In this document: in pieces, positions 1 through 64,000 of the stretch
Numbering within the stretch: position 1 is the stretch's first letter
Layout of the letters: the number at the start of each line of letters is the position of its first letter
Assembly: GCA_964505535.1 (NCBI GenBank)
Contig: CAZDIU010000002.1
Coordinates: forward strand, 3,303 to 67,302
Length of the DNA: 64,000 nt
Direction of reading: 5' to 3'
Source of the DNA: an uncultured Desulfobacterales bacterium
GTDB lineage: Bacteria; Desulfobacterota; Desulfobacteria; Desulfobacterales; Desulfococcaceae
Notes under the pieces: model-generated
Databases searched by the model: none
Told to the model about the DNA's origin: nothing
The model's input: only the letters and a program-made list of their open reading frames with translations
Made by a program: the position numbers and the translations under genes

Positions 1-8109: not shown

Positions 8110-8127
8110 TAATCCCCCGGCAAAGAG

Positions 8128-8688
8128 TTAAAACACCTGCACCTCAGCCTCATACACAGTGGCCCGCTGTCCATACTGATCAGAAGATGCAGAAATAATC
8201 AGATACATATTGTCCAAATCCGCCTGTGTCCAGTTTCCTGTTGCGGTTGCAGATATGATTTCCGGAGTATTTTCTGCGCCCAGGGCAATGCCTGAAACGC
8301 TCAGGACTTCTGTATGATCTGAAAGATACAAAGCAATCCCAAATGTCCGGCTTATATAGGCTGTTGCCGCCAACACCCTGACCCTGACATGCGTTGCCGC
8401 GTCTTTGGCAATATGCGACAGATCCAGATCCAGAGATTCTTCCGAATAGGATTCAGTGTAAATATATTCCGTAATTTCCGGGGTATCCACGCCTGTGTCC
8501 AGCAGATTCCATGCGGTTGTGCCTGCATCTGAGGCGGTCCATCCGGACATGGTACTGTAATCCCCGTTTGGTTTCATGATCAGCGGATCAGGCATGGTGT
8601 TATTGGCAATCTGTGTCAGTTTTGCCAAAAGAGCCGCGTGCATGGCATTTGGCACGCCTGCTGTGACTATATCCTGCGATTCCCTCAT
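8128..8688 (-). CDS. virion/tail-distal protein, unknown function
   Basis: Last gene of the minus-strand late operon. ATGA overlap with the upstream gene fixes the start at 8688. Confidence 0.5.
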   Translation of the reverse strand: MRESQDIVTAGVPNAMHAALLAKLTQIANNTMPDPLIMKPNGDYSTMSGWTASDAGTTAWNLLDTGVDTPEITEYIYTESYSEESLDLDLSHIAKDAATHVRVRVLAATAYISRTFGIALYLSDHTEVLSVSGIALGAENTPEIISATATGNWTQADLDNMYLIISASSDQYGQRATVYEAEVQVF

Positions 8689-9197
8689 ATAATACCTCCC
8701 CAAACCGTAACGCTGTTTCCTGCGGAAAGCCCGGTAATATGGATTCCCACTGATTTTGCGCCTGCCAGATCCCAGTACAGCAGAGGCGACCAGTATTCTG
8801 TGTCATCATCTGTGAAATATGTGGCCCCGCATTCTGTGGTTTTGCTGCTCAGAATGGCATAGATTTCTGTGGCAGGTTCTGCGGTTATGTCCGTCAGTTT
8901 CACGACAGGAGTAAGCGTTGCGCTACCTCCGGCAAGAAAATGACTGACACGGCAGACCAGTGTGCTTCTGTCGCCAACCGTAAGCATGTTCGCATTGAGT
9001 TCAGAGCAGTAATTCAGATCCCAACTGTCTGTACTGCTTCTTGGTCTGATTTTCTTCATTTCCGCATAGCGTGAAACCTGCGTGACAAGCTGGATCACCC
9101 TGGCTCTGTCCTGTTCATCGGTTTCAATGGCCGTGCGGGTGGCAACCACGTCCCCGCTTCTGCCGTCATCCACTTTTGTTCCCTGTTCCATATTCAT
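8685..9197 (-). CDS. virion protein, unknown function
   Basis: 170-aa ORF, tightly packed in the tail gene block. Confidence 0.5.
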   Translation of the reverse strand: MNMEQGTKVDDGRSGDVVATRTAIETDEQDRARVIQLVTQVSRYAEMKKIRPRSSTDSWDLNYCSELNANMLTVGDRSTLVCRVSHFLAGGSATLTPVVKLTDITAEPATEIYAILSSKTTECGATYFTDDDTEYWSPLLYWDLAGAKSVGIHITGLSAGNSVTVWGGII

Positions 9198-9201
9198 ACT
9201 C

Positions 9202-10539
9202 CTATATTTTCAGCGTATCAATTATGCCTATTTTTGTGAATCCTGTACGGAACTGCATTGCATCCGTGCCGGATAAGGCTGTAAAATCGGCAAGTGTGTC
9301 TGAAATAAACCCGGCAAGCCATGTTTCCAGTTCTGAAGACCGGTCGCGACTCAGAGGGTTTATGCCTGTCGTATTCTCTGCATACAGACAGACCGCCCTG
9401 TATGTCTTGAAAATTTCAGAAATCTGTTCCGGATGCGAGCCTGTTCCTTTTGGAACGAAGCTGTAATTTTCCAGCAGAAAAATGGTGCGGGCAGTCATCG
9501 TGCCTGCATAGCTCAGATCAGTATATGCTTCCAATCCTGTGCGGCTGCTGGATACAATTTCCCCATTCGCATAATGCGACTCGGTTGTTTCAGTATATGT
9601 GGGATATGTGTCAAACAGTCCATGCCATTGGGTGGAATGGTCTGAATAGCTGTCGTATGTGGACGGATCATCATTGAAATTACAGGAATCATTATATGAC
9701 TGCGTATAATAGACCGTTGCGGCTCCATTGCCTGTATTGAATTGGATATGCCGGGCAGAACCCAAATCATAATTTCTGATATGCGTATAAGCGGCGGTCA
9801 GAACTCTTGTTTCGGCTTCATTGAGTGTCCTGGTTTTTGTGAAAATGTCCGCGTTGGAACCTGCCGGTTCCAGTGGGCATTCACTGTAGGCTGTGGCATT
9901 CTGGTCAAAGCTGAAACAGGGGTCTTCATACCATTCGTTGTCAACATCGCATCCTGTGGCTACCTTCCGATTTGGGGTATTGATGCAGAATTTCATTTCA
10001 TACAGGGATTGGCCTGTCTGAAATTCGCCATAAAAAAACCAGTCCGAAAAAACCGTGTTGGTTTCGGTGGTTATGTATTTTGTTTTGTATCGAAGCGGGA
10101 ACGTGTAGCCGCCCAGAGATGTTATGGGCACTTTTTTAACCGGGTCCCACAGAATGACATACCACCACTGATGATGTCCGCTATAGTAATTTCTGCCGAA
10201 CATAATTTCCAGCCACACAATTTCATTCGGGCATTCTTTCAGCCCGCTCTGAAACCCCACCACAGAATAGCTTTCGCCGCTCCCGTGTCTGCTGTTTTCC
10301 GCAAGCACCAGCACAGAATCTTCCTCTGAAAATGCCGTATGCCCGCCTTCGGTATCATTTCTGCCCTGACAATGATAGAAAATCGGCACATTGTCTTCCC
10401 TGCCGATGCCGTCAATCTCAACCGAGGCCGTGCCTGCGTCCCTGTCTATGGAAATGATTGTGCCTTTTTTCAGGCAAACATCCCAGACCGCAGTTACATC
10501 ACTGCCAAAATCTGCCGCATATTCATGAGCTTCGGCCAT
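9202..10539 (-). CDS. tail/baseplate-associated protein, unknown function
   Basis: 445-aa ORF in the tail block, rich in aromatic residues and Asn/Thr like receptor-binding proteins. Confidence 0.5.
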   Translation of the reverse strand: MAEAHEYAADFGSDVTAVWDVCLKKGTIISIDRDAGTASVEIDGIGREDNVPIFYHCQGRNDTEGGHTAFSEEDSVLVLAENSRHGSGESYSVVGFQSGLKECPNEIVWLEIMFGRNYYSGHHQWWYVILWDPVKKVPITSLGGYTFPLRYKTKYITTETNTVFSDWFFYGEFQTGQSLYEMKFCINTPNRKVATGCDVDNEWYEDPCFSFDQNATAYSECPLEPAGSNADIFTKTRTLNEAETRVLTAAYTHIRNYDLGSARHIQFNTGNGAATVYYTQSYNDSCNFNDDPSTYDSYSDHSTQWHGLFDTYPTYTETTESHYANGEIVSSSRTGLEAYTDLSYAGTMTARTIFLLENYSFVPKGTGSHPEQISEIFKTYRAVCLYAENTTGINPLSRDRSSELETWLAGFISDTLADFTALSGTDAMQFRTGFTKIGIIDTLKI

Positions 10540-10543
10540 TTGC

Positions 10544-11863
10544 TCAGGCTCCTTTCCCGCCGATTTTCATAGGAATTATCACAAAATCCGCAGTCACCGG
10601 ACATTCCGTGCCGGGGGTTTCCTCAGCGGTTCCCCGGTATCCGAACACATTGACCCAGTAATAGGTCGTTCCCCGCACCAGACGGGACAGGCCGATTTCC
10701 CTGAAATTCCCGTCCAGCATATTGGCCCGGTGCGGCGGTGAGTTTTTCCATCCGGTGAACGCCTCCATCGCGGAGGCAGTGCCGGAAAGAATATTCTCCC
10801 CGCATCCCCATTCTTCCTCATCTGAGGCATACCCCGCATCCTTCACCCTTGCCTGAACATAGGTTCCGTCTGTTCCCTGATGGGAAAAAAAACCGTGCGT
10901 TACCATATCCTGACAGTGCCGCTGGGCTGCGCTGTCGAGTCTGGAATTCAGCGTGACCGGGTTTTTCCCGTTTTCCGCCCGGAATGCGTTGAGCAGTTTC
11001 ACAAAATCCGTGAAACTGCCTGACCCGCTGTTTTCCTCTTCCTCTGCTCCGGGTTCCGGATTGTAATCATAATTGGTGTCACAGGACAGATCACAGGCAT
11101 CTGCTCCGGACATGAGAAACACCCAGTCTCCGACAGAATAATTCACAAAATCGGAAGATACTGCCCGGATGATTCTGCCTTCTGTGTCCACCATATAATA
11201 GATGCCGATTTCATCATAATTTCCGCCTTTGGATACAATCACACCGCCTGTCATGCTGCATGTCCGGTAATATTTCTGTCCGCACAGATAACTCCGCTGC
11301 CGGTTTCCGGATTTAAAATGATGCAGAGCCTTTACCAGCATTCCCGGAACCAGCTTGGAATTGTCCTGAACTGTCAGACTGGAAAAATTGCGGAATCCCT
11401 CACAGGCCGGGGTGTAGCTTTCCCCTGCTTCAACAATGAGACACGCGGAGCCGGGGTCAGGTTCCACAAGGGCAAAAAACACAGATTCGGTTTCGGTCAT
11501 GTGTCCGGTGACAACTGTGGCCTGCCAATGGCAGTGCGCGGGTTCCCCGACCTTTACAACGGGATGATCCGCCATGCGTGTCGGTTCCCCTGATACGGGA
11601 TGATAGGTATAAACCGGCCTTTCGATGATCAGACATTCCTCGGCCTCCATGCACTGATAGGGATTGTATTCGGTTCCGGGCTGGGAAATGGTAATGCGTC
11701 CTTTGGGTTTGACCGCAGGCGGATTGGAAAGATAAAAAATGACCTGCTTTCTTTTTTTGTCCACTTCCGCTTTTGCCGAACAGTCCTCACCGGTCGGGGC
11801 ATCCACACTGCATCCGCCAGCACTGTCAGAACATACGGGAAGAATGATGGTTTTGCCTGCCAT
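10544..11863 (-). CDS. tail protein with C-terminal CAP/SCP (YkwD-like) domain
   Basis: The C-terminus LNAFRAENGKNPVTLNSRLDSAAQRHCQDMVTHGFFSHQGTDG...GENILSG...WKNSPPHRANML...IG matches the CAP/SCP/PR-1 signature pattern. Confidence 0.6.
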   Translation of the reverse strand: MAGKTIILPVCSDSAGGCSVDAPTGEDCSAKAEVDKKRKQVIFYLSNPPAVKPKGRITISQPGTEYNPYQCMEAEECLIIERPVYTYHPVSGEPTRMADHPVVKVGEPAHCHWQATVVTGHMTETESVFFALVEPDPGSACLIVEAGESYTPACEGFRNFSSLTVQDNSKLVPGMLVKALHHFKSGNRQRSYLCGQKYYRTCSMTGGVIVSKGGNYDEIGIYYMVDTEGRIIRAVSSDFVNYSVGDWVFLMSGADACDLSCDTNYDYNPEPGAEEEENSGSGSFTDFVKLLNAFRAENGKNPVTLNSRLDSAAQRHCQDMVTHGFFSHQGTDGTYVQARVKDAGYASDEEEWGCGENILSGTASAMEAFTGWKNSPPHRANMLDGNFREIGLSRLVRGTTYYWVNVFGYRGTAEETPGTECPVTADFVIIPMKIGGKGA

Positions 11864-12756
11864 TATTCCTCTTCCTCAGTGCCGATGGTGAAGTTGTAGT
11901 TTGTGGTGGTCCCCTCGTATTCCACTGAGGCAGAATAGGTTCCCGGAGCAAGGGAACCCAGATCACAGAGTCCGTCAACCCCTGTGACAAAAGACTGCCC
12001 ATGGAAATATACTGTGGCATTGGCAATGGGATCTCCGGAACACTGCATGACCACCTGACAGTCATAGGCTTCGGATTCACCGGCAGAATCCTCTTCTGCT
12101 TTGTAGGTTACTTCCAGACTGGCAAGCAGATCATTGTCTTTCGGGTCTTTGTCTTTATCCTTCTCCGTATCAGGGACTTCCTGCGACAGCACCACAATGG
12201 AGGTTGTGGCAGGATGTGTTGTTTCAACACCGTTTTCATCTGTTTCTGTCAGTCCGTCATACGTCACTTTTCCCTCAAAGGGATAACGAACCCATAATGC
12301 CCAGATGTCACACAATGCCCGGTAACGCACCTGTAGCACACCGATCACAGGAGCGGACAGTTTGACCTCTTTGCCCGCAAACAGCACATTCACGGACGGG
12401 GCTTTTCCCACCCATTCATATTCCGGAGTCATATTGGCAGGCGGATATTTCAGGGTTGCCTCAGCGGTTTTGACAAAGGTGAACGTCTCCTCTGTCCAGA
12501 AATCCGCTCCGTCCGTCACTTTGGTCAGCGTGTACGCGTAATTGCTTTCCATAGTGTAGGGAAGTTCCCTGTCGCTGACAATGGCACGGATATAGGCTTT
12601 GTCGCCAAAGACAAATTCCGTTTTGGCTTTTCCCCCGCTGTCCAGGTTGAGTTCATCGGCAAGTTCAAGCGCAGCAGATTTTTCCGCTGTCTCTGTTTCC
12701 TCTTCTCCCGGGACAAACCCCACGCTGATCTGCAATGACGCAAAGGCTTTGCTCAT
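11863..12756 (-). CDS. tail protein with C-terminal carboxypeptidase-regulatory-like beta-sandwich
   Basis: C-terminus GDPIANATVYFHGQSFVTGVDGLCDLGSLAPGTYSASVEYEG. The N-terminus is paralogous to the next gene. Confidence 0.5.
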   Translation of the reverse strand: MSKAFASLQISVGFVPGEEETETAEKSAALELADELNLDSGGKAKTEFVFGDKAYIRAIVSDRELPYTMESNYAYTLTKVTDGADFWTEETFTFVKTAEATLKYPPANMTPEYEWVGKAPSVNVLFAGKEVKLSAPVIGVLQVRYRALCDIWALWVRYPFEGKVTYDGLTETDENGVETTHPATTSIVVLSQEVPDTEKDKDKDPKDNDLLASLEVTYKAEEDSAGESEAYDCQVVMQCSGDPIANATVYFHGQSFVTGVDGLCDLGSLAPGTYSASVEYEGTTTNYNFTIGTEEEE

Positions 12757-12759
12757 TAT

Positions 12760-13290
12760 TTACTCCACGGAGGCCACAGACACAATGACCGGATAGGGAA
12801 TGGGATCATCGCGGGGCGGGACAGAAGCCACAATCTGGGAATAGTTGCTGGAGTAACTTGCCAGCGCAACCGCAGTGCCCACCTGAGATGCTTTCAGGGA
12901 ACCGTCAGCCGTGACCACCAGCGCACCCAGGGATTTGCCCAGCCACCGGTAGGAAAAACCGCCCATGATTGGCTTGGAGGTATTGGCCGTGTCTGAATTG
13001 CTGAAGGTAACGGATTCATCTTCCACGTTCACAGCAAAATCACCGGACGGGCCTGAAACCGATCCGTCTGTGATTTCTGCTGCGCGCAGTTCCAGATCGG
13101 ACGGCTGCCGGAAACATCTGATGTAAATGGATTCTCCGAAGTCAAACTGTGACTTGGGTTCGCCTTCCGCGTCAATGTTCAGGGAATCATCCAGTTCCAG
13201 GGATATGCTGGCGTTTTCGTCTGTCCCTTCTCCGTCTTCAACATCTTTGGGACTTAAATTGATTGTGAGACTTGCGTATGCTTTAGCCAT
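12760..13290 (-). CDS. tail protein, N-terminal paralog of 11863-12756
   Basis: MAKAYASLTINL...LELDDSLNIDAEGEPKSQFDFGESIYIRC aligns with MSKAFASLQISV...LELADELNLDSGGKAKTEFVFGDKAYIRA. Confidence 0.5.
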   Translation of the reverse strand: MAKAYASLTINLSPKDVEDGEGTDENASISLELDDSLNIDAEGEPKSQFDFGESIYIRCFRQPSDLELRAAEITDGSVSGPSGDFAVNVEDESVTFSNSDTANTSKPIMGGFSYRWLGKSLGALVVTADGSLKASQVGTAVALASYSSNYSQIVASVPPRDDPIPYPVIVSVASVE

Positions 13291-13561
13291 CTATGATTAC
13301 CTCTTTCCTGTCGGAAGTGTCAGTCATGCCGATGTCAGATGTGATGTACCGCTGTCCGTCCGACATGGTGGTGAGCAGCACCATCGCACCGATTTTCACT
13401 TCTCCGATATTGCTTTTGCAGTTCTGCACGGTTTTTCCGTATTTCACGGCATAGATATTATTCCCCATCGCACGGATGACCTCACCTGTCACCATGCCCC
13501 GGGCTGTGACAGACTGATACTGCCGGAAAACAAGAAAATTTGTCAGGGAATAAGAAGACAT
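13283..13561 (-). CDS. small tail/baseplate protein
   Basis: 92-aa ORF overlapping both neighbours in the operon. Confidence 0.45.
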   Translation of the reverse strand: MSSYSLTNFLVFRQYQSVTARGMVTGEVIRAMGNNIYAVKYGKTVQNCKSNIGEVKIGAMVLLTTMSDGQRYITSDIGMTDTSDRKEVIIDG

Positions 13562-15549
13562 TTCACCGCCTCAATTTCATTCCATATGGCAGGGCCGTCA
13601 AAGGTGATGGTGACTCTCTGCACTTTGTACGCGCCAATGACTTCTATCCGGGGAACGTTGATTTCAATAATGGTTCCGTCACTGCATCTGTCATGATACG
13701 GGGCACGGATGGAAACCTTGTGCCGGTCATATTTCTTTTCATCAATTTCCGCTGTGCCGCGTTCCACAGCCGCAGATTCCGAACTGATCATCACATCTGA
13801 AATCGGGTCCATCTCTTTGGGCGGATCCTCCGCTGTCCGGACATACACACACAGTCCGGACGGGTCGGTTCCGGAATATCCCAGCACGGCAATCAGGGCT
13901 TCCACCGAATCTGTATCCACCCGGTATCTGTGATATTCGCTCTTATACCGGATGTCACAGATGGCCCACATGCCGTCTATGGTCAGGTCTTTGGAATACG
14001 GGGTAAAGAAAACATCCCCTTCGCCCGGGACTGCGCCGATCCATTTTTTCTGAAGAATCTGCGTGATTGGCTTGGACACAGAGCCGGTTCCCTCTTTGAA
14101 CTCCACCCGTTCATAATACGGATCGTCCTCTTTTTCCATTACAGGAAATTCAATTTCGTGTTTGCCCAGAAAGGTTACGCCCTCTCCGGCTGTGGCAAAG
14201 GCTTCCACATTCTCCGGCTGGATACCGTTTTTCCAGTACACCCGCAGGTGAACCGTCTGTCCAACTGTCGGTCCGGACTCCTCCAGTTCAATTTCCGGGG
14301 TTTCCAGGCTTTCGGTTCCCACATTGGAAATTTCAACAGCAGTGTAACCTTCCCCTTTCACACGCTCCGCAGAGATGGAATCCTCAACAACGCCTGTGCG
14401 CTCATACACAATTTCCCCGACTGTGATTTTGCAGGGCCGGGCAATCCATTTGCGCCGGACAGTCAGCGTGCCGTCATCAGCGGATCGCACAATGGAGCCA
14501 ATGGCAGATGCGATTTTCTGCACTGCCTCAATGCTGTCAGAAGGCCAGTCTGCGGTTTCCGGCAATACCCAGTCCAGAGTGCTCCAAGTCACAGTGCCGT
14601 GTTCAATCATGGCACTGGCAAGAGCGGAAGCTGACATTTTCCCGTTCATGGCAGGCGCAGACCAGCCCGGACTGAATTCTGCATTGTTCCGCACACCCGG
14701 ACTGTAACCGTCCAAAGTAAATGTATTTTCTCCGGATGCCTTGCGGTTGTCAATGGTAAACAGAAAGATACGGGACCCGACACGGATTTCAATTCTTGCC
14801 TCACCCGGTTTCACATCCGGATCACATTCAAAGAACAGATCCATATCCGATGATGTGATGGAAACCGTGTTGTGCACATAGCTTTCATCCAATGTGACAG
14901 AACATGCTGTGACCCGGTGTTTGCAGGGCTTCCCGTCAATGTAAATTTCATACCCCCCGGTAATGGGCGGAAGTCCTTCCGGTGTTTCCGGTGCAGGGAT
15001 TGCTTCGGTATCTTCCGCTGGGAAAATGACAGAAGAAGCAGGTTCTCCGATTTGATTCAGCAGGGAAAGCCGGGACCGCAGCAGATATTTTTCCTGAATT
15101 TCTGTAAACAGATGCAGCGGAACCATAATCGGCTCGTTCCGCAGAGTGGTCAGCACAGAAAGTCTGCTGAATATTCGGGTGGCTGCCTGTTCCTCCGGCA
15201 TTTCCGTCAGCAGACTTAACCTGCTCAGAATACGGGTGGCAGATGCGGATTCAGGCATTTCCGTCAGCAGATGCAGTCGGCTGAATCTGCGGGAAATTTC
15301 TGCCGAATCTGCCAGTTCGCACAGCAGATGCAGAGACGTGAATATCCTGGCCGCCTCTGCCGGGTCCGCCTGCAGTTCACACAAAACAGAGAATCTGCTG
15401 ATGATCGGAATGCCGAAATTGCAGACAGAACAGATTCCTGTGCGGGTTTCCGTTCCTGTCTGAACAGAAAGCAGTGTCCGCAGTTCTGAAGATCCCAGCA
15501 GATGCAGCCTTGTTTCTGACTGCTTGTTTCCGGAAAAAAGAAGCAGCAT
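13543..15549 (-). CDS. large tail/baseplate protein with N-terminal ~19-aa tandem repeats
   Basis: 668 aa. The N-terminal ~150 aa contain 6-8 repeats of the type RIFSRLSLLTEMPEEQAAT. Confidence 0.55.
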   Translation of the reverse strand: MLLLFSGNKQSETRLHLLGSSELRTLLSVQTGTETRTGICSVCNFGIPIISRFSVLCELQADPAEAARIFTSLHLLCELADSAEISRRFSRLHLLTEMPESASATRILSRLSLLTEMPEEQAATRIFSRLSVLTTLRNEPIMVPLHLFTEIQEKYLLRSRLSLLNQIGEPASSVIFPAEDTEAIPAPETPEGLPPITGGYEIYIDGKPCKHRVTACSVTLDESYVHNTVSITSSDMDLFFECDPDVKPGEARIEIRVGSRIFLFTIDNRKASGENTFTLDGYSPGVRNNAEFSPGWSAPAMNGKMSASALASAMIEHGTVTWSTLDWVLPETADWPSDSIEAVQKIASAIGSIVRSADDGTLTVRRKWIARPCKITVGEIVYERTGVVEDSISAERVKGEGYTAVEISNVGTESLETPEIELEESGPTVGQTVHLRVYWKNGIQPENVEAFATAGEGVTFLGKHEIEFPVMEKEDDPYYERVEFKEGTGSVSKPITQILQKKWIGAVPGEGDVFFTPYSKDLTIDGMWAICDIRYKSEYHRYRVDTDSVEALIAVLGYSGTDPSGLCVYVRTAEDPPKEMDPISDVMISSESAAVERGTAEIDEKKYDRHKVSIRAPYHDRCSDGTIIEINVPRIEVIGAYKVQRVTITFDGPAIWNEIEAVKCLLIP

Positions 15550-15552
15550 GGC

Positions 15553-16974
15553 TTACTGTGAAATTACGCAGATGCCGACATGATTGACCGGGGCCGCGCT
15601 GGTGGATGCGGGGACAATCTGTTTTGCCCAGATTGGATACTCCCCGACATGTGTTTTAAAAGTGATCTGCTTTCCGGTCACGGGCGAACCCATCCAGCCG
15701 GTGTTCAGCAAAGTGAAATACGGGGTTCCGGTACTGGGATTCACCGGGGAAAAACCGGTGCTGATGTTTCCGGTTCCCACAGATCCGGAAAACAGCCCGG
15801 CACAGATGAATGCAGTGGAAGAGGTAAAGGTGATTGTCCAGTCATCTTCCACACAGCCCTTGTTCAGACAGGTCAGAGGATACGTGGTATCATCATACAG
15901 ATTGTCCGCGTCTGTGAACGTGTCATACGTTGCCACTGCCTCGGCCAGTTCCGGCAGACAAGCGGCAATGTAAGTGTTTGCAGTGAGATAGGGATTTGCC
16001 ACCTGCTCCGCAAGGGTCACGGTGCATACACTCCCTGACCACGACCAGAATTTGTCGTAATAAGTGCAGGTGATATCGGTGCTGTTGTCCGGAGGCTGTG
16101 TAAACGTAATCGGGGTTGTCCATGCGCCGGTGGACATGTTGAGTTGACCCGCGGAACAGTACCCGGAGCAGGAACCGTCCGCATTGACCGTAACTGTCTG
16201 GGCTGTTCCGCTGACGGTCACTGAGATAACCGGCCGGTAATCGTCAAAGGGATTCACGCCGTTGGTGATGTTGGCAAGGGTGCTGAGTGTCGGAGTCTGA
16301 CTGCTGCCGTTTCCGGCGCCGATCACTTCGTTTTCCGTAAGACCCGTGGGCAGCCGTCTGAATTCGTAACTGCCGGTGTCAACGGTTTCCACTTCATCGT
16401 TTCCCAGATACCGGCCTTTGGGATAGTTGATGTCATCGGTATAGGCGATCCGTGTCCAAGTGTCTGTGATAAACTGGACAGAATCTCCGGGTTTCACATC
16501 CGCAGCAATGGTCTGGGACGCCTTGTAATAATTGCTGATATACAGCAGCCCGCCCGGGACAAAACCGGATTCTGTGCCCTCAAACTCTGCGGACACGGTT
16601 GTTTCACCGCCGGAAAGCGCAGTGGAAAGTTTGCCGCATCCCACCAAAGTCGGATTGCCTGCGGAAATGGTGGCCTGCGTATCCCTTGCCGCACCTTTGG
16701 CAAGATAATATCTGTCCCCCGCGTTGCTCTGGTTGGTCAGAAAGGCAGTCACCAGATAAGCGATTTCCGCAGGGGTCACTGCGCTTCGGTTCTGCCAGAA
16801 GGCTTTCCGCCATCTGGTAATTCCTGCTGCGCGCTCTGCTGCTGCAACCATGGGGAACAGATTGTTCAGTCCCCATTCTGTGACAGCAGATGCACTGCTG
16901 CGCCCGCCGTTTGCTCCGGTGTCTGTCACGGTTGCGGATTTTGCGTATTTCACATCAGTTGTTTCTATTGACAT
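15553..16974 (-). CDS. tail fiber/tip-like protein
   Basis: 473-aa Thr/Ser/Gly/Ala-rich ORF in the tail block. Confidence 0.5.
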   Translation of the reverse strand: MSIETTDVKYAKSATVTDTGANGGRSSASAVTEWGLNNLFPMVAAAERAAGITRWRKAFWQNRSAVTPAEIAYLVTAFLTNQSNAGDRYYLAKGAARDTQATISAGNPTLVGCGKLSTALSGGETTVSAEFEGTESGFVPGGLLYISNYYKASQTIAADVKPGDSVQFITDTWTRIAYTDDINYPKGRYLGNDEVETVDTGSYEFRRLPTGLTENEVIGAGNGSSQTPTLSTLANITNGVNPFDDYRPVISVTVSGTAQTVTVNADGSCSGYCSAGQLNMSTGAWTTPITFTQPPDNSTDITCTYYDKFWSWSGSVCTVTLAEQVANPYLTANTYIAACLPELAEAVATYDTFTDADNLYDDTTYPLTCLNKGCVEDDWTITFTSSTAFICAGLFSGSVGTGNISTGFSPVNPSTGTPYFTLLNTGWMGSPVTGKQITFKTHVGEYPIWAKQIVPASTSAAPVNHVGICVISQ

Positions 16975-16978
16975 TGTT

Positions 16979-17719
16979 TCACTCCGTTACTGCGGGTTCT
17001 GCCGGAAGTATATTTTCCGTTGTGGAATTGTCATTGTCATGTGTGCTGTTATCGGAATTGTCCGAATTGTCGGACTGGTCGGAATTATCGGTTGTGTTCC
17101 CGGAACTGGTGATGTTCAGCGTCCGGGTGTCGGTTGTGGTGCTGGTTACAGAATTGTCGGTCGTGTTCCCGGAATCTGACACGGTGACAGTTTTGGATTT
17201 GTCCTCGGTGTTACCGGAATTGGAACTGTCTGTGCTGGAATTGCCGGAATCGGAAACAGATACGGTTTTATTGGCCTGATTTGCATTGGTGACGGTATTG
17301 GAAACATTGCTTACCGTGCCGGATACATCCCGGATGGCAGAGAATATCTCATGCCCCAGAACGCCTGCGGTGACACCGTAAACAGCGGCTTTGCCAAATT
17401 CCAAAGCATATTTTGCGCCCGGAGCCGGGTCCGGAGCAGACGGCAGGTTTACATTGAACACCGGCACTGCCTCAGATGTGTCGCTGCCGATGAAGATCAC
17501 ACTGCCCTGTCCGGATGCCGAATGCTGAATTGCCGCAATCTTCAGAGCAGTCTGCTGCCGGATTTCCTCTGCCTTGAGATTGTAATAGGCAGCCGCAGCC
17601 TGCGCCTGTGCTGCGTTGATTTGAGACACAGACTGGGAATAGCTCTGATAGGTTTTGTCATATCCTGCACACCCGGAAAACAGTGTCAGGGCAATGGCAA
17701 TGAGGGTGTTTGTTTTCAT
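16979..17719 (-). CDS. lipoprotein with C-terminal S/D/N/T-rich repeats
   Basis: Internal start MKTNTLIAIALTLFSGC (lipobox LFSG|C). C-terminal repeats SDSGNTTDNS...SDNSDNSDNS. Confidence 0.6.
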   Translation of the reverse strand: MKTNTLIAIALTLFSGCAGYDKTYQSYSQSVSQINAAQAQAAAAYYNLKAEEIRQQTALKIAAIQHSASGQGSVIFIGSDTSEAVPVFNVNLPSAPDPAPGAKYALEFGKAAVYGVTAGVLGHEIFSAIRDVSGTVSNVSNTVTNANQANKTVSVSDSGNSSTDSSNSGNTEDKSKTVTVSDSGNTTDNSVTSTTTDTRTLNITSSGNTTDNSDQSDNSDNSDNSTHDNDNSTTENILPAEPAVTE

Positions 17720-17720
17720 T

Positions 17721-18062
17721 TTATGCCGCCATTTTGCTGTCAAAGGTTCTGCGCATGTCAAACTCTGCTTTTTTCCCGGCGTTCCAGTTTTTTACTGGCC
17801 GCAGATAGCCAACCACGCGGGAATACATTTCGGTTTCCTGATCATATGCCGGATTTTTTGCATAGCACGCAGGGCATTTTATTTTCCGTTCTCCGGATTG
17901 CAGCGTGTAAACCGCGCCGCCTTCAATGTGAAATCCGTCTTCCAGAGCATCAATGAAAATTTTGATTTTCTTTTTGCAGTCACAGCACGGGCCTTCAAAA
18001 AAAACACCGCATTCCCACGCGTTCTGTTCATCAAAAAAAGTGTGCAGTTGTTCAATGTTCAT
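17721..18062 (-). CDS. stand-alone NrdD C-terminal-like domain (Zn ribbon + glycyl-radical motif)
   Basis: ATG at 18062 after AGGAG. Has CCDC...CPAC followed by SRVVGYLRPVKNWNAGKKAEFDMRR. This matches the NrdD C-terminal pattern RVCGYL...(F/W)NxGKxxE...R around the radical glycine. Confidence 0.6.
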   Translation of the reverse strand: MNIEQLHTFFDEQNAWECGVFFEGPCCDCKKKIKIFIDALEDGFHIEGGAVYTLQSGERKIKCPACYAKNPAYDQETEMYSRVVGYLRPVKNWNAGKKAEFDMRRTFDSKMAA

Positions 18063-18063
18063 G

Positions 18064-18477
18064 TCATATCTCCTGAAAGTTGATGGTGAACCCGTAAAAA
18101 TTGTCCGTGTCTTCATAACTCGGTTTTCCTGCCTGAACCGGTGAGGCTGATACAGCGGGAGGGTTTTCATTGGCAACAAAACGCACACGGAACCATTGGC
18201 CCCAGTATTCCAGAAAATACAGTGCTTTGGGAACAGAGGCCAGTGCCAGAGTTGAACGGACAACAGCCCATGTAACCCGCCCGCGGGAACCTTCCGGGGC
18301 CAGGGTAATCATGCGTCCGTAGGCATAATCCTCAAACACAATGGGCGTATCTGCCAAAGATTTCACCGCAACAGCTTTGACCCCGGTATGCGAAGTCATA
18401 TCCTGCATTGCCAGTTCATCCGGCAGTGTCACCAAAATTTCTGTTTTTTCAATATCCCAAATGCGGATATGATCCAT
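18064..18477 (-). CDS. tail protein (first minus-strand gene after the tape measure)
   Basis: Start MDHIRIW after GGGGGAG. 137 aa. Position is equivalent to lambda gpM or a distal tail protein. Confidence 0.5.
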   Translation of the reverse strand: MDHIRIWDIEKTEILVTLPDELAMQDMTSHTGVKAVAVKSLADTPIVFEDYAYGRMITLAPEGSRGRVTWAVVRSTLALASVPKALYFLEYWGQWFRVRFVANENPPAVSASPVQAGKPSYEDTDNFYGFTINFQEI

Positions 18478-18565
18478 ATTCTCCCCCATTTGTTTTACCT
18501 GCATTGCCGAAAAACCGGCTGTTTTCAGGATCGCCTGAAAATACGAAAAAAGCAACAGAAAATAC

Positions 18566-18594
18566 TTGCAAAAAAGCGGTTTGCCGTGTATGCT
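18566..18594 (+). promoter_or_regulatory. candidate promoter of the plus-strand accessory island
   Basis: TTGCAA (18566-18571), 17 nt, TATGCT (18589-18594), about 30 nt upstream of the 18625 start. Confidence 0.45.
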
Positions 18595-18624
18595 CGGAAA
18601 AACTTGGGACTGCAAAAAAGGGAG

Positions 18625-19008
18625 ATGATAAGAATGCAAATTGCAAGGGAAGAACCAAGACAGATAAACAAAAAGGCTGTGGCCGCAGTTGTGTCTGCCT
18701 TTCTGCTGACCGGACTGCTGTTTGCAGCATACAAAAGCCCGTTTTACCGGGAGTATGTTTTTAAAAAATCCGCCACAGCATACCTGCGGGAACGGATGAA
18801 AGACCCTGATTCTCTGAAGATTCTTGAATGGGGAAAATTTGAACCTGTTCCGGAAAAGGACAGGGCGGAATATTCTTTTATGAAAGCGGCGCACTGGAGT
18901 GTCAGTGTGAAATACTCAGGCACAAATTCTTACGGCGGCAGGGTAAGCACTGAGGTGAATCTGCTGCTGAACGCAGAGGGGGTATGCTATTATGATTACG
19001 GGGGGTGA
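18625..19008 (+). CDS. membrane-anchored small protein (moron; possible exclusion factor)
   Basis: ATG after AAAGGGAG. One N-terminal TM segment AVAAVVSAFLLTGLLFAAY, then a ~90-aa soluble domain. Confidence 0.55.
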   Translation: MIRMQIAREEPRQINKKAVAAVVSAFLLTGLLFAAYKSPFYREYVFKKSATAYLRERMKDPDSLKILEWGKFEPVPEKDRAEYSFMKAAHWSVSVKYSGTNSYGGRVSTEVNLLLNAEGVCYYDYGG

Positions 19009-19225
19009 AAAAGAAAGTAAGAATATGAATTGCAGAATATGGTCTTTTGCATTTTATTCAATTTGTTATGAATCTATTATATGGGGTGTTTTTGGGTGGG
19101 GTGTTTTCGCAAAAGGAGCTTCTGCGTGGTGGTTTATTTTAGCTGTCTTTTTATCCATTTCCCAACTTAAACCAAAGCATTTTGGAATCAATCCATGCTT
19201 TGACAGAACACCTGTGGCGGAGTGA
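18992..19225 (+). CDS. small integral membrane protein
   Basis: 77 aa with two Trp-rich hydrophobic segments. The start is uncertain (18992 or 19025). Confidence 0.45.
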   Translation: MITGGEKESKNMNCRIWSFAFYSICYESIIWGVFGWGVFAKGASAWWFILAVFLSISQLKPKHFGINPCFDRTPVAE

Positions 19226-19230
19226 TAAAA

Positions 19231-19292
19231 ACATAACCCATCGTTCAAGCGGACGGGCAAAAAGACGCCCGCCGCTTAACTCTATGTTATGC
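19231..19292 (+). mobile_element. integron attC-like site B
   Basis: R'' ACATAAC, CCATC, L'' GTTCAAGCGG, hairpin CGGGC/GCCCG, L' CCGCTTAAC, TCTAT, R' GTTATGC. CATAAC and GTTATG are exact complements. Confidence 0.75.
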
Positions 19293-19356
19293 TTCTTTAA
19301 ATTAAGAAAGGAGATAGCCATTGTATATTTGTAATTTAAAAAAGAGTGAGGAATAT

Positions 19357-20271
19357 ATGAAAATTACGTATTATACTTATTTTGTAAAAAATAACAATGG
19401 CATGTGGCATCATAATTTACTTCCTTTTCTGCATAGATTTGTAGAATATAATAATCCAGAATTTAAAAAAACATTCACTTATTCTCAAAATCAATTGTAT
19501 CTTTTTAAATTAACTAATCATATTTTCTTGTTTGTAATCACAAAAGACTCTGAAATAATAAAAACTATAGATTCAGAAGCATTGAATTATGGAGATATTT
19601 ATCAAAGGTTACAAGAAGATGAGCGGCTTGGATTTGCATCTTATATATATGTAGACAATTTGTTTTACGGAATAGGCTCAACTATAGGTGGTCCTAAAAA
19701 CACAGTATGGTTAGATTTTATAAATCAAATATTTATGAAGTTAAATATCGGTAAATATACGATTGATTCATTTCCATTACCATCAATGGCCACAAGAGAT
19801 GAAATATTAAAAATGGATATTGTAGGCAGGACTACTTTTGAAATAGATAACTCTAATGATTTTGCGAAACAGATTATGGGGCTTTTTTGTGCTGATGTCA
19901 ACGAAATTGACTGTCTTGAGGTAATAATCAAACCAAAAAGTAAAAAAAGCATAATAAACAGCTTTGCTAAATTATGTGGCAGTCTCAATGATGATGGGTT
20001 GAAAAAATTTTTGGTCAAAGCAAAAGCATCTATTGAAGATTCTTTAAAAGACTTCTATATTGTTGGGAAAGGATATGTTTCTGATAGCATTAAATCTCGT
20101 GATGATTTTAATATCTGTGAAGAAATTACTGATAAAATATCTAATAATCCAATATTAAATGAAAAAATTCAAGAATTCATAATAGATGAAAGGTTTTATA
20201 GCGATGAAATTCAAGATATTACTTGTTTTAATAGCATTGATAATTGGAGGCGTATTCTACTTAATAATTGA
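19357..20271 (+). CDS. rexA: RexA-like abortive-infection/exclusion protein
   Basis: Aligns by eye with lambda RexA (recalled from memory). LYLFKLTNHIFLFVITKD matches LYIHKIDGKTFLFTKTND. DERLGFASYIYVDNLFYGIGSTIGGPKNTVWLDFI matches DESLGFPSFLFVEGDTIGFARTVFGPTTSDLTDFL. IVGRTTFEI...LEVIIKPKSKKSI matches FIGRTTVKV...LDIVIKPKFKRDI. The gene is very AT-rich. Confidence 0.75.
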   Translation: MKITYYTYFVKNNNGMWHHNLLPFLHRFVEYNNPEFKKTFTYSQNQLYLFKLTNHIFLFVITKDSEIIKTIDSEALNYGDIYQRLQEDERLGFASYIYVDNLFYGIGSTIGGPKNTVWLDFINQIFMKLNIGKYTIDSFPLPSMATRDEILKMDIVGRTTFEIDNSNDFAKQIMGLFCADVNEIDCLEVIIKPKSKKSIINSFAKLCGSLNDDGLKKFLVKAKASIEDSLKDFYIVGKGYVSDSIKSRDDFNICEEITDKISNNPILNEKIQEFIIDERFYSDEIQDITCFNSIDNWRRILLNN

Positions 20272-20626
20272 TACCGCCATCCCTTTAGATGTGCTTAACA
20301 AATTGTTTAGCAAAATTGATATTGTAAGCACAATAATTGCTACTTTCAGCTTTACTATGGCTGGTTTTTTAGCAACAATAATCGCGTTGCTTTTAGGTTT
20401 AAGCAATAGACATTTCTTTAAAAAATACAAACATTATGGACATTTAAAAAACCTACTGTTCTTATATTTTTCTACTTTGGTCTTTCTGTTTATCAATTAC
20501 GGAATCAGCATCTTTTCGTTTTGTAATATAATACTGCTTAAAATAATGATAAGTATATCATTTTTAAATATAGTCCAAATTTTTTTTATTAGTTTGGCGG
20601 CATATGTATTAAGCAAAAAAGCATAA
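20204..20626 (+). CDS. rexB: RexB-like four-TM membrane protein
   Basis: About 140 aa with 4 hydrophobic helices. FTMAGFLATIIALLLGLSNRHFFKKYKHYGHL resembles lambda RexB YAGTMIAILIAALTFLIGSRTRRLAKIREYGYM. Lies immediately 3' of rexA. The start is uncertain (20186 or 20204). Confidence 0.7.
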   Translation: MKFKILLVLIALIIGGVFYLIIDTAIPLDVLNKLFSKIDIVSTIIATFSFTMAGFLATIIALLLGLSNRHFFKKYKHYGHLKNLLFLYFSTLVFLFINYGISIFSFCNIILLKIMISISFLNIVQIFFISLAAYVLSKKA

Positions 20627-20676
20627 CCAGTCGTTCCACCGGACGGCGAAAGCCGCCGGTGAACTTGTTGTTAGAT
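20621..20676 (+). mobile_element. integron attC-like site C
   Basis: R'' GCATAAC (contains the rexB stop), CAGTC, L'' GTTCCACCGG, hairpin CGGC/GCCG, L' CCGGTGAAC, TTGTT, R' GTTAGAT. The L''/L' changes are compensatory relative to sites A and B. Confidence 0.75.
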
Positions 20677-20691
20677 GTATGGAGGTAAATC

Positions 20692-21366
20692 ATGATAGCT
20701 GCTTTATTCGTTGAAAAAAACGGATGCTATTTTAATATGCCCGGAGTTGACCCGTGGGATGAAGATCGGGACGCTCGTAAATATCAAGGGCCTTATCCGG
20801 TTGTGGCGCACCCGCCATGCCAGAGATGGGGGAAAATGTGGGCAGGCCAGCCATTATGGATAAAGAAGACCGGACAAAAGAAAAGGAAAGGCGATGACGG
20901 AGGGTGTTTTGCTTCTGCGATTAATGCGGTCCGTGTTTATGGTGGGGTTCTGGAGCATCCGTTTGGCAGCCACGCCTGGCCCTATTTTGGACTGACAAAA
21001 CCGCCCCGGTCTGGCGGATGGGTCCAGGCTGATAATTATGGCGGGTGGACTTGTTGTGTTGAGCAAGGGCGTTACGGCCATTATGCTCCAAAACCAACTT
21101 ATTTATATGCTATTGGGTGTCAGTTGCCGGAACTTGAATGGGGTGTTTACAAAGTCAGCGATGATGATTTTCCAAAGTGGGCTATGGAAAAATATGGGCG
21201 TGAAAAATGCAGAAGAGCCGGGTTGCTTGCATTTAAAGGCGGTAATAAAAATAGTTCACCACGCATCAGCACCCCGGAAAAATTTAGAGATTTACTTATA
21301 TCGATAGCAAAAACATCTAACCAGCGCATGGAGCGGACGGCAAACAGCGCCGCCGCTCACCATTAA
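20692..21366 (+). CDS. C5-cytosine-methyltransferase-fold protein (divergent; function uncertain)
   Basis: 224 aa. Has AHPPCQRWG (motif IV-like PCQ), VLEHPFGS (motif VI ENV-like) and VEQGRYGHYAPKPT (motif VIII-like). The N-terminus AALFVEKNG lacks the FxGxG SAM loop. Confidence 0.4.
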   Translation: MIAALFVEKNGCYFNMPGVDPWDEDRDARKYQGPYPVVAHPPCQRWGKMWAGQPLWIKKTGQKKRKGDDGGCFASAINAVRVYGGVLEHPFGSHAWPYFGLTKPPRSGGWVQADNYGGWTCCVEQGRYGHYAPKPTYLYAIGCQLPELEWGVYKVSDDDFPKWAMEKYGREKCRRAGLLAFKGGNKNSSPRISTPEKFRDLLISIAKTSNQRMERTANSAAAHH

Positions 21367-21374
21367 CGTTACCC
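21315..21374 (+). mobile_element. integron attC-like site D (more divergent)
   Basis: R'' ATCTAAC, CAGCG, L'' ..GGAGCGG, hairpin CGGC/GCCG, L' CCGCTC(A)CC, R' GTTACCC. Overlaps the 3' end of the 224-aa ORF and the tape-measure stop codon. Confidence 0.55.
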
Positions 21375-24300
21375 GTTCGGTTTCTTCCTCTGCTCCTTGG
21401 TCAACGCCCGCATGAGTGACCGTGCGGTTTCCTCATCACTCCACATTTTATAACTGCTTCCGCCCACTGTCAAATTTACCGTGCCGTAATGCGGCGCGCC
21501 TGCCGCTGCCATTACCGGCCCGCCTGCGGCAAAATGCTGAACAGGCGCAAAACTTGGCATCTGCGGCAGAGCAAACCGGAATTCCGGCATCACAAGTCCA
21601 CCCTGGGCATATCCTTTAATCCGTGCCGCTGCGGTTGACAGTGCAGACGTGATGCGCTCACGGCCCGCATTCTGCAAACTCCGCAGGAAATGGAAAAAGT
21701 CAACCCCGAAGGATTTCACCACAGGCTTCGGGATCACGTATTCCCCCGGCGTCAGCATGGCCGGGACAGTATCACCGTCACCGGAACCGGGGACTTCACC
21801 TCCGCCTGCCATTGCCACAGACGCTCCGGTTTCCCCTTGTTTGCTCAGTTTGTCCTTCAGCGCAACCAGTTCCATGAACTTCTTGCGGGTCTTTTCCGTG
21901 TTGATGTCCAGTTCCACAGGATTGCTGAGTTCTTCCATCAAATCCCTGGCCTCTTCCGCTGCTTCCGCAAGGCCCTTTTTCACCTTGTCATCAATCACAT
22001 GCCCGATGGCTTCCAGCATTCCGTTGGTTTCTTCCATTGCATTTTTGATGGAGTCTGAATTTTTTTCTGTTTCTGCCTGCGCTTTTTCCAATACCTGCAC
22101 ACGGGCGTCAGACACGGACACCATCTTTTTCTGAATGTCCTCAATTGCGGATATGGCTTTCTTTGTGGAAGCCTCCTTGGACACCAGAACCTTATCACCC
22201 TCTTTGATTTCGGTTGCCATTCCTGCCGCCGCATCCTTGGCCTCTTTCAGCAGACGGGTTTTTTCCTCATACTGGGCATTGCTCATGGCGTCTGCTTTGG
22301 CAATCTTCTCATTGATCTCCGCCCATTTGTCATTGTACGCCTGCTGCTCGGTCATTGTCCCGCGCTTCAAGTCACGGATCTTCTCTTCCGTTGACATCTG
22401 CTCATCAGCAAGAGATTTCCTGACATTTTTGATTTCCTCTGCAATCTGCTTTTCCATTGCCAGAGAATCCTGCAGTTCTTTCTGCAAAGCGTCTTTGGCC
22501 TGCCTGTACATCTCCTTTTTCTTTTCCAGCACGGCCCTGTCTATGCCTTCAACCTCTCTGGCATAGTCTTTCTGAACCTTTGCGGCCCCGTCAGAAACAT
22601 CTTCCTGTATATCAAGGCTTTCCTCCAAAGACTTTTTCCGGTTTTCCGTGTTCTCCTGATACAGCAGGTTGAGCGCTTCATTGGCCTCTTTTTCTATCTG
22701 CACCATGTCAATGCCATTCTTCTTTGCCAGTTCCGGATTCATCGCCCACATGTTGGCGCGCTCAATGGCATATTCGGCATTCAGCTTTTCCTGCATGGTG
22801 AGGGCTGTTTTTGTTTCCGCTGTCTCAGCGGACAGAGCCTTTTTCTTGGCCCCAAGGGTTTCCGCAATGCGGCTGTTTTCTTTGTCGGCAAACTGGTCCA
22901 GCATGGTTTCCTGCAATCCCAACTGTGACCGTATGGCCGTGACCCGTTCCTCAGACATCTTCAACTGTACTGCCCGAATCTTGTCCGCATAGGTCATGGA
23001 CGCCTGCAGATCAGCTTCGGTCATTCCCGGTGAACCCTTGGGGGACTGCTGATAGGCTGCTGCCAGTTGGATATTCCGCTGTTTTATTGCCTCGATTTCC
23101 TGTGCGGACATATCCGAGAGGTTCCCGACCGATTCTTTCAGGGATGCCTCAAACGCCTTTTTCCCAAGAGCAAACCGCTGATCCTCGGACAGTCCGGCAG
23201 TGTAAGCCGCATATTTTTCCGCATTGCTTTTGCGGATTACATCCAGTTCCTGCTCACTCAGGTCAGAAAGATTCCCGACCGATTCTTTCAGGGATTTGAA
23301 GAACGCAGATTCACCGACAGACTTCCCTTTCAGTTGGGATTCATAGAATTTTGTCTCTGCTTCCTGCTGCATGATTTCCAGCCGGGAGAGTTCTTCCTGA
23401 TACGCATCCAGTTTGTCCTGTGACGCCTGCTGGAGCCGCTGGGTCTTTTCCTCAATCTTTTTCAGAACAGATTCCAGAGAGGACTCCGCCACTGCCTTCT
23501 GTTCATCTTCCACCTGCTTCTTGAACTGGTCAAATGCGTCCTTCCGGATTCTGTTGATGGTCGCGGACTTCTCCTCTTCGGAAAGTCCCATTCTTGCGGC
23601 GGACTTTTCAAACTCCTCCACCTGCTGCTGTGTGCTTTCCACCATTTTCCGGAAATCCAGTTTCCGCATGGCATCCAGATTGTTGTAAAACACCATGTAC
23701 TCGGCCTGCGCCTTGGACACAGCGGTTTTCTGTTCTTCGGTGTAATCCGCCAGAACAACTTTGACCCCGGCCATTGCCTTGGCAAATGCAGGCCCGACAT
23801 CTGCCCCGGCTATCTGGGCAAGGTCTTTGTTCATGTCAGACGCCTGCTTTTTCATGATGTCATTGGCCGTTGCCTGGGCTTTGGTGATTTCCTCTGTTGT
23901 CTGTGCGTTCTGGGTAAGAATCTGCACATTCTTCTCATACTCGGATTTCAGTATGGTGTCATTGTTGGCTTTGATCTGCTCCACCAGTTCCGTGTTGTAC
24001 GGGTCCTGCTCCAACTGCTTTTTCAGGATTTCGTTTTTCTGCGCGGCAACGGAAGCAGCTGCCTCCAGTTCCTTCTTTGCATAGTCGTTACGCATTTTCT
24101 CTCTGGTGGCCTCAACAATCTTTTTTATCTCCTCTTCATTGTTGGTTTCCATCTGCAGGAATGTCTCAAGCCGGTGAACTTCAGCATTGATCAGTTCCTC
24201 GTTCAGTTCCTTGTTGCTGTCCAGATACTTTTTGTTGCCGGTGACATCGTACAGTTTCTGGTTAAGGGCAATGCGAGCGGAAGCGGTCTTTGCGTCTTCA

Positions 24301-27300
24301 TCCAGTTTGTCCTGATCTTTCTTCCGGGTTTCCGCAATCTCCCGCGCCTTTTCCGCGATGATTTTGTCTGTCAGCTTTTCTGTCTGGTTTTCCAGAAATT
24401 TCCGTGCGCCCTCTGCCATATAGGATTCCTCATAAATGGCTTCTTCTTTGGCACGGAGCTGGTCTTCAAACCCGCCTTTCCTGACTTTCACTTCCTTTTC
24501 CACACCGTCAATGGTCTGCTTCTCTGTTCTTTCAACCCCTTTCATATGATCGGCAATCCTGTTTTCCACTTCCGCAGCATACATGGCATTGACACGTTCC
24601 TCTTTTTCTTTGGCAGACAGATATTCATTGTCATCGGCCTTGGCAAAGGCTTCCACACGTTTGCCGAGGCGTTCCTTGTCCGCCTTCTCGTTGGCTTCGA
24701 TTTCCTCTCTGATAAATCTGTTTTTTTCTTCCAGCACCGCCTTCTGAATACCCACTTCCTTTGTGGCAACATATTCTGCCTGCTTTACCTTCATCTGAGC
24801 GGCAATCACGGCCTCATTGTCCGCGTTGATCTGCTGCACGGCCAACTGCTGCATCACAGTGGTTTTCTCCTTCATTTTCTCCATTTCCTTGTTCAACTGG
24901 TGAACAGTGGGAGAATCCCCCTGATAGGTGCGGGCCAGCATAATATCTTCCTGCAACGCTTTGATGCTTTTGATTTCGCGTTTGTAGTCGTCTATGGCGT
25001 TTTGATTTTCAGTCGGATCAAAACGGAAAAACTTTCTGACAATAGGGATCACACCAATAATGACATTCCCGATTTCTTTGACTTTCATTTTTATGCTTTC
25101 CCATACGATACCAAAGTGCTTTCCCAGAATATCCACGTCCGCCCACATGGTTTGGATAATGTCATCCACTTTGATAAGACCGACCTGGATGTTTCCTATC
25201 CATCGTCCGATATTCCATCCGTCAACAGCGGCCATGATAACACCGAAGACATTGAATATCCTTAGCGCAACTGCACCAATTTTTGTCAGAACAGGCGTTA
25301 TCACTGCAAGGTATCTGGTGACTGTGGGTGAAATCCATTTCAGGAATGTGGAAAGATACCCTTTGGCATAGGTAATCCCGCGAATGACCACCCTGAAAAT
25401 ATCTTCCACCCATTTGGCGACAGTCCCTATAATCCGGTTCTGTCCAAGTCCTCTTATCCATGCCACAGAATAGTTTTTCAGGCCGACAAGACTGTTTTTG
25501 ATCAGATCCACTCCTGCCAGTGCGGCTTTTTTGATTCCTTCCCATACGGCCTTGAACATTCTGCTGAAATCTATCAGCTTTTTTTCGCCCATCACAGCAG
25601 CATCATAACCGATCTGCCCCATAGCTTTCAGCCTGGTTGCTGTCTGCTGTATGGTTTCCCCTGGCAGTGATTTGCTCATCATTTTGAACAAATCTATGGT
25701 TGTCCCCAAGGTTTTGTTCAGCCCGACTGTAAGAGTGTACAGCACCTTGAAAGGATACGTGATTGGCGTTGCGAGCATTTTCCCTAACCTGCCCAGAGAT
25801 GCAAACCCTGCTTTTATTTTGTCTATCATTCCGACAATGGCATTGAATTCCCCTTTCAGAAAACTGCCAAGCCCTGCCTGCGCTCTGGGGCCTGCGTTCT
25901 GAATTGCCGCACCCTCCCGTATCATTCTCTGCAAAGAAATGGTTCCTTTATCATATGCCCTGTTCAGCTTTTCCATGTCGCTGATAAGGGGGGGGAATAT
26001 GTCGCCGTGCATGGCTCTGAACCATGCGAACCAGTGGATGTTCCAAGATTTTACCGTTTCGGAAATCGGTTCCGTGTATTCCTTTATTTTATTTGCACCC
26101 TCCTTCATGACTTCCGCAGCATCTTCTATCCTGCTGGCAAGTTCTTTCTCCCATGATTTCGGGAGCAGAAGGTCTGTTATCTTTATCGCAAGGGCGTTGT
26201 TCTTTAACACATTGGCTGTTTTTTTAAGAGCAATGGCAATGTATGATGGCAGGTTCAGTGAAAGTTCTGCCATCTTCCCATATATACTCACAACAATTTC
26301 TGTGATTTCATGGAACACACTGTATCCCGCTTCTGTAGTGGTGGCAGCCCAGCCTGCCACACCGATTGTTTCCCATGCAACCGACATCGCCATCATTCTG
26401 TCATAAAAAGTCTCAATCCCCTTTATTACCCTGCCGGTATGAAATATAAAGGAATTTGCTTCGCCTTCTGCAATTTTTATTGCAGTCTGCGATGATTGTC
26501 TTAATATGGCCTCCTTTTTTGCAGAATATTCTTTCAGAATGTCGGCCATTCTGGTGTATCTGTTTTTTTCAGCGTCAACAATCAGTTTGCTCAGACGTTC
26601 AACTTCTCCGGTCATACCCAATTGTTCCGCAATGTCCATCTGGCTTTTCAGTTTGTCTGTCCTGATTTTCAGTGCTTCATCTTCAAATTCCCGCAGTTTT
26701 CTCGTTCTGATTTCATTCATGTCCGCTTCGGATTTGACAACCCTGGCGGTCTTTTCCAGTTCAACGTCTATGATTTTTTTACTGTTTTCCCTCCACAGAT
26801 TGATGTATTCCGTATTCCCGGTCTGCTCATACAGCCTGCGGTATTCTTCCGCGTTCTTCTGTGCAAACCGCACCTGCGTATCAAGAACATTCTGCTGGAA
26901 AATTTCCATATCAGAAAGATATTTGCGATGGGCAAGCTCCGCATCCTTCAGGATGGTGGCATTCTTGACTTCCTCTGCGATCATCATTTTCTGATGATCT
27001 TTCTTCACCTTTTCCAAAAGGTCGGTATCACCGGTTACTTCATACAACTGCTGATACGTTTTTTTGGTGGCGTCCATCCGTTCCAGTTCCATCGCATTCA
27101 TGTCCATGTTGAATGCTTCCTGTGCAAGCGACATTCTTTCGTTGTGATGGTCGGTTTCCTGCTCTATTGCTTCATGATGTTTGAGCCATCCCTGCTGCTC
27201 TTCGGACAGGAGCGATTTCCAGTCAGTGAAAAATGTTGCAATTCTTCCGACTGTTTTCCCAAAGATATTGGCAATAATGCCTTCATGCTCGGCAGCAGCA

Positions 27301-30300
27301 GAAGTCTGTATCGACTTCTGCTGTTCCGCATTCTGATGGAGTATTTTAACCTGCTCCAGCATCTCCGCCCGCATCGCGTTGGCATTTTTTTTCGCAGACT
27401 CGGCACGTATTGCAGAAATTTCATCCTGCATTGCCCTTTCACGCATCACTCTGAGATTGGCTGCTGCTTCTGCACTTTTCAGTGTTTTTGCATTTTTTGC
27501 CTCTTCAGCCGCAAGAAGGATCCTGTTGTTCTCTTCTATCCTTTTGACAAGACTGTCCTGCGCAGACGTGTCTGTTTCCATGGACAATGACTTTTTGAGC
27601 CGGTAGTTTTCCGTGGCAGCAACTCTTGCTGTGGCGGCAAGGATGTTGAGTTCCTGTGTGACAGAAGAGAAATCTGTTTTCACTTCCGGGGGGTTATCTT
27701 CAACTCCTTTCACAAAGTCTCTGATTTTCTGCGCCATTTCATCTGTCTTTTCAGACAGGGGCTTCTCAGATGATCCGTGGCCTGTGAAAGCCACTTTCAC
27801 TTCCGCTGTTTCCGCAGCAGTCAGTCCTCTCCGGAATTCCATCACCTTTGCGGCAATTTTATCCAGTTCTGTATTAACCTGATCCGTGTTCAGTGTCAGC
27901 GGGATGGAAGAGACTGTCAGAACTTTCTGCCGGTAGGATTCCAGGTTTTTTTCTGTCTGTGCAATCTGGCCCCGAACCATTTCCATTTCTGTCTGGAAAG
28001 CGTTCTTCTGTTTTTCCAGTATGTCAATGGTGGCCTTGAACGCATCTTCCATGCCTTTTGCGGCAAGAGATGCCGTGTCCTTTATATCCATGACAGCATT
28101 GCCGTTTTCGTCTTTTACGTCACGGGCAAGGGACTGGAACAGGACAGACGCCTTTTTGACCATATCCTTGTTTCCCTGCTCAATACCTTCGTTAAGCAGA
28201 CGGTTGGCCTCGGCACGGTCATCCAGCCACCGTTCCTCATCGGTCATGGTCTTCTGCTGGATGTTCCGGAGAGCGTCCGCATAAGCGGCATATTCGCCTT
28301 TTATCTCACTGTTTATGCCTTCAACCTGACCCTTCAACTGGTCAAATCTGGTTTTGAGAGAGTCAATGTATTTTTCCAGCGTACCTGCCGCTTTTTCGTA
28401 TGTCTGTTTTATTCCGGACACATAGGTTTCATTCGCAACTTCCATGTACCCCGCAATCTGCCCTTCATATTCTTTGCGGGTGATGACGTTTTCCGCGTAC
28501 AACTGTTTTGCCCGCTCCATGAAATCAGCCACAACCCCCAGAACCTTTTCTTCTCTTGTCCGGGTGTCATTCTCCATTTTGCTGTTTGCAATGAAATAAT
28601 CTGCGTATTCCTCTGCCCGCAAAGCGGCAAGGCTTTTAATTCTGTCCTCTTCTGTTATCTTCAGTGTCCGTGCTGTTTTTTCATATGCACTGGCCTTTGC
28701 GTCCAGGTCCTTCTGGAACTTTACAAAATCCACTTTCTGAACTGCGTCCATTTCCTCATACGCAGCGCGCATGGAATCCGGCATTCTTTCTATGGCTGTT
28801 TTGAAAATCTTCAGTGTCCGGGCGGATGTGCTTTCAATTCTGTCCATTTCCGCAATGTATTTGTCAGACATTGCCTGTATCTGCTTTCCGGACAGGTTGG
28901 CGGATTTCCCCATATCCCCGATATAGGCGATCACCCTGTCACGGGACCATCCCCATTTGGTGGTGAATTCTGTAAGTGTTCTTGTTGTCTGATCAAGCTG
29001 ATCCCGATATGTCTGCTGCGCTCTTTCCACATCAGCATCACTGACAAAAAACTGGCCGAGAACGTCATAGTTTATTGCCGCTGCCCTGTTTACCTCTTTC
29101 TCATATCTCCGTAAGGATTCCGCAGCAGACGCAAACTGATTTTCCAGTTTGTCCATTGCCATTTTGTCCAATATTGCGGACAACTCCTCTGTGCTCAGGG
29201 ACGCGATATCCGCAACATCTGCATATGACCGCACTTCTTTTGCCAAATCAGGAAACTGTTCCGCAAATCTTGCGACTGCCTGCGCAGCATCTTCGTGTGC
29301 GGTCAGAGAACCGGAAGCCTGAATCTCTTTCAGCGTATTGTTGAAATATTCCAAGGATTCATAGGCATTTTTGTAATTGATGGACATTGCCGCAGCAGAT
29401 TCCGCAGCTTTCCGGTTGGCATTGATAAGGACGTTGATGGCATAAACTGCTGCTCCGACTGCAACGATGATCAGATTCAGAGGCGTAAGAACAGCCTGCA
29501 CACCCGCGGCAAGGGCTGTGAAGGCCGCATTTGCCGCGTTTGCATACTGTCCCAACGCTATCAGCCTCTGCACTGCCTGAATAGCCGCAAATCGCATCAG
29601 TTTGGCGTTGAGGAGTTCAACCGCTGTAACAATCAGGTGTACACCGCTTGCCAGTAATCCTATCTGTACCGTCATTTTCCCCCAGTTGGATGCAAGAAAA
29701 ACTTCCGCCCATTCTGTCGCCTTTTTCAGTCCGTCAGCCACAAAATGCAGAAGTCCGCCCACCCCCGCCTGCCCCAGCAGACCGGCAAGAATGGTGGCAC
29801 GGTCAGCAAGATTCTTGAATTTCACGGCCAGACCCTCTGCCTGAATGCCTGCCATTTCTGCAGAGGTTCCGGTTTCCTTTACCATGCGGAGCGCTTCATC
29901 ATAGTCCGACCCTGTGGCAAAACTCTTGACCAGAATGGCCGCTGCCTGCGCCCCTCTGAGTCCGAAATAGTCATACGCCTTCCCCATGTCCACAGCCGCC
30001 TTTTCACTGTCCCACAGCAGGGAAGCCAGATTGGTCAACGCCACGTCCATGCCGACAAGACGCGGGTTCATTTCATCCAAAGCCACACCGCTTGCCATCA
30101 GGGAAGCGGCCAGTTTTTCATTGGGAGAAATCAGTTTGGCAATGACCTGACGCAAGCCTGTGCCGATGGTGGATGCCTGGCTTCCGTGATCCGCCATAAC
30201 CATCATGCTCGCGGCCATCTCTTCCAGAGACATGCCTGCCTCTGCTGCGGTGGTTCCTACGTAGTTCATGGCAATGCGGAGCTTTTCAACGGTGAGCTTG

Positions 30301-30941
30301 GACTTGTCTATGGCATTGGCCCATACATCCGCGACCCGCACAGACTCTTTGGCATTCAGCCCGAAGGAAGCAAGGGTTGTGGTCAGCAGATCCGCAGCAT
30401 CCTGCATGTCTGCCAGCGTACCGGTGGCAAGGTTGGCAGTGGCTTTGATGGCATCAATGGCCTCAGAAGCAGAAAACCCGGACTGTGTCAGAAGAACCAT
30501 GCCTTCCGCAATTTCAGTGGTGGAAAATTTGGTGACACGGGCAACGTCAATAATTGCTTTTGCCATGACAGCAATTTCTGATGCTGTGGCTCCGGATATG
30601 GCCTGAAGGTTTGCCAGAGCCTGATCAAACTGTATGATTTCGGTTATGCACGCTTTTGCTGCACTTGCAATGCTGTAAAGCGCAGTTGCTGCCGCGGCAA
30701 AAATTGCCTGCTCGCCCATTTTTTCAACAATTCTTTCAAAATATTCGGCAAGCCCTTTGGTTTCCTGCGAGGTGTTTTTGATTTCTTTTTCAAAATCCCT
30801 GATATTGGCATTGGCAACCTGACTGACTTCTTTTGTCAAAGCGCCGATGCGCTTCAGGGATGCCTCAACGGTTTTGATGCCGGCCATGAGGTTGTCAATT
30901 TTGGCCTCAAATATTGCCCCCAGAGTAATGTTCCTGTCCAT
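21369..30941 (-). CDS. tail tape measure protein (3190 aa)
   Basis: The N-terminus has a TP901-type TMP core-like segment (ATASEIAVMAKAIIDVARVTKFSTTEIAEGMVLLTQSGFSASEAIDAIK). There are hydrophobic segments, then a very long E/K/A/Q coiled-coil body. The C-terminal motif is GDGDTVPAMLTPGEYVIPKPVV. Lies directly after the G/GT chaperones. Confidence 0.9.
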   Translation of the reverse strand: MDRNITLGAIFEAKIDNLMAGIKTVEASLKRIGALTKEVSQVANANIRDFEKEIKNTSQETKGLAEYFERIVEKMGEQAIFAAAATALYSIASAAKACITEIIQFDQALANLQAISGATASEIAVMAKAIIDVARVTKFSTTEIAEGMVLLTQSGFSASEAIDAIKATANLATGTLADMQDAADLLTTTLASFGLNAKESVRVADVWANAIDKSKLTVEKLRIAMNYVGTTAAEAGMSLEEMAASMMVMADHGSQASTIGTGLRQVIAKLISPNEKLAASLMASGVALDEMNPRLVGMDVALTNLASLLWDSEKAAVDMGKAYDYFGLRGAQAAAILVKSFATGSDYDEALRMVKETGTSAEMAGIQAEGLAVKFKNLADRATILAGLLGQAGVGGLLHFVADGLKKATEWAEVFLASNWGKMTVQIGLLASGVHLIVTAVELLNAKLMRFAAIQAVQRLIALGQYANAANAAFTALAAGVQAVLTPLNLIIVAVGAAVYAINVLINANRKAAESAAAMSINYKNAYESLEYFNNTLKEIQASGSLTAHEDAAQAVARFAEQFPDLAKEVRSYADVADIASLSTEELSAILDKMAMDKLENQFASAAESLRRYEKEVNRAAAINYDVLGQFFVSDADVERAQQTYRDQLDQTTRTLTEFTTKWGWSRDRVIAYIGDMGKSANLSGKQIQAMSDKYIAEMDRIESTSARTLKIFKTAIERMPDSMRAAYEEMDAVQKVDFVKFQKDLDAKASAYEKTARTLKITEEDRIKSLAALRAEEYADYFIANSKMENDTRTREEKVLGVVADFMERAKQLYAENVITRKEYEGQIAGYMEVANETYVSGIKQTYEKAAGTLEKYIDSLKTRFDQLKGQVEGINSEIKGEYAAYADALRNIQQKTMTDEERWLDDRAEANRLLNEGIEQGNKDMVKKASVLFQSLARDVKDENGNAVMDIKDTASLAAKGMEDAFKATIDILEKQKNAFQTEMEMVRGQIAQTEKNLESYRQKVLTVSSIPLTLNTDQVNTELDKIAAKVMEFRRGLTAAETAEVKVAFTGHGSSEKPLSEKTDEMAQKIRDFVKGVEDNPPEVKTDFSSVTQELNILAATARVAATENYRLKKSLSMETDTSAQDSLVKRIEENNRILLAAEEAKNAKTLKSAEAAANLRVMRERAMQDEISAIRAESAKKNANAMRAEMLEQVKILHQNAEQQKSIQTSAAAEHEGIIANIFGKTVGRIATFFTDWKSLLSEEQQGWLKHHEAIEQETDHHNERMSLAQEAFNMDMNAMELERMDATKKTYQQLYEVTGDTDLLEKVKKDHQKMMIAEEVKNATILKDAELAHRKYLSDMEIFQQNVLDTQVRFAQKNAEEYRRLYEQTGNTEYINLWRENSKKIIDVELEKTARVVKSEADMNEIRTRKLREFEDEALKIRTDKLKSQMDIAEQLGMTGEVERLSKLIVDAEKNRYTRMADILKEYSAKKEAILRQSSQTAIKIAEGEANSFIFHTGRVIKGIETFYDRMMAMSVAWETIGVAGWAATTTEAGYSVFHEITEIVVSIYGKMAELSLNLPSYIAIALKKTANVLKNNALAIKITDLLLPKSWEKELASRIEDAAEVMKEGANKIKEYTEPISETVKSWNIHWFAWFRAMHGDIFPPLISDMEKLNRAYDKGTISLQRMIREGAAIQNAGPRAQAGLGSFLKGEFNAIVGMIDKIKAGFASLGRLGKMLATPITYPFKVLYTLTVGLNKTLGTTIDLFKMMSKSLPGETIQQTATRLKAMGQIGYDAAVMGEKKLIDFSRMFKAVWEGIKKAALAGVDLIKNSLVGLKNYSVAWIRGLGQNRIIGTVAKWVEDIFRVVIRGITYAKGYLSTFLKWISPTVTRYLAVITPVLTKIGAVALRIFNVFGVIMAAVDGWNIGRWIGNIQVGLIKVDDIIQTMWADVDILGKHFGIVWESIKMKVKEIGNVIIGVIPIVRKFFRFDPTENQNAIDDYKREIKSIKALQEDIMLARTYQGDSPTVHQLNKEMEKMKEKTTVMQQLAVQQINADNEAVIAAQMKVKQAEYVATKEVGIQKAVLEEKNRFIREEIEANEKADKERLGKRVEAFAKADDNEYLSAKEKEERVNAMYAAEVENRIADHMKGVERTEKQTIDGVEKEVKVRKGGFEDQLRAKEEAIYEESYMAEGARKFLENQTEKLTDKIIAEKAREIAETRKKDQDKLDEDAKTASARIALNQKLYDVTGNKKYLDSNKELNEELINAEVHRLETFLQMETNNEEEIKKIVEATREKMRNDYAKKELEAAASVAAQKNEILKKQLEQDPYNTELVEQIKANNDTILKSEYEKNVQILTQNAQTTEEITKAQATANDIMKKQASDMNKDLAQIAGADVGPAFAKAMAGVKVVLADYTEEQKTAVSKAQAEYMVFYNNLDAMRKLDFRKMVESTQQQVEEFEKSAARMGLSEEEKSATINRIRKDAFDQFKKQVEDEQKAVAESSLESVLKKIEEKTQRLQQASQDKLDAYQEELSRLEIMQQEAETKFYESQLKGKSVGESAFFKSLKESVGNLSDLSEQELDVIRKSNAEKYAAYTAGLSEDQRFALGKKAFEASLKESVGNLSDMSAQEIEAIKQRNIQLAAAYQQSPKGSPGMTEADLQASMTYADKIRAVQLKMSEERVTAIRSQLGLQETMLDQFADKENSRIAETLGAKKKALSAETAETKTALTMQEKLNAEYAIERANMWAMNPELAKKNGIDMVQIEKEANEALNLLYQENTENRKKSLEESLDIQEDVSDGAAKVQKDYAREVEGIDRAVLEKKKEMYRQAKDALQKELQDSLAMEKQIAEEIKNVRKSLADEQMSTEEKIRDLKRGTMTEQQAYNDKWAEINEKIAKADAMSNAQYEEKTRLLKEAKDAAAGMATEIKEGDKVLVSKEASTKKAISAIEDIQKKMVSVSDARVQVLEKAQAETEKNSDSIKNAMEETNGMLEAIGHVIDDKVKKGLAEAAEEARDLMEELSNPVELDINTEKTRKKFMELVALKDKLSKQGETGASVAMAGGGEVPGSGDGDTVPAMLTPGEYVIPKPVVKSFGVDFFHFLRSLQNAGRERITSALSTAAARIKGYAQGGLVMPEFRFALPQMPSFAPVQHFAAGGPVMAAAGAPHYGTVNLTVGGSSYKMWSDEETARSLMRALTKEQRKKPNG

Positions 30942-30962
30942 TTTTTTTCACTCCCTATATAT

Positions 30963-30998
30963 AAAAAAACGGGAGAACCGGGTTGTCCGGTTCTCCCG
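30963..30998 (-). terminator. intra-operon rho-independent terminator/attenuator between chaperones and tape measure
   Basis: Perfect 12-bp stem CGGGAGAACCGG/CCGGTTCTCCCG with a 5-nt loop. On the minus strand it is followed by T7, then the TMP RBS. Confidence 0.6.
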
Positions 30999-31007
30999 TT
31001 TCTGAGG

Positions 31008-31406
31008 TTACTTTCTAAATGCCTGCGAAAAGAACTGTCTGTCTTCTTCCATTCTTTTCTCCAGAAATTCTCTCTGCAACTCTTCCGGAAGATGTGCGTA
31101 ACTTTTTGGGTCTCCGGGGATACAGCCTTTGAAGCGCGGGTCTCTGTCTGTGGGCAGATTGCCGGAAACCTCTGCTGTTCCCCCGGTGGGTTCATCCACA
31201 CCCGCTCCGTGGCAGGCGGCATAGAATTTCATTTTTTCTGCATCCCGCTCGTAAGCGTGTGTGGTCATTGCCTCTATCTGCCCATAGGTCAGACCGCCTT
31301 CTTTGAAGTTTTTCCGGTAGATGTCTTCAAGCCTGTACTGTCCGTACTGTCCGAGGAAGTAGGTGACGGCTTTGTCAAAGGCGTCTTCAGAAACAGCGGC
31401 TTCCAT
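31008..31406 (-). CDS. -1 frame extension of the tail assembly chaperone (gpT-like part of G-T fusion)
   Basis: An ORF in the -1 frame overlaps the 3' end of the gpG-like gene. The -1 frame is open from the slippery site (..ALKK|NTGDGGEMEAAVSE..). Confidence 0.65.
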   Translation of the reverse strand: MEAAVSEDAFDKAVTYFLGQYGQYRLEDIYRKNFKEGGLTYGQIEAMTTHAYERDAEKMKFYAACHGAGVDEPTGGTAEVSGNLPTDRDPRFKGCIPGDPKSYAHLPEELQREFLEKRMEEDRQFFSQAFRK

Positions 31407-31774
31407 CTCTCCGCCATCTCCGGTATTTTTTTTAATGCACCGGAGTAATTGACCTCGAACAGATGCTCGACAATAGACAGGAACTGGTCATTGTCGGTAT
31501 CGGCAAGCAGTTCCTCTCCTTTTTCTTCACCGCAGGTTGCATTGGTGAGAATCTGAGCGGCATTCTCCCGCAGGGTTTTCAGAACCAGACCCACCCATAC
31601 TGTGCTTTTCCGGGCTTCCTCAATGCCAAGTCCGGAAGCGGACTGCACAGCCGAGAAGATCAGATCGGTCATGTTCAACTGTGCTGCCACAGACAGCGGA
31701 TAAATGGTAATTTCTCTGATTTCCCGGATGCCCACAGGCATTTTTTTTACTTTCGGATTGAGTTCAGAACTCAT
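31289..31774 (-). CDS. tail assembly chaperone (gpG-like)
   Basis: 161-aa acidic ORF between the major tail gene and the tape measure. Contains a slippery A-run near its 3' end. Confidence 0.7.
   Translation of the reverse strand: MSSELNPKVKKMPVGIREIREITIYPLSVAAQLNMTDLIFSAVQSASGLGIEEARKSTVWVGLVLKTLRENAAQILTNATCGEEKGEELLADTDNDQFLSIVEHLFEVNYSGALKKIPEMAERWKPLFLKTPLTKPSPTSSDSTDSTGLKTSTGKTSKKAV
31426..31433 (-). promoter_or_regulatory. programmed -1 ribosomal frameshift slippery site
   Basis: The minus strand reads GCA TTA AAA AAA ATA. The A8 run contains the heptamer A_AAA_AAA at the G/T overlap. Confidence 0.65.
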
Positions 31775-31783
31775 TTATGCTCC

Positions 31784-32707
31784 TTACGCGTTGGGGTTGA
31801 TCCAGATCTCCCGGCCTGTGGGGTAATCATCCCATGCACTGTGTCCGCCTGCCACAGAGGAATCCGCACGGGTTCCCTCAAACTTCATGGGAATGTTGCC
31901 TTCGGTTTCCGCCTGAGAGACATCCACAGACGAAATCACCTGGGCGCGGGGCAGAATCACGGTGTAGGAATGACCGTATCCATACTGCTGCACAGCTTCA
32001 ATCCGCACATACGCGGGAAGTCCGCCCACACCCAGTGCCACAGATCCGGAATAATCATCACTGTAATTGTCGGTTCCGGAAATGTACGCTGTGGTGCGGA
32101 AGGTGAAAATATCCCCTGCCGCCCATGTGCCTGTGAAGAAACTGGCCGGGATGGAAAAATACAGGTTGTTGGATGCGTCCGCATTCTGGGGTTCCATTGC
32201 GGCATCCAGCGCAGAGAAGGTATGCACCAAACCTTTGGTTTTGCTCAGAATGGCTCCTGCTGCGGCCCCGGTGAAGTACACGGTGAACTCATCGGAAATG
32301 ACACCGCCCAGATTGTTGACCGCGATGCTCTTGGTTCCGTCAATGGTTCCGGCTGTGCTGACAGGCACTCCGTTCACAGCGGTTGCAGAAACATCGGCAA
32401 AAATATCAATGCCGGATGCAAGAGCGAACATGCGCGGGGTGAATTCCAGAGCTGCTCCTTCCAGAGTGGTTTTGATGCTGGTGCATTCCTTGGCATCCAC
32501 GGTTTTGGGGAATCCGGATGTGAACTCGTAGTATTCACGGGCATCCGTGAACTTGGTGGAAGCCAGCGCTCCGAGGGAATGCGCCGAAGTCAGCACAGGG
32601 GTGTTGGTTGCGATGTTGACAGCAGACGGGCCTACACGGAGCTGCAGAAGCCCGAGCGGGCGGGTCAGTACATTTTGGGTTACAGGTCCTCTCACATTGA
32701 TTGCCAT
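31784..32707 (-). CDS. major tail (tube) protein
   Basis: 307-aa ORF immediately upstream of the G/GT chaperones. Called from synteny only. Confidence 0.6.
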   Translation of the reverse strand: MAINVRGPVTQNVLTRPLGLLQLRVGPSAVNIATNTPVLTSAHSLGALASTKFTDAREYYEFTSGFPKTVDAKECTSIKTTLEGAALEFTPRMFALASGIDIFADVSATAVNGVPVSTAGTIDGTKSIAVNNLGGVISDEFTVYFTGAAAGAILSKTKGLVHTFSALDAAMEPQNADASNNLYFSIPASFFTGTWAAGDIFTFRTTAYISGTDNYSDDYSGSVALGVGGLPAYVRIEAVQQYGYGHSYTVILPRAQVISSVDVSQAETEGNIPMKFEGTRADSSVAGGHSAWDDYPTGREIWINPNA

Positions 32708-32740
32708 TGGGTTGCCTCCCGTTTTTGTGTGAGTTATGGG

Positions 32741-33313
32741 TTAATCATAAAATACAACTTCACCTGTGAGATACAGATGCGCTTCTGTTTTCCTGCGGAA
32801 GACAAGCCCTCTCAGAACTTTCCCCCCGCTTTTGATCCACAGGCCAAAAGCCTTTTGAATTTCTTTCGGGTTTCCGTTTTTAACGGCCCTGAGAACGCTC
32901 AGGGGCCGTCCGTTTCTCTCAAGTGCTCCAAGCCCGCAGTTGTAGGCAAAGCTGACCAGCGCATCAAACTGCCACTGCTCCGGGCCGTTTATATCGTGCC
33001 GCTCAAGTATGGCCGTCACGTTTGGGGCATACACTTCCAAATCTTCTGCCAGCATAGCCTCCGCCTCTTCCTCTGTCAGCGCCGGATACAGGGCATAGGC
33101 TTTTGCCCTGTCCTTTTCCCCTCTCAGGAACCGCCTTGTTTTCGGGTCTTTCAGGGCACGTCCCCAGCCGACAGTCCATACCCCCGCGGGGCATGGTTTC
33201 GGCTGCAGGCCGATCTGTGTCAAATCCCCGTCATGCAGGGATTCAAAATATTTTATGACCGCCCTGCATTTCTCAGACGGCCGCATTATGGCTGTTCCGG
33301 ATTTTTCTGACAT
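32741..33313 (-). CDS. endolysin, GH24 (T4/lambda-type lysozyme)
   Basis: YFESLHDGDL...WTVGWG...QFDALVSFAYNCG...LRGLVFRRKTEAHLYL is the typical phage_lysozyme pattern, with the catalytic Glu in FES. Confidence 0.85.
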   Translation of the reverse strand: MSEKSGTAIMRPSEKCRAVIKYFESLHDGDLTQIGLQPKPCPAGVWTVGWGRALKDPKTRRFLRGEKDRAKAYALYPALTEEEAEAMLAEDLEVYAPNVTAILERHDINGPEQWQFDALVSFAYNCGLGALERNGRPLSVLRAVKNGNPKEIQKAFGLWIKSGGKVLRGLVFRRKTEAHLYLTGEVVFYD

Positions 33314-33489
33314 ATTTTTTCTCCTGCTTTTGCCTCAATATACTGTTTTCCGGTGATGATAAAATTCACGAACGGCACAGTGAAAATAAAAATGGTCGGA
33401 TCGCTCAGATGCCAACTGAGCGCAAAGGACAGAATCAGCATGGTGTATGCCGTGAATTTTGAACAGGTTATGTACAGGCTCCATTTCAT
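33286..33489 (-). CDS. putative holin (two TM helices)
   Basis: Start MKWSLY is set by the ATGA overlap. Has 2 hydrophobic helices and a charged C-terminus. Overlaps the endolysin start. Confidence 0.5.
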   Translation of the reverse strand: MKWSLYITCSKFTAYTMLILSFALSWHLSDPTIFIFTVPFVNFIITGKQYIEAKAGEKICQKNPEQP

Positions 33490-33962
33490 TTGTTTTCCTT
33501 CTGATTTTTGTCCGTCCATTTGTTGATGGACTTGCTGCCTGAACTTGCCAGTTTCTGATCAAGCCAGGTTTCCGTGTCTTTGAAAGCACTGTTACGCGGA
33601 AAGATGATGTTGCACTGCACACTGTTCTTTGCGATCATGTCAGACAGCAGTTCAATGAATTCTTTTTCAAAACATTTGTTGCAATATTCGCATGTGGTCA
33701 GGTCAAATACAATTGCCTCGCCAAGTTCCCTGTGCTTTTTCACTTTTTCCGACACATACCCGATAAACCCTTTCGGGTTCATCATGCAGTTCGGCGGGAA
33801 CTGATAGACCACCTTTGTTCTGAGTGCATATCGCTGTATCGGAACGGCAGACTTAAACACATCTTCCAGTTTCTTTTTCCCCAGAAGAACAAGAACAATG
33901 CCTGCCGCGTTCGCCTTCCAGAAGTCTCTGAAAATAAATAAAAAAAAAAAGAAACAAAACAA
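33486..33962 (-). CDS. hypothetical protein of the lysis cassette
   Basis: 158-aa ORF with lower GC. The start is uncertain: a TTG at 33962 with no clear RBS, and the N-terminus is encoded by a T11 tract. Confidence 0.4.
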   Translation of the reverse strand: MFCFFFFLFIFRDFWKANAAGIVLVLLGKKKLEDVFKSAVPIQRYALRTKVVYQFPPNCMMNPKGFIGYVSEKVKKHRELGEAIVFDLTTCEYCNKCFEKEFIELLSDMIAKNSVQCNIIFPRNSAFKDTETWLDQKLASSGSKSINKWTDKNQKENK

Positions 33963-34022
33963 CAGACAGGATGCGTGTCGTTACACTGAGCGCCTCAAAA
34001 TATTTTATAAACTCCTGCACAT

Positions 34023-34751
34023 TCATAATTTCCTGTCTGCCACTGACATAACAGCTCCCACTGCAAGGCTTATCAATACAATTCTGCGAAAAATTTCATC
34101 GCGGATGAGCTTCAGTTCCTTCAGATCAAAAGAGACGATGAAATAGCCCCATACCTTATCCCCGATAATTATCTGGCTCCCCACATAACCGGTGTTCCCA
34201 ATCTGCAGCATGGAATTGATAACCTTGTCAATATCCTTGTGATACGGGAAAAAACGGTGGCTGTAATTTTCTGCATCCAATACTTTGTCCCCTGTGTAAT
34301 ATCCCCACAGGGAATCTGTGTTGTACCCGCGGTCCATCCCTGTGGGCACATAGCCTTCCCGGTCTGTTATGATTGCCCTGTAAGTGCTGTTGCTGTATCT
34401 TTTTTCAAGTTCATTCAGGCTTCTGGTCAGAATGGAACTGCTCATATATCCGGCAGACCACAGTTCTGTTTCTGTATTTTCCGCATTCGCCAGAAAAAAC
34501 CTTTTTTTCTTTTCCTCGTCTGTGAATTTGTAATAGCCTGTTATCCAAAGGTATTCTTTGTTTGCAAACTTTTCAAGAATCTGTGATACAACCGCTGCCC
34601 CCATCCGGCTCCAGTGCTTGGCAAATTTCCAAACCGTGTTTGACTGATTGGCAAATTCAATATGTCCGTATATGCCGAAAAAGAAAACGCACAGAAGCAC
34701 AGAAAACAGCGGGAGAAGAATATGTTTTTTGTATTCCATCATGCTTTGCAC
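34023..34751 (-). CDS. two-TM membrane protein with Cache-like extracytoplasmic sensor domain, no output domain
   Basis: N-terminal TM ILLPLFSVLLCVFFFGIYG and C-terminal TM IVLISLAVGAVMSV. The ~170-aa domain between them ends ...GDKVWGYFIVSFDLKELKLI, like Cache domains. Confidence 0.5.
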   Translation of the reverse strand: MQSMMEYKKHILLPLFSVLLCVFFFGIYGHIEFANQSNTVWKFAKHWSRMGAAVVSQILEKFANKEYLWITGYYKFTDEEKKKRFFLANAENTETELWSAGYMSSSILTRSLNELEKRYSNSTYRAIITDREGYVPTGMDRGYNTDSLWGYYTGDKVLDAENYSHRFFPYHKDIDKVINSMLQIGNTGYVGSQIIIGDKVWGYFIVSFDLKELKLIRDEIFRRIVLISLAVGAVMSVADRKL

Positions 34752-35224
34752 GCAAACCGCAGACGCACGGTTATCTGTTTGTATTTGGTTCCGTCCGTGT
34801 CTGCTGATATTCCGGACTCAATTACGGAATCCTGTGTCATGATATTGATGACTTCCGACCAGGGGATCAGCTCCGGTTCCTCTTCCGGTTCAGTTGGAAC
34901 CGTGTACTGCGGAGTGGTGTCATACACTTTGATACTGCCGGTGAGCAGATCCATCACGCTGTCCCGCAGAGCACTGAGGGCAATGCCGTCCGGATCATTG
35001 CGGGAACACAGAATAATATTGATGACCATCAGAGACAGGCGGTTGCTGTCCATTTCACTCATATCATTCTGAATCACAACCCACTGCGCATCAGTATCAG
35101 AAGGCGCATCCAGTCCGGTATCAAACAGCAGGGGAATGGACAGTGCCGTAACAATGCCGTCCGTGAAATGCTTGATTACGGACAGCCGGATGTGCTTTTC
35201 CTGTGCCGTGATGTGCAGGGTCAT
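34739..35224 (-). CDS. head-tail joining/tail completion protein
   Basis: 161-aa ORF in the connector block. Called from synteny only. Confidence 0.45.
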   Translation of the reverse strand: MTLHITAQEKHIRLSVIKHFTDGIVTALSIPLLFDTGLDAPSDTDAQWVVIQNDMSEMDSNRLSLMVINIILCSRNDPDGIALSALRDSVMDLLTGSIKVYDTTPQYTVPTEPEEEPELIPWSEVINIMTQDSVIESGISADTDGTKYKQITVRLRFACKA

Positions 35225-35418
35225 GTGTCCAATCCCTTTAAAATGGTTTGGAGATTGGGATAAAACTGATTGGTGACAAACACTGCTGCGTCTTCAAGTT
35301 CAGGATTTGTATAGGCAATGTCCGCCTGTGAAAGAAATCTTTCCAGCTTGCGGATTTCCTGCTCTGAAAATTCTATGATAACAGCAATGTCTCTGGGTTC
35401 CACTTTAACGAGTTTCAA
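35221..35418 (-). CDS. hypothetical small protein
   Basis: 65-aa ORF with ATGA coupling to the next gene. Confidence 0.4.
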   Translation of the reverse strand: MKLVKVEPRDIAVIIEFSEQEIRKLERFLSQADIAYTNPELEDAAVFVTNQFYPNLQTILKGLDT

Positions 35419-35421
35419 TCG

Positions 35422-35907
35422 TCACTTCCAATTCTGCGTAATATTCTGAAACGCACTGGTGCAAAGTTTTTCCCATTTCGGCTGATACACATCCGCCGCG
35501 GGACTGAACAGAGGCCGGGGTTTTCTGCCGCCCAATCCCTCTTCCACTGCAAGCCCGTATTCTTCCACAGACTGACCGGAAAAATTCACAGAACCCGGTT
35601 TCACACCGCCTGCCCATGTGTTCTCGTCTATCTTGATGACAGACAGACTTGCCCGCAATGCTCCGGTCAGTCTCCAGAAATCCAGATGTCCGACTGCCTG
35701 CTGCTTCCATGTTTCATATCCGGGATCGTAAGCCGGATAGCGCACGGGAAAGCTCTGGCTTACTATCATGTCAAATACGCTCTGCCGGTATTCAGCGGCT
35801 CCGGTGTAAGAAAGATTCCGGGCAGTCATAAGAGCAGACTGAACCATTTTTGTCATGGCTGTTTCCAGTCTGCGGATATCCGCATCCCTGAAGCGCACGG
35901 AAATCAT
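35422..35907 (-). CDS. head-tail adaptor (HK97 gp10-like) candidate
   Basis: Start MISVRF is set by the ATGA overlap with the upstream stop. Size and position are typical of this protein. Confidence 0.45.
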   Translation of the reverse strand: MISVRFRDADIRRLETAMTKMVQSALMTARNLSYTGAAEYRQSVFDMIVSQSFPVRYPAYDPGYETWKQQAVGHLDFWRLTGALRASLSVIKIDENTWAGGVKPGSVNFSGQSVEEYGLAVEEGLGGRKPRPLFSPAADVYQPKWEKLCTSAFQNITQNWK

Positions 35908-36518
35908 CTGGTATCCTCTGCAAGTGCGGCAATGGCAATGCCGGGATAGTCTCTGGTACGTACTGTTGCAACCTGCCATACCTCCGAACCAATCCGGACA
36001 CGATCCCCGGACTGCACATCGTGAGAAGCAGGCAGATACAAATCATTGGCATTGATGACAATGTTTCCTATCCGTCCAATGGATAAACTCATGAACCCGT
36101 AAGCAGGGTTCACAATTTCGGTTTCCACAACAGTCTGCTGGTAACTCACCGGATCGCGGACATGGGTCAGGCGCACAATCTGCGCTGTCACGTTTGCCAT
36201 AAACAGCAGGCATTCATATTCATACGGCCCGTTCTCAAACACTGCCGGGACTTTGCTGAGAACCAGAAAATCCGCATTCACCGAGGCAATGCGGACAACA
36301 CTGCCTGCGACTGCGGCAGAGGACGCGGGAAAGAATGCCCGGCGCAGATACGGGTTGCCCATGTCCTGTTCCGTGTCAATGTACTGGTCATCTGTCCATG
36401 TTCCGTTTTCATAAATCTGAATCCGGGAACCGATCTCCGCGTACACATCCGCAATGTCTTCGGCCAGTGTGCTCATATCATTCTCATTCAATATCTCCGG
36501 GCCACAGGGACGGTTCAC
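35904..36518 (-). CDS. head-tail connector block protein
   Basis: 204-aa ORF. Called from synteny only. Confidence 0.45.
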   Translation of the reverse strand: MNRPCGPEILNENDMSTLAEDIADVYAEIGSRIQIYENGTWTDDQYIDTEQDMGNPYLRRAFFPASSAAVAGSVVRIASVNADFLVLSKVPAVFENGPYEYECLLFMANVTAQIVRLTHVRDPVSYQQTVVETEIVNPAYGFMSLSIGRIGNIVINANDLYLPASHDVQSGDRVRIGSEVWQVATVRTRDYPGIAIAALAEDTR

Positions 36519-36948
36519 CTATGGTTTCATTGCCGAACCCGTCATAGGTGAGTCCTGTCCCTATTGCAACGCCGAACATCTCCGCTGCTTCCAGACCTGT
36601 CATATCCTCATTGTCTTTGAACTCCTGCCATTTGGCATCCAGTTCTGCAATCATATCCCGCAGATGTTCCCACTGCTGTTGCAATGAGAACGACTTGGCC
36701 TGAAACTTCATGGCCTTGTCCAGCAGAAGATAATTGAGCAGATGACGGCGGCACCGATCCGTGAACCAGCGGATCTGCGTTTTGTCTGTCAGAGGGAGAG
36801 ACCACCCGGTCTCCCCCCCTGCATCAGAAATCGCATTGTCCGAGTCCGTGACTGTATCTGCATCTGTTTCCGGATACCGGAAGGTCAGGCTGTCTGCCAG
36901 AGATTTCAGGCTGGCATACAGGCGGGGAATGAGTTCGTCATGCGTCAT
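36484..36948 (-). CDS. head-tail connector block protein
   Basis: 154-aa ORF downstream of the capsid gene. Confidence 0.45.
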   Translation of the reverse strand: MTHDELIPRLYASLKSLADSLTFRYPETDADTVTDSDNAISDAGGETGWSLPLTDKTQIRWFTDRCRRHLLNYLLLDKAMKFQAKSFSLQQQWEHLRDMIAELDAKWQEFKDNEDMTGLEAAEMFGVAIGTGLTYDGFGNETIGEPSLWPGDIE

Positions 36949-37191
36949 TTATCTTCTTTTCCGTTTCACCGGTTCCGGTTCTTCCGGTTCGGATTCTGCT
37001 GCAGGAGTTTCAAACTCCGGTTCCGGAGGAAGGGAAGCAGGCAGAACCGGTTTGATTTTTGCAATCAGTACCAGCCCTGACACAGCTTCCGGTTCGAGTT
37101 CAGCGAACTCTGCTGTATTTTCCTCAAAAGATTCGCCCTGATCAAATATCCGGGAGCCTTTCAGGGTCTGGAGAACTGTCAGTTTCCGCAT
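36949..37191 (-). CDS. small acidic protein
   Basis: 80-aa ORF with a Pro/Glu-rich C-terminus (PEPEFETPAAESEPEEPEP). Confidence 0.4.
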   Translation of the reverse strand: MRKLTVLQTLKGSRIFDQGESFEENTAEFAELEPEAVSGLVLIAKIKPVLPASLPPEPEFETPAAESEPEEPEPVKRKRR

Positions 37192-37200
37192 GATTCCACC

Positions 37201-38418
37201 TTACATGGCTGTCAGGATATAAACTGCATCCGGGTTGTACAGCACAGGCAGTCCTTTATCCTGCACACGGATGAACACGCCGTCCGGGTCCCATGTCTCC
37301 TTCCTGTCCACCTGCATTCCGTAGGTTCCGTTCAGGCCGAAGGGAGCGCGTTTGAACTCGCAGCTTTTTGTCCCCTGCACTTCCGGAGCGAACATGGTGA
37401 AGGTGTTGGTCGGGATAAACTTGCGGGTGACATACACGCAGGTTTTCAGTGCCTTGTAACTGTTGGTCGGTGCGACAGAAACCGTGATGGTGGACGCATT
37501 GGCATCCACGGATGCGATGACCAGTTTTTCCCGTTTGTTTTCTTCGGGGCAGTAGATATACAGACTGTCCCCCGCAGCATAATCCATTGCCTCATCCACG
37601 CTGAACACGGTTGTGGAGCCTCCGGTCACATTGGCAATCAGCCACGACCGGATCTGGAACATCTCATCATAAATGACAAAGGTGATCCCCAGCAGATCCG
37701 ACAGCACCTCTTTGGGCCGTGCGTACAGATCCCCGTTGCCGTATGCGCTTTTTTCCAGAATCTTCTGAATGTTCGCATCTTTCAGCATGGTGTAGAGCAG
37801 TTCGGTCGTGAGATAGGCTTCCGCATAGGCTGCGCCGGAGTCATTCTGCAAAGCAAGTTTGGCCGCAAGGATGTCTCCAATCATGTCCGAAGAGGTTCCG
37901 GAACCCCATTTGTAATCCGTGGTCAGCGTGACTTTGTGGTCAGCGGGAATGCCATAATCCACGCTGATTTTCACGTCATTGGGCTGTACATAGGTAAATC
38001 CGCCTTTGGTGATCATCTGAGCGATCATCCATTCTTTCCTGCGCCGGTTCCGGTTTTCCAGATCCGTCATCTGGCGGGCCAGATATTCCTGTGCAGTCTG
38101 TTTGGCAAGGGTGCCGGGCTTGCGGAGCTTGTTCAGGAAGTCGGACCCGAAGTGCATCCGCTCTTTCCAGTAGGCAACGCTCAGTTTGTGCAGGCCGTAC
38201 CCGCCGGGCGAGGTTTCCTTGGATTCGGAATCCGGAGCCGCAAAAGGCGCAAGCCCCCGGCTGCCCACAAAAGATTCCCATTCCGCGGTGTCACCTTCCA
38301 GATCCGCTTCTGCGAACTGGTTGGAGAAATACAGGTCAGGCGGCATAACGAACCGCTCGACCAGTCCCTGCAAAGTCGTCAACCTGAGTTCAGGTATGTC
38401 ATTGATGGAAACAGGCAT
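37201..38418 (-). CDS. major capsid protein (lambda gpE-like family)
   Basis: 405 aa. The pattern ...RNRRRKEWMIAQMITKGGF... and the C-terminus ...WDPDGVFIRVQDKGLPVLYNPDAVYILTAM parallel lambda gpE. Preceded by decoration-like and scaffold-like genes. Confidence 0.7.
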   Translation of the reverse strand: MPVSINDIPELRLTTLQGLVERFVMPPDLYFSNQFAEADLEGDTAEWESFVGSRGLAPFAAPDSESKETSPGGYGLHKLSVAYWKERMHFGSDFLNKLRKPGTLAKQTAQEYLARQMTDLENRNRRRKEWMIAQMITKGGFTYVQPNDVKISVDYGIPADHKVTLTTDYKWGSGTSSDMIGDILAAKLALQNDSGAAYAEAYLTTELLYTMLKDANIQKILEKSAYGNGDLYARPKEVLSDLLGITFVIYDEMFQIRSWLIANVTGGSTTVFSVDEAMDYAAGDSLYIYCPEENKREKLVIASVDANASTITVSVAPTNSYKALKTCVYVTRKFIPTNTFTMFAPEVQGTKSCEFKRAPFGLNGTYGMQVDRKETWDPDGVFIRVQDKGLPVLYNPDAVYILTAM

Positions 38419-38444
38419 ATGATCCTCTCCTTATAATGGCCTGC

Positions 38445-39155
38445 CTATTTCAGCAGGGTGTATTTTCCGTGGTCAACCGTGCCCAGATCTGTCTTTGCCT
38501 CGGAAGTCAGATTGATGAGCATGTCTGTGTACAGCATTGCATTGGACAGAATGATGTTCCGCTGCCCACCCTTTGCATTCACGCCCTCACCGGTGTCCGT
38601 GCCGCTTTCCAGAATGCCCTTTGCCTGGGTGAACGGGGCGGTGGCTTTGGTTTTGATGTAAACCCAAGCCGAATTTGCCACAGTGAAGTCAGTGGTGACG
38701 TTGTTGGTCACGGTCAGCACAGCTTTGTAGCTGTAAGTTGTCCGGTCAATGGCTGTAATCGCACCAAGGTCAACTGCGCTTGCACCGTTGGTGGCAGAAT
38801 CCGCAACAGCCAGTTCATCTCCCACAGCAAACTTGTAAGAATCTGTCATGAGAATATGCACTGCCGTGCTCGCGGCTCCGTCCACCATCAGATACGCAGC
38901 ACCAATGGCAGGCAGATCCCCGCCTGCCACAGGAGTTACCGGAACATAGGGCACGTAGGAGTTCTTGCGGGTTCCGGCCAGCACTGTGGCAATCACTGCC
39001 CCTTGGGGGACAATGCCGTATCCGGCCACCATGGTGATGTCATTGCGGAGAGCCTGGTCGAATTTGGATTTGAAGATCCGCTTGGGATCAATTTCCGTTC
39101 CCCGGACAACATACGGCGTGTCGCCGTATCCGGGCGTCCTTGTGATGTAGTCCAT
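38445..39155 (-). CDS. head decoration protein candidate
   Basis: 236-aa ORF directly upstream of the capsid gene, at the lambda gpD position. Confidence 0.45.
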   Translation of the reverse strand: MDYITRTPGYGDTPYVVRGTEIDPKRIFKSKFDQALRNDITMVAGYGIVPQGAVIATVLAGTRKNSYVPYVPVTPVAGGDLPAIGAAYLMVDGAASTAVHILMTDSYKFAVGDELAVADSATNGASAVDLGAITAIDRTTYSYKAVLTVTNNVTTDFTVANSAWVYIKTKATAPFTQAKGILESGTDTGEGVNAKGGQRNIILSNAMLYTDMLINLTSEAKTDLGTVDHGKYTLLK

Positions 39156-39158
39156 TGC

Positions 39159-40439
39159 TTATCTCCTCCCCCGGACGCTTGCTCCGGCTTTTTTGGCAAA
39201 CTGTGCCATACGGTCGATCAGATCTTCGTCTCTGCGTTCCTCAAAACTGTCCCGGCTGACATAGGTTCCGCCGCCTCCGGAAAACATGCCGTCCCAGTCT
39301 TTCAGTTCAATGTCCACAGCCTTTGTGAACTTCGCATGATCCAGCACACCGTGTTTCATGAACCTGGTGAAGGGAACGCCCATTTTGATTTTCTCGTATT
39401 TGTCCGCAGGAATGTCCGTGTCTGCAAACCGGTCAGCCCAGATCAGATCCGCTTCTGCTTTCACAGCTTTCATCTCGGCGCGGGCAAGACGCTTTTCCAT
39501 GTCGTACTGATGGCGCCGCATGGCTGCTGCCTCCCCGCTGGAAGGAGCGGCTTCGGCCAGCAGTTCCGGGAACTGCTTTTTGATCTGATCCAGCAGGGAT
39601 TTTGCCTCTTCCAGAGTCATGGTTTTTTCCTCGGATGTGGTTTCATCCGAAGGAGCATCTCCGGCCACTTCCTCTTTCACTTCCGCGACCACTTCGGGCA
39701 CGATTTCCTGTACAATCTCCTCTTTCACCTGCTCGACCACAGCAGGAACAATCTGCTCCTGCACCTGTGCTGCAATCTCAGGAACCAGATCCTGAAACAT
39801 GTTTCTCAGTTCTTTCAGGTCGTCTTTGGAAAATCTTGTCATTGGGTTGCCTCCCGTTCTGACTGTTTTATATGTTATATCAACAGGGGCGTCCGCATCT
39901 TTGCGGAAGGCTTTGGAACTGGTGTTCCTGTCCCATCCGAACACACAGATGGACGCCTCCATAAATTCCCATTTGCGCCACACATTCCCCGGCCCGGTGA
40001 ACACAAAGCCGTTGACTTCAGTTTCCGCACCTTCCGGAACCTCTTCCACTTCCACGGGTATTCCGTAAATGCTGGCCTGATACGGAAACCCGGATTTGCT
40101 GATTTTCCGGAACTTCAGGCTTTCCTCTGTATCGAGGAACACGGTTGTTTCCGGGTCAATGCGGAGAACATTGTTGTCTGCCAGCGGCGGGCCGGTGAAC
40201 GCGATCTTGTTCTCCTCAAAGTGATCTTCCAGTATCGGGTATTTTTCCCGCGGGAATATGCCGCCCTGCACATCAATCACCAGATTCCCCCAGAAAAAAT
40301 GATTCTCAATTATGCCTCCGGAATAGGCAATCATATCCAGTTTTTCCGTTGCGGTTTCACCCGCACTGCCGGAAAAAAATTTGCATCTTGCATTCGGGTC
40401 CCACAGCCGCAGGGCGTTGACAGTAAGCTGCTTATCCAT
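39159..40439 (-). CDS. capsid scaffold / maturation protease candidate
   Basis: 426 aa. The start is set next to the upstream stop. The central region is acidic E/V-rich (EQIVPAVVEQVKEEIVQEIVPEVVAEVKEEV). Sits at the lambda C/Nu3 position. Confidence 0.45.
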   Translation of the reverse strand: MDKQLTVNALRLWDPNARCKFFSGSAGETATEKLDMIAYSGGIIENHFFWGNLVIDVQGGIFPREKYPILEDHFEENKIAFTGPPLADNNVLRIDPETTVFLDTEESLKFRKISKSGFPYQASIYGIPVEVEEVPEGAETEVNGFVFTGPGNVWRKWEFMEASICVFGWDRNTSSKAFRKDADAPVDITYKTVRTGGNPMTRFSKDDLKELRNMFQDLVPEIAAQVQEQIVPAVVEQVKEEIVQEIVPEVVAEVKEEVAGDAPSDETTSEEKTMTLEEAKSLLDQIKKQFPELLAEAAPSSGEAAAMRRHQYDMEKRLARAEMKAVKAEADLIWADRFADTDIPADKYEKIKMGVPFTRFMKHGVLDHAKFTKAVDIELKDWDGMFSGGGGTYVSRDSFEERRDEDLIDRMAQFAKKAGASVRGRR

Positions 40440-40440
40440 G

Positions 40441-40698
40441 TTATCTGAATCCTTCGGGCGTGATGGCAATCAGTTTGTCATCCTTGAAATGCAGGTTGTA
40501 ATTCTCGTATTTCAGCACAGTGTCATCGGACGGTGAACGGGCAGTCGTCACATTCAGAAGTCCTGTTACTTCCGCAATGGTCATGCCAATCTGAATCAGT
40601 TGGATTGCGGATTCAGCCACCTGTGTTTTCTGCTCCGGTGTCATGTTTGCACAGGACAGAAAGGAAAAAATTGTCAATGCAATCAACAGCTTTTTCAT
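40441..40698 (-). CDS. small lipoprotein (BamE/SmpA_OmlA-like)
   Basis: MKKLLIALTIFSFLSC lipobox, then IGMTIAEVTGLLN...YENY, the pattern of BamE-like domains. Confidence 0.55.
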   Translation of the reverse strand: MKKLLIALTIFSFLSCANMTPEQKTQVAESAIQLIQIGMTIAEVTGLLNVTTARSPSDDTVLKYENYNLHFKDDKLIAITPEGFR

Positions 40699-41057
40699 AC
40701 TTCATAACCTCCTGTACTGGTCAGCGACAGCCAGCTTTTTGATGTTGCCAAATATCTCTCCGTCCAGTGCGTTGCGATCCCATCAATAGTGGCCTCCCAC
40801 AAAAACAGATAATAATTCCCGGCGGTAAAGGCTGATTTGGCAATCCACTGCCCATACCAGCCGGTCTTTGAATTCTGCTTTGCCGGTGTAAATGGCGAAC
40901 CGGTGATCTGTGTTGTTGCCGTTGAGGAATCAGCACCGGAATCCTCATATACAATCAGAGATATGGCAGTCGGATCAATCTTTGTTCCGTCCCCTTTATT
41001 GCACGGAATATCGAAAAAAATATAATCCTTCAATATCGGAAGTACCAGATATTTCAT
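40695..41057 (-). CDS. hypothetical virion protein
   Basis: 120-aa ORF, translationally coupled to its neighbours. Confidence 0.4.
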   Translation of the reverse strand: MKYLVLPILKDYIFFDIPCNKGDGTKIDPTAISLIVYEDSGADSSTATTQITGSPFTPAKQNSKTGWYGQWIAKSAFTAGNYYLFLWEATIDGIATHWTERYLATSKSWLSLTSTGGYEV

Positions 41058-41059
41058 GG

Positions 41060-41326
41060 TTATTTTCCGTTGACTGTATTATAGATATTGGTTCTGTGCC
41101 CGCCGTCCAGATAGGTCAGCAGCCCGTTTCCGGTTGTCAGCACCCCGGAAAATGTGGCCTGCGTGATTTCCAGATCCGTTCTGGGGAGTCCCTCAGAATC
41201 CAGAAAATAGGAATCCGTGGCCGTCACCCCTCCCAGCGCGGCAATCTCATCCTTAATTGACTGCCCAAGCTCCCGTACTTCCGCCAGTTTCCGTGCAAAC
41301 TGAATCGCTCTTGTCACTACATTCAT
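41060..41326 (-). CDS. hypothetical protein
   Basis: 88-aa ORF. Confidence 0.4.
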   Translation of the reverse strand: MNVVTRAIQFARKLAEVRELGQSIKDEIAALGGVTATDSYFLDSEGLPRTDLEITQATFSGVLTTGNGLLTYLDGGHRTNIYNTVNGK

Positions 41327-41359
41327 TTTAAAACTCCTTTCTTAAAAAAATCCCTGCAG

Positions 41360-42025
41360 TTAATTTCTCATCAGCAGCCCGCCAAACTGTGCAGGCCGTT
41401 TCCCGCCGTATATCAGGGGTTTTTTTGCCGTTTCCCCATACGGTGCAGTCGGCGGTGTGAAATCCGCTGTCCACACAGCTTCGTCACGGATGGCGATTTC
41501 GTCAATATTATAAACAAATGTCCCCGCTCCGCCGATTCTGAACGTACTTGTTGCAGGCGCAGGCTGGCAGGATGTCAATGTTTTTTTCAGCACCCCATCC
41601 CTGAAAAACAACATTGACGTGCCTGACTGAACTATTGCAAAATGCGTAAAATTGCTAAATGCGCCGGTTCCGATTGCAAAATTTCTGTATACGCCGTCTA
41701 TATAGCCGTATAACATGGTATTGGATACCGAACATGCTAAATAAACATCGAATTCAGTATTAGCGTCGCCCCACCTTACACTCAAAATGCCTGTTGTTGC
41801 CTTTATCCACAGATCAAACGTCCAACTCCCTGATATGGCGGGGACTGAAATGGTTAAAACATCACTGGTGCTTGTAAACAGAATGGAGCTATTCCCGAAT
41901 TTTGCATACGCGGTGTCATGCTGGACTTCCTCATAAGCCGTTATCGTCCGGGCATCCGGACTGGAATCCGTGAACGTGGTTGAGCCGTCCGTGGTGTCGC
42001 TGTGGATCAATAGCTTGAAGGCCAT
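41360..42025 (-). CDS. LamG/concanavalin-like jelly-roll domain protein
   Basis: The N-terminus LIHSDTTDGSTTFTDSS...FGNSSILF...WTFDLWIK...FAIVQSG..LFFRDG...IDEIAIRDEAVW is the usual phage LamG-domain pattern. Confidence 0.6.
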   Translation of the reverse strand: MAFKLLIHSDTTDGSTTFTDSSPDARTITAYEEVQHDTAYAKFGNSSILFTSTSDVLTISVPAISGSWTFDLWIKATTGILSVRWGDANTEFDVYLACSVSNTMLYGYIDGVYRNFAIGTGAFSNFTHFAIVQSGTSMLFFRDGVLKKTLTSCQPAPATSTFRIGGAGTFVYNIDEIAIRDEAVWTADFTPPTAPYGETAKKPLIYGGKRPAQFGGLLMRN

Positions 42026-42026
42026 T

Positions 42027-42554
42027 TTACGCCACCGTCACCGGCGCATTGGCTTCAGACAGCACAGTATCCGTCCCGGAAGCAATCCCAAGTCGCTGTG
42101 CAATATAGCCGCTGGTGAACACTGGAGCAGTTGCCTCCCCGCCCGGCGTGACGGAACTGAGGAAATACACGGTTCCGCCCGTAAGTCCGCTTTTTCCGGT
42201 GTTCTTCTGCCCCATGAGATACACTGTGGCATTGTTGCCGGACGTGACCGAGGCCAGCACAAAGCCATGCGCAGGCTTTGCCGTGGCCGCATCTGCCTTG
42301 CGGCAGCTCATTGTGCCGGTGGCATCATAGATATTGACCCAGTTCCCCGCGGACAAATCCTCGGTCGCTGGCAGTGTCAGCACTTCCCTGCCCACACCCG
42401 CAGGCAGCATGGTATAATCTACCTCTCCGGAACTGTTTGTTTTTATTTGTTTGTTTGCATCCGCAATTCCTGCGGATGTCGCAATGGCATCCGCAAGTGT
42501 GGTCTTGCCGTCTGTGTCATTGTATGTTAAATATTTTCCTGTCAATATTGCCAT
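42027..42554 (-). CDS. head-fiber/decoration-like protein
   Basis: 175 aa. Shares its C-terminal pattern with the next gene. Confidence 0.4.
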   Translation of the reverse strand: MAILTGKYLTYNDTDGKTTLADAIATSAGIADANKQIKTNSSGEVDYTMLPAGVGREVLTLPATEDLSAGNWVNIYDATGTMSCRKADAATAKPAHGFVLASVTSGNNATVYLMGQKNTGKSGLTGGTVYFLSSVTPGGEATAPVFTSGYIAQRLGIASGTDTVLSEANAPVTVA

Positions 42555-42566
42555 TATATCAATCTC

Positions 42567-43028
42567 CTATAGAAAAACCGGTTCTTCCAAACTCACCATC
42601 ATACTGTGCAATCCGGTCGGATACCCCACAATCCGGATGAAATTCCATGCCATATTCACTGTCTGCGTCATCAGGCCGTTCAGCCCCAAAAAGATCGGTT
42701 TGGTCACATCCCAATCCCACGAAGGCTCTGTCAGCGGGCCTGCGGACTGAACCTGAATATCACCGCCCATTGCTGCCGCGTGTGTTGTGATGCCTGCAAT
42801 CTGCATGGCCGTATCTGCATTGTCAGCGGACGCATAAAACGCGCTGCCTTCATTGGCATATACAACCCTGTGCCCTCCCAGAGGTTCTCCGGCAATCCAG
42901 ACCTGTGTGACTCGGCCAGTGTCTCCGCCGGACACACCAGGAGGACCCATGGGACCGGCAGGCCCCTGATCCGGAAGCTGCAGAATAACAACTTCCTTTT
43001 CCGGTATGACAAGGATGGTATCTGTCAT
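42567..43028 (-). CDS. protein with short collagen-like G-X-Y segment
   Basis: Start MTDTIL is set by the ATGA overlap. Contains GPAGPMGPPGVSGG. Confidence 0.45.
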   Translation of the reverse strand: MTDTILVIPEKEVVILQLPDQGPAGPMGPPGVSGGDTGRVTQVWIAGEPLGGHRVVYANEGSAFYASADNADTAMQIAGITTHAAAMGGDIQVQSAGPLTEPSWDWDVTKPIFLGLNGLMTQTVNMAWNFIRIVGYPTGLHSMMVSLEEPVFL

Positions 43029-43387
43029 TTTGCTGTCACCGTGCCAAGAACAGGAATGGTTCCGTACATGTAAACCCAATCATCGCCATACGGATCTGTG
43101 AACATGACATCATAAGGCCATACCCCGGCAGAAAGATCTGCTGTTTCCTCTTCTTCCAATGCCATGAATATTTCACCTGTGGACGGGTCAGGCAGAGTGA
43201 CCGTTAATGCTGCAATCAGCGGGGCTTCCCTGTCTCTCCGCTTGCGGATTTCACATTTCACAGCCCAGCCGGTCAGATCCATAGCGGTTATGCCATCTGA
43301 CTGCACAGCCTTTATATCAAAAAGAAACTTGGTTCCTTTGCGGATTCCCTTTTCTTCAGGAATATCAAATCTTGCTGCTTTGATCAT
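43025..43387 (-). CDS. hypothetical protein downstream of portal
   Basis: 120-aa ORF coupled to the portal stop. Confidence 0.4.
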   Translation of the reverse strand: MIKAARFDIPEEKGIRKGTKFLFDIKAVQSDGITAMDLTGWAVKCEIRKRRDREAPLIAALTVTLPDPSTGEIFMALEEEETADLSAGVWPYDVMFTDPYGDDWVYMYGTIPVLGTVTAK

Positions 43388-44997
43388 TGCTGTGCCTGCT
43401 CCGCGAGAATCTTTTTGGAAGGTTCTGCTTCCAATGTTTCCTGCACTGCCTCCTGATCAATGGACAAAGCCAGTTTAGGATACTGTTTATCTTCCATTGC
43501 CTTGAGCATTCTCATGCGCTTGTAGTTGGCATATCCGATTTTCTTTGCAAGTACGCCTCTGGGAATGCCAAGCCCCTCGGCCAGGGAAGCATGTTTCACA
43601 CCGAACAGGGCGCGGGCCATGCCTTCCAAATCCGTATTTTCCGAAACCGGGAAATTGATGTCTATCAGCCGCTCCGGTTCCACCCATGCTTTTTCTGTAA
43701 TTATTTCCTGTTCCCCGTCTGCATTGGTCTGAAATCCCACAGGGATTTCACCCGGAAACCATCTGTCCATTTTGCCAGCCGCTGCCTTGAGAAAGAACAC
43801 GGCAGACCAGAACTCATTGCGCAGCCATCTTTCAAAATAGGCAATCTCATCTGATGTGCGATCCGAATACGGGCCTTTCTGCGCTTTGGCAGAGGCAAAG
43901 GTTCCGGATGCACGGCCTGTCATCACGTCCTGGGGTTCGTTCAGTCCTGATGAAACCATATCCAGAATGTCTGTATCCTGTCCGGTCATGCTGGGAAGGT
44001 TGGGATTTATGGCTTTGATATCGAATCCCGGAGGAAGAACCCGGTTCTGACCCGGACGGGCAGGCGCGCCCACTCCGGACAGTTTTTTGTCCTTGTCCGA
44101 CATTGCCATGAAATTTTTGTAATCCCGCAGAGAAGCGCAGGTTGTCACAAACAGATGGGAAGCGCAGGCTTTCTTGTGGTCAATTTCGTATTCTTTGAGG
44201 CGTTCATAGTGGTTGATCCATTTGATTGTTGTGCGCAGATAGGCAGTGGAACGGCGTGTGACCATGCCTTTGTTCCATTCCACAATGAATCTTCGGTATC
44301 CGCCGATGGGTTTGAACGGAGAAAAGAACCCCCGGTCACGGGCAGCTTTCTGGTATTCCCGGTTCCATCCGGAATGGGTGCGGGCATCCGCAATCATCTC
44401 CGGGAACCGTGCGATATTGATGGACGGAACCTGCTCAACAGGGCCGTATTTTCTGCGTCCTTCCGGATCTTCCACCCGGATATTGTAAAACAGGGGAAAG
44501 GTGGGCTTGCGGGAATGATAGATAATGCCGGTGTCATCGTCTCCGTTGCCGGTAATGGTTTTGGGATCAACAAAATCCACTTCCACAAAACCGTTCCGGT
44601 GAATGCTCAGGGACAGGAACAGTTCACCTTCAATGAGCGCACGGCCTGCAAACTTGGGCCACAGATCCCAGAGCCGGTTGCGGGGATCAAGTTCGGTTTT
44701 CTCAATGGCATTCTGGATGGGCCATACCGCAGAGGATGTTTCAAAGCCAAGTCCGGTAAGGCGTCCCACAAGGCCACGGACTGCGGTGTTGATCTGGGGA
44801 TTATCCTGAAACTTCTTCCAGCATTCATCCTGCAGACCTTCCCGGCTGAGCGTTGATTCTCTTCCAAGTGAACCTCCGCCCACAGGAAATCCGTCCGCGT
44901 CCACTGCCGGGGCTTCAGAAGTCAGTCCGAATTTCATCCGGGCAGCAACCTCGTTTGGCATATTCTTTATGAACTGTTCTATTTCCTGTTCGTTCAA
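43384..44997 (-). CDS. portal protein
   Basis: 537 aa. First gene of the late operon after the double terminator. Size and position are typical. TTG start; an alternative ATG lies 12 codons downstream. Confidence 0.65.
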   Translation of the reverse strand: MNEQEIEQFIKNMPNEVAARMKFGLTSEAPAVDADGFPVGGGSLGRESTLSREGLQDECWKKFQDNPQINTAVRGLVGRLTGLGFETSSAVWPIQNAIEKTELDPRNRLWDLWPKFAGRALIEGELFLSLSIHRNGFVEVDFVDPKTITGNGDDDTGIIYHSRKPTFPLFYNIRVEDPEGRRKYGPVEQVPSINIARFPEMIADARTHSGWNREYQKAARDRGFFSPFKPIGGYRRFIVEWNKGMVTRRSTAYLRTTIKWINHYERLKEYEIDHKKACASHLFVTTCASLRDYKNFMAMSDKDKKLSGVGAPARPGQNRVLPPGFDIKAINPNLPSMTGQDTDILDMVSSGLNEPQDVMTGRASGTFASAKAQKGPYSDRTSDEIAYFERWLRNEFWSAVFFLKAAAGKMDRWFPGEIPVGFQTNADGEQEIITEKAWVEPERLIDINFPVSENTDLEGMARALFGVKHASLAEGLGIPRGVLAKKIGYANYKRMRMLKAMEDKQYPKLALSIDQEAVQETLEAEPSKKILAEQAQQ

Positions 44998-45085
44998 TAG
45001 ATTTTCCCTGTTTTTGATATAGAATTTTTCTATAGTAAAAACGGTATTTCCTGAAAAAGCAATATATTTTTTTATTTACGGCAGG

Positions 45086-45126
45086 TTACGGAGACAAAAA
45101 AAGGCCGTTTTGACGTTGATTCACGT
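45086..45126 (-). terminator. rho-independent terminator (early/late boundary, 2nd of tandem pair)
   Basis: Perfect 14-bp stem GGCCGTTTTGACGT/ACGTCAAAACGGCC, followed by T7 on the minus strand. Confidence 0.7.
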
Positions 45127-45179
45127 CAAAACGGCCTGTGAAATATTTTTGGAATATTTGGGCGCGGGCGCGCTGGAAA

Positions 45180-45216
45180 CAAAAAAAGGCCGGATCACCC
45201 CGAAGGGTGTCCGGCC
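45180..45216 (-). terminator. rho-independent terminator (1st of tandem pair; partly bidirectional)
   Basis: Stem GGCCGGATCACCC/GGGTGTCCGGCC with a CGAA loop. T8 follows on the minus strand and T4 on the plus strand. Confidence 0.7.
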
Positions 45217-45235
45217 TTTTGAATGCTGTTCTGTT

Positions 45236-45532
45236 CTATGTTTCCATACCTCCTCCCAGTTTTTTTTCAAGGTAATCAATCAGCATTTCAGCATCACATA
45301 ACCATATGAGTTCCTTTTTGCCATTGACACAACTGACTATTGTTTGACTGCCATTTGGTATCAGAAACCGGGTTCCGTCTTCTGTCTGTATTTTCTTCCG
45401 GTCTTTGTCTGGCCCATACACCAATATGGAATCTGACAGCGTGAATTCTACACTGCCATTGAACTTTGTAACCGTTGCACCCAATGGAATATCCATTGCT
45501 GGCAAAATGACCTTGATTATATCACTTTCCAT
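45236..45532 (-). CDS. hypothetical protein
   Basis: 98-aa ORF ending just before the terminators. Confidence 0.45.
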   Translation of the reverse strand: MESDIIKVILPAMDIPLGATVTKFNGSVEFTLSDSILVYGPDKDRKKIQTEDGTRFLIPNGSQTIVSCVNGKKELIWLCDAEMLIDYLEKKLGGGMET

Positions 45533-45821
45533 ATCCCCCCCATTCGGCAGGGATGTTCCACCCCATTGTTTTAATCAAAGCTGCCGCACTCATGCCTTGT
45601 TGCGGTCTGAAATCTATATACCCAGCAAACGCGTCAGAATTTTCAACTGACCCGGTGTACTCACCAATATCAAACCCATCAACGACTCTTTCCCCGTTTT
45701 CTTTTTCAATCAACGCCCAGAAATGAATCCGGGAATAAACAGGTTTTTCCCCGTCTTCAGGTTTATACACAGCCCACGCTTCCTGAACAGCAGGTATTAT
45801 CTGCAATATTTTATCGGCCAT
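45522..45821 (-). CDS. hypothetical protein
   Basis: 99-aa ORF adjacent to the recombinase stop. Confidence 0.45.
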   Translation of the reverse strand: MADKILQIIPAVQEAWAVYKPEDGEKPVYSRIHFWALIEKENGERVVDGFDIGEYTGSVENSDAFAGYIDFRPQQGMSAAALIKTMGWNIPAEWGGYGK

Positions 45822-45822
45822 C

Positions 45823-46686
45823 TCACCACCCCATCGCCTTATCCACCCGCTTCCCCATCATCTCGGATGTGGGATGAAGATAAGTGCTGAAGATTGTTTT
45901 GGGGTTATCCCCCAGCAGTTTGGCAACATCTTCCAGTGCCATTTCCCCATTGTAATACAGGTTTGTGGCAACCCAGTGCCGGAAGATGTGACACGCTTTC
46001 CCGTCCGCTCCCTTCTTGATTCCCAAATTTTGCAGCATGGTTTTGACCATCTGCTTGATAGTTACGATGTCAATGGGAAACAGCTTGTCCTCCGGGTGTG
46101 AGGCCAGTGTCAGTCCCATTGCCTGCATGTGCGCTTTGAGTGCTTCGGCTGTGTCAGGGCCGAACCGGACTGCGCGCACGGTGGTTTTGGATTTGTTAAT
46201 CCAGACGCACCTCTGATCCAGTTTCACATGCCCCATTCGTAAATCCGCAAGTTCCTGCACCCGCAGTCCGGTTTCTGCCAGCAGCCGGACAATGGCATGG
46301 TTGCGGATATGGTTTCTGTCCCACCGGTAATTCAGGCAGGCATTGACCGTTTCCGCTGACAGCCAGCGTTCCTGCTGTTTCTTGTTTGCTCCCCGCCTCT
46401 GTGCTTCTTTCAGTTTGTATGTGAATTTGGGAACCGGCATATCCAGCGCTGACATTGCAATCCGGACAACCTGACAATACAACCGAATGGTTGCTCCGGA
46501 TTTCCCGGCATCTTCCAGCCATTGCACAAACCCGGCATGATGTGCCATGACTTCCTCGGCAGTGTTCACGTCCTCAACGCCAAGTGCGCTGAGGTATTTG
46601 AAAAAACTGCCGGAAGCATATGTGTACAGTTCTCTCGTCTTTTCCGACAGGGCGGCGAATTCCTGTGTCTGGAAATACTGTTTCAT
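45823..46686 (-). CDS. second tyrosine recombinase (XerC/D-size)
   Basis: 287 aa. Has AETGLRVQEL (Arg), CHIFRHWVAT (HxxR) and LLGDNPKTIFSTYLH (Tyr region). The N-terminal SAM-like core-binding domain contains ...TRELYTYASGSFFKYL. Confidence 0.7.
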   Translation of the reverse strand: MKQYFQTQEFAALSEKTRELYTYASGSFFKYLSALGVEDVNTAEEVMAHHAGFVQWLEDAGKSGATIRLYCQVVRIAMSALDMPVPKFTYKLKEAQRRGANKKQQERWLSAETVNACLNYRWDRNHIRNHAIVRLLAETGLRVQELADLRMGHVKLDQRCVWINKSKTTVRAVRFGPDTAEALKAHMQAMGLTLASHPEDKLFPIDIVTIKQMVKTMLQNLGIKKGADGKACHIFRHWVATNLYYNGEMALEDVAKLLGDNPKTIFSTYLHPTSEMMGKRVDKAMGW

Positions 46687-46715
46687 CGTTTCTCCTTTCT
46701 GTCAAATAAAGTCGG

Positions 46716-47231
46716 TCAGTCAAACGGCTCCCCGTCATCGTGACCGACTTCAAACTCTTCTCCCAATTTCATCCGGGCCAGCATATTGTAAAAGCTGTCG
46801 TCAGGCTTGGACGGTTTGACTTTGGCGGGCGGTTCGTCCGGCAGCCCGGGCATGACTTTTTTTTTGTCCACGCCGATTGCGTCCAGAAAACGTCCGAGTT
46901 TGCGGGCGCATTTCATGCACAGCCTGCTGGACTTGGTGAAGGGCTCATTGGGTTCCTTTTTGGGATCGCAGAAATAACAGCCCCCGGAATATTCTGACCA
47001 CAGGTTTTCCACCATGTCATATACCGGGAATTCCTCTTCCGGTTCATCGGCATCATAAATCCCCATCCCCATTTCAATGTCATAAATCATGATTGCCATT
47101 GCCGCGTTGAAAACAGCGGAGGCGTTTTTCATGCCCTTCAGAGCGTTAAAGCCTTCCTGAAGTTCCCCGTGAAACATCTCTGCGAGATGTTTTTTTTGCA
47201 TCAAACTGCCTATCTGTTCGTCTGTGAACAT
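46716..47231 (-). CDS. hypothetical protein with CxxC...CxxC
   Basis: ATG at 47231 after AAAGGAAA. Contains CYFCDP...CMKCARK. Confidence 0.45.
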   Translation of the reverse strand: MFTDEQIGSLMQKKHLAEMFHGELQEGFNALKGMKNASAVFNAAMAIMIYDIEMGMGIYDADEPEEEFPVYDMVENLWSEYSGGCYFCDPKKEPNEPFTKSSRLCMKCARKLGRFLDAIGVDKKKVMPGLPDEPPAKVKPSKPDDSFYNMLARMKLGEEFEVGHDDGEPFD

Positions 47232-47395
47232 TCGTTTCCTTTCATATCCTCGTAAAATAAATCCCATGTGTTGTCGTTAAGTTTGTCCGGCTCGCTTATG
47301 GCGATCTGGCAGGCCATAAAATAATGAAACATTCCCGGAGGCCAGTACAGCATTATCGGGAGATAATCACCGATTATTTCCCTGAAATTTTCCAT
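47210..47395 (-). CDS. hypothetical small protein
   Basis: ATG at 47395 after AGGAAA. The longer TTG start would overlap the terminator. Confidence 0.35.
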   Translation of the reverse strand: MENFREIIGDYLPIMLYWPPGMFHYFMACQIAISEPDKLNDNTWDLFYEDMKGNECSQTNR

Positions 47396-47423
47396 TGACA
47401 AATTTCCTGTAAGGGTTAATGCC

Positions 47424-47455
47424 AAAAGCCCGTCAGACTCCCATTCTGACGGGCT
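47424..47455 (-). terminator. rho-independent terminator
   Basis: 11-bp stem AGCCCGTCAGA/TCTGACGGGCT followed by TTTT on the minus strand, right after the stop of 47462-48088. Confidence 0.55.
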
Positions 47456-47461
47456 TTGCTT

Positions 47462-48088
47462 TTATTCTGCATCAGTCAGTTCGACCTGATCGACAAACCA
47501 TTCTGCCCATTGGATATATTCTGCATCTGCGGAATAGCAGGATTCGCACATATTCTCATCTTCACAATAGGGGTTTCTGCCGACATTACCGGATTTGCCG
47601 CATTTGTCACAATCCCCATCATGAATAAATTCAGGATACATGCCGGGTTCAAGTCTGGAGTAATGAGAATTTACATAATCCCGTGCGTTTGCGACAGATA
47701 TTTCCATAGCCTGCGCTTTTTCATAGTCTTTCAGGACAGATATAAAATCCTGAAACCATGACAGCGCATAAATCTGCTCTGAATACCGGTCAATAATTTC
47801 TTCCCGAACAGTCTGGAAAATTTCTTTTCCCGCATCAGCCATTGTCCGGTTTCGCCAGTTTCCTGAAACGTAAACAGGCCCGTCATCATATCCGAAATCT
47901 ATGGAAATTTCGTTATCCATGCCTTCTTCATCCGCGGGCTTCTGCCATTTTTCAGGCAGGTTGGAGACAGCGTTGTCCCAGTTGTCCGGCGGCCAGCAGT
48001 CGTCCTGAAGCAGGCTTTCAAATGCCTTTCCCGGACTGCTGTTTTTCTCTATTTCATCTCTGATTTCTCTTTTGGTGTACGTGTACAT
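47462..48088 (-). CDS. hypothetical protein
   Basis: 208-aa acidic ORF with a C-terminal Cys cluster CDKCGKS...CEDENMCESC. Confidence 0.45.
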   Translation of the reverse strand: MYTYTKREIRDEIEKNSSPGKAFESLLQDDCWPPDNWDNAVSNLPEKWQKPADEEGMDNEISIDFGYDDGPVYVSGNWRNRTMADAGKEIFQTVREEIIDRYSEQIYALSWFQDFISVLKDYEKAQAMEISVANARDYVNSHYSRLEPGMYPEFIHDGDCDKCGKSGNVGRNPYCEDENMCESCYSADAEYIQWAEWFVDQVELTDAE

Positions 48089-48152
48089 ATGATTTCTCCT
48101 TTATGGTTTTCGCCGATGTTTATCGGCATTTTCGCATTTTTTGGGCAGGCTG

Positions 48153-48476
48153 TCAAACTTTTCGTCTGAAGGGTTTCTTGGCAAACCGAACCCTGCCCAT
48201 TCTTTCGCAAAACATTTCCCTCAGAAGCAGTATGGTTTCCCGTTCCGGTTTTTCCGGAGACCACTTTCCGGCAAAGTCCGCTTTGGGCAGGTGGCACATT
48301 GCAGAGAACGATTTCTGTATCGCCTCTTCTGCAAAATCTTCCAGATCGTAATCCGCATCCGGCGCATACCGGTATTCATAGCGGTTTACTTGCAGAAACA
48401 CAGCGGACTTGAGGCAGGCTTTTGCTTCATCCAGCAGGTCATTAACCCGCATCTTAATCATCCGGTCTGCTTTCAT
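48153..48476 (-). CDS. hypothetical protein
   Basis: 107-aa ORF coupled to the upstream gene. Confidence 0.4.
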   Translation of the reverse strand: MKADRMIKMRVNDLLDEAKACLKSAVFLQVNRYEYRYAPDADYDLEDFAEEAIQKSFSAMCHLPKADFAGKWSPEKPERETILLLREMFCERMGRVRFAKKPFRRKV

Positions 48477-49609
48477 ACTCCCTCCATCTTCACATGCTCC
48501 CCAAAGGGAGGTTTGTATTTTCCGTAAGTGTCCACCCAGAGAACCGGATAATCCGGTTCATGCCGGGGAAAGGTTCCTTCCAAATCCGTGAGGTAAATCA
48601 GGGCAGCAGGTTCTATGCCATCGTCTGCAATGTGTTCAAATACAGGCTCAAAGTCTGTGCCGCCCCCGCCTTGGGGGTTCAGTTGCAGGGGCAGATCGTC
48701 TGATGTGAAAGACTCAACGCCCCGGATTCTGTAATCACAATAAATTACCGTAAGATTCACGCCCTGAAAGGTTTCCAGAATGGCAGACAGTTCAGAAGCA
48801 AACTGCTGCTGCATCTGCCATTCACTGCCGGACGTGTCCACTGCCACAACAATTTCACCGAGTTCGTTGGAATGCAGGCTCGGCAAAACAAACCCTGCCT
48901 GCAAATACCGGCGGCTCGGACGGTTCCAGTTGTAATCGTTCTTGGCTGTGCGCTCGATGAAATTGCGCAGGACTTCCGCCCAGGGCACTTTGTGATCAAC
49001 CAGTTCTTTGATGAACTGCTCAAATCCGCCGGGCAGCTTGCCCATTGCCTTTGCCTGCTGTGCGGCCTGTGTTACGGCAATCTTCCATTCCTGCTCTTCC
49101 ATCTGCATATCCGCAGGGGAAGGATTGCCGTCTGCACCATTGCCGGGGAAGTCCCGGACCTCACCGCAGCCTCCGGGATCGCTTCCGCCGTTTCCACTTC
49201 CGTCATTGTTCCCGTCCGGATCATCCGGTATGCCTGCATATTCCTGCTCTGCGGCTTTACCGGAACCCGTAAGATACCCTTCCGGAAGCCGGGCACCGGC
49301 CTGAATCAGCAGAGGATTGATAGCCATGTCACAGGCCATATTCCATTTGCCGGGTTCCCTGTGCTGTCTTCTGGTGTGATGGGCATTCGCCAAGTGCATG
49401 ACCTCATGGGCCAGCACACCTCTCAACTCTTCCTGTTTCAGTCCGGCAGTGAACTCCGGATTGAAACCCAGGGTTATGCCGTCTGTCCAAATGGTTTTGC
49501 AGGTGGGATCTTCCTGAAATCTCAGGCGCAGGGCAAGACTTCCGAAAAAGGGATGGTCAAGAACGAGGTTGGCACGGGCTTTGACCATGCTGAGCATAGC
49601 GTCATTCAT
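48473..49609 (-). CDS. putative metallopeptidase (HExxH) + vWA-like domain protein (DUF2201-type)
   Basis: ATG at 49609 after GAGGGAG. Has VLAHEVMHLANAHH and C-terminal IVVAVDTSGSE (MIDAS-like DxSGS). Partners with the MoxR ATPase two genes upstream. Confidence 0.65.
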   Translation of the reverse strand: MNDAMLSMVKARANLVLDHPFFGSLALRLRFQEDPTCKTIWTDGITLGFNPEFTAGLKQEELRGVLAHEVMHLANAHHTRRQHREPGKWNMACDMAINPLLIQAGARLPEGYLTGSGKAAEQEYAGIPDDPDGNNDGSGNGGSDPGGCGEVRDFPGNGADGNPSPADMQMEEQEWKIAVTQAAQQAKAMGKLPGGFEQFIKELVDHKVPWAEVLRNFIERTAKNDYNWNRPSRRYLQAGFVLPSLHSNELGEIVVAVDTSGSEWQMQQQFASELSAILETFQGVNLTVIYCDYRIRGVESFTSDDLPLQLNPQGGGGTDFEPVFEHIADDGIEPAALIYLTDLEGTFPRHEPDYPVLWVDTYGKYKPPFGEHVKMEGV

Positions 49610-49797
49610 TTCTTTTTCTCCCTCACTTTCCGTTCTTTCTCGCAAAAGGCATCCCGCTCCTTCCGCCCTTTCTCGCAATAGACATCATAACAATCTGCGC
49701 AAAGCGAGATTGTCATCCAATCGGAAGTCCATACCACCTTTACCATTTTGCATTCTTTCCCGCAGGAATCACATTTCTGCATATCATCACCTCCCAA
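49606..49797 (-). CDS. zinc-ribbon small protein
   Basis: 63 aa with CDSCGKEC...CADCYDVYC. Confidence 0.45.
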   Translation of the reverse strand: MGGDDMQKCDSCGKECKMVKVVWTSDWMTISLCADCYDVYCEKGRKERDAFCEKERKVREKKK

Positions 49798-50650
49798 TAT
49801 ATCCGCTCATAGCAGACAGGATATCCTCTGCGGACTTGGCAACATCTGCTCTCACAGAAGGCATGTCCCGCAAATCCTGTGCGCTGAGTTCGTGGTTATT
49901 CTTTGTCAGCAGCTTTTCCTCAATCTGCTTTCTGAACTGCTCAATCGCCGGGTCATTCACAAAATTCAGATCCGGGATAAGATTGACCAGTTCCCTGACA
50001 TTGCCGACCAGGGTGTTCTGAAACTTCTTCTCCGGGTCATTCAGGGTTTCGGCCATGCGGCTGACTACCTCGGCCATGCGTTTCCAGATGTCCCTGACCG
50101 AGTTTTCGTACTGATCCCGCAGACGGTTTTCCACTTCCTTTCTGTCAGACTCGGTGAGGGTTGACCGGAAGTCCCCGCTCACTTCCGGCAGGGGATTGAA
50201 ATCCAGTTTGACTTCATACTTCTCTCTCAGTTCCATAAGGTCAGGGTAATGCTCCTCTTTGTACAGGCCGTTCAGCCTGACCTTTGCCTCTTCTTTGAGT
50301 TTGGGGAAGGCAGATACAAACTGGGTCACGGCCTTTTCAAACTCATCATGCAGTTTGTTGAAACCTGCCCTGTATTCGTTCATGTACAGCCGGGACGGAA
50401 GAATCCGATCCCCGTTATCGCCCCAGGGCAGGGTGTGTTTGTTGTGGAATGCACGAAGGCGGCTCACGGTAGAGTTGACCAGTTTCACAGCGTCCGGGTC
50501 AACGAGGTACTGAACAAATTTCCCCGCGTCCTGACCTGCGCCGTGTTCCTCCAGCACTTTCTCCGTCACTTCCTTGTTTTTGCGGGAATTGCCCCATGCG
50601 GAAATGTGCAGGTTCACCAGCATCGCTTTACTCGACAGATTATTGTTCAT
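49787..50650 (-). CDS. DUF3150-like protein (MoxR/vWA-associated)
   Basis: 287 aa. The N-terminus KAMLVNLHISAWGNSRKNKE fits the pattern recalled for DUF3150. The assignment is from memory. Confidence 0.4.
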   Translation of the reverse strand: MNNNLSSKAMLVNLHISAWGNSRKNKEVTEKVLEEHGAGQDAGKFVQYLVDPDAVKLVNSTVSRLRAFHNKHTLPWGDNGDRILPSRLYMNEYRAGFNKLHDEFEKAVTQFVSAFPKLKEEAKVRLNGLYKEEHYPDLMELREKYEVKLDFNPLPEVSGDFRSTLTESDRKEVENRLRDQYENSVRDIWKRMAEVVSRMAETLNDPEKKFQNTLVGNVRELVNLIPDLNFVNDPAIEQFRKQIEEKLLTKNNHELSAQDLRDMPSVRADVAKSAEDILSAMSGYIGR

Positions 50651-50855
50651 TGCTTTTCCTCCTCATGCGGTAAGCGAATGCCTGTGCAAGAATCCGCTTA
50701 CCTTCTTCTGAATTTTCGGGAATCCGAAGCAGTTCCATCCACTGCCGTGGATGGGTTTCAGGGCTGATGATTTGGCGGAGGTAATTCTCTGCTGCGCTTC
50801 GGGGGAATTTGGAACAGATTTGCTGATAAAACAGGGGGATTTCAAAGGAGGGCAT
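50640..50855 (-). CDS. hypothetical small protein
   Basis: 71-aa ORF. Confidence 0.35.
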   Translation of the reverse strand: MPSFEIPLFYQQICSKFPRSAAENYLRQIISPETHPRQWMELLRIPENSEEGKRILAQAFAYRMRRKSNEQ

Positions 50856-50870
50856 ATCACCTCCTTTCTG

Positions 50871-51866
50871 TTAGAAAAGAATTTCCTTGTTTTTGGATGC
50901 CCATTCCATAAAGGAACGGGTTTCCTGCAATTCCGGGGTTCTGTGAACAGCGTCCTGCATGAGCAGAACATTGAACTCGCACGGAATACGGTCCGCGTAC
51001 TTGCAGAGGCGATCCATGTTGTTCTTTGATACCCTTGCTGCCAATGCACCGCACAGGGCATACATCGTTGCGGGATCGTCCGGAACCTTTGCAGAATCCG
51101 GGTTCATAAGCACGCCGTCCGGGTTCGGCAGGTTGCGGAATATTTTCAGGAATCCAACAAACTCTGCTGCAAATCCCTCACCTGCTGCTCCTGTGAAAGT
51201 CTCGTATTCCAAGTCTTTGGGGATGCCGATCTGCATAAGTTTTCCCACATTGGCAACCGTGCGGGGGCAGGGGCTGTTGGTCATGTCGGCTGTGGGAGTG
51301 AAGTCAAACAGCAGATTGGGACGGAAGCGGATAAAGGCAATGAGTTCTGTGGGAACATTGTTTGACAATGCCCACTTGATCCAGTCGTCCATATCCGGCT
51401 CCAACTGGATAATGGCTGAGAATCTGCTTTTGACCGGCTCCAGAATGCCGGACACTCCGGCTCTGTCCTGTTTTCTGTTTGTGGCCGCAAGAAATGTTAC
51501 ATGCGGGCTGACTGTGTGGCCGTTTACCCGGCGGGCAAGAATGAGTTGCATTGCCGCTGCCTGAACAGACGGCGGGGCCTGGCCCAAATCATCCAGGAAA
51601 CAGACTGTCCGCTTTTTCGCTTCCACGAGTTTTCGCAGGTTCCCAAAGGGCAGGAACTCTGCATTGCCGTCAATGATTCCGGGCAGACCTTTGTAGTCAA
51701 TGGGGTCATCAACTACAGGGTGACTGACAATCAGTTCTGTCTCTGTCCCGCTTGTTGCCTGTGAAACAATGTCGGACTTCCCAACACCGGGCGGACCGAC
51801 AATCATTACCGGAAGTCCCGCAGGGATTGTCTTGCTGAGAAGTTCTTTAAGCTGGCTCGGTTTCAT
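50871..51866 (-). CDS. MoxR-like AAA+ ATPase
   Basis: Walker A VMIVGPPGVGKSD and Walker B VCFLDDLGQA. About 330 aa, with a C-terminal lid region. Confidence 0.75.
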   Translation of the reverse strand: MKPSQLKELLSKTIPAGLPVMIVGPPGVGKSDIVSQATSGTETELIVSHPVVDDPIDYKGLPGIIDGNAEFLPFGNLRKLVEAKKRTVCFLDDLGQAPPSVQAAAMQLILARRVNGHTVSPHVTFLAATNRKQDRAGVSGILEPVKSRFSAIIQLEPDMDDWIKWALSNNVPTELIAFIRFRPNLLFDFTPTADMTNSPCPRTVANVGKLMQIGIPKDLEYETFTGAAGEGFAAEFVGFLKIFRNLPNPDGVLMNPDSAKVPDDPATMYALCGALAARVSKNNMDRLCKYADRIPCEFNVLLMQDAVHRTPELQETRSFMEWASKNKEILF

Positions 51867-52449
51867 ATTCCATTTCCTCCTCTGTCTCTGTTTCAAATGC
51901 CCCGATTTCAATCAGGGCTTCCCGCTCCTGCTTCCACCATTCCGCAACACCTGCGGCTTCGGAACGGGCAACTTCGTTTATCTTTTTCAGAATCTTTGCG
52001 GCTGTGGAAAACTCATCCCGCGCCGCATTCCACTCTGCTGCCCATATTTCCACATCTTCCGGCTCCGGAAAGGTTTCCTCACACACTTCGCAACGGCTGT
52101 CAAAAGACACCCATTCATCAATGGTGATAATCCAGTCAGGGTCAAACTCCCGCCGGTATTCATATTTCTGCTGCTTTTCATCAAACACCGGCATCCATGT
52201 TTTGCCTCCGCCGGTGACTCTCAGTATCCGGAGATTCACTCCGAATTCCGCTTTGAGAAGTTCCTGCAAATCCTCAATAAAAAATTCCACTGAGAACGAC
52301 AGATGCTCCCAGAAGATTTCCTCCTCCCCGTCTTCATACGGGAAGTCGTGAAGTTCTGCGTTCCTGTACAGCCTGCGCCACTCAAAGGCGCAGTTCTGAA
52401 TTTCCTGCAATGCTATGGCGCGGGCCGCCGCACCTTTGAGGTATGACAT
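51847..52449 (-). CDS. hypothetical acidic protein
   Basis: ATG at 52449 after AGGAGG. Confidence 0.45.
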   Translation of the reverse strand: MSYLKGAAARAIALQEIQNCAFEWRRLYRNAELHDFPYEDGEEEIFWEHLSFSVEFFIEDLQELLKAEFGVNLRILRVTGGGKTWMPVFDEKQQKYEYRREFDPDWIITIDEWVSFDSRCEVCEETFPEPEDVEIWAAEWNAARDEFSTAAKILKKINEVARSEAAGVAEWWKQEREALIEIGAFETETEEEMEYETEPA

Positions 52450-52490
52450 TGGAACCTCCTTTGTTTGTATCTGGTGTTTGTATCTGGGAT

Positions 52491-52988
52491 TTACTTCAGG
52501 CAGGAAAGAATTTGAGATGTGGGAATGGTTTCGGACTCGAAAAGCTGCCCGCCCCATTTGTGATAACCATACAACATTACGGACGGTTCCAAACTGATTT
52601 TGGGGTAATAACGGCGGGCGACATAATCAATACCGGGCTGCTCGTTACAATCATCCCGTTCTATCATCTCCTTCAGGTCATCCGGCATTGCGTCATCCGG
52701 GATGAAACACGTTTCCTTTTCTTCGCATTCGTTCAGAAAACCGATTGTGCTTTCGGAAAAAACTTCATCATAATAAGCCGGGTCTTTTATAAAAAACGGC
52801 CATTCCCATTCCGCACGACTGACATTGTAAGTTACGCTGTTCGGATATGGTTCCGAAGAAATCTTGCGTATAACACGGATTTCCTCTCTCATCCGTTTTA
52901 TCATTTCTTCCCGGACAGGAAGAATCGCCATAGCAGCAAGTTCATCAGCATATTCATCAAACGTGTTCAGTTTCATAATCAGGTTCAT
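52491..52988 (-). CDS. hypothetical protein
   Basis: The start is set by the ATGA overlap with the upstream stop. Confidence 0.45.
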   Translation of the reverse strand: MNLIMKLNTFDEYADELAAMAILPVREEMIKRMREEIRVIRKISSEPYPNSVTYNVSRAEWEWPFFIKDPAYYDEVFSESTIGFLNECEEKETCFIPDDAMPDDLKEMIERDDCNEQPGIDYVARRYYPKISLEPSVMLYGYHKWGGQLFESETIPTSQILSCLK

Positions 52989-53401
52989 GTGGCCTCCTTC
53001 CATGCCTGAAGCAGTCTTTTCTGCAAAAGATTGAAATCCACAACCTCCTCCAGCATTGCCTCGATAAACCTGTTTTCACTGTCCATTGAAACCACAGGAT
53101 ACCATTCACAATCACACTGGACTTCCATGTATTCCCCATCAAAAGAAATGACTGTGGAAGGAAGTCTGTGCATGGAACCTTCCCGCAGGCAGATGAAATC
53201 AAGTCCGCAGTCAGAGAAGTATTTCAGTTCATCATCCCACAGGTCTGTTGCGTCCTCGTTTTGATACTCGTTAATCCCACGAGCCCATTCTTCATCTTCG
53301 TAAAACCATTCAAAACTGCCAGCCCTCTCTGAAATCAGCTTCTCTGCCAGCCACGCATCGTTTTTGCCAACTCTCAGAATAATACAACCAGAATCAATCA
53401 T
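52985..53401 (-). CDS. hypothetical protein
   Basis: ATG at 53401 after GAGGAGG. Confidence 0.45.
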   Translation of the reverse strand: MIDSGCIILRVGKNDAWLAEKLISERAGSFEWFYEDEEWARGINEYQNEDATDLWDDELKYFSDCGLDFICLREGSMHRLPSTVISFDGEYMEVQCDCEWYPVVSMDSENRFIEAMLEEVVDFNLLQKRLLQAWKEAT

Positions 53402-53603
53402 CGGTGTCCTCCTCAAAAACCCATGTGAGCTTGTACTGGTCTGTCCAGCGTTTTTTACAGGACTTGCAATGCACGTCCTGCAAAAAATCCCCTGATTCAG
53501 CAAAGGAAATCGGATCAGTCTTCAAATCATCACTCCCGCAATACGGGCAGAATATCCCGCCCATTTCAATATATTCTCTGATTTTTTCTTCTTCCATTGT
53601 CAT
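53394..53603 (-). CDS. zinc-ribbon small protein
   Basis: CPYCGSDD...CKSCKKRW. Confidence 0.45.
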   Translation of the reverse strand: MTMEEEKIREYIEMGGIFCPYCGSDDLKTDPISFAESGDFLQDVHCKSCKKRWTDQYKLTWVFEEDTDD

Positions 53604-54757
53604 ATCCTCATGGGCATAACCACTGCCCGGAAAGAGTCATTGCCAACCGGGAAAAATCCCACAGGACGCTCTTCATTATCAACGGATATATCCACTTCCT
53701 CCGTGCCGCAGGCTTTGAGTGCCTGCAAAACAAAGTCAGTATTGAGAGCAACATCAACAGGATCAGCAAACCCGCCTTCTATCAGGGGGATATTGCCTGC
53801 TGACACATACTCCCCGATATTGGGATTGGTATATGATACGTCCAAAGAACCGTTGATTTGGAACTGACAGGCGCGGTACCCGTCTTCGTGAATCGCCTTT
53901 GCCTGCTCAACGGCATCGGCCAAATCCTGCTTTTTTACGGTTACTGTCAGAGAATCAGACCGTTCCAGAACATCTTTCCAAATCTTTTCCGTGTCAGGAA
54001 AGTTCCGGGTGATGTTGTTTGTCACCTCCCCTGTTTCCTCATCTTTGTCTGTGGTGACGTGTTCTGTCCGTTGTGTGGGCGTGATAACTTCTGTTGCGCC
54101 TGCACGGATAACCGCAAACCCGTTCTCATCATCATCACCATTCTGTTCAGGCGCAAAACTGAGAGTGAAACCGTCCTTTGCAATGGCACAGACAGAGGAC
54201 AATACCGCTTTTGATACCATGATGCCGTTATCCCAGGGCATCCGGGGCATCCGGTATTCATGCAGGCGGCTCCCGTCCGTGCTGACAATTCTGCCGTCCG
54301 GATAAAACGCATAATGTAAAACATGACTGCGCTTGTCATCTTTGGGCGGGGCAATGAACACCTTCCGGATAATGTCAGGGGTCAGTTCAATCTCGCCCAC
54401 TTCGGGTCCGGGCATTTTCGGGGCAGGGAAATCCTCAGCGTCATATCCTAAAATGCTGTATTTCCCGTTAATCGAAAACCACCGCTCTTCTTTCTCGATG
54501 ATCTCCGTCACTGTGTCTTTCGCTTTTGTGAGTATGTTTTTGAGAATTTTCGGATCAAACAGGATATTGATACCACCGTCCTCAGCCGGAACCCGGACGT
54601 GACACCATGTGTCCAAATCAGTCGCGGATACCACAAGCTCGTCTCCGTCCGTGTGCAGCCATATCCGTGTGATATTTTCCAGATGAACATGCCCTTTGGG
54701 GACAAACCGGGACACGACCTCAACCGCTTTTTTCAGGACATCTTTATTCGCTTTCAT
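53600..54757 (-). CDS. dnaN: DNA polymerase III beta sliding clamp
   Basis: 385 aa. The N-terminus LKKAVEVVSRFVPK...HTDGDELVVSATDL and the C-terminus ..FRAVVMPMRI fit the DnaN pattern. Confidence 0.7.
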   Translation of the reverse strand: MKANKDVLKKAVEVVSRFVPKGHVHLENITRIWLHTDGDELVVSATDLDTWCHVRVPAEDGGINILFDPKILKNILTKAKDTVTEIIEKEERWFSINGKYSILGYDAEDFPAPKMPGPEVGEIELTPDIIRKVFIAPPKDDKRSHVLHYAFYPDGRIVSTDGSRLHEYRMPRMPWDNGIMVSKAVLSSVCAIAKDGFTLSFAPEQNGDDDENGFAVIRAGATEVITPTQRTEHVTTDKDEETGEVTNNITRNFPDTEKIWKDVLERSDSLTVTVKKQDLADAVEQAKAIHEDGYRACQFQINGSLDVSYTNPNIGEYVSAGNIPLIEGGFADPVDVALNTDFVLQALKACGTEEVDISVDNEERPVGFFPVGNDSFRAVVMPMRI

Positions 54758-54957
54758 TCGCCCTCCTCATCCCAGTTCGGATACCCATAGAACTGGGAAT
54801 ATTTATCAGCGTAATAAACTTTTTCAACACTTGGCCGCTGGACAACAGCGGTAAACAGCGAAACGCCTGCGGCCAGGCCAATCCCAACGAAAAATCCGGT
54901 GACGATACAGATGCCCGCGTACCGGACCGCGCTCTGCAATTTTGTTCTGGGTTTCAT
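54754..54957 (-). CDS. small membrane protein
   Basis: 67 aa with one TM segment, GICIVTGFFVGIGLAAGVSLFTAVV. Confidence 0.45.
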   Translation of the reverse strand: MKPRTKLQSAVRYAGICIVTGFFVGIGLAAGVSLFTAVVQRPSVEKVYYADKYSQFYGYPNWDEEGE

Positions 54958-55245
54958 GTGCCTCCTCTCTGTTTTTTATCCCCTCTGAATGAAAACCCCC
55001 TGCCGGAACCATTCCGACAGGGGGAAACAGAGGAGAAAACGGATGCTTGGCAACATCCGTTAAAGGCATAACTGCTTATGCCCTTAACGGATGCCCCGGT
55101 CAGGCTCCTTCTGACCGGGGAAATATTACAGGTAAATGAACACCACCACTAAACACCCCAATATGAACGTCAGCAGGGCTGCGGTGATGATCGGATTGGT
55201 TGCGATCTCTTTCTCAATGGTTTCGATGATTCCCAATTCTTCCTC

Positions 55246-56202
55246 CTACGCTGTTTTGTTGGTTCCGCTTTGCGCATGGAAGAGCGCAATGCTCTCCAGC
55301 ACATGGTTCATGTCCTTGATAATCTGCTTTGCCTGCGCTTCCAGCAGGGCAACTCCTCCTTCCTGTTTTTTGTTTTTGTTGATCATCTGCACAAATGCAA
55401 GGCAGGAACCGTTACTGAACGGACTGCCTGAAAATTCTGAATGCGCCTTTGTCCACAGGTCAAACACTTTCAAAGCGTCTTTGACCTTTACTGGCTGGGG
55501 CTGATTTGATTCCTGAACTTCAAGGCCGGGGATAACCTGCTTGGATTTCTGTTCCTTCAAGGCCGTGACTGCCGCCTTCATGTTCTTCACGCCTTTGCAC
55601 CGGCTGGCGTGTTTCCATGCCTGCTCCGGACAGTCGGGCAGGGTGTCCAGAATGAAAAAGGCCACTTCTTTGGGGCAGGTTCCGTCATTGACCGCTTTCT
55701 GAATATCCTCCGGCAGTTCACACAGCCGGATGGACTGTCTGACATAGGCGACTGCTTTTCCTGCCGCTGCCGCTGTCTTTTCCAGCGATGTTCCGTAATG
55801 GTTGATCTGTTTGTGCCATGATCTGGCCTGTTCCATCGGATGCAGATTTGACCGGGCATCGTTCTCTGCAATCTGCGCAAGATGGACTTCCTCATCTGTT
55901 GCATACGCTTTCAGAACGGCCTTGATTGTACCGTTTTTTCGCAGGGTTTCATTGTTCAGATGTGCCTGAAACCGGCACTCACCTGCAACAATCATCAGCC
56001 GGTCAGGTTTTGTAGGATGTTTCCGCACATGAATCGGATTATCCTGCCCCCGCTCCACAATGGAATTTCCAATGCCCATGATCTCGTCAATGGGCTTGGT
56101 CTTCCGGGGCTGATCCGGATCAACTTCCAACACTGCCAGAGGGCAGGTGAAAACCTGATCCACCACCAGTTCATTGATGTTGATTTCTGTTGTCATTGTC
56201 AT
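55246..56202 (-). CDS. parB: ParB/Srx-like nuclease-domain DNA-binding protein
   Basis: ATG at 56202 after AAGGAG. The N-terminal ParB box is DNPIHVRKHP...LMIVAGECRFQA (a GERR-type motif). Confidence 0.7.
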   Translation of the reverse strand: MTMTTEININELVVDQVFTCPLAVLEVDPDQPRKTKPIDEIMGIGNSIVERGQDNPIHVRKHPTKPDRLMIVAGECRFQAHLNNETLRKNGTIKAVLKAYATDEEVHLAQIAENDARSNLHPMEQARSWHKQINHYGTSLEKTAAAAGKAVAYVRQSIRLCELPEDIQKAVNDGTCPKEVAFFILDTLPDCPEQAWKHASRCKGVKNMKAAVTALKEQKSKQVIPGLEVQESNQPQPVKVKDALKVFDLWTKAHSEFSGSPFSNGSCLAFVQMINKNKKQEGGVALLEAQAKQIIKDMNHVLESIALFHAQSGTNKTA

Positions 56203-56412
56203 ACGCTTTCTCCTTTGTTTTCTGTTTTTGTTCATGCCAAAAACAAAAGGCATTCCCATTGCGGAAAATGCCCTTTGCTGCTGGTATGATGCCGGGGCCG
56301 GACTGCGCCCCGGTGATTTTTTTTATACCAGCTCCCACCCGTCCGGTGCAACGGTGTGGATAACCCGCACACCGCCTTTCCCGTCCGGGACTTCACGGGC
56401 AACACGGCAATC

Positions 56413-56443
56413 GTTACTGATGTCAAACTACATTATCAGTAAC
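56413..56443. promoter_or_regulatory. perfect 9-bp inverted repeat upstream of parB (operator or parS-like site)
   Basis: GTTACTGAT-N13-ATCAGTAAC, about 210 nt upstream of the parB start. Confidence 0.35.
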
Positions 56444-56523
56444 TATAGCAACTGGTTTTTTTGTCATGATTGTTTCCCCTTAAGATAAAAGTCGGGACTT
56501 ACGCATTGCTGCTGCCCAATTTC

Positions 56524-56880
56524 TCAGTTTACCAACCACCTATAGAGATCCATTAGTTCAAAATGGATCTCCATTCTAGACGTGTCGTAATGTCTAGAAA
56601 TGGCTATCCTCTCATCTTGTGGGTTAGTATAAAACCTGAAGCCCCAAGACTCTAACAGAATCTTGGAATCGTCTTTTGTTAAAGACGGACCCACGTCATA
56701 AGGATCGTGGGTATTGCAATTGCAATTTCCACCAAAAGGCCCCCCGCTATGGCAGCGAGGGAACACCTCTTGGAATGATCCTTTTCCGTCCTTCATAAGA
56801 ATTCTGTCATTCCGAGAATTCCTAGAAGGTCTTTCCCAAAATAGTGATGTGTTAACAACATCACATAAGGACATTTTCAT
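56524..56880 (-). CDS. hypothetical protein in AT-rich insert
   Basis: 118-aa ORF. Its base composition differs from the flanks. Confidence 0.45.
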   Translation of the reverse strand: MKMSLCDVVNTSLFWERPSRNSRNDRILMKDGKGSFQEVFPRCHSGGPFGGNCNCNTHDPYDVGPSLTKDDSKILLESWGFRFYTNPQDERIAISRHYDTSRMEIHFELMDLYRWLVN

Positions 56881-57086
56881 GAGTCATCTCCTTTATTTAC
56901 TAGTTAATATTATAATACAAGAATTTCTATATTTAAGCAGTCAATTTATAAATTTCCGCCGCAATAAAACCTCAACGACTATTGCTATTAATGCAAGTAG
57001 TTTATTTACGAAAATCAAAACGACTTAACTAGTTAAGTCGATGATATAGTCTAATCTATATAGCAATATATAGTAATTTATTTTGA

Positions 57087-57533
57087 ATCCTAAGCCTTAC
57101 ACTAAATAGTTTCCTAAAACAATATGGAAACGAAGAAATACAATTAGTATTTCCAAATAAAACTATTAAACTAACATTAAATGAAACACATTTCCTATGG
57201 TATTATATTTATACAAAAGATAAAAACATTACATGGAATATTTCAGATAATATTACTAATATCATAAGACAAGTTAATGCTGTATCATTAGATGAATTAG
57301 ATGATATTATTGATAAATATGATTCTATAGATAATATAGAAGATTTATATCAATTTTATTTATCACAACCCTCAAGCGGGGCAGGGTTTCACCTTCCTGA
57401 AACCCATACCACAGGTATGAACTTCAGGAAAGTGAAACTGTACAGGGGAACACAGGCTGCCGTCACACCTGTTCCTATCCTTTGCAGGACGCGGCAGTTT
57501 TTACGTGTCACTGTTTCCCCTGAAACAGTTTGA
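57087..57533 (+). pseudogene. ATG-less open frame (gene remnant) crossing an AT-rich/GC-normal junction
   Basis: 148 sense codons after a TGA with no ATG until codon ~111. The AT-rich part translates to protein-like ...LVFPNKTIKLTLNETHFLWYYIYTKDKNITWNISDN...DELDDIIDKYDSIDNIEDLYQFYLSQ. Confidence 0.3.
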
Positions 57534-58490
57534 ATAATATCGGACTGAAACACATACTGTCAGAATCTCATCCGAACAGGAACCCTTTTGCCCCGGCTAT
57601 ACGGCCAGGCAGTTGTCCTTCGCTTACTTTTCTCTCAGATTTTCCGGCATCCCATAAGTCCCATATTGCCCCGTCCGCAGTGAAAAACCTGCAAGAACGG
57701 CTCCCGTCTCTTCCCTGCATGTCCATTGCCCGTAAAGGCACAATGTCCCGGCCACCTCAGACACGTTTCCGTCCAGGGGCGTCCGCAGAGACACCGTTAT
57801 ATCTGAGAGATTTTCAGCTTCACTCCCGCCTGTCCCTTCGCACCTCAAGGCAGGGTTCCCAGATTCCGCCACTTGCGCACCAGGAGCAGGTATCACCTGA
57901 TGGTGGACGACCGGAACCGTTAAGCCGTCATGCCTGACAGCCTGATCCTCTGCACCCCACGATTCAAAAAGTGCAGAGTTTCTCCGTTTTGGTTACGATG
58001 GAGTTCGCAGGACGTTTTTTTACAGGCAATCCGACCGCCAACGGAAGCCAAACACCGGACTTGTACTCATCACTGCTGAATCCGTGATCCCGGAGCGAAC
58101 GGTTTCAGCATAGGCCAAAGAGTATGGGTTATGGGGATTTTGCGAATCAATCCCCGGTAAATACGCAGTCTGCTTTTTATCCGCCAGTTGACCGGACAGA
58201 CGGAACCCTGTTTTTGCGCACAGAGAACGATGCTTGGGAAACTCTGCCATGATGATTGATACTGCCAACGCATGGGAATCATGGAAACCATGCGCAGAGT
58301 GTTCCCTTTGGCTGCGGATTACATGCAGGGATTGCCGGAAATCCGCAAGGGAACGACCGGGAAAAACGGTATGCAGTTATCCATATTGATCAACGCGCAA
58401 CTGCTGATAGGTTGACCGGAATACCGTTTTTCCAAAACAGGGATTGAAAAACTCCCTTTTAAATCCCTGAACGTGTTCAGGAACTTAAAA
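57534..58490. other. ~1 kb ORF-free, hairpin-rich region (candidate large structured ncRNA or degraded gene)
   Basis: Only short P/S/R-rich ORFs in all six frames. There are many stems, including 57631-57640/57801-57810 (10 bp), 58300-58355 (7+8 bp) and 58363-58372/58421-58430 (10 bp). Confidence 0.3.
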
Positions 58491-58522
58491 GAAAGCCCGT
58501 CCTGATTCCAAGTCAGGACGGG
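58487..58522 (-). terminator. rho-independent terminator
   Basis: Perfect 10-bp stem CCCGTCCTGA/TCAGGACGGG. On the minus strand it is followed by CTTTCTTTT, just after the stop at 58530. Confidence 0.65.
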
Positions 58523-58529
58523 ATAAAGA

Positions 58530-58712
58530 CTATTCTGCAAACTTGGAAGCTACCTGATATGTTGTGGCAAGTCCCGCCGCCGTGCCTGTTGCTGTCAGTG
58601 CAACGGCTCCCAAGGAAGCTCCCACCAGTCCGGCAGGAAACATCAATCCCGCCGCAATCCCAGCCACAGAACCTATAAGGCATGTGGCTACAAATCCGAA
58701 AGATTTACCCAT
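58530..58712 (-). CDS. glycine-zipper small membrane protein
   Basis: ATG at 58712 after AAAGGA. 60 aa, GxxxG-rich: GSVAGIAAGLMFPAGLVGASLGAVALTATGTAAGLA. Confidence 0.5.
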   Translation of the reverse strand: MGKSFGFVATCLIGSVAGIAAGLMFPAGLVGASLGAVALTATGTAAGLATTYQVASKFAE

Positions 58713-58787
58713 TTTTTTAATCCTTTTATAATGGATTTTGCACAATTCTCACCAGTCCACTTGGGAATGCGGTATGACTTTTGCATT

Positions 58788-58837
58788 CCCCTCTTAATTA
58801 CTATGGAATCTCAATCGGAAAAGGTGAAGTAATTTTT
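58788..58837 (+). repeat. direct repeat copy 1 (stem-loop + T-run) upstream of RHH gene
   Basis: The core TTACTATGGAATCTCAATCGGAAAAGGTGAAGTAATTTTT is 38/40 identical to copy 2. It contains the arms AATTACT/AGTAATT. Confidence 0.6.
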
Positions 58838-58875
58838 CCGATTTTTTTAAACTTTTTTCCAAAGGATTGAAAATA

Positions 58876-59085
58876 ATGCCAAAAACTAAAAAAACCGACC
58901 AGCCGACCGGGAAAAACAGTATATATAAAAGATATACTATCACACTTCCCGAAAACATCAGACAAATAGCGGAAAAGATTGAGAAAAAGGAAAGACGGTC
59001 TTTTTCAAATCTTTTAGCAATCCTGATTGAAAAATATGCAATAGAATCAGGAGTTTCAAAAATTGTCAAAAATCCGCAAAAGTGA
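58876..59085 (+). CDS. ribbon-helix-helix (CopG/Arc-like) DNA-binding protein
   Basis: KRYTITLPENIRQIAEKIEKKERRSFSNLLAILIEKY fits a beta-strand plus two helices RHH pattern. Confidence 0.6.
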   Translation: MPKTKKTDQPTGKNSIYKRYTITLPENIRQIAEKIEKKERRSFSNLLAILIEKYAIESGVSKIVKNPQK

Positions 59086-59169
59086 CAGTTTGTAAATATC
59101 GGATATGTATTAAAAAAATATCCGATATGACAAAAATTGTCAAATCCTGTCAATTTCTTGTCTTTTTTC

Positions 59170-59218
59170 CCCCCTTACTTACTATGGAATCTCAACCGGA
59201 AAAAGTGAAGTAATTTTT
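59170..59218 (+). repeat. direct repeat copy 2, upstream of the sigma-like gene
   Basis: TTACTATGGAATCTCAACCGGAAAAAGTGAAGTAATTTTT, preceded by a C-run as in copy 1. Confidence 0.6.
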
Positions 59219-59358
59219 TAAAAAATTATAAGCTACTGTTTTTTATATCTTTATTTTTATTGATACATACTCAATACATATTTTGGCATATAAATTGCTT
59301 ATATATTTATAGGTGTTTTTATTTTTTTTAACCATAAAACAGATAAAGGAAAAAAAAC

Positions 59359-60777
59359 ATGAGAAAAATCAATGACTTGGCAAAAGATGTTATGGCAAAA
59401 AGAGGAATATCCAAAAAAAATCAGGATGTTGCGAACAAAACTTCGCATTCCCCTGAAAAAGTTGAAAAAACTGTTGACAAATGGGAAATCATTTATTTTT
59501 CTGTCATGAAAACAGCAGATTATGATGATTCCATGCCGGAAAATGCTGATTTTGTTCATAATTCCTTTGTGAAGTTTTATGAAAAATTCAAGGCTTCAGA
59601 TAAAGAAGCTGTTGATTTAATTAGACTTTTTAAGGCATTTCTGAAAAATGATTATCGTGATGAAAAAAAATCCATAGCGATAAGGAAAAAAACGATAATG
59701 TATGAGTCCGAAATTATTTCCATTTCTGAAGATGAGTCAAAAGAAATGGAAATATCTGATATAGGTGACAAGCCGCGAAAAAAACCAGAAGAAAATTTTC
59801 AGGCTTTATGTGTCAAATGCCTGAAAAAACTGCATAAACCTTTTCAAAGGAAAGTCTTCAAATCCATTTGGATTGAAGACAACACCATTGAAAAAACAGC
59901 GGAAAGTCTTAAGAAAACAGAACGTTACGTCAAGATGGTCAACGCGGAAATTTATGAAATCCTGAATTCTGAAAAATCTTTCGGAAGTTTGCAGGATAAG
60001 GCAGTTGAGAAAGCAAAGAAAAAGGAAAGAAATCAGGATATTTACACAGATTCTTTCGCTAATTCTTTATCAGATGATATGATTTCTGCTATATGCGAAA
60101 ATCCTGATATTATTCATGATCCTGAGTTCATGTCAGAAAATGAATATTTTGATCTCCGGAATGAACTCAGGAAAATAGCCCATGATAGATATTCAGATGG
60201 GCTTGAGGCATGGCATATCATTGGCGCGAAAAAAGGGGAATCATCTGATAAATATCCTGATCTTCTGGATTGGAAAGAAAAATTTCCTGAAAATATGGGA
60301 TTATGGAAGAGAATTCATTATTTGGCTGGGTCCGTCACCTATTATAATGATGAAGATATTCAGGAAAAACCTGAATTTAAAGAAAAAGTCTACAAAATAA
60401 AGGGAAATATCGCTTATCCGCGTTATATTCCTCTATATCGGAGATCGAAAACAAAAAAACCGCGATTTTACCGAATTACGGCAAAACTAGCGCACGATTT
60501 GCCGGATGGATATGGGTTTGATAGGTCAAAATGGTATTCGAAATCAGATGGGCTGCTTCAGAAAAATGAAATAAAAACAGATTATGTCATTCCTTATAAT
60601 ATGGAAAAAAGGATTTCTGCTTTTTATCAGCAAAATCAGAGAGTTATCAACGATACCGCTTGCAATGCTATAGAACGAGCGGAAATGAATCAAAGGTATC
60701 TTGACAGATATATATGCAGATATGCAGATGTTATTACTCTGCATAACAGACAGTTTGATGTCGTTTATGTTTCCTGA
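59359..60777 (+). CDS. AT-rich 472-aa protein with sigma70 region-4-like HTH
   Basis: LKKLHKPFQRKVFKSIWIEDNTIEKTAESLKKTERYVKMVNAEIYEIL matches the sigma r4/LuxR-type HTH layout. The C-terminal 270 aa are of unknown function. Confidence 0.45.
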   Translation: MRKINDLAKDVMAKRGISKKNQDVANKTSHSPEKVEKTVDKWEIIYFSVMKTADYDDSMPENADFVHNSFVKFYEKFKASDKEAVDLIRLFKAFLKNDYRDEKKSIAIRKKTIMYESEIISISEDESKEMEISDIGDKPRKKPEENFQALCVKCLKKLHKPFQRKVFKSIWIEDNTIEKTAESLKKTERYVKMVNAEIYEILNSEKSFGSLQDKAVEKAKKKERNQDIYTDSFANSLSDDMISAICENPDIIHDPEFMSENEYFDLRNELRKIAHDRYSDGLEAWHIIGAKKGESSDKYPDLLDWKEKFPENMGLWKRIHYLAGSVTYYNDEDIQEKPEFKEKVYKIKGNIAYPRYIPLYRRSKTKKPRFYRITAKLAHDLPDGYGFDRSKWYSKSDGLLQKNEIKTDYVIPYNMEKRISAFYQQNQRVINDTACNAIERAEMNQRYLDRYICRYADVITLHNRQFDVVYVS

Positions 60778-60800
60778 TTTATTCCGATTTCATTGATTTT

Positions 60801-60829
60801 ATTCCCTATCTGCTTAGCAGGTAGGGAAT
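60801..60829 (+). terminator. hairpin after the sigma-like gene (weak terminator)
   Basis: 12-bp stem ATTCCCTATCTG/CAGGTAGGGAAT, with one G-U pair that forms only on the plus-strand RNA. The T-run is poor. Confidence 0.35.
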
Positions 60830-60932
60830 TGTATGCGAACGAACAAGTCAACCTGCAGACCGTTATGTCTTTTTGTCCGGAACAAATCTACACGCGAAAG
60901 CGCGGAAAATAACGACAATTCCTTAACACTTT

Positions 60933-60961
60933 ATATGATATAAAGTGTTAAAAACCACCCC
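60933..60961. promoter_or_regulatory. perfect 13-bp inverted repeat (operator-like)
   Basis: TTAACACTTTATA-TGA-TATAAAGTGTTAA in the intergenic region upstream of 61168. Confidence 0.35.
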
Positions 60962-61167
60962 TGCTTACATCTTAAAGAGACCGGTCTTAAAAATATGACC
61001 GGCAGTATATCGCACAAAAAAATCCGGTCATGCGTTCATGTCCGGCAAAAAGCATTCAGAGTCAAAAAAGCAGTCCTTAAAAAAGTGTTGTCATTATGGG
61101 TCATTTTAAGTTATTCTTTGTAAGTATAAAAATTTTGCAAAAAGAAAACGGAAAGGAGCAGCAAAAA

Positions 61168-61773
61168 ATGGCGATAGAAAGAGCCTTCCTGACTACCAAT
61201 CGTATATGCAAGGGGACGGCATCCGGTGGTGAGATCCTGACATGGACCCCGATAAGGGACTGCATCGGGATGAACTGCAAGTTGTTTGAGAAGTGTGCTT
61301 ATACAAAAACGAAGCTCTCCGGCGGAACCTGCGGTGTGGAAAAAAAATATATAATGGGACTGTACCGTTCGCTTATGCCGGTGCTGGAGAATGCGGATTC
61401 CTACACGGTGCAGCAGGTGGGGATGATGCTGATGCCGATGTATCTGCAGTTATGCAGGTTTTACATTATTGAGGCTGGCATATCAGAGCCTTTCCCTGAA
61501 GATCTGAGGTCGGGGAAAACGTATGAGCATCCGGTATATTCCAGCATCCGGCTGACAATCGGAGCCATCACGTCTCTGCAGAGGTCGGAATTGAGATCGC
61601 TGTTCAAGAATGCCGGGCTGCTGACAATGGGTGGGATATTCCGGAAGGCTCTGGAGCCTGATCCTGCTGACATTGATGTTGAAGCGGAGGACACGCGCAA
61701 CGGCGATCCGGAATATTATAAGCAGTTGATGGAGGATTATGATTTTCCTGCGGAAGAGGATTCGGATGAGTGA
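61168..61773 (+). CDS. hypothetical protein with acidic C-terminus
   Basis: ATG after GGAAAGGAG. 201 aa. A lone plus-strand gene among minus-strand genes. Confidence 0.45.
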   Translation: MAIERAFLTTNRICKGTASGGEILTWTPIRDCIGMNCKLFEKCAYTKTKLSGGTCGVEKKYIMGLYRSLMPVLENADSYTVQQVGMMLMPMYLQLCRFYIIEAGISEPFPEDLRSGKTYEHPVYSSIRLTIGAITSLQRSELRSLFKNAGLLTMGGIFRKALEPDPADIDVEAEDTRNGDPEYYKQLMEDYDFPAEEDSDE

Positions 61774-62111
61774 AGTTTTCTGTGACAGTCTTCGCACAGG
61801 ACGGTGTAGTCCTGCGGAGTCTGAAGGACTCTGGTGCTGATGATGTCAACGATTCCGTCCCAGTCTATGCCGTGGGTGTGATGGACTTCGAGTTTCACTT
61901 CCTTTCCTTTTGCTGCGGTTCCTCTGATGCCGCAGTGGGAGCAGGTTCTGTTTGCGAGTTTCAGGGCTGTGTTCCGTTCTCTGGATCGCAGCCACAGTTG
62001 CCTGAGAGCGTTTTTAATCTGGCTCTTCGGTGTTTTGTTCGGGTTTTTCTTTGCCAAGTTTTTTTGCCACCTGTTTGAGGATGAGATAACCGATGAGGTC
62101 TTGTTCGTCAT
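61737..62111 (-). CDS. HNH endonuclease
   Basis: CSHCG...LEVHHTHGIDW...VLCEDCHRKLH. The start is uncertain because it overlaps the upstream gene. Confidence 0.55.
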   Translation of the reverse strand: MTNKTSSVISSSNRWQKNLAKKNPNKTPKSQIKNALRQLWLRSRERNTALKLANRTCSHCGIRGTAAKGKEVKLEVHHTHGIDWDGIVDIISTRVLQTPQDYTVLCEDCHRKLHSSESSSAGKS

Positions 62112-62547
62112 TGTCTCCGGGGTATTGGGTTCCCTGAAGCATCCGGTTGAGTTTGTCGTCGATTCTGACGTTGATCTGTTCCAGCGGGTCTGCTTTGGAG
62201 AATACCCGGATGGGGTTGAGAGCGGAATTGCCATAGGCTTTGTTTTTGCCAATGAGGAAATCAGCGATGCTGCTGCAGGTTTCCCGGATCAGCCTGTGGG
62301 TATCGCTCGTGTCCGGAGTCTCTCCGGCTCTGAGCTTTTCCTCAAAAGAAGGACAGGTTTTTCCGCTCAAAGCGCAGAGTTCACGGTATGTCTTCCATGC
62401 TTTTTCGTTTGCATTCCGATCCGTCTGTTTCTGATTCATCAGTGCAAACAGGCATGACCCGCAGTAGGGGTATGTCCGGTTATCCATTGTTACGCTGCCT
62501 GTGGCCTGATTTCCGCAACGAACGCATTTATCTGCCTGTGCTTCCAT
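62014..62547 (-). CDS. Zn-ribbon + all-alpha NTP-pyrophosphohydrolase (MazG/DUF1599)-like protein
   Basis: N-terminal CVRCGN...CGSC, then IADFLIGKNKAYGNSALNPIRVFSKADPLEQINVRIDDKLNRM. The family assignment is from memory and of low certainty. Confidence 0.4.
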   Translation of the reverse strand: MEAQADKCVRCGNQATGSVTMDNRTYPYCGSCLFALMNQKQTDRNANEKAWKTYRELCALSGKTCPSFEEKLRAGETPDTSDTHRLIRETCSSIADFLIGKNKAYGNSALNPIRVFSKADPLEQINVRIDDKLNRMLQGTQYPGDNDEQDLIGYLILKQVAKKLGKEKPEQNTEEPD

Positions 62548-63079
62548 GCCCCCCCTTTCTGCGTGTGTCTGAGAGCGTTTCAGACAGTTTAAATTCGGCA
62601 TCGCATTTTTTCCGGAACACCATCTGGGCCACGCGGTCTCCGACTTTGTAACTGATGATGGTGGGCCATGCAAAGTCTTCTGTTTTCCGGAAGTCGGCAA
62701 AGAGTTCGTCTCTGTAGTCTGTGTCGATGATGCCGACCGAATTTGCCAGTATGAGGTTGGTTTTGCTGATGGAGGATCTGGGGAAGATTTCAGCGAACCA
62801 TACCGGGGGGAGTTCCATGGCAAAGCCGAGCCAGTATCGGACGTAGGATGTGGAATATTCCTTCCGATATGCTGTGAGGTCATAGCCGATGGAGCCGGGT
62901 GTTGCCCGGAACGGCATTCTGAAGTTGTCTGCCAGGGGTCTGATTTTCACCAGACAGGTATTTCCGCAGGTCATCTTTCCGGGGAATGCTTCGTTGACTG
63001 TCCGGCAGATATCACATTTGGGCAGTGAGTCAGTGAGTGTGAAGCCGGTGGATGCCGGTTCTGTCATGTAAGTTTTCAT
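62528..63079 (-). CDS. dut: dUTP diphosphatase
   Basis: Motifs GSIGYDL, NSVGIIDTDYRDELF, GDRVAQMVF and RRKGGHGSTGR. Has an N-terminal Cys-containing extension. Confidence 0.75.
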   Translation of the reverse strand: MKTYMTEPASTGFTLTDSLPKCDICRTVNEAFPGKMTCGNTCLVKIRPLADNFRMPFRATPGSIGYDLTAYRKEYSTSYVRYWLGFAMELPPVWFAEIFPRSSISKTNLILANSVGIIDTDYRDELFADFRKTEDFAWPTIISYKVGDRVAQMVFRKKCDAEFKLSETLSDTRRKGGHGSTGR

Positions 63080-63089
63080 GGTTCTCCTT

Positions 63090-63551
63090 TCAGAAGGGTA
63101 TGTCCGTATCCGGTTCCTGTTTCACACCGGAATTGGTTTTCGGTGCGTTTTCGGTCTGAGGGCAGTCTTCCCTGTACTGCCGTTCTGCTCTGGCCTGTTT
63201 TTCTTCCTCTGATTCCTGTCCTTTTCCGCCGAGCATCTGCATTTCATGGATCTGGACTTTGGTGGCGTAGTGTTTCACCCCGTCTTTTTCCCATGATTCG
63301 GTTTTGAGTTTTCCCTCCACATAGACCTGTTTTCCTTTGGTGAGGTATTTGGCGCATATCTCGGCAAGCTTTCTCCATGCCATGATATTGTGCCATTCGG
63401 TGTTCTCTTTTTTCTCGCCGCTGTTTTTGTCAGTCCAGCTTTCCGAGGTTGCGATGCTGAAGGAAGTCACCGGTGTTCCGTCAGGCAGATACCTGATTTC
63501 CGGGTCTCTGCCGAGTCTTCCAACGAGGATGACTTTGTTGATTCCTGCCAT
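63090..63551 (-). CDS. ssb: single-stranded DNA-binding protein
   Basis: MAGINKVILVGRLGRDPEIRYLPDGTPVTSFSIATSE...TEWHNI..W.KLAE...YLTKGKQVYVEGKL and an acidic tail ending DIPF. Confidence 0.9.
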   Translation of the reverse strand: MAGINKVILVGRLGRDPEIRYLPDGTPVTSFSIATSESWTDKNSGEKKENTEWHNIMAWRKLAEICAKYLTKGKQVYVEGKLKTESWEKDGVKHYATKVQIHEMQMLGGKGQESEEEKQARAERQYREDCPQTENAPKTNSGVKQEPDTDIPF

Positions 63552-63568
63552 AGAGAGTTCCTTTCGGG

Positions 63569-64000: not shown

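What the first reader, a model, noticed from the sequence alone, without database searches (positions are those of the whole stretch)
19231..21374. Integron-type attC sites bracket two gene cassettes at the 3' end of the tape-measure gene: a CALIN-like array inside a phage
Three co-oriented 56-62 bp elements (19231-19292, 20621-20676, 21315-21374) have the full attC (59-be) layout.
- R'': ACATAAC / GCATAAC / ATCTAAC (consensus RYYYAAC).
- A 5-nt unpaired spacer follows.
- L'': GTTCAAGCGG / GTTCCACCGG / ..GGAGCGG.
- Centre: a short GC hairpin.
- L': CCGCTTAAC / CCGGTGAAC / CCGCTCACC.
- A spacer follows (5 nt in sites B and C; less clear in site D).
- R': GTTATGC / GTTAGAT / GTTACCC (consensus GTTRRRY).
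L'' pairs with L' leaving one unpaired C, as with the extrahelical bases of attC. In site C the change AAGCGG to CACCGG is matched by CCGCTT to CCGGTG. That covariation points to selection on structure rather than sequence.

Upstream stop codons sit in or next to R'' (gcaTAAcc), as in integron cassettes. The bounded units are about 1.38 kb (AT-rich rexA-rexB-like pair) and 0.70 kb (224-aa C5-MTase-fold gene). Both have their ORFs co-oriented with the attC at the 3' end. The L''/L' words GTTCAAGC..GCTTAAC are the same as in classical attC sites such as attC-aadA7 (recalled from memory; to be verified).

The last R' overlaps the tape-measure stop codon, so the array sits exactly at a gene boundary of the late operon. 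No IntI-like integrase is evident in the window. Integron cassettes carrying defense genes are known from chromosomal integrons. A cassette array embedded in a phage structural operon would be unusual and would suggest exchange of defense cassettes between phage and integron.
Basis: partly seen in the sequence, partly recalled or inferred. Interest (0 to 1): 0.85.

Follow-up and report, generated by a model that had tools for sequence, protein, structure and literature searches.

The report
Integron gene cassettes inside a phage
An uncultivated phage carries genuine integron recombination sites (attC) that bracket swappable gene cassettes, including a RexAB anti-phage system, at the end of its tape-measure gene; phages carrying such sites have been reported before, but here near-identical phages differ exactly at the cassette boundaries.

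Summary
The window holds five co-oriented attC sites: 5713-5775, 5859-5943, 19231-19292, 20621-20676 and 21315-21374.

- A covariance model built only from four attC sites of a clinical class 1 integron ranks these five as its top hits. Three are significant (E 5e-9 to 1e-5).
- A broader model scores them 35-64 bits. Known class 1 attC sites score 23-51 bits with the same model.
- They show the AAC/GTT cores, roughly 5-nt spacers, and the two bulged bases at the same positions as attC-aadA1.
- The outer part of each R' box pairs with the R'' box of the next site, not of its own site. That is the mark of cassettes joined at G|TT.

The bracketed units are a 1384-bp RexA/RexB cassette (28% GC) and a 698-bp cassette. 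The latter encodes a widespread, unannotated protein that only weakly resembles C5 methyltransferases.

No integron integrase is present, so these are two CALINs.

Related phages show the locus empty, with one attC, or with a different cassette starting exactly at the attC R' box.

Phage CALINs were already described (Qi et al. 2023), so this is a good new member of a known kind.

The parts
5713..5775 (+). attC site A1. R'' is ACCTAAC and R' is GTTGCAC. The stop codon of the 102-aa ORF 5410-5718 lies inside R''.
   Evidence: R1 54.6 bits, E 7e-12. Independent class 1 model R2 35.3 bits, E 2.5e-8.
5770..5937 (+). 168-bp cassette between A1 and A2 with no convincing ORF; 57% GC.
   Evidence: Bounded by G|TT of A1 and of A2. 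A1 R' matches the reverse complement of A2 R'' at 6 of 7 positions.
5859..5943 (+). attC site A2, a longer type with a 39-nt insertion in the central loop. R'' is GTACAAC and R' is GTTATGT.
   Evidence: R1 35.1 bits, E 1.3e-6. Ranked 4th by R2 but not significant there (E 0.5).
5938..6242 (+). AT-rich segment (34% GC) after A2 holding an 80-aa ORF (6000-6242). Its 5' leader resembles the start of the alternative cassette in relative L161. No attC follows it; the terminase large subunit gene comes next.
   Evidence: GC. Leader similarity read. No family hits.
18064..18477 (-). 137-aa tail-module gene. It is the first late-operon gene downstream of the island and marks the left phage flank.
   Evidence: Gene call on the source contig. 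PHROG 4408. In relative L125 its homologue follows the tape-measure gene after 174 bp.
18634..19008 (+). 124-aa membrane-anchored protein of unknown function. It is the first gene of the + strand island. It is shared with relatives L160 and L161 and absent from L125.
   Evidence: No Pfam, PADLOC or NCBIfam hit.
18992..19225 (+). 77-aa hydrophobic ORF in a 36% GC stretch directly upstream of attC B. Present in L161, absent from L160.
19231..19292 (+). attC site B. R'' is ACATAAC and R' is GTTATGC. Bottom-strand bulges are T and G.
   Evidence: R1 64.1 bits, E 2e-14. R2 37.6 bits, E 4.7e-9. Folds. Relative L161 is 99.95% identical up to 19291 and diverges inside this R' box.
19287..20670 (+). 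RexAB cassette, 1384 bp, 28% GC. RexA is 19357-20271 and RexB is 20186-20626. The RexB stop codon lies in R'' of attC C.
   Evidence: Pfam RexA 1.3e-47. PADLOC RexA 2e-51 and RexB 3e-11. GC. The 5' end TTATGC after G matches the cassette's own R'' GCATAAC at 7 of 7. The segment is assembled as a separate 1383-bp contig (19286-20668) in SRR5581382.
20621..20676 (+). attC site C. R'' is GCATAAC and R' is GTTAGAT.
   Evidence: R1 59.6 bits, E 3e-13. R2 27.3 bits, E 1e-5.
20671..21368 (+). 698-bp cassette with a 224-aa ORF (20692-21366). The protein belongs to a very large unannotated family with invariant PPCQRWG and LEHP motifs. Its resemblance to C5 DNA methyltransferases is weak.
   Evidence: PHROG 12600, 2.5e-71. 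More than 8,000 homologues at 65-84% identity. Motifs. AF2 pLDDT 88. Foldseek results. The 5' end TTAGAT after G matches its own R'' ATCTAAC at 7 of 7.
21315..21374 (+). attC site D. R'' is ATCTAAC. R' is the hybrid GTTACCC, whose TTA is the reverse complement of the tape-measure stop codon.
   Evidence: R1 44.7 bits, E 3e-9. Only a partial, non-significant R2 hit. Sequence.
21369..30941 (-). Tape-measure gene, 3190 aa. It forms the right phage flank of the array.
   Evidence: PF10145 PhageMin_Tail on the called product. ORF.

Best explanation
**What it is.** The five elements are genuine integron attC recombination sites. They form two clusters that lack an integrase (CALINs), inside the genome of an uncultivated tailed phage.

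**The main cluster (18.6-21.4 kb).** It sits on the strand opposite the late operon, between the tape-measure gene and the next tail gene. It contains at least two complete integron cassettes:
- RexA/RexB
- a 224-aa protein of unknown function

Upstream of these lie cargo genes of 124 aa and 77 aa.

**Inferred mechanism.** An integron integrase supplied in trans by the host cell, from a chromosomal or mobile integron, inserted a first cassette. It did so by recombining the folded attC bottom strand with a secondary G|TT site at the tape-measure stop codon. This is the attC x attG route, whose target is 5'-GWT-3'. The resident attC then served as a landing site for further attC x attC insertions and replacements, so the content of the locus turns over between closely related phages.

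**Inferred function.** The cassettes are probably expressed like morons, from promoters inside the island. In that case they would give a lysogen RexAB-type exclusion of other phages.

**Shown:**
- the identity of the sites as attC
- the cassette structure
- the absence of IntI in the window
- the polymorphism at cassette boundaries

**Inferred:**
- the involvement of IntI
- the order of events
- expression of the cassettes
- the benefit to the host
For: 1. **Site identity.**
   - R1 gives five hits of 35-64 bits.
   - With the same model, all five expected attC sites of the estX-psp-aadA2-cmlA1-aadA1 array, plus the qacH site, score 23-51 bits. No other hit in that 12-kb control has E below 1.
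   - R2 was trained only on class 1 attC sites. It returns the same five as its top hits.
   - In the family alignment, 7 of 13 L-box pairs show changes on both sides, 90.9% of cells are paired, and 0 of 500 shuffles reach the covariation score.
   - The bulged C and A sit at the same model positions as in attC-aadA1.
2. **The same attC family occurs in complete integrons.**
   - An IntI scoring 474 bits on TIGR02249 lies next to the array in L095.
   - IntI1 homologues of 52-56% identity lie in L095, L072 and L099.
3. **Cassette signature.** At the four variable R-box positions:
   - R' of site i matches R'' of site i+1 at 3, 4, 4 and 4 of 4.
   - The same R' matches its own R'' at 0, 1, 3, 1 and 1.
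   - Bona fide arrays behave the same way: class 1 array 4,4,4,3 against 0,2,2,1,3; pooled controls 3.73 against 2.74.
4. **Foreign composition.** The RexAB cassette is 28% GC and the window is 49% GC.
5. **Four states of the locus in related phages.**
   - L125 (about 70% identity): tape-measure gene, then 174 bp, then the tail gene.
   - L160 (about 90% identity): the 124-aa gene homologue plus one attC of 59.5 bits.
   - L161 (99.95% identity): identical up to 19291, then R' reads GTTATGT instead of GTTATGC. A different 31% GC cassette (64-aa and 294-aa ORFs) follows, ending in an attC with R'' ACATAAC.
   - The window itself.
6. **A wider pattern.** A distantly related phage contig, L041, shares tail-protein PHROGs with the window. 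It carries its own co-oriented three-attC array with a DNA methyltransferase and other cargo.
7. **Right junction.** G|TTACCC fits the published 5'-GWT-3' secondary-site consensus (bioRxiv 10.1101/2022.09.11.507474).
Against: - No IntI is in the window, and the host is unknown, so the source of the recombinase is not shown.
- About 8.6 kb of the 72.6-kb source contig lies outside the window and was not examined.
- The left boundary of the array could not be found. No G|TTATGT junction lies upstream of attC B, only several 6-of-7 matches.
- It is unclear whether the 124-aa gene is itself a cassette.
- Site D and site A2 are significant only with R1, the model derived from this attC subfamily.
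- IntegronFinder's own model was not available.
- The closest RexA homologues (36-48% identity) were not found between attC sites in the three contexts examined.
- Expression and function of the cassettes were not tested.
Confidence: 0.85

Rival explanations
1. The phage captured a ready-made piece of a host chromosomal cassette array. The route would be illegitimate or homologous recombination, or imprecise prophage excision, as proposed for some Vibrio prophages. Integron-integrase action on the phage genome itself would not be needed.
For: - Qi et al. 2023 (PMC9892861) describe prophages that carry fragments of the host chromosomal integron.
- The left boundary of the array shows no clean G|TT junction.
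- The window phage encodes two ordinary tyrosine recombinases and may be temperate.
Against: - The array lies in the middle of the late operon, between the tape-measure and tail genes. It is not at a prophage end.
- The right boundary falls exactly at G|TT on the tape-measure stop codon.
- Two 99.95%-identical phages differ by a cassette replacement that begins inside the R' box of attC B.
- A roughly 90%-identical relative has a single attC at the same locus.
- A second cluster sits at another position, 5.7 kb.
Confidence: 0.1
2. The hairpins are the phage's own regulatory structures, such as transcription terminators or insulators around morons, and only resemble attC sites by convergence.
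For: - attC sites can act as weak terminators, a point cited in PMC9892861.
- All sites lie at the 3' ends of ORFs.
Against: - On the + strand they have no T-tract, and the terminator scan does not call them there.
- They score as well as bona fide class 1 attC sites in two covariance models.
- They share the asymmetric bulges and spacers, which a terminator does not need.
- They show the R' to next-R'' relationship, which only recombination at G|TT explains.
- There are only five in 64 kb, all next to cargo of deviant composition.
- Near-identical sites occur in ordinary cassette arrays and next to IntI genes.
Confidence: 0.03
3. The arrangement is a metagenome assembly chimera that joins an integron cassette array to a phage contig.
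For: - The sequence comes from metagenome assemblies.
- attC repeats break assemblies. In SRR5581382 the phage is split at three attC sites.
Against: - Each of the five window proteins looked up lies on the same four contigs of 50-200 kb, with the same gene order.
- The three SRR5581382 contigs overlap by exactly 30 nt and are 100% identical to the window.
- Both sides of each array are phage genes.
- Independent relatives (L160, L161) carry attC sites at the same locus.
Confidence: 0.02

Closest known systems
[quoted passage not shown] 2023, Front Microbiol, PMC9892861
   Same: - Co-oriented attC sites bracket cargo ORFs inside a phage genome, with no IntI.
- The cargo includes DNA-modification-type genes.
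- The proposed role is phage access to the integron cassette pool.
   Different: [quoted passage not shown]
- The cargo includes a complete RexAB system.
- The array abuts the tape-measure stop codon inside the late operon.
- Near-identical phage variants differ by cassette content at the G|TT point.
- I did not see that kind of population evidence in the sections of that paper I read.
attC sites of class 1 integron cassettes (attC-aadA1, aadA2 and aadA7 type, about 60 bp)
   Same: - The layout is the same: R'' (xxxTAAC), a 5-nt spacer, GTT-C-AAGC..G-A-C.., a GC-rich tip, ..GCTTAAC, a 5-6-nt spacer, then GTTxxxx.
- The positions of the two bulged bases are the same.
   Different: - The inner stem reads CGGACGG..CCGCCG instead of CCGACGCC..GGCGCGG.
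- The R boxes of sites B and C are CATAAC/GTTATG.
- The sites sit in a phage with no attI, Pc promoter or intI.
Cassette insertion at secondary genomic sites (attG, 5'-GWT-3') giving SALINs and CALINs, Loot et al., bioRxiv 10.1101/2022.09.11.507474
   Same: - A cassette array lies outside any integron platform.
- The last attC ends in a hybrid R' box made of the attC's G plus target TT (G|TTA of the tape-measure stop codon).
   Different: - That route was demonstrated for bacterial chromosomes.
- Here the target is a phage genome and the event is only inferred.
- The left junction is not resolved.
RexAB of phage lambda, and the RexAB-like 'Sucellos' cassette of the Vibrio cholerae chromosomal integron, bioRxiv 10.1101/2024.07.02.601686
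   Same: - A two-gene RexA/RexB abortive-infection module is carried by a prophage or phage.
- A RexAB-like system is known both as an integron cassette and in prophages.
   Different: - Here the RexA and RexB profiles match directly, and the module still carries its attC while sitting in a phage.
- Function was not tested.
- The closest homologues are only 36-48% identical.

Membership tests
attC (59-base element) recombination site | Outer inverted core sites R'' and R' with conserved AAC and GTT triplets | tested here: met
   All five sites have ..AAC at the 5' end and GTT.. at the 3' end at the model positions. The full RYYYAAC/GTTRRRY consensus is met only in part.
attC (59-base element) recombination site | Inner imperfect inverted repeats L''/L', separated from the R boxes by short unpaired spacers, with a variable tip | tested here: met
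   - Folds are and model alignments.
- Spacers are 5 nt on each side in A1, B and C.
- Site D has atypical spacers and loses two L-box pairs.
- In the family alignment, 7 of 13 L-box pairs show compensatory changes.
attC (59-base element) recombination site | Extrahelical bases (G and T) on the folded bottom strand, which set strand choice | tested here: met
   - Bottom-strand folds of sites B and C show a bulged T and G.
- On the top strand, a C and an A are unpaired at the same model positions as in attC-aadA1 and aadA2.
- Site D keeps only the A/T bulge.
- + strand scores exceed - strand scores by about 43 bits.
attC (59-base element) recombination site | Significant match to an attC covariance model | tested here: met
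   - R1: 35-64 bits, E 1e-6 to 2e-14.
- The positive control on a class 1 array recovered every expected site.
- The independent model R2 gives E 5e-9, 2.5e-8 and 1e-5 for B, A1 and C.
- IntegronFinder's own model was not available.
attC (59-base element) recombination site | Recombined by an integron integrase at G|TT | not testable with these tools
   Indirect support only:
- R' pairs with the R'' of the next site.
- The breakpoint between the window and L161 lies inside R' of attC B.
[quoted passage not shown] | At least two attC sites less than 4 kb apart | tested here: met
   Gaps between neighbouring sites are 1.33 kb for B-C, 0.64 kb for C-D and 84 bp for A1-A2.
[quoted passage not shown] | No integron integrase nearby | tested here: met
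   - tblastn with IntI1 finds only a 27%-identity match to a generic recombinase at 3197-4414.
- That protein and the one at 45823-46686 score 57 and 34 bits on TIGR02249, whose cut-off is 265.
- About 8.6 kb of the source contig outside the window was not seen.
Complete integron | intI gene with adjacent attI site and Pc promoter upstream of the array | tested here: not met
   There is no IntI. The arrays are flanked by phage genes.
RexAB abortive-infection system | Adjacent RexA-family and RexB-family (membrane) genes | tested here: met
   Pfam PF15969 gives 1.3e-47. PADLOC gives RexA 2e-51 and RexB 3e-11. Activity was not tested.
DNA cytosine-5 methyltransferase (for the 224-aa protein) | Match to the C5-MTase family profile, with the AdoMet-binding motif I and the catalytic PCQ and ENV motifs | tested here: inconclusive
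   - No Pfam, NCBIfam or PDB sequence hit.
- PPCQRWG and LEHP are invariant, but no FxGxG motif is evident.
- The Foldseek top 50 are all C5 MTases, but E is no better than 7e-3 and TM is 0.3-0.38.

The most novel reading that the evidence does not exclude
This phage lineage keeps a fixed hotspot between the tape-measure gene and the distal tail genes. The hotspot works as an integrase-less cassette platform. Using host-supplied IntI, the phages continually swap defence and counter-defence cassettes with bacterial integrons and with each other. Phages would then be active members and vehicles of the integron cassette pool, not occasional carriers of dead attC relics.
Probability: 0.45. Interest if true: 0.7.

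Novelty: new member of a known kind. Interest (0 to 1): 0.55.

Why it matters
Integron cassettes are known as stores of antibiotic-resistance genes and, more recently, of anti-phage defence genes. How they move between cells is less clear.

This window is a clean, sequence-level case of complete cassettes sitting in a phage structural operon, one of them a whole RexAB exclusion system. Near-identical phage variants differ exactly at the cassette boundary. That supports two ideas:
- Phages can pick up, exchange and carry integron cassettes.
- The same defence modules move between integrons and prophages.

It also gives concrete substrates for experiments: five attC sites and two cassettes.

As a side result, it marks a very large unannotated protein family as mobile cargo. 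This is the 224-aa protein, with more than 8,000 close homologues.

Tried and rejected
**Searches that found nothing**
- Megablast of 18-22.5 kb and of 8-32 kb against phage records and E. coli genomes gave no match. The phage is uncultivated, and the nearest capsid proteins are about 27-30% identical.
- The search for related loci in IMG/VR with the tape-measure C-terminus and with the 473-aa tail protein found no relatives.
- The search for related loci in JGI metagenomes with RexA found none.
- Rfam at gathering thresholds found nothing in the window, and there are no tRNAs.

**Tests that were not informative**
- A strict RYYYAAC...GTTRRRY scan misses the real sites, so that consensus is too narrow here.
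- A genome scan with the attC B/A1 subtype returned 30 hits in very diverse taxa, including Desulfobacterales, Pseudomonadota, Nitrospirota and Planctomycetota. It gives no clue to the host.
- The closest RexA homologues (36-48% identity) were examined in three contexts. Only one weak attC-like hit turned up, not flanking RexAB. A direct integron source of this cassette was not found.
- No unique G|TTATGT junction marks the left boundary of the array.

**Ideas considered and set aside**
- R' of A2 (GTTATGT) matches R'' of B at 7 of 7. I considered that the 13.3 kb between them might be one giant cassette, or that the array had been split. I dropped this because L161 shows that TTATGT/ACATAAC boxes are common to several cassettes of this pool, and because relative L125 shows that adjacency of the tape-measure and tail genes is ancestral.
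- I tried to explain the SRR5581382 contig ends by a circular cassette or an excised junction. The branch points are off by 1 and 5 nt from those predictions, so this is left unexplained.
- The long hairpin at 60741-60868 looks attC-like by eye, but neither model supports it.


Full report
**What is in the sequence**

The three reported elements are present at 19231-19292 (B), 20621-20676 (C) and 21315-21374 (D), all on the + strand. Each folds into an imperfect hairpin on either strand, with z-scores of -2.7 to -5.1 against shuffles.

They share a core, TAAC-N12-CGGACGG...CCGCCG-N11/12-GTT. This pattern occurs four times in the window and never in 100 dinucleotide-preserving shuffles. The fourth copy is at 5716-5771.

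**Are they attC sites?**

*The family in IMG/VR.* The same pattern matched at least 120 IMG/VR contigs. The pattern fixed only TAAC and GTT at the ends. Even so, most matched sequences carry the classical GCCTAAC...GTTAGGC boxes.

On the 118-sequence alignment, the attC structure is paired in 90.9% of cells. Seven of the 13 L-box pairs change on both sides, and no shuffle out of 500 reaches the covariation score.

*Model R1.* The covariance model built from this alignment finds exactly five sites in the window, all on the + strand:

| Site | Coordinates | R1 bits |
|---|---|---|
| B | 19231-19292 | 64.1 |
| C | 20621-20676 | 59.6 |
| A1 | 5713-5775 | 54.6 |
| D | 21315-21374 | 44.7 |
| A2 | 5859-5943 | 35.1 |

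The reverse strands score 21 bits or less.

*Positive control.* My remembered attC-aadA1 sequence is 100% identical in at least 1,900 plasmids. On the estX-psp-aadA2-cmlA1-aadA1 array of pSTM6-275, R1 recovers all five expected attC sites and the qacH site at 23-51 bits. No other hit in those 12 kb has E below 1.

*Independent test.* R1 derives from a pattern taken from the window itself. I therefore built a second model, R2, from only four class 1 attC sites (aadA1, aadA2, psp, qacH). Its five best hits in the window are the same five sites:
- B: E 4.7e-9
- A1: E 2.5e-8
- C: E 1e-5
- A2 and D rank fourth and fifth, but are not significant alone

*Bulged bases.* The unpaired top-strand C and A are G and T on the bottom strand. 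They lie at the same model positions as in attC-aadA1 and aadA2.

*Link to integrons.* The family also occurs in real integrons. Many of the IMG/VR contigs are long co-oriented arrays (323 hits in 100 loci). Three of them carry an IntI next to the array. One scores 474 bits on TIGR02249, whose cut-off is 265.

Rfam has no match anywhere in the window.

**Cassette structure**

In an integron array, each attC is a hybrid. R'', L'', L' and the G belong to the upstream cassette. The TTxxxx of R' belongs to the next cassette, and it pairs with that cassette's own R''. The window shows exactly this:
- R' of B (GTTATGC) equals the reverse complement of R'' of C (GCATAAC), 7 of 7.
- R' of C (GTTAGAT) equals the reverse complement of R'' of D (ATCTAAC), 7 of 7.
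- R' of A1 against R'' of A2 matches 6 of 7.
- C and D match their own R'' at only 4 of 7.

Controls behave the same way at the four variable positions:

| Set | R' vs next R'' | R' vs own R'' |
|---|---|---|
| Class 1 array | 4, 4, 4, 3 | 0, 2, 2, 1, 3 |
| Five control arrays, pooled mean | 3.73 | 2.74 |
| Window | 3, 4, 4, 4 | 0, 1, 3, 1, 1 |

The units are therefore 19287-20670 (1384 bp) and 20671-21368 (698 bp), plus a 168-bp ORF-less unit at 5770-5937.

**Cargo**

- *First cassette.* It encodes RexA and RexB. Pfam gives 1.3e-47, and PADLOC gives 2e-51 and 3e-11. It is 28% GC in a 49% GC window.
- *Second cassette.* It encodes a 224-aa protein of PHROG 12600.
  - The protein has more than 8,000 homologues at 65-84% identity, all unnamed.
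  - PPCQRWG and LEHP motifs are invariant.
  - A confident model (pLDDT 88) finds only C5 DNA methyltransferases among its Foldseek hits. The hits are weak, with E no better than 7e-3 and TM 0.3-0.38.
  - There is no Pfam, NCBIfam or PDB sequence hit.
  - Its ORF reads through attC D.
- *Homologues elsewhere.* Homologues of this protein lie inside cassette arrays in six of the attC-bearing IMG/VR contigs. In the three I checked, they are oriented opposite to the array.

**Context**

The window is a phage. It encodes:
- a major head protein
- a protease
- a terminase large subunit
- tail proteins
- a PF10145 tape-measure protein of 3190 aa
- SSB
- a DNA polymerase III beta-clamp homologue
- ParB

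It comes from a 72.6-kb contig (ENA ERZ17914141 NODE_288). Every window protein I looked up lies on the same four large contigs. No cultured relative exists.

There are two tyrosine recombinases, at 3197-4414 and 45823-46686. Both are generic and fall far below the IntI cut-offs.

The B-C-D array lies on the strand opposite the late operon. It sits between the tape-measure gene (21369-30941, - strand) and the 137-aa tail gene (18064-18477, - strand). It follows two + strand ORFs of 124 aa and 77 aa. The G|TT of site D abuts the tape-measure stop codon.

The A1-A2 pair lies upstream of an AT-rich 80-aa ORF and the terminase gene.

**Comparison with relatives**

Four states of the locus were found:

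| Relative | Identity to window | State of the locus |
|---|---|---|
| L125 (JGI) | about 70% | The tape-measure gene is followed after 174 bp by the 137-aa gene homologue. There is no island. |
| L160 (JGI) | about 90% | It holds a homologue of the 124-aa gene and one attC (59.5 bits). About 85 nt further on is the tape-measure stop. It has no 77-aa ORF, no RexAB and no 224-aa gene. |
| L161 (Logan SRR32022447) | 99.95% over 15582-19291 | It diverges inside R' of attC B, reading GTTATGT instead of GTTATGC. It then carries a different 31% GC cassette. |
| Window | - | 124-aa ORF, 77-aa ORF, attC B, RexAB, attC C, 224-aa ORF, attC D |

The L161 cassette holds 64-aa and 294-aa ORFs. It ends in an attC whose R'' is ACATAAC, so R' again covaries with the R'' of the downstream cassette.

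In Logan SRR5581382 the phage is split into three contigs: 5727-19315, 19286-20668 and 20639 onward. They overlap by exactly 30 nt. The RexAB cassette is therefore its own 1383-bp contig. From my own knowledge, Logan assemblies use k = 31. Overlaps of 30 nt would then mean graph branching at the attC sites. I could not explain the exact branch points.

A distant relative, L041, shares tail PHROGs 6128 and 6079 with the window. It has its own co-oriented three-attC array with a DNA methyltransferase, an RNA-ligase-like protein and an HTH/ImmA-type regulator.

An attC about 92% identical to site B lies in an ordinary AT-rich cassette array in a JGI contig.

**Explanation**

*Shown:*
- The sites are attC sites.
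- They bound discrete cassettes.
- No IntI is in the window.
- The locus varies between relatives at cassette boundaries.

*Inferred:*
- A host-supplied integron integrase inserted a first cassette at a secondary G|TT site next to the tape-measure stop codon. This is the attC x attG route with a 5'-GWT-3' target, described for bacterial genomes in bioRxiv 10.1101/2022.09.11.507474.
- Later attC x attC events added or replaced cassettes.
- The cassettes are probably expressed like morons. A sigma-70-like site lies at 19302-19329, but such matches are only about twice the shuffle mean across the region.

*Rivals.* Capture of an array fragment by illegitimate recombination, native regulatory hairpins, and assembly chimera are all disfavoured. 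The reasons are the precise junctions, the model scores, the R-box relationship and the independent assemblies.

*Unresolved.* The left boundary of the array could not be found, and it is unclear whether the 124-aa gene is itself a cassette.

**What is already known**

- Qi et al. 2023 (PMC9892861) found 3 complete integrons, one In0 and 17 CALINs in 10,705 phage genomes. They showed that five of six tested phage attC sites recombine with IntI1.
- Chromosomal integrons are known stores of defence systems. These include the RexAB-like 'Sucellos' cassette, which is also common in prophages.

So the kind is known. What this case adds:
- attC sites of class 1 quality
- a complete RexAB cassette that still carries its attC inside a phage
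- an insertion point inside the late operon
- cassette replacement between near-identical phages

**Verdict**

This is a new member of a known kind, with an interest score of 0.55.

Noticed in passing
window 58700-61100, especially 60741-60868: A third AT-rich island (25-37% GC) holds a 472-aa + strand ORF (59359-60777) with no Pfam or PADLOC hit. A 128-nt imperfect hairpin follows it, with the same R-box type as sites B and C (GCATAAC ... GTTATGT). It could be a sixth, long and divergent attC, but neither covariance model supports it.
   Followed up: partly
window 21369-30941; L160 5428-8988: The tape-measure protein is 3190 aa here. In the roughly 90%-identical relative L160 it is only 1186 aa. 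Homology resumes at both ends of the gene, and no tandem repeats were found in the long version.
   Followed up: partly
window 17721-18062 (- strand): A 113-aa protein inside the tail module matches only the C-terminal glycyl-radical region of anaerobic ribonucleotide reductase NrdD (PF13597, 5.5e-11). It also has a zinc-ribbon-like CxxC pair.
   Followed up: no
window 5727, 19286/19315 and 20639/20668 (contigs of Logan SRR5581382): In this sample the phage is split into contigs whose ends all lie in attC sites A1, B and C and overlap by exactly 30 nt. The branch points are 1 and 5 nt away from those predicted for a simple circular or excised RexAB cassette. The alternative paths in that sample remain unknown.
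   Followed up: partly
window 20692-21366: The 224-aa protein belongs to a very large, highly conserved family. It has more than 8,000 homologues at 65-84% identity, many on phage-sized contigs. The family has no name or Pfam model. PPCQRWG, LEHP and CCVEQGRYGHY motifs are invariant.
   Followed up: partly
window 5938-5975 and L161 (reverse complement) 3711-3750: Two otherwise unrelated cassettes begin with a similar leader: TTATGTGTT..ATAA..AGAGCGATGGGT, followed by a ribosome-binding site. This suggests a shared 5' element among cassettes of this pool.
   Followed up: no
window 553-1275 and 1747-3213: The phage encodes a TROVE-domain (Ro60-like) protein and a Thy1 thymidylate synthase next to the integrase. 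No Y-RNA-like or other Rfam family was detected nearby at gathering thresholds.
   Followed up: no
L160 (reverse complement) 8790-9165: Relative L160 has about 375 nt extra between the 137-aa gene and the homologue of the 124-aa gene. The extra stretch includes a duplicated promoter-like segment and a long inverted repeat. ARAGORN finds no tRNA there.
   Followed up: partly
L041 10599-14916: A distantly related phage contig (IMG/VR 3300037851_000840) carries its own three-attC array. Its cargo is a DNA methyltransferase, an RNA-ligase-like protein and an HTH/ImmA-type regulator. CALINs may therefore be recurrent in this phage group.
   Followed up: partly
window 56900-57400: A short stretch of 25% GC with no ORF of 120 aa or more lies between replication-module genes. 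It holds a perfect 16-nt palindrome at 57023-57038.
   Followed up: no

Follow-up and report, generated by a model that had tools for sequence, protein, structure and literature searches.

Results

The interval and its neighbourhood

The interval at 57534-58490 belongs to contig C2, an element of 75,921 nt assembled from an uncultured Desulfobacterales bacterium. The two termini of the element carry an identical 25 nt, an overlap which indicates that it is probably circular, and we probably have here a complete circular phage or phage-plasmid genome. We analysed a stretch of 64,000 nt (C2:3303-67302, hereafter the window), and all coordinates refer to it. The window is a densely packed phage genome with a GC content of approximately 50%, and the interval sits inside a block of normal GC content (approx. 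57369-58790) that is bordered by AT-rich islands (table 1). To the left are a sliding-clamp gene and parB, the latter with no adjacent ParA gene; the right-hand neighbours include an Arc/RHH-like gene, an AT-rich gene for a 472-aa protein and the gene for SSB. A 118-aa ORF at 56524-56880 on the minus strand has a strong ribosome-binding site, yet the phage's own model detects neither codon-usage signal nor three-base periodicity in it and no family match was found for it; it is either foreign or no gene.

Table 1. Features in and around the interval 57534-58490 (window coordinates).
Feature	Position	Strand	Details
parB	55246-56259	-	left of the interval
AT-rich islands	56900-57368 and 58790-61000		border the GC-normal block
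Dead gene fragment from a foreign AT-rich phage	56922-57368	+	promoter-like region plus codons 1 to approx. 95 of 246
Long imperfect hairpin	57386-57438		25-nt arms, 84% complementary, 3-nt loop; repeat pair I2
Second hairpin	57443-57522	+	holds CTGCCG...CGGCAG followed by TTTTT (57457-57502); from sequence reading and fold
Central ORF-free segment	57534-58200	-	faint minus-strand codon periodicity; fold without excess structure
Predicted structured domain of approx. 250 nt	58200-58450	-	several hairpins closed by a long-range stem; repeats I11 and I14
Two tandem intrinsic terminators of the 60-aa gene	58451-58522	-	terminator scan
Gene for a 60-aa glycine/alanine-rich membrane peptide	58530-58712	-	ATG preceded by an AAGGA ribosome-binding motif; shares the GC-normal block of the interval
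Spacer match, genome G001	57396-57432		35/37; in hairpin 57386-57438
Spacer match, genome G001	57656-57691		35/36
Spacer match, genome G001	58449-58471		overlaps the minus-strand terminator region

A dead gene fragment on the left flank

The left flank carries a start-less frame (57087-57533) whose translation shares 68% identity with residues 1-97 of P0003, a 246-aa protein from IMGVR_UViG_3300040801_001309. The latter is a complete 51-kb phage with a GC content of approximately 31% and inverted terminal repeats, in which the P0003 gene heads a structural operon. The similarity extends to the DNA, with 74% identity between positions 56922-57359 of the window, a segment that includes the upstream non-coding part, and positions 5455-5895 of locus L040. 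An ATC stands where the homologue has its ATG, residues 98-246 of P0003 are found nowhere in the phage genome, and the homology to L040 stops at the junction of AT-rich and GC-normal DNA (approx. 57362-57368). Together, these three observations identify the left flank as a dead fragment of a foreign gene, and the coincidence of homology end and composition junction marks approximately 57362-57368 as a recombination scar. The motif upstream of the fragment (56920-56970) recurs at least four times in IMGVR_UViG_3300040801_001309, in the manner of a repeated promoter.

Two hairpins follow, the first of them (57386-57438) just inside the GC-normal block. The second includes a stem at 57457-57502 that could plausibly serve as a plus-strand terminator; the terminator scan omits it because its loop is too large, so this role is one that we infer. 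A minus-strand match to a sigma-70-like promoter (CTGACA, 18 nt, TATTAT) at 57563-57534 faces left, into the hairpins at 57522-57386, and could give rise to a short RNA antisense to the terminal part of the dead fragment.

Coding potential

The first-pass annotation, which was made from the letters and a list of ORFs, had described the interval as devoid of credible ORFs, and frame lengths, a codon model and homology searches all confirm this. The longest stop-to-stop frames are 137 aa on the plus strand and 122 and 118 aa on the minus strand. We trained a codon model on 15 window genes; real genes score +20 to +37 bits per 100 codons in it, and every frame of the interval scores approximately zero or less. 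An intact protein-coding gene should show a long open frame that follows the codon usage of its genome, and the interval contains none. When stops were ignored, the best frame scored -41, a value attained by 1.6% of shuffles, and most control genes scored +17 to +34 per 100 codons.

The same annotation had offered a heavily decayed gene as an alternative, and this part of the proposal fares less evenly. In its favour, three-base periodicity is detectable across 57534-58490 (χ2 = 22.7, p = 9e-4), and the base pattern in the minus frame correlates with that of real genes (r = 0.56 overall, 0.69 and 0.43 for the two halves). The gene-like periodicity of this frame has about half the amplitude seen in real genes and is attained by 1.1% of shuffles. 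The minus frame 57597-58529 is interrupted by five TAA codons only, with no TGA or TAG, and the three minus-strand frames contain 1, 7 and 15 TGA codons; the number of stops in the best minus frame is nothing unusual. Owing to the scarcity of TAA and TAG, long frames in which TGA is the only stop are common throughout this genome. GC skew over 57350-58100 resembles that of the neighbouring minus-strand genes, and the adjoining dead fragment fits the same proposal. Homology, on the other hand, reveals no recognizable disrupted protein in any frame. The minus-strand read-through has no relatives among 1.84 billion protein representatives or in 100 related genomes, no paralogues were found in the phage's own genome or the host genome, and none of the six read-through frames matches Pfam or PHROGs. 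Evidence for a minus-strand orphan gene in decay thus exists but is weak (p about 0.01); the likeliest identity of the central segment (57534-58200) is such a gene or a spacer.

Recoding of TGA, TAG or TAA was considered and rejected. No suppressor tRNA was found: the phage contig encodes no tRNA at all, and none of the 33 tRNAs recovered from the host assembly, which is 90% complete, is a TAA or TAG suppressor. Furthermore, TAA ends 12 of 45 long ORFs.

Folding of the interval

Direct reading of the sequence and a repeat search located every stem listed in the first-pass annotation. Its description of the whole interval as dense in stems applies to the two ends but not to the centre (57550-58200), where 150-nt windows give z-scores of about 0 on the plus strand. 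Towards the ends, windows of the same size have z-scores from -4 to -6.5 (57300-57550) and from -2 to -6 (58200-58600), and the excess folding energy is confined to 57380-57530 and 58200-58520. Folded as units, 57365-57545 gives z = -5.7, 58200-58450 gives -5.4 (minus) and -3.5 (plus), and the central 661 nt give -0.16 (plus) and -2.96 (minus). For comparison, positions 1-32 kb of the window have a mean z of -0.96 (s.d. 1.4), with 3% of 200-nt windows below -4, which places both ends of the interval in the structured tail of this genome without making them unique. The long-range 10-bp pairing between 57631 and 57801 is near chance level, at our own estimate of approximately 0.4 such pairs per 957 nt.

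A single large, ornate RNA of about 1 kb had also been suggested. This is unsupported by the present analysis, since two thirds of the interval folds like shuffled sequence and no Rfam family matches it. The search that had been recommended, cmscan against all of Rfam, returned no match at gathering score anywhere in the window, and a permissive run over 56500-59500 with E-values up to 10 gave sub-threshold noise only. As far as Rfam 15 can see, these results exclude ROOL, GOLLD, HEARO/omega, group I and group II introns and retron RNAs; the riboswitch and sRNA families of Rfam likewise have no member that reaches gathering score in the window. Low folding energy along most of the length, a generic expectation for large RNAs, is absent, as only the ends are significant. 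An enrichment of GGA of the kind expected for a CsrA sponge was looked for, with a negative result. The best noise match was to a group I intron at 56979-57073 on the plus strand, outside the interval and in the foreign AT-rich fragment. With 33 bits, where the gathering score is 50, it is probably spurious because the full model of 253 positions is compressed into 95 nt.

The right-hand end

Minus-strand transcription would enter from a short gene for a glycine/alanine-rich membrane peptide. Over 58530-58745, which comprises this 60-aa gene and 11 in-frame codons upstream of it, the periodicity has χ2 = 24. The peptide has one relative, P0002, from a JGI metagenome (63% identity), and falls into no assigned family; candidate roles are those of a small toxin, a holin-like or a bacteriocin-like peptide. 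Directly after the gene are two minus-strand structures that both have the GC-rich stem, following T-run and position at a gene 3' end that define intrinsic terminators, at 58522-58496 (10 bp) and 58496-58451 (20 bp). With a plus-strand terminator-like stem on its left and these on its right, the interval lies between predicted convergent transcript ends. The structured domain at 58200-58450 is situated beyond both minus-strand terminators; its hairpins include one at 58300-58355 and a perfect 13-bp stem between 58360 and 58421, and its predicted fold is the stabler one on the minus strand.

Relatives and CRISPR spacers

No homologous region was found by blastn against GenBank phages and PLSDB plasmids, by exact-word scans of IMG/VR, JGI metagenomes and GTDB genomes, or by scans anchored on ParB, the clamp, the 472-aa protein and the 60-aa peptide. 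The same was true of 17 genomes of the host family together with a sample of the order (400 to approx. 480 genomes), and of five IMG/VR records related by terminase. The sole outside matches of the interval are three CRISPR spacers from a genome of the same genus, G001 (table 1), whose arrays (G001:C353 and G001:C5:29000-41118, our loci L008 and L009) repeat a 37-nt unit at least 262 times.

Approximately 20 of 260 G001 spacers match the window, all of them within 49.5-60.8 kb. The spacers change strand near 56 kb, and for about 14 of 17 their strand is that of the genes. We considered whether the spacers report the transcribed strand, as in RNA targeting by type III systems, and this was ruled out by a PAM-like flank: the 3' flank of the protospacers is conserved as TGA or CAA (equivalent to TCA/TTG on the 5' side in what is likely the true repeat orientation). 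This PAM points to a type I-like system that targets DNA and has gained spacers by primed acquisition from a related phage, and consequently the spacers tell us nothing about transcript strand. At the level of sequence they show that the interval is genuine phage DNA that also occurs in phages met by a sister species, with conservation not obviously below that of the coding neighbours. The spacer mismatches within hairpin 57386-57438 are not compensatory, with one pair gained and one lost. Two of the three protospacers in the interval are 95-97% conserved, equal to or better than coding neighbours, which in a tiny and biased sample hints at some constraint.

attC sites and integron cassettes

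Genuine attC sites are present elsewhere in the phage, and a covariance model (R1) was built from four of them, at 5712, 19230, 20620 and 21314, on which it scores 69-77 bits. Searched over 56-59 kb on either strand with E-values up to 10, R1 has no match. A word resembling half an attC site, AAC..TCAAGCGG, is found at 57367-57386, with its minus-strand GTT coinciding with the end of the foreign homology. The complementary half of this word is absent, its spacing is unlike that of real sites, and matches to the half-site with one mismatch also arise by chance. Elsewhere, R1 picked out a fifth, longer attC-like site at 5858-5946 on the plus strand (33.7 bits, E = 7e-7).

Discussion

The reading that we prefer, and to which we give about an even chance of being correct, is that the interval is an ordinary non-coding remnant, probably a decayed orphan gene, flanked by convergent terminators within an early region scarred by recombination. 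The interval would then not be one functional unit but an ORF-free remnant between two convergent transcription ends. Its left neighbour is a truncated, ATG-less gene fragment gained from an unrelated AT-rich phage, and the hairpins at 57386-57522 would stop plus-strand transcripts that start within this foreign fragment. On the other side, the hairpins at 58200-58522 would end and stabilize the minus-strand mRNA of the membrane peptide. The central 650 nt may be the residue of a minus-strand orphan gene, inactivated by nonsense mutation and now drifting.

Several observations count in favour of a remnant: the lack of a coding frame, of protein relatives and of an Rfam family; structure at the ends only; the tandem terminators and the adjoining dead fragment; and the periodicity, which appears in a single frame in both halves, together with the minus-strand TGA counts and the GC skew over 57350-58100. 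Against it, the coding-remnant signal is weak, the stop count of the best frame is ordinary, and a frame of 930 nt with TAA stops only and no frameshift is odd for old decay. The conservation of the protospacers and the position of the 58200-58450 domain (z = -5.4) past both terminators also sit uneasily with it.

Illegitimate recombination between phages leaves mosaic junctions and gene remnants. The locus shares with such junctions an abrupt change in composition that coincides exactly with the end of a gene fragment acquired from an unrelated phage, and non-coding leftover DNA next to the junction in an early region. It differs in that its central kilobase has no identifiable parent gene, and for this reason we infer its remnant status from the weak periodicity and the context. 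Comparison with convergent intrinsic terminators gives a similarly mixed picture. The minus strand has two GC-rich stems with T-runs behind the 60-aa gene, and the plus strand has a stem with T5 behind the dead gene fragment; however, the two ends are approximately 900 nt apart, far beyond the usual convergent gap, and there are additional hairpins (58200-58450) past the terminators. With ROOL, GOLLD, HEARO and the other large RNAs of Rfam 15, the interval has in common about 1 kb of ORF-free phage DNA with several hairpins, but it matches no covariance model and its central two thirds folds like shuffles.

The foremost alternative, which we regard as unlikely, is a smaller novel structured RNA of approximately 250 nt at 58200-58450, read on the minus strand and regulatory or stabilizing in function. 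It could be the 3' UTR of the peptide mRNA, reached by read-through, or have its own transcript, and the hairpin pair at 57386-57522 possibly belongs with it. The strand asymmetry of the 58200-58450 fold, the equally strong structure at 57365-57545, the minus-strand promoter-like site aimed into the left hairpins and the well-conserved protospacers all speak for such an RNA. They are offset by the lack of an Rfam match even at an E-value of 10, by the share of ordinary 200-nt windows in this phage (about 3%) that also fall below -4, by the absence of a promoter-terminator pair flanking the domain, and by the failure of phage, plasmid, metagenome and genome searches to find homologues. The more specific proposal that 58200-58450, perhaps together with 57386-57522, is a new phage RNA outside Rfam, transcribed from the minus strand past the membrane-peptide gene and controlling either the peptide or the early/late switch, seems to us improbable.

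A function at the level of DNA is a similarly slim prospect. The interval could be a replication origin, a site of partition or dimer resolution, or a field of operators for early control. It lies where gene orientation switches from leftward to rightward, between parB and the SSB/replication genes, on a circular contig that carries a ParB gene, and the minimum of cumulative GC skew falls nearby at approximately 59.1 kb. The 8-mer GGAACCCT occurs three times in the interval, at 57579, 57852 (minus strand) and 58202, against a single copy in the rest of the 64 kb. Proteins may bind it, or its clustering may be due to chance; the enrichment is borderline after multiple testing. An iteron-type origin is contradicted by the repeats, whose families are short (16 nt at most), of low identity and without iterons. 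The interval is also not AT-rich, and parB has no ParA beside it.

We consider it very doubtful that the interval codes for protein, whether as two or three small minus-strand orphan proteins (for example, 76 aa from an ATG at 58250, or 90-122 aa ending at 57624) or as one gene of approximately 300 aa that runs through TAA. In favour of coding stands the minus frame 57597-58529, in which five TAA codons are the only interruptions and where the periodicity is also found. Nevertheless, the individual pieces have codon scores no higher than those of shuffles and lack convincing ribosome-binding sites, and the search of protein representatives returned no relative. Reading through TAA, a normal stop in this phage, is further opposed by the tRNA complements of phage and host. 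Finally, an ORF-less integron-type cassette comparable to the integron cassettes or CALIN arrays of the same phage, for which the half-site-like word at the junction is the one point of resemblance, is highly improbable and largely refuted, given that the phage's own attC model finds nothing there.

If the interval is indeed a remnant between convergent terminators, it would hide nothing new, and the item worth keeping would be the small structured domain at 58200-58450. The locus would then be an example of how phage early regions gather dead fragments, here traceable to an unrelated AT-rich phage. It would also mean that a gene-free kilobase of phage DNA bearing hairpins should not be taken for an ornate RNA unless fold statistics and homologues support that reading.
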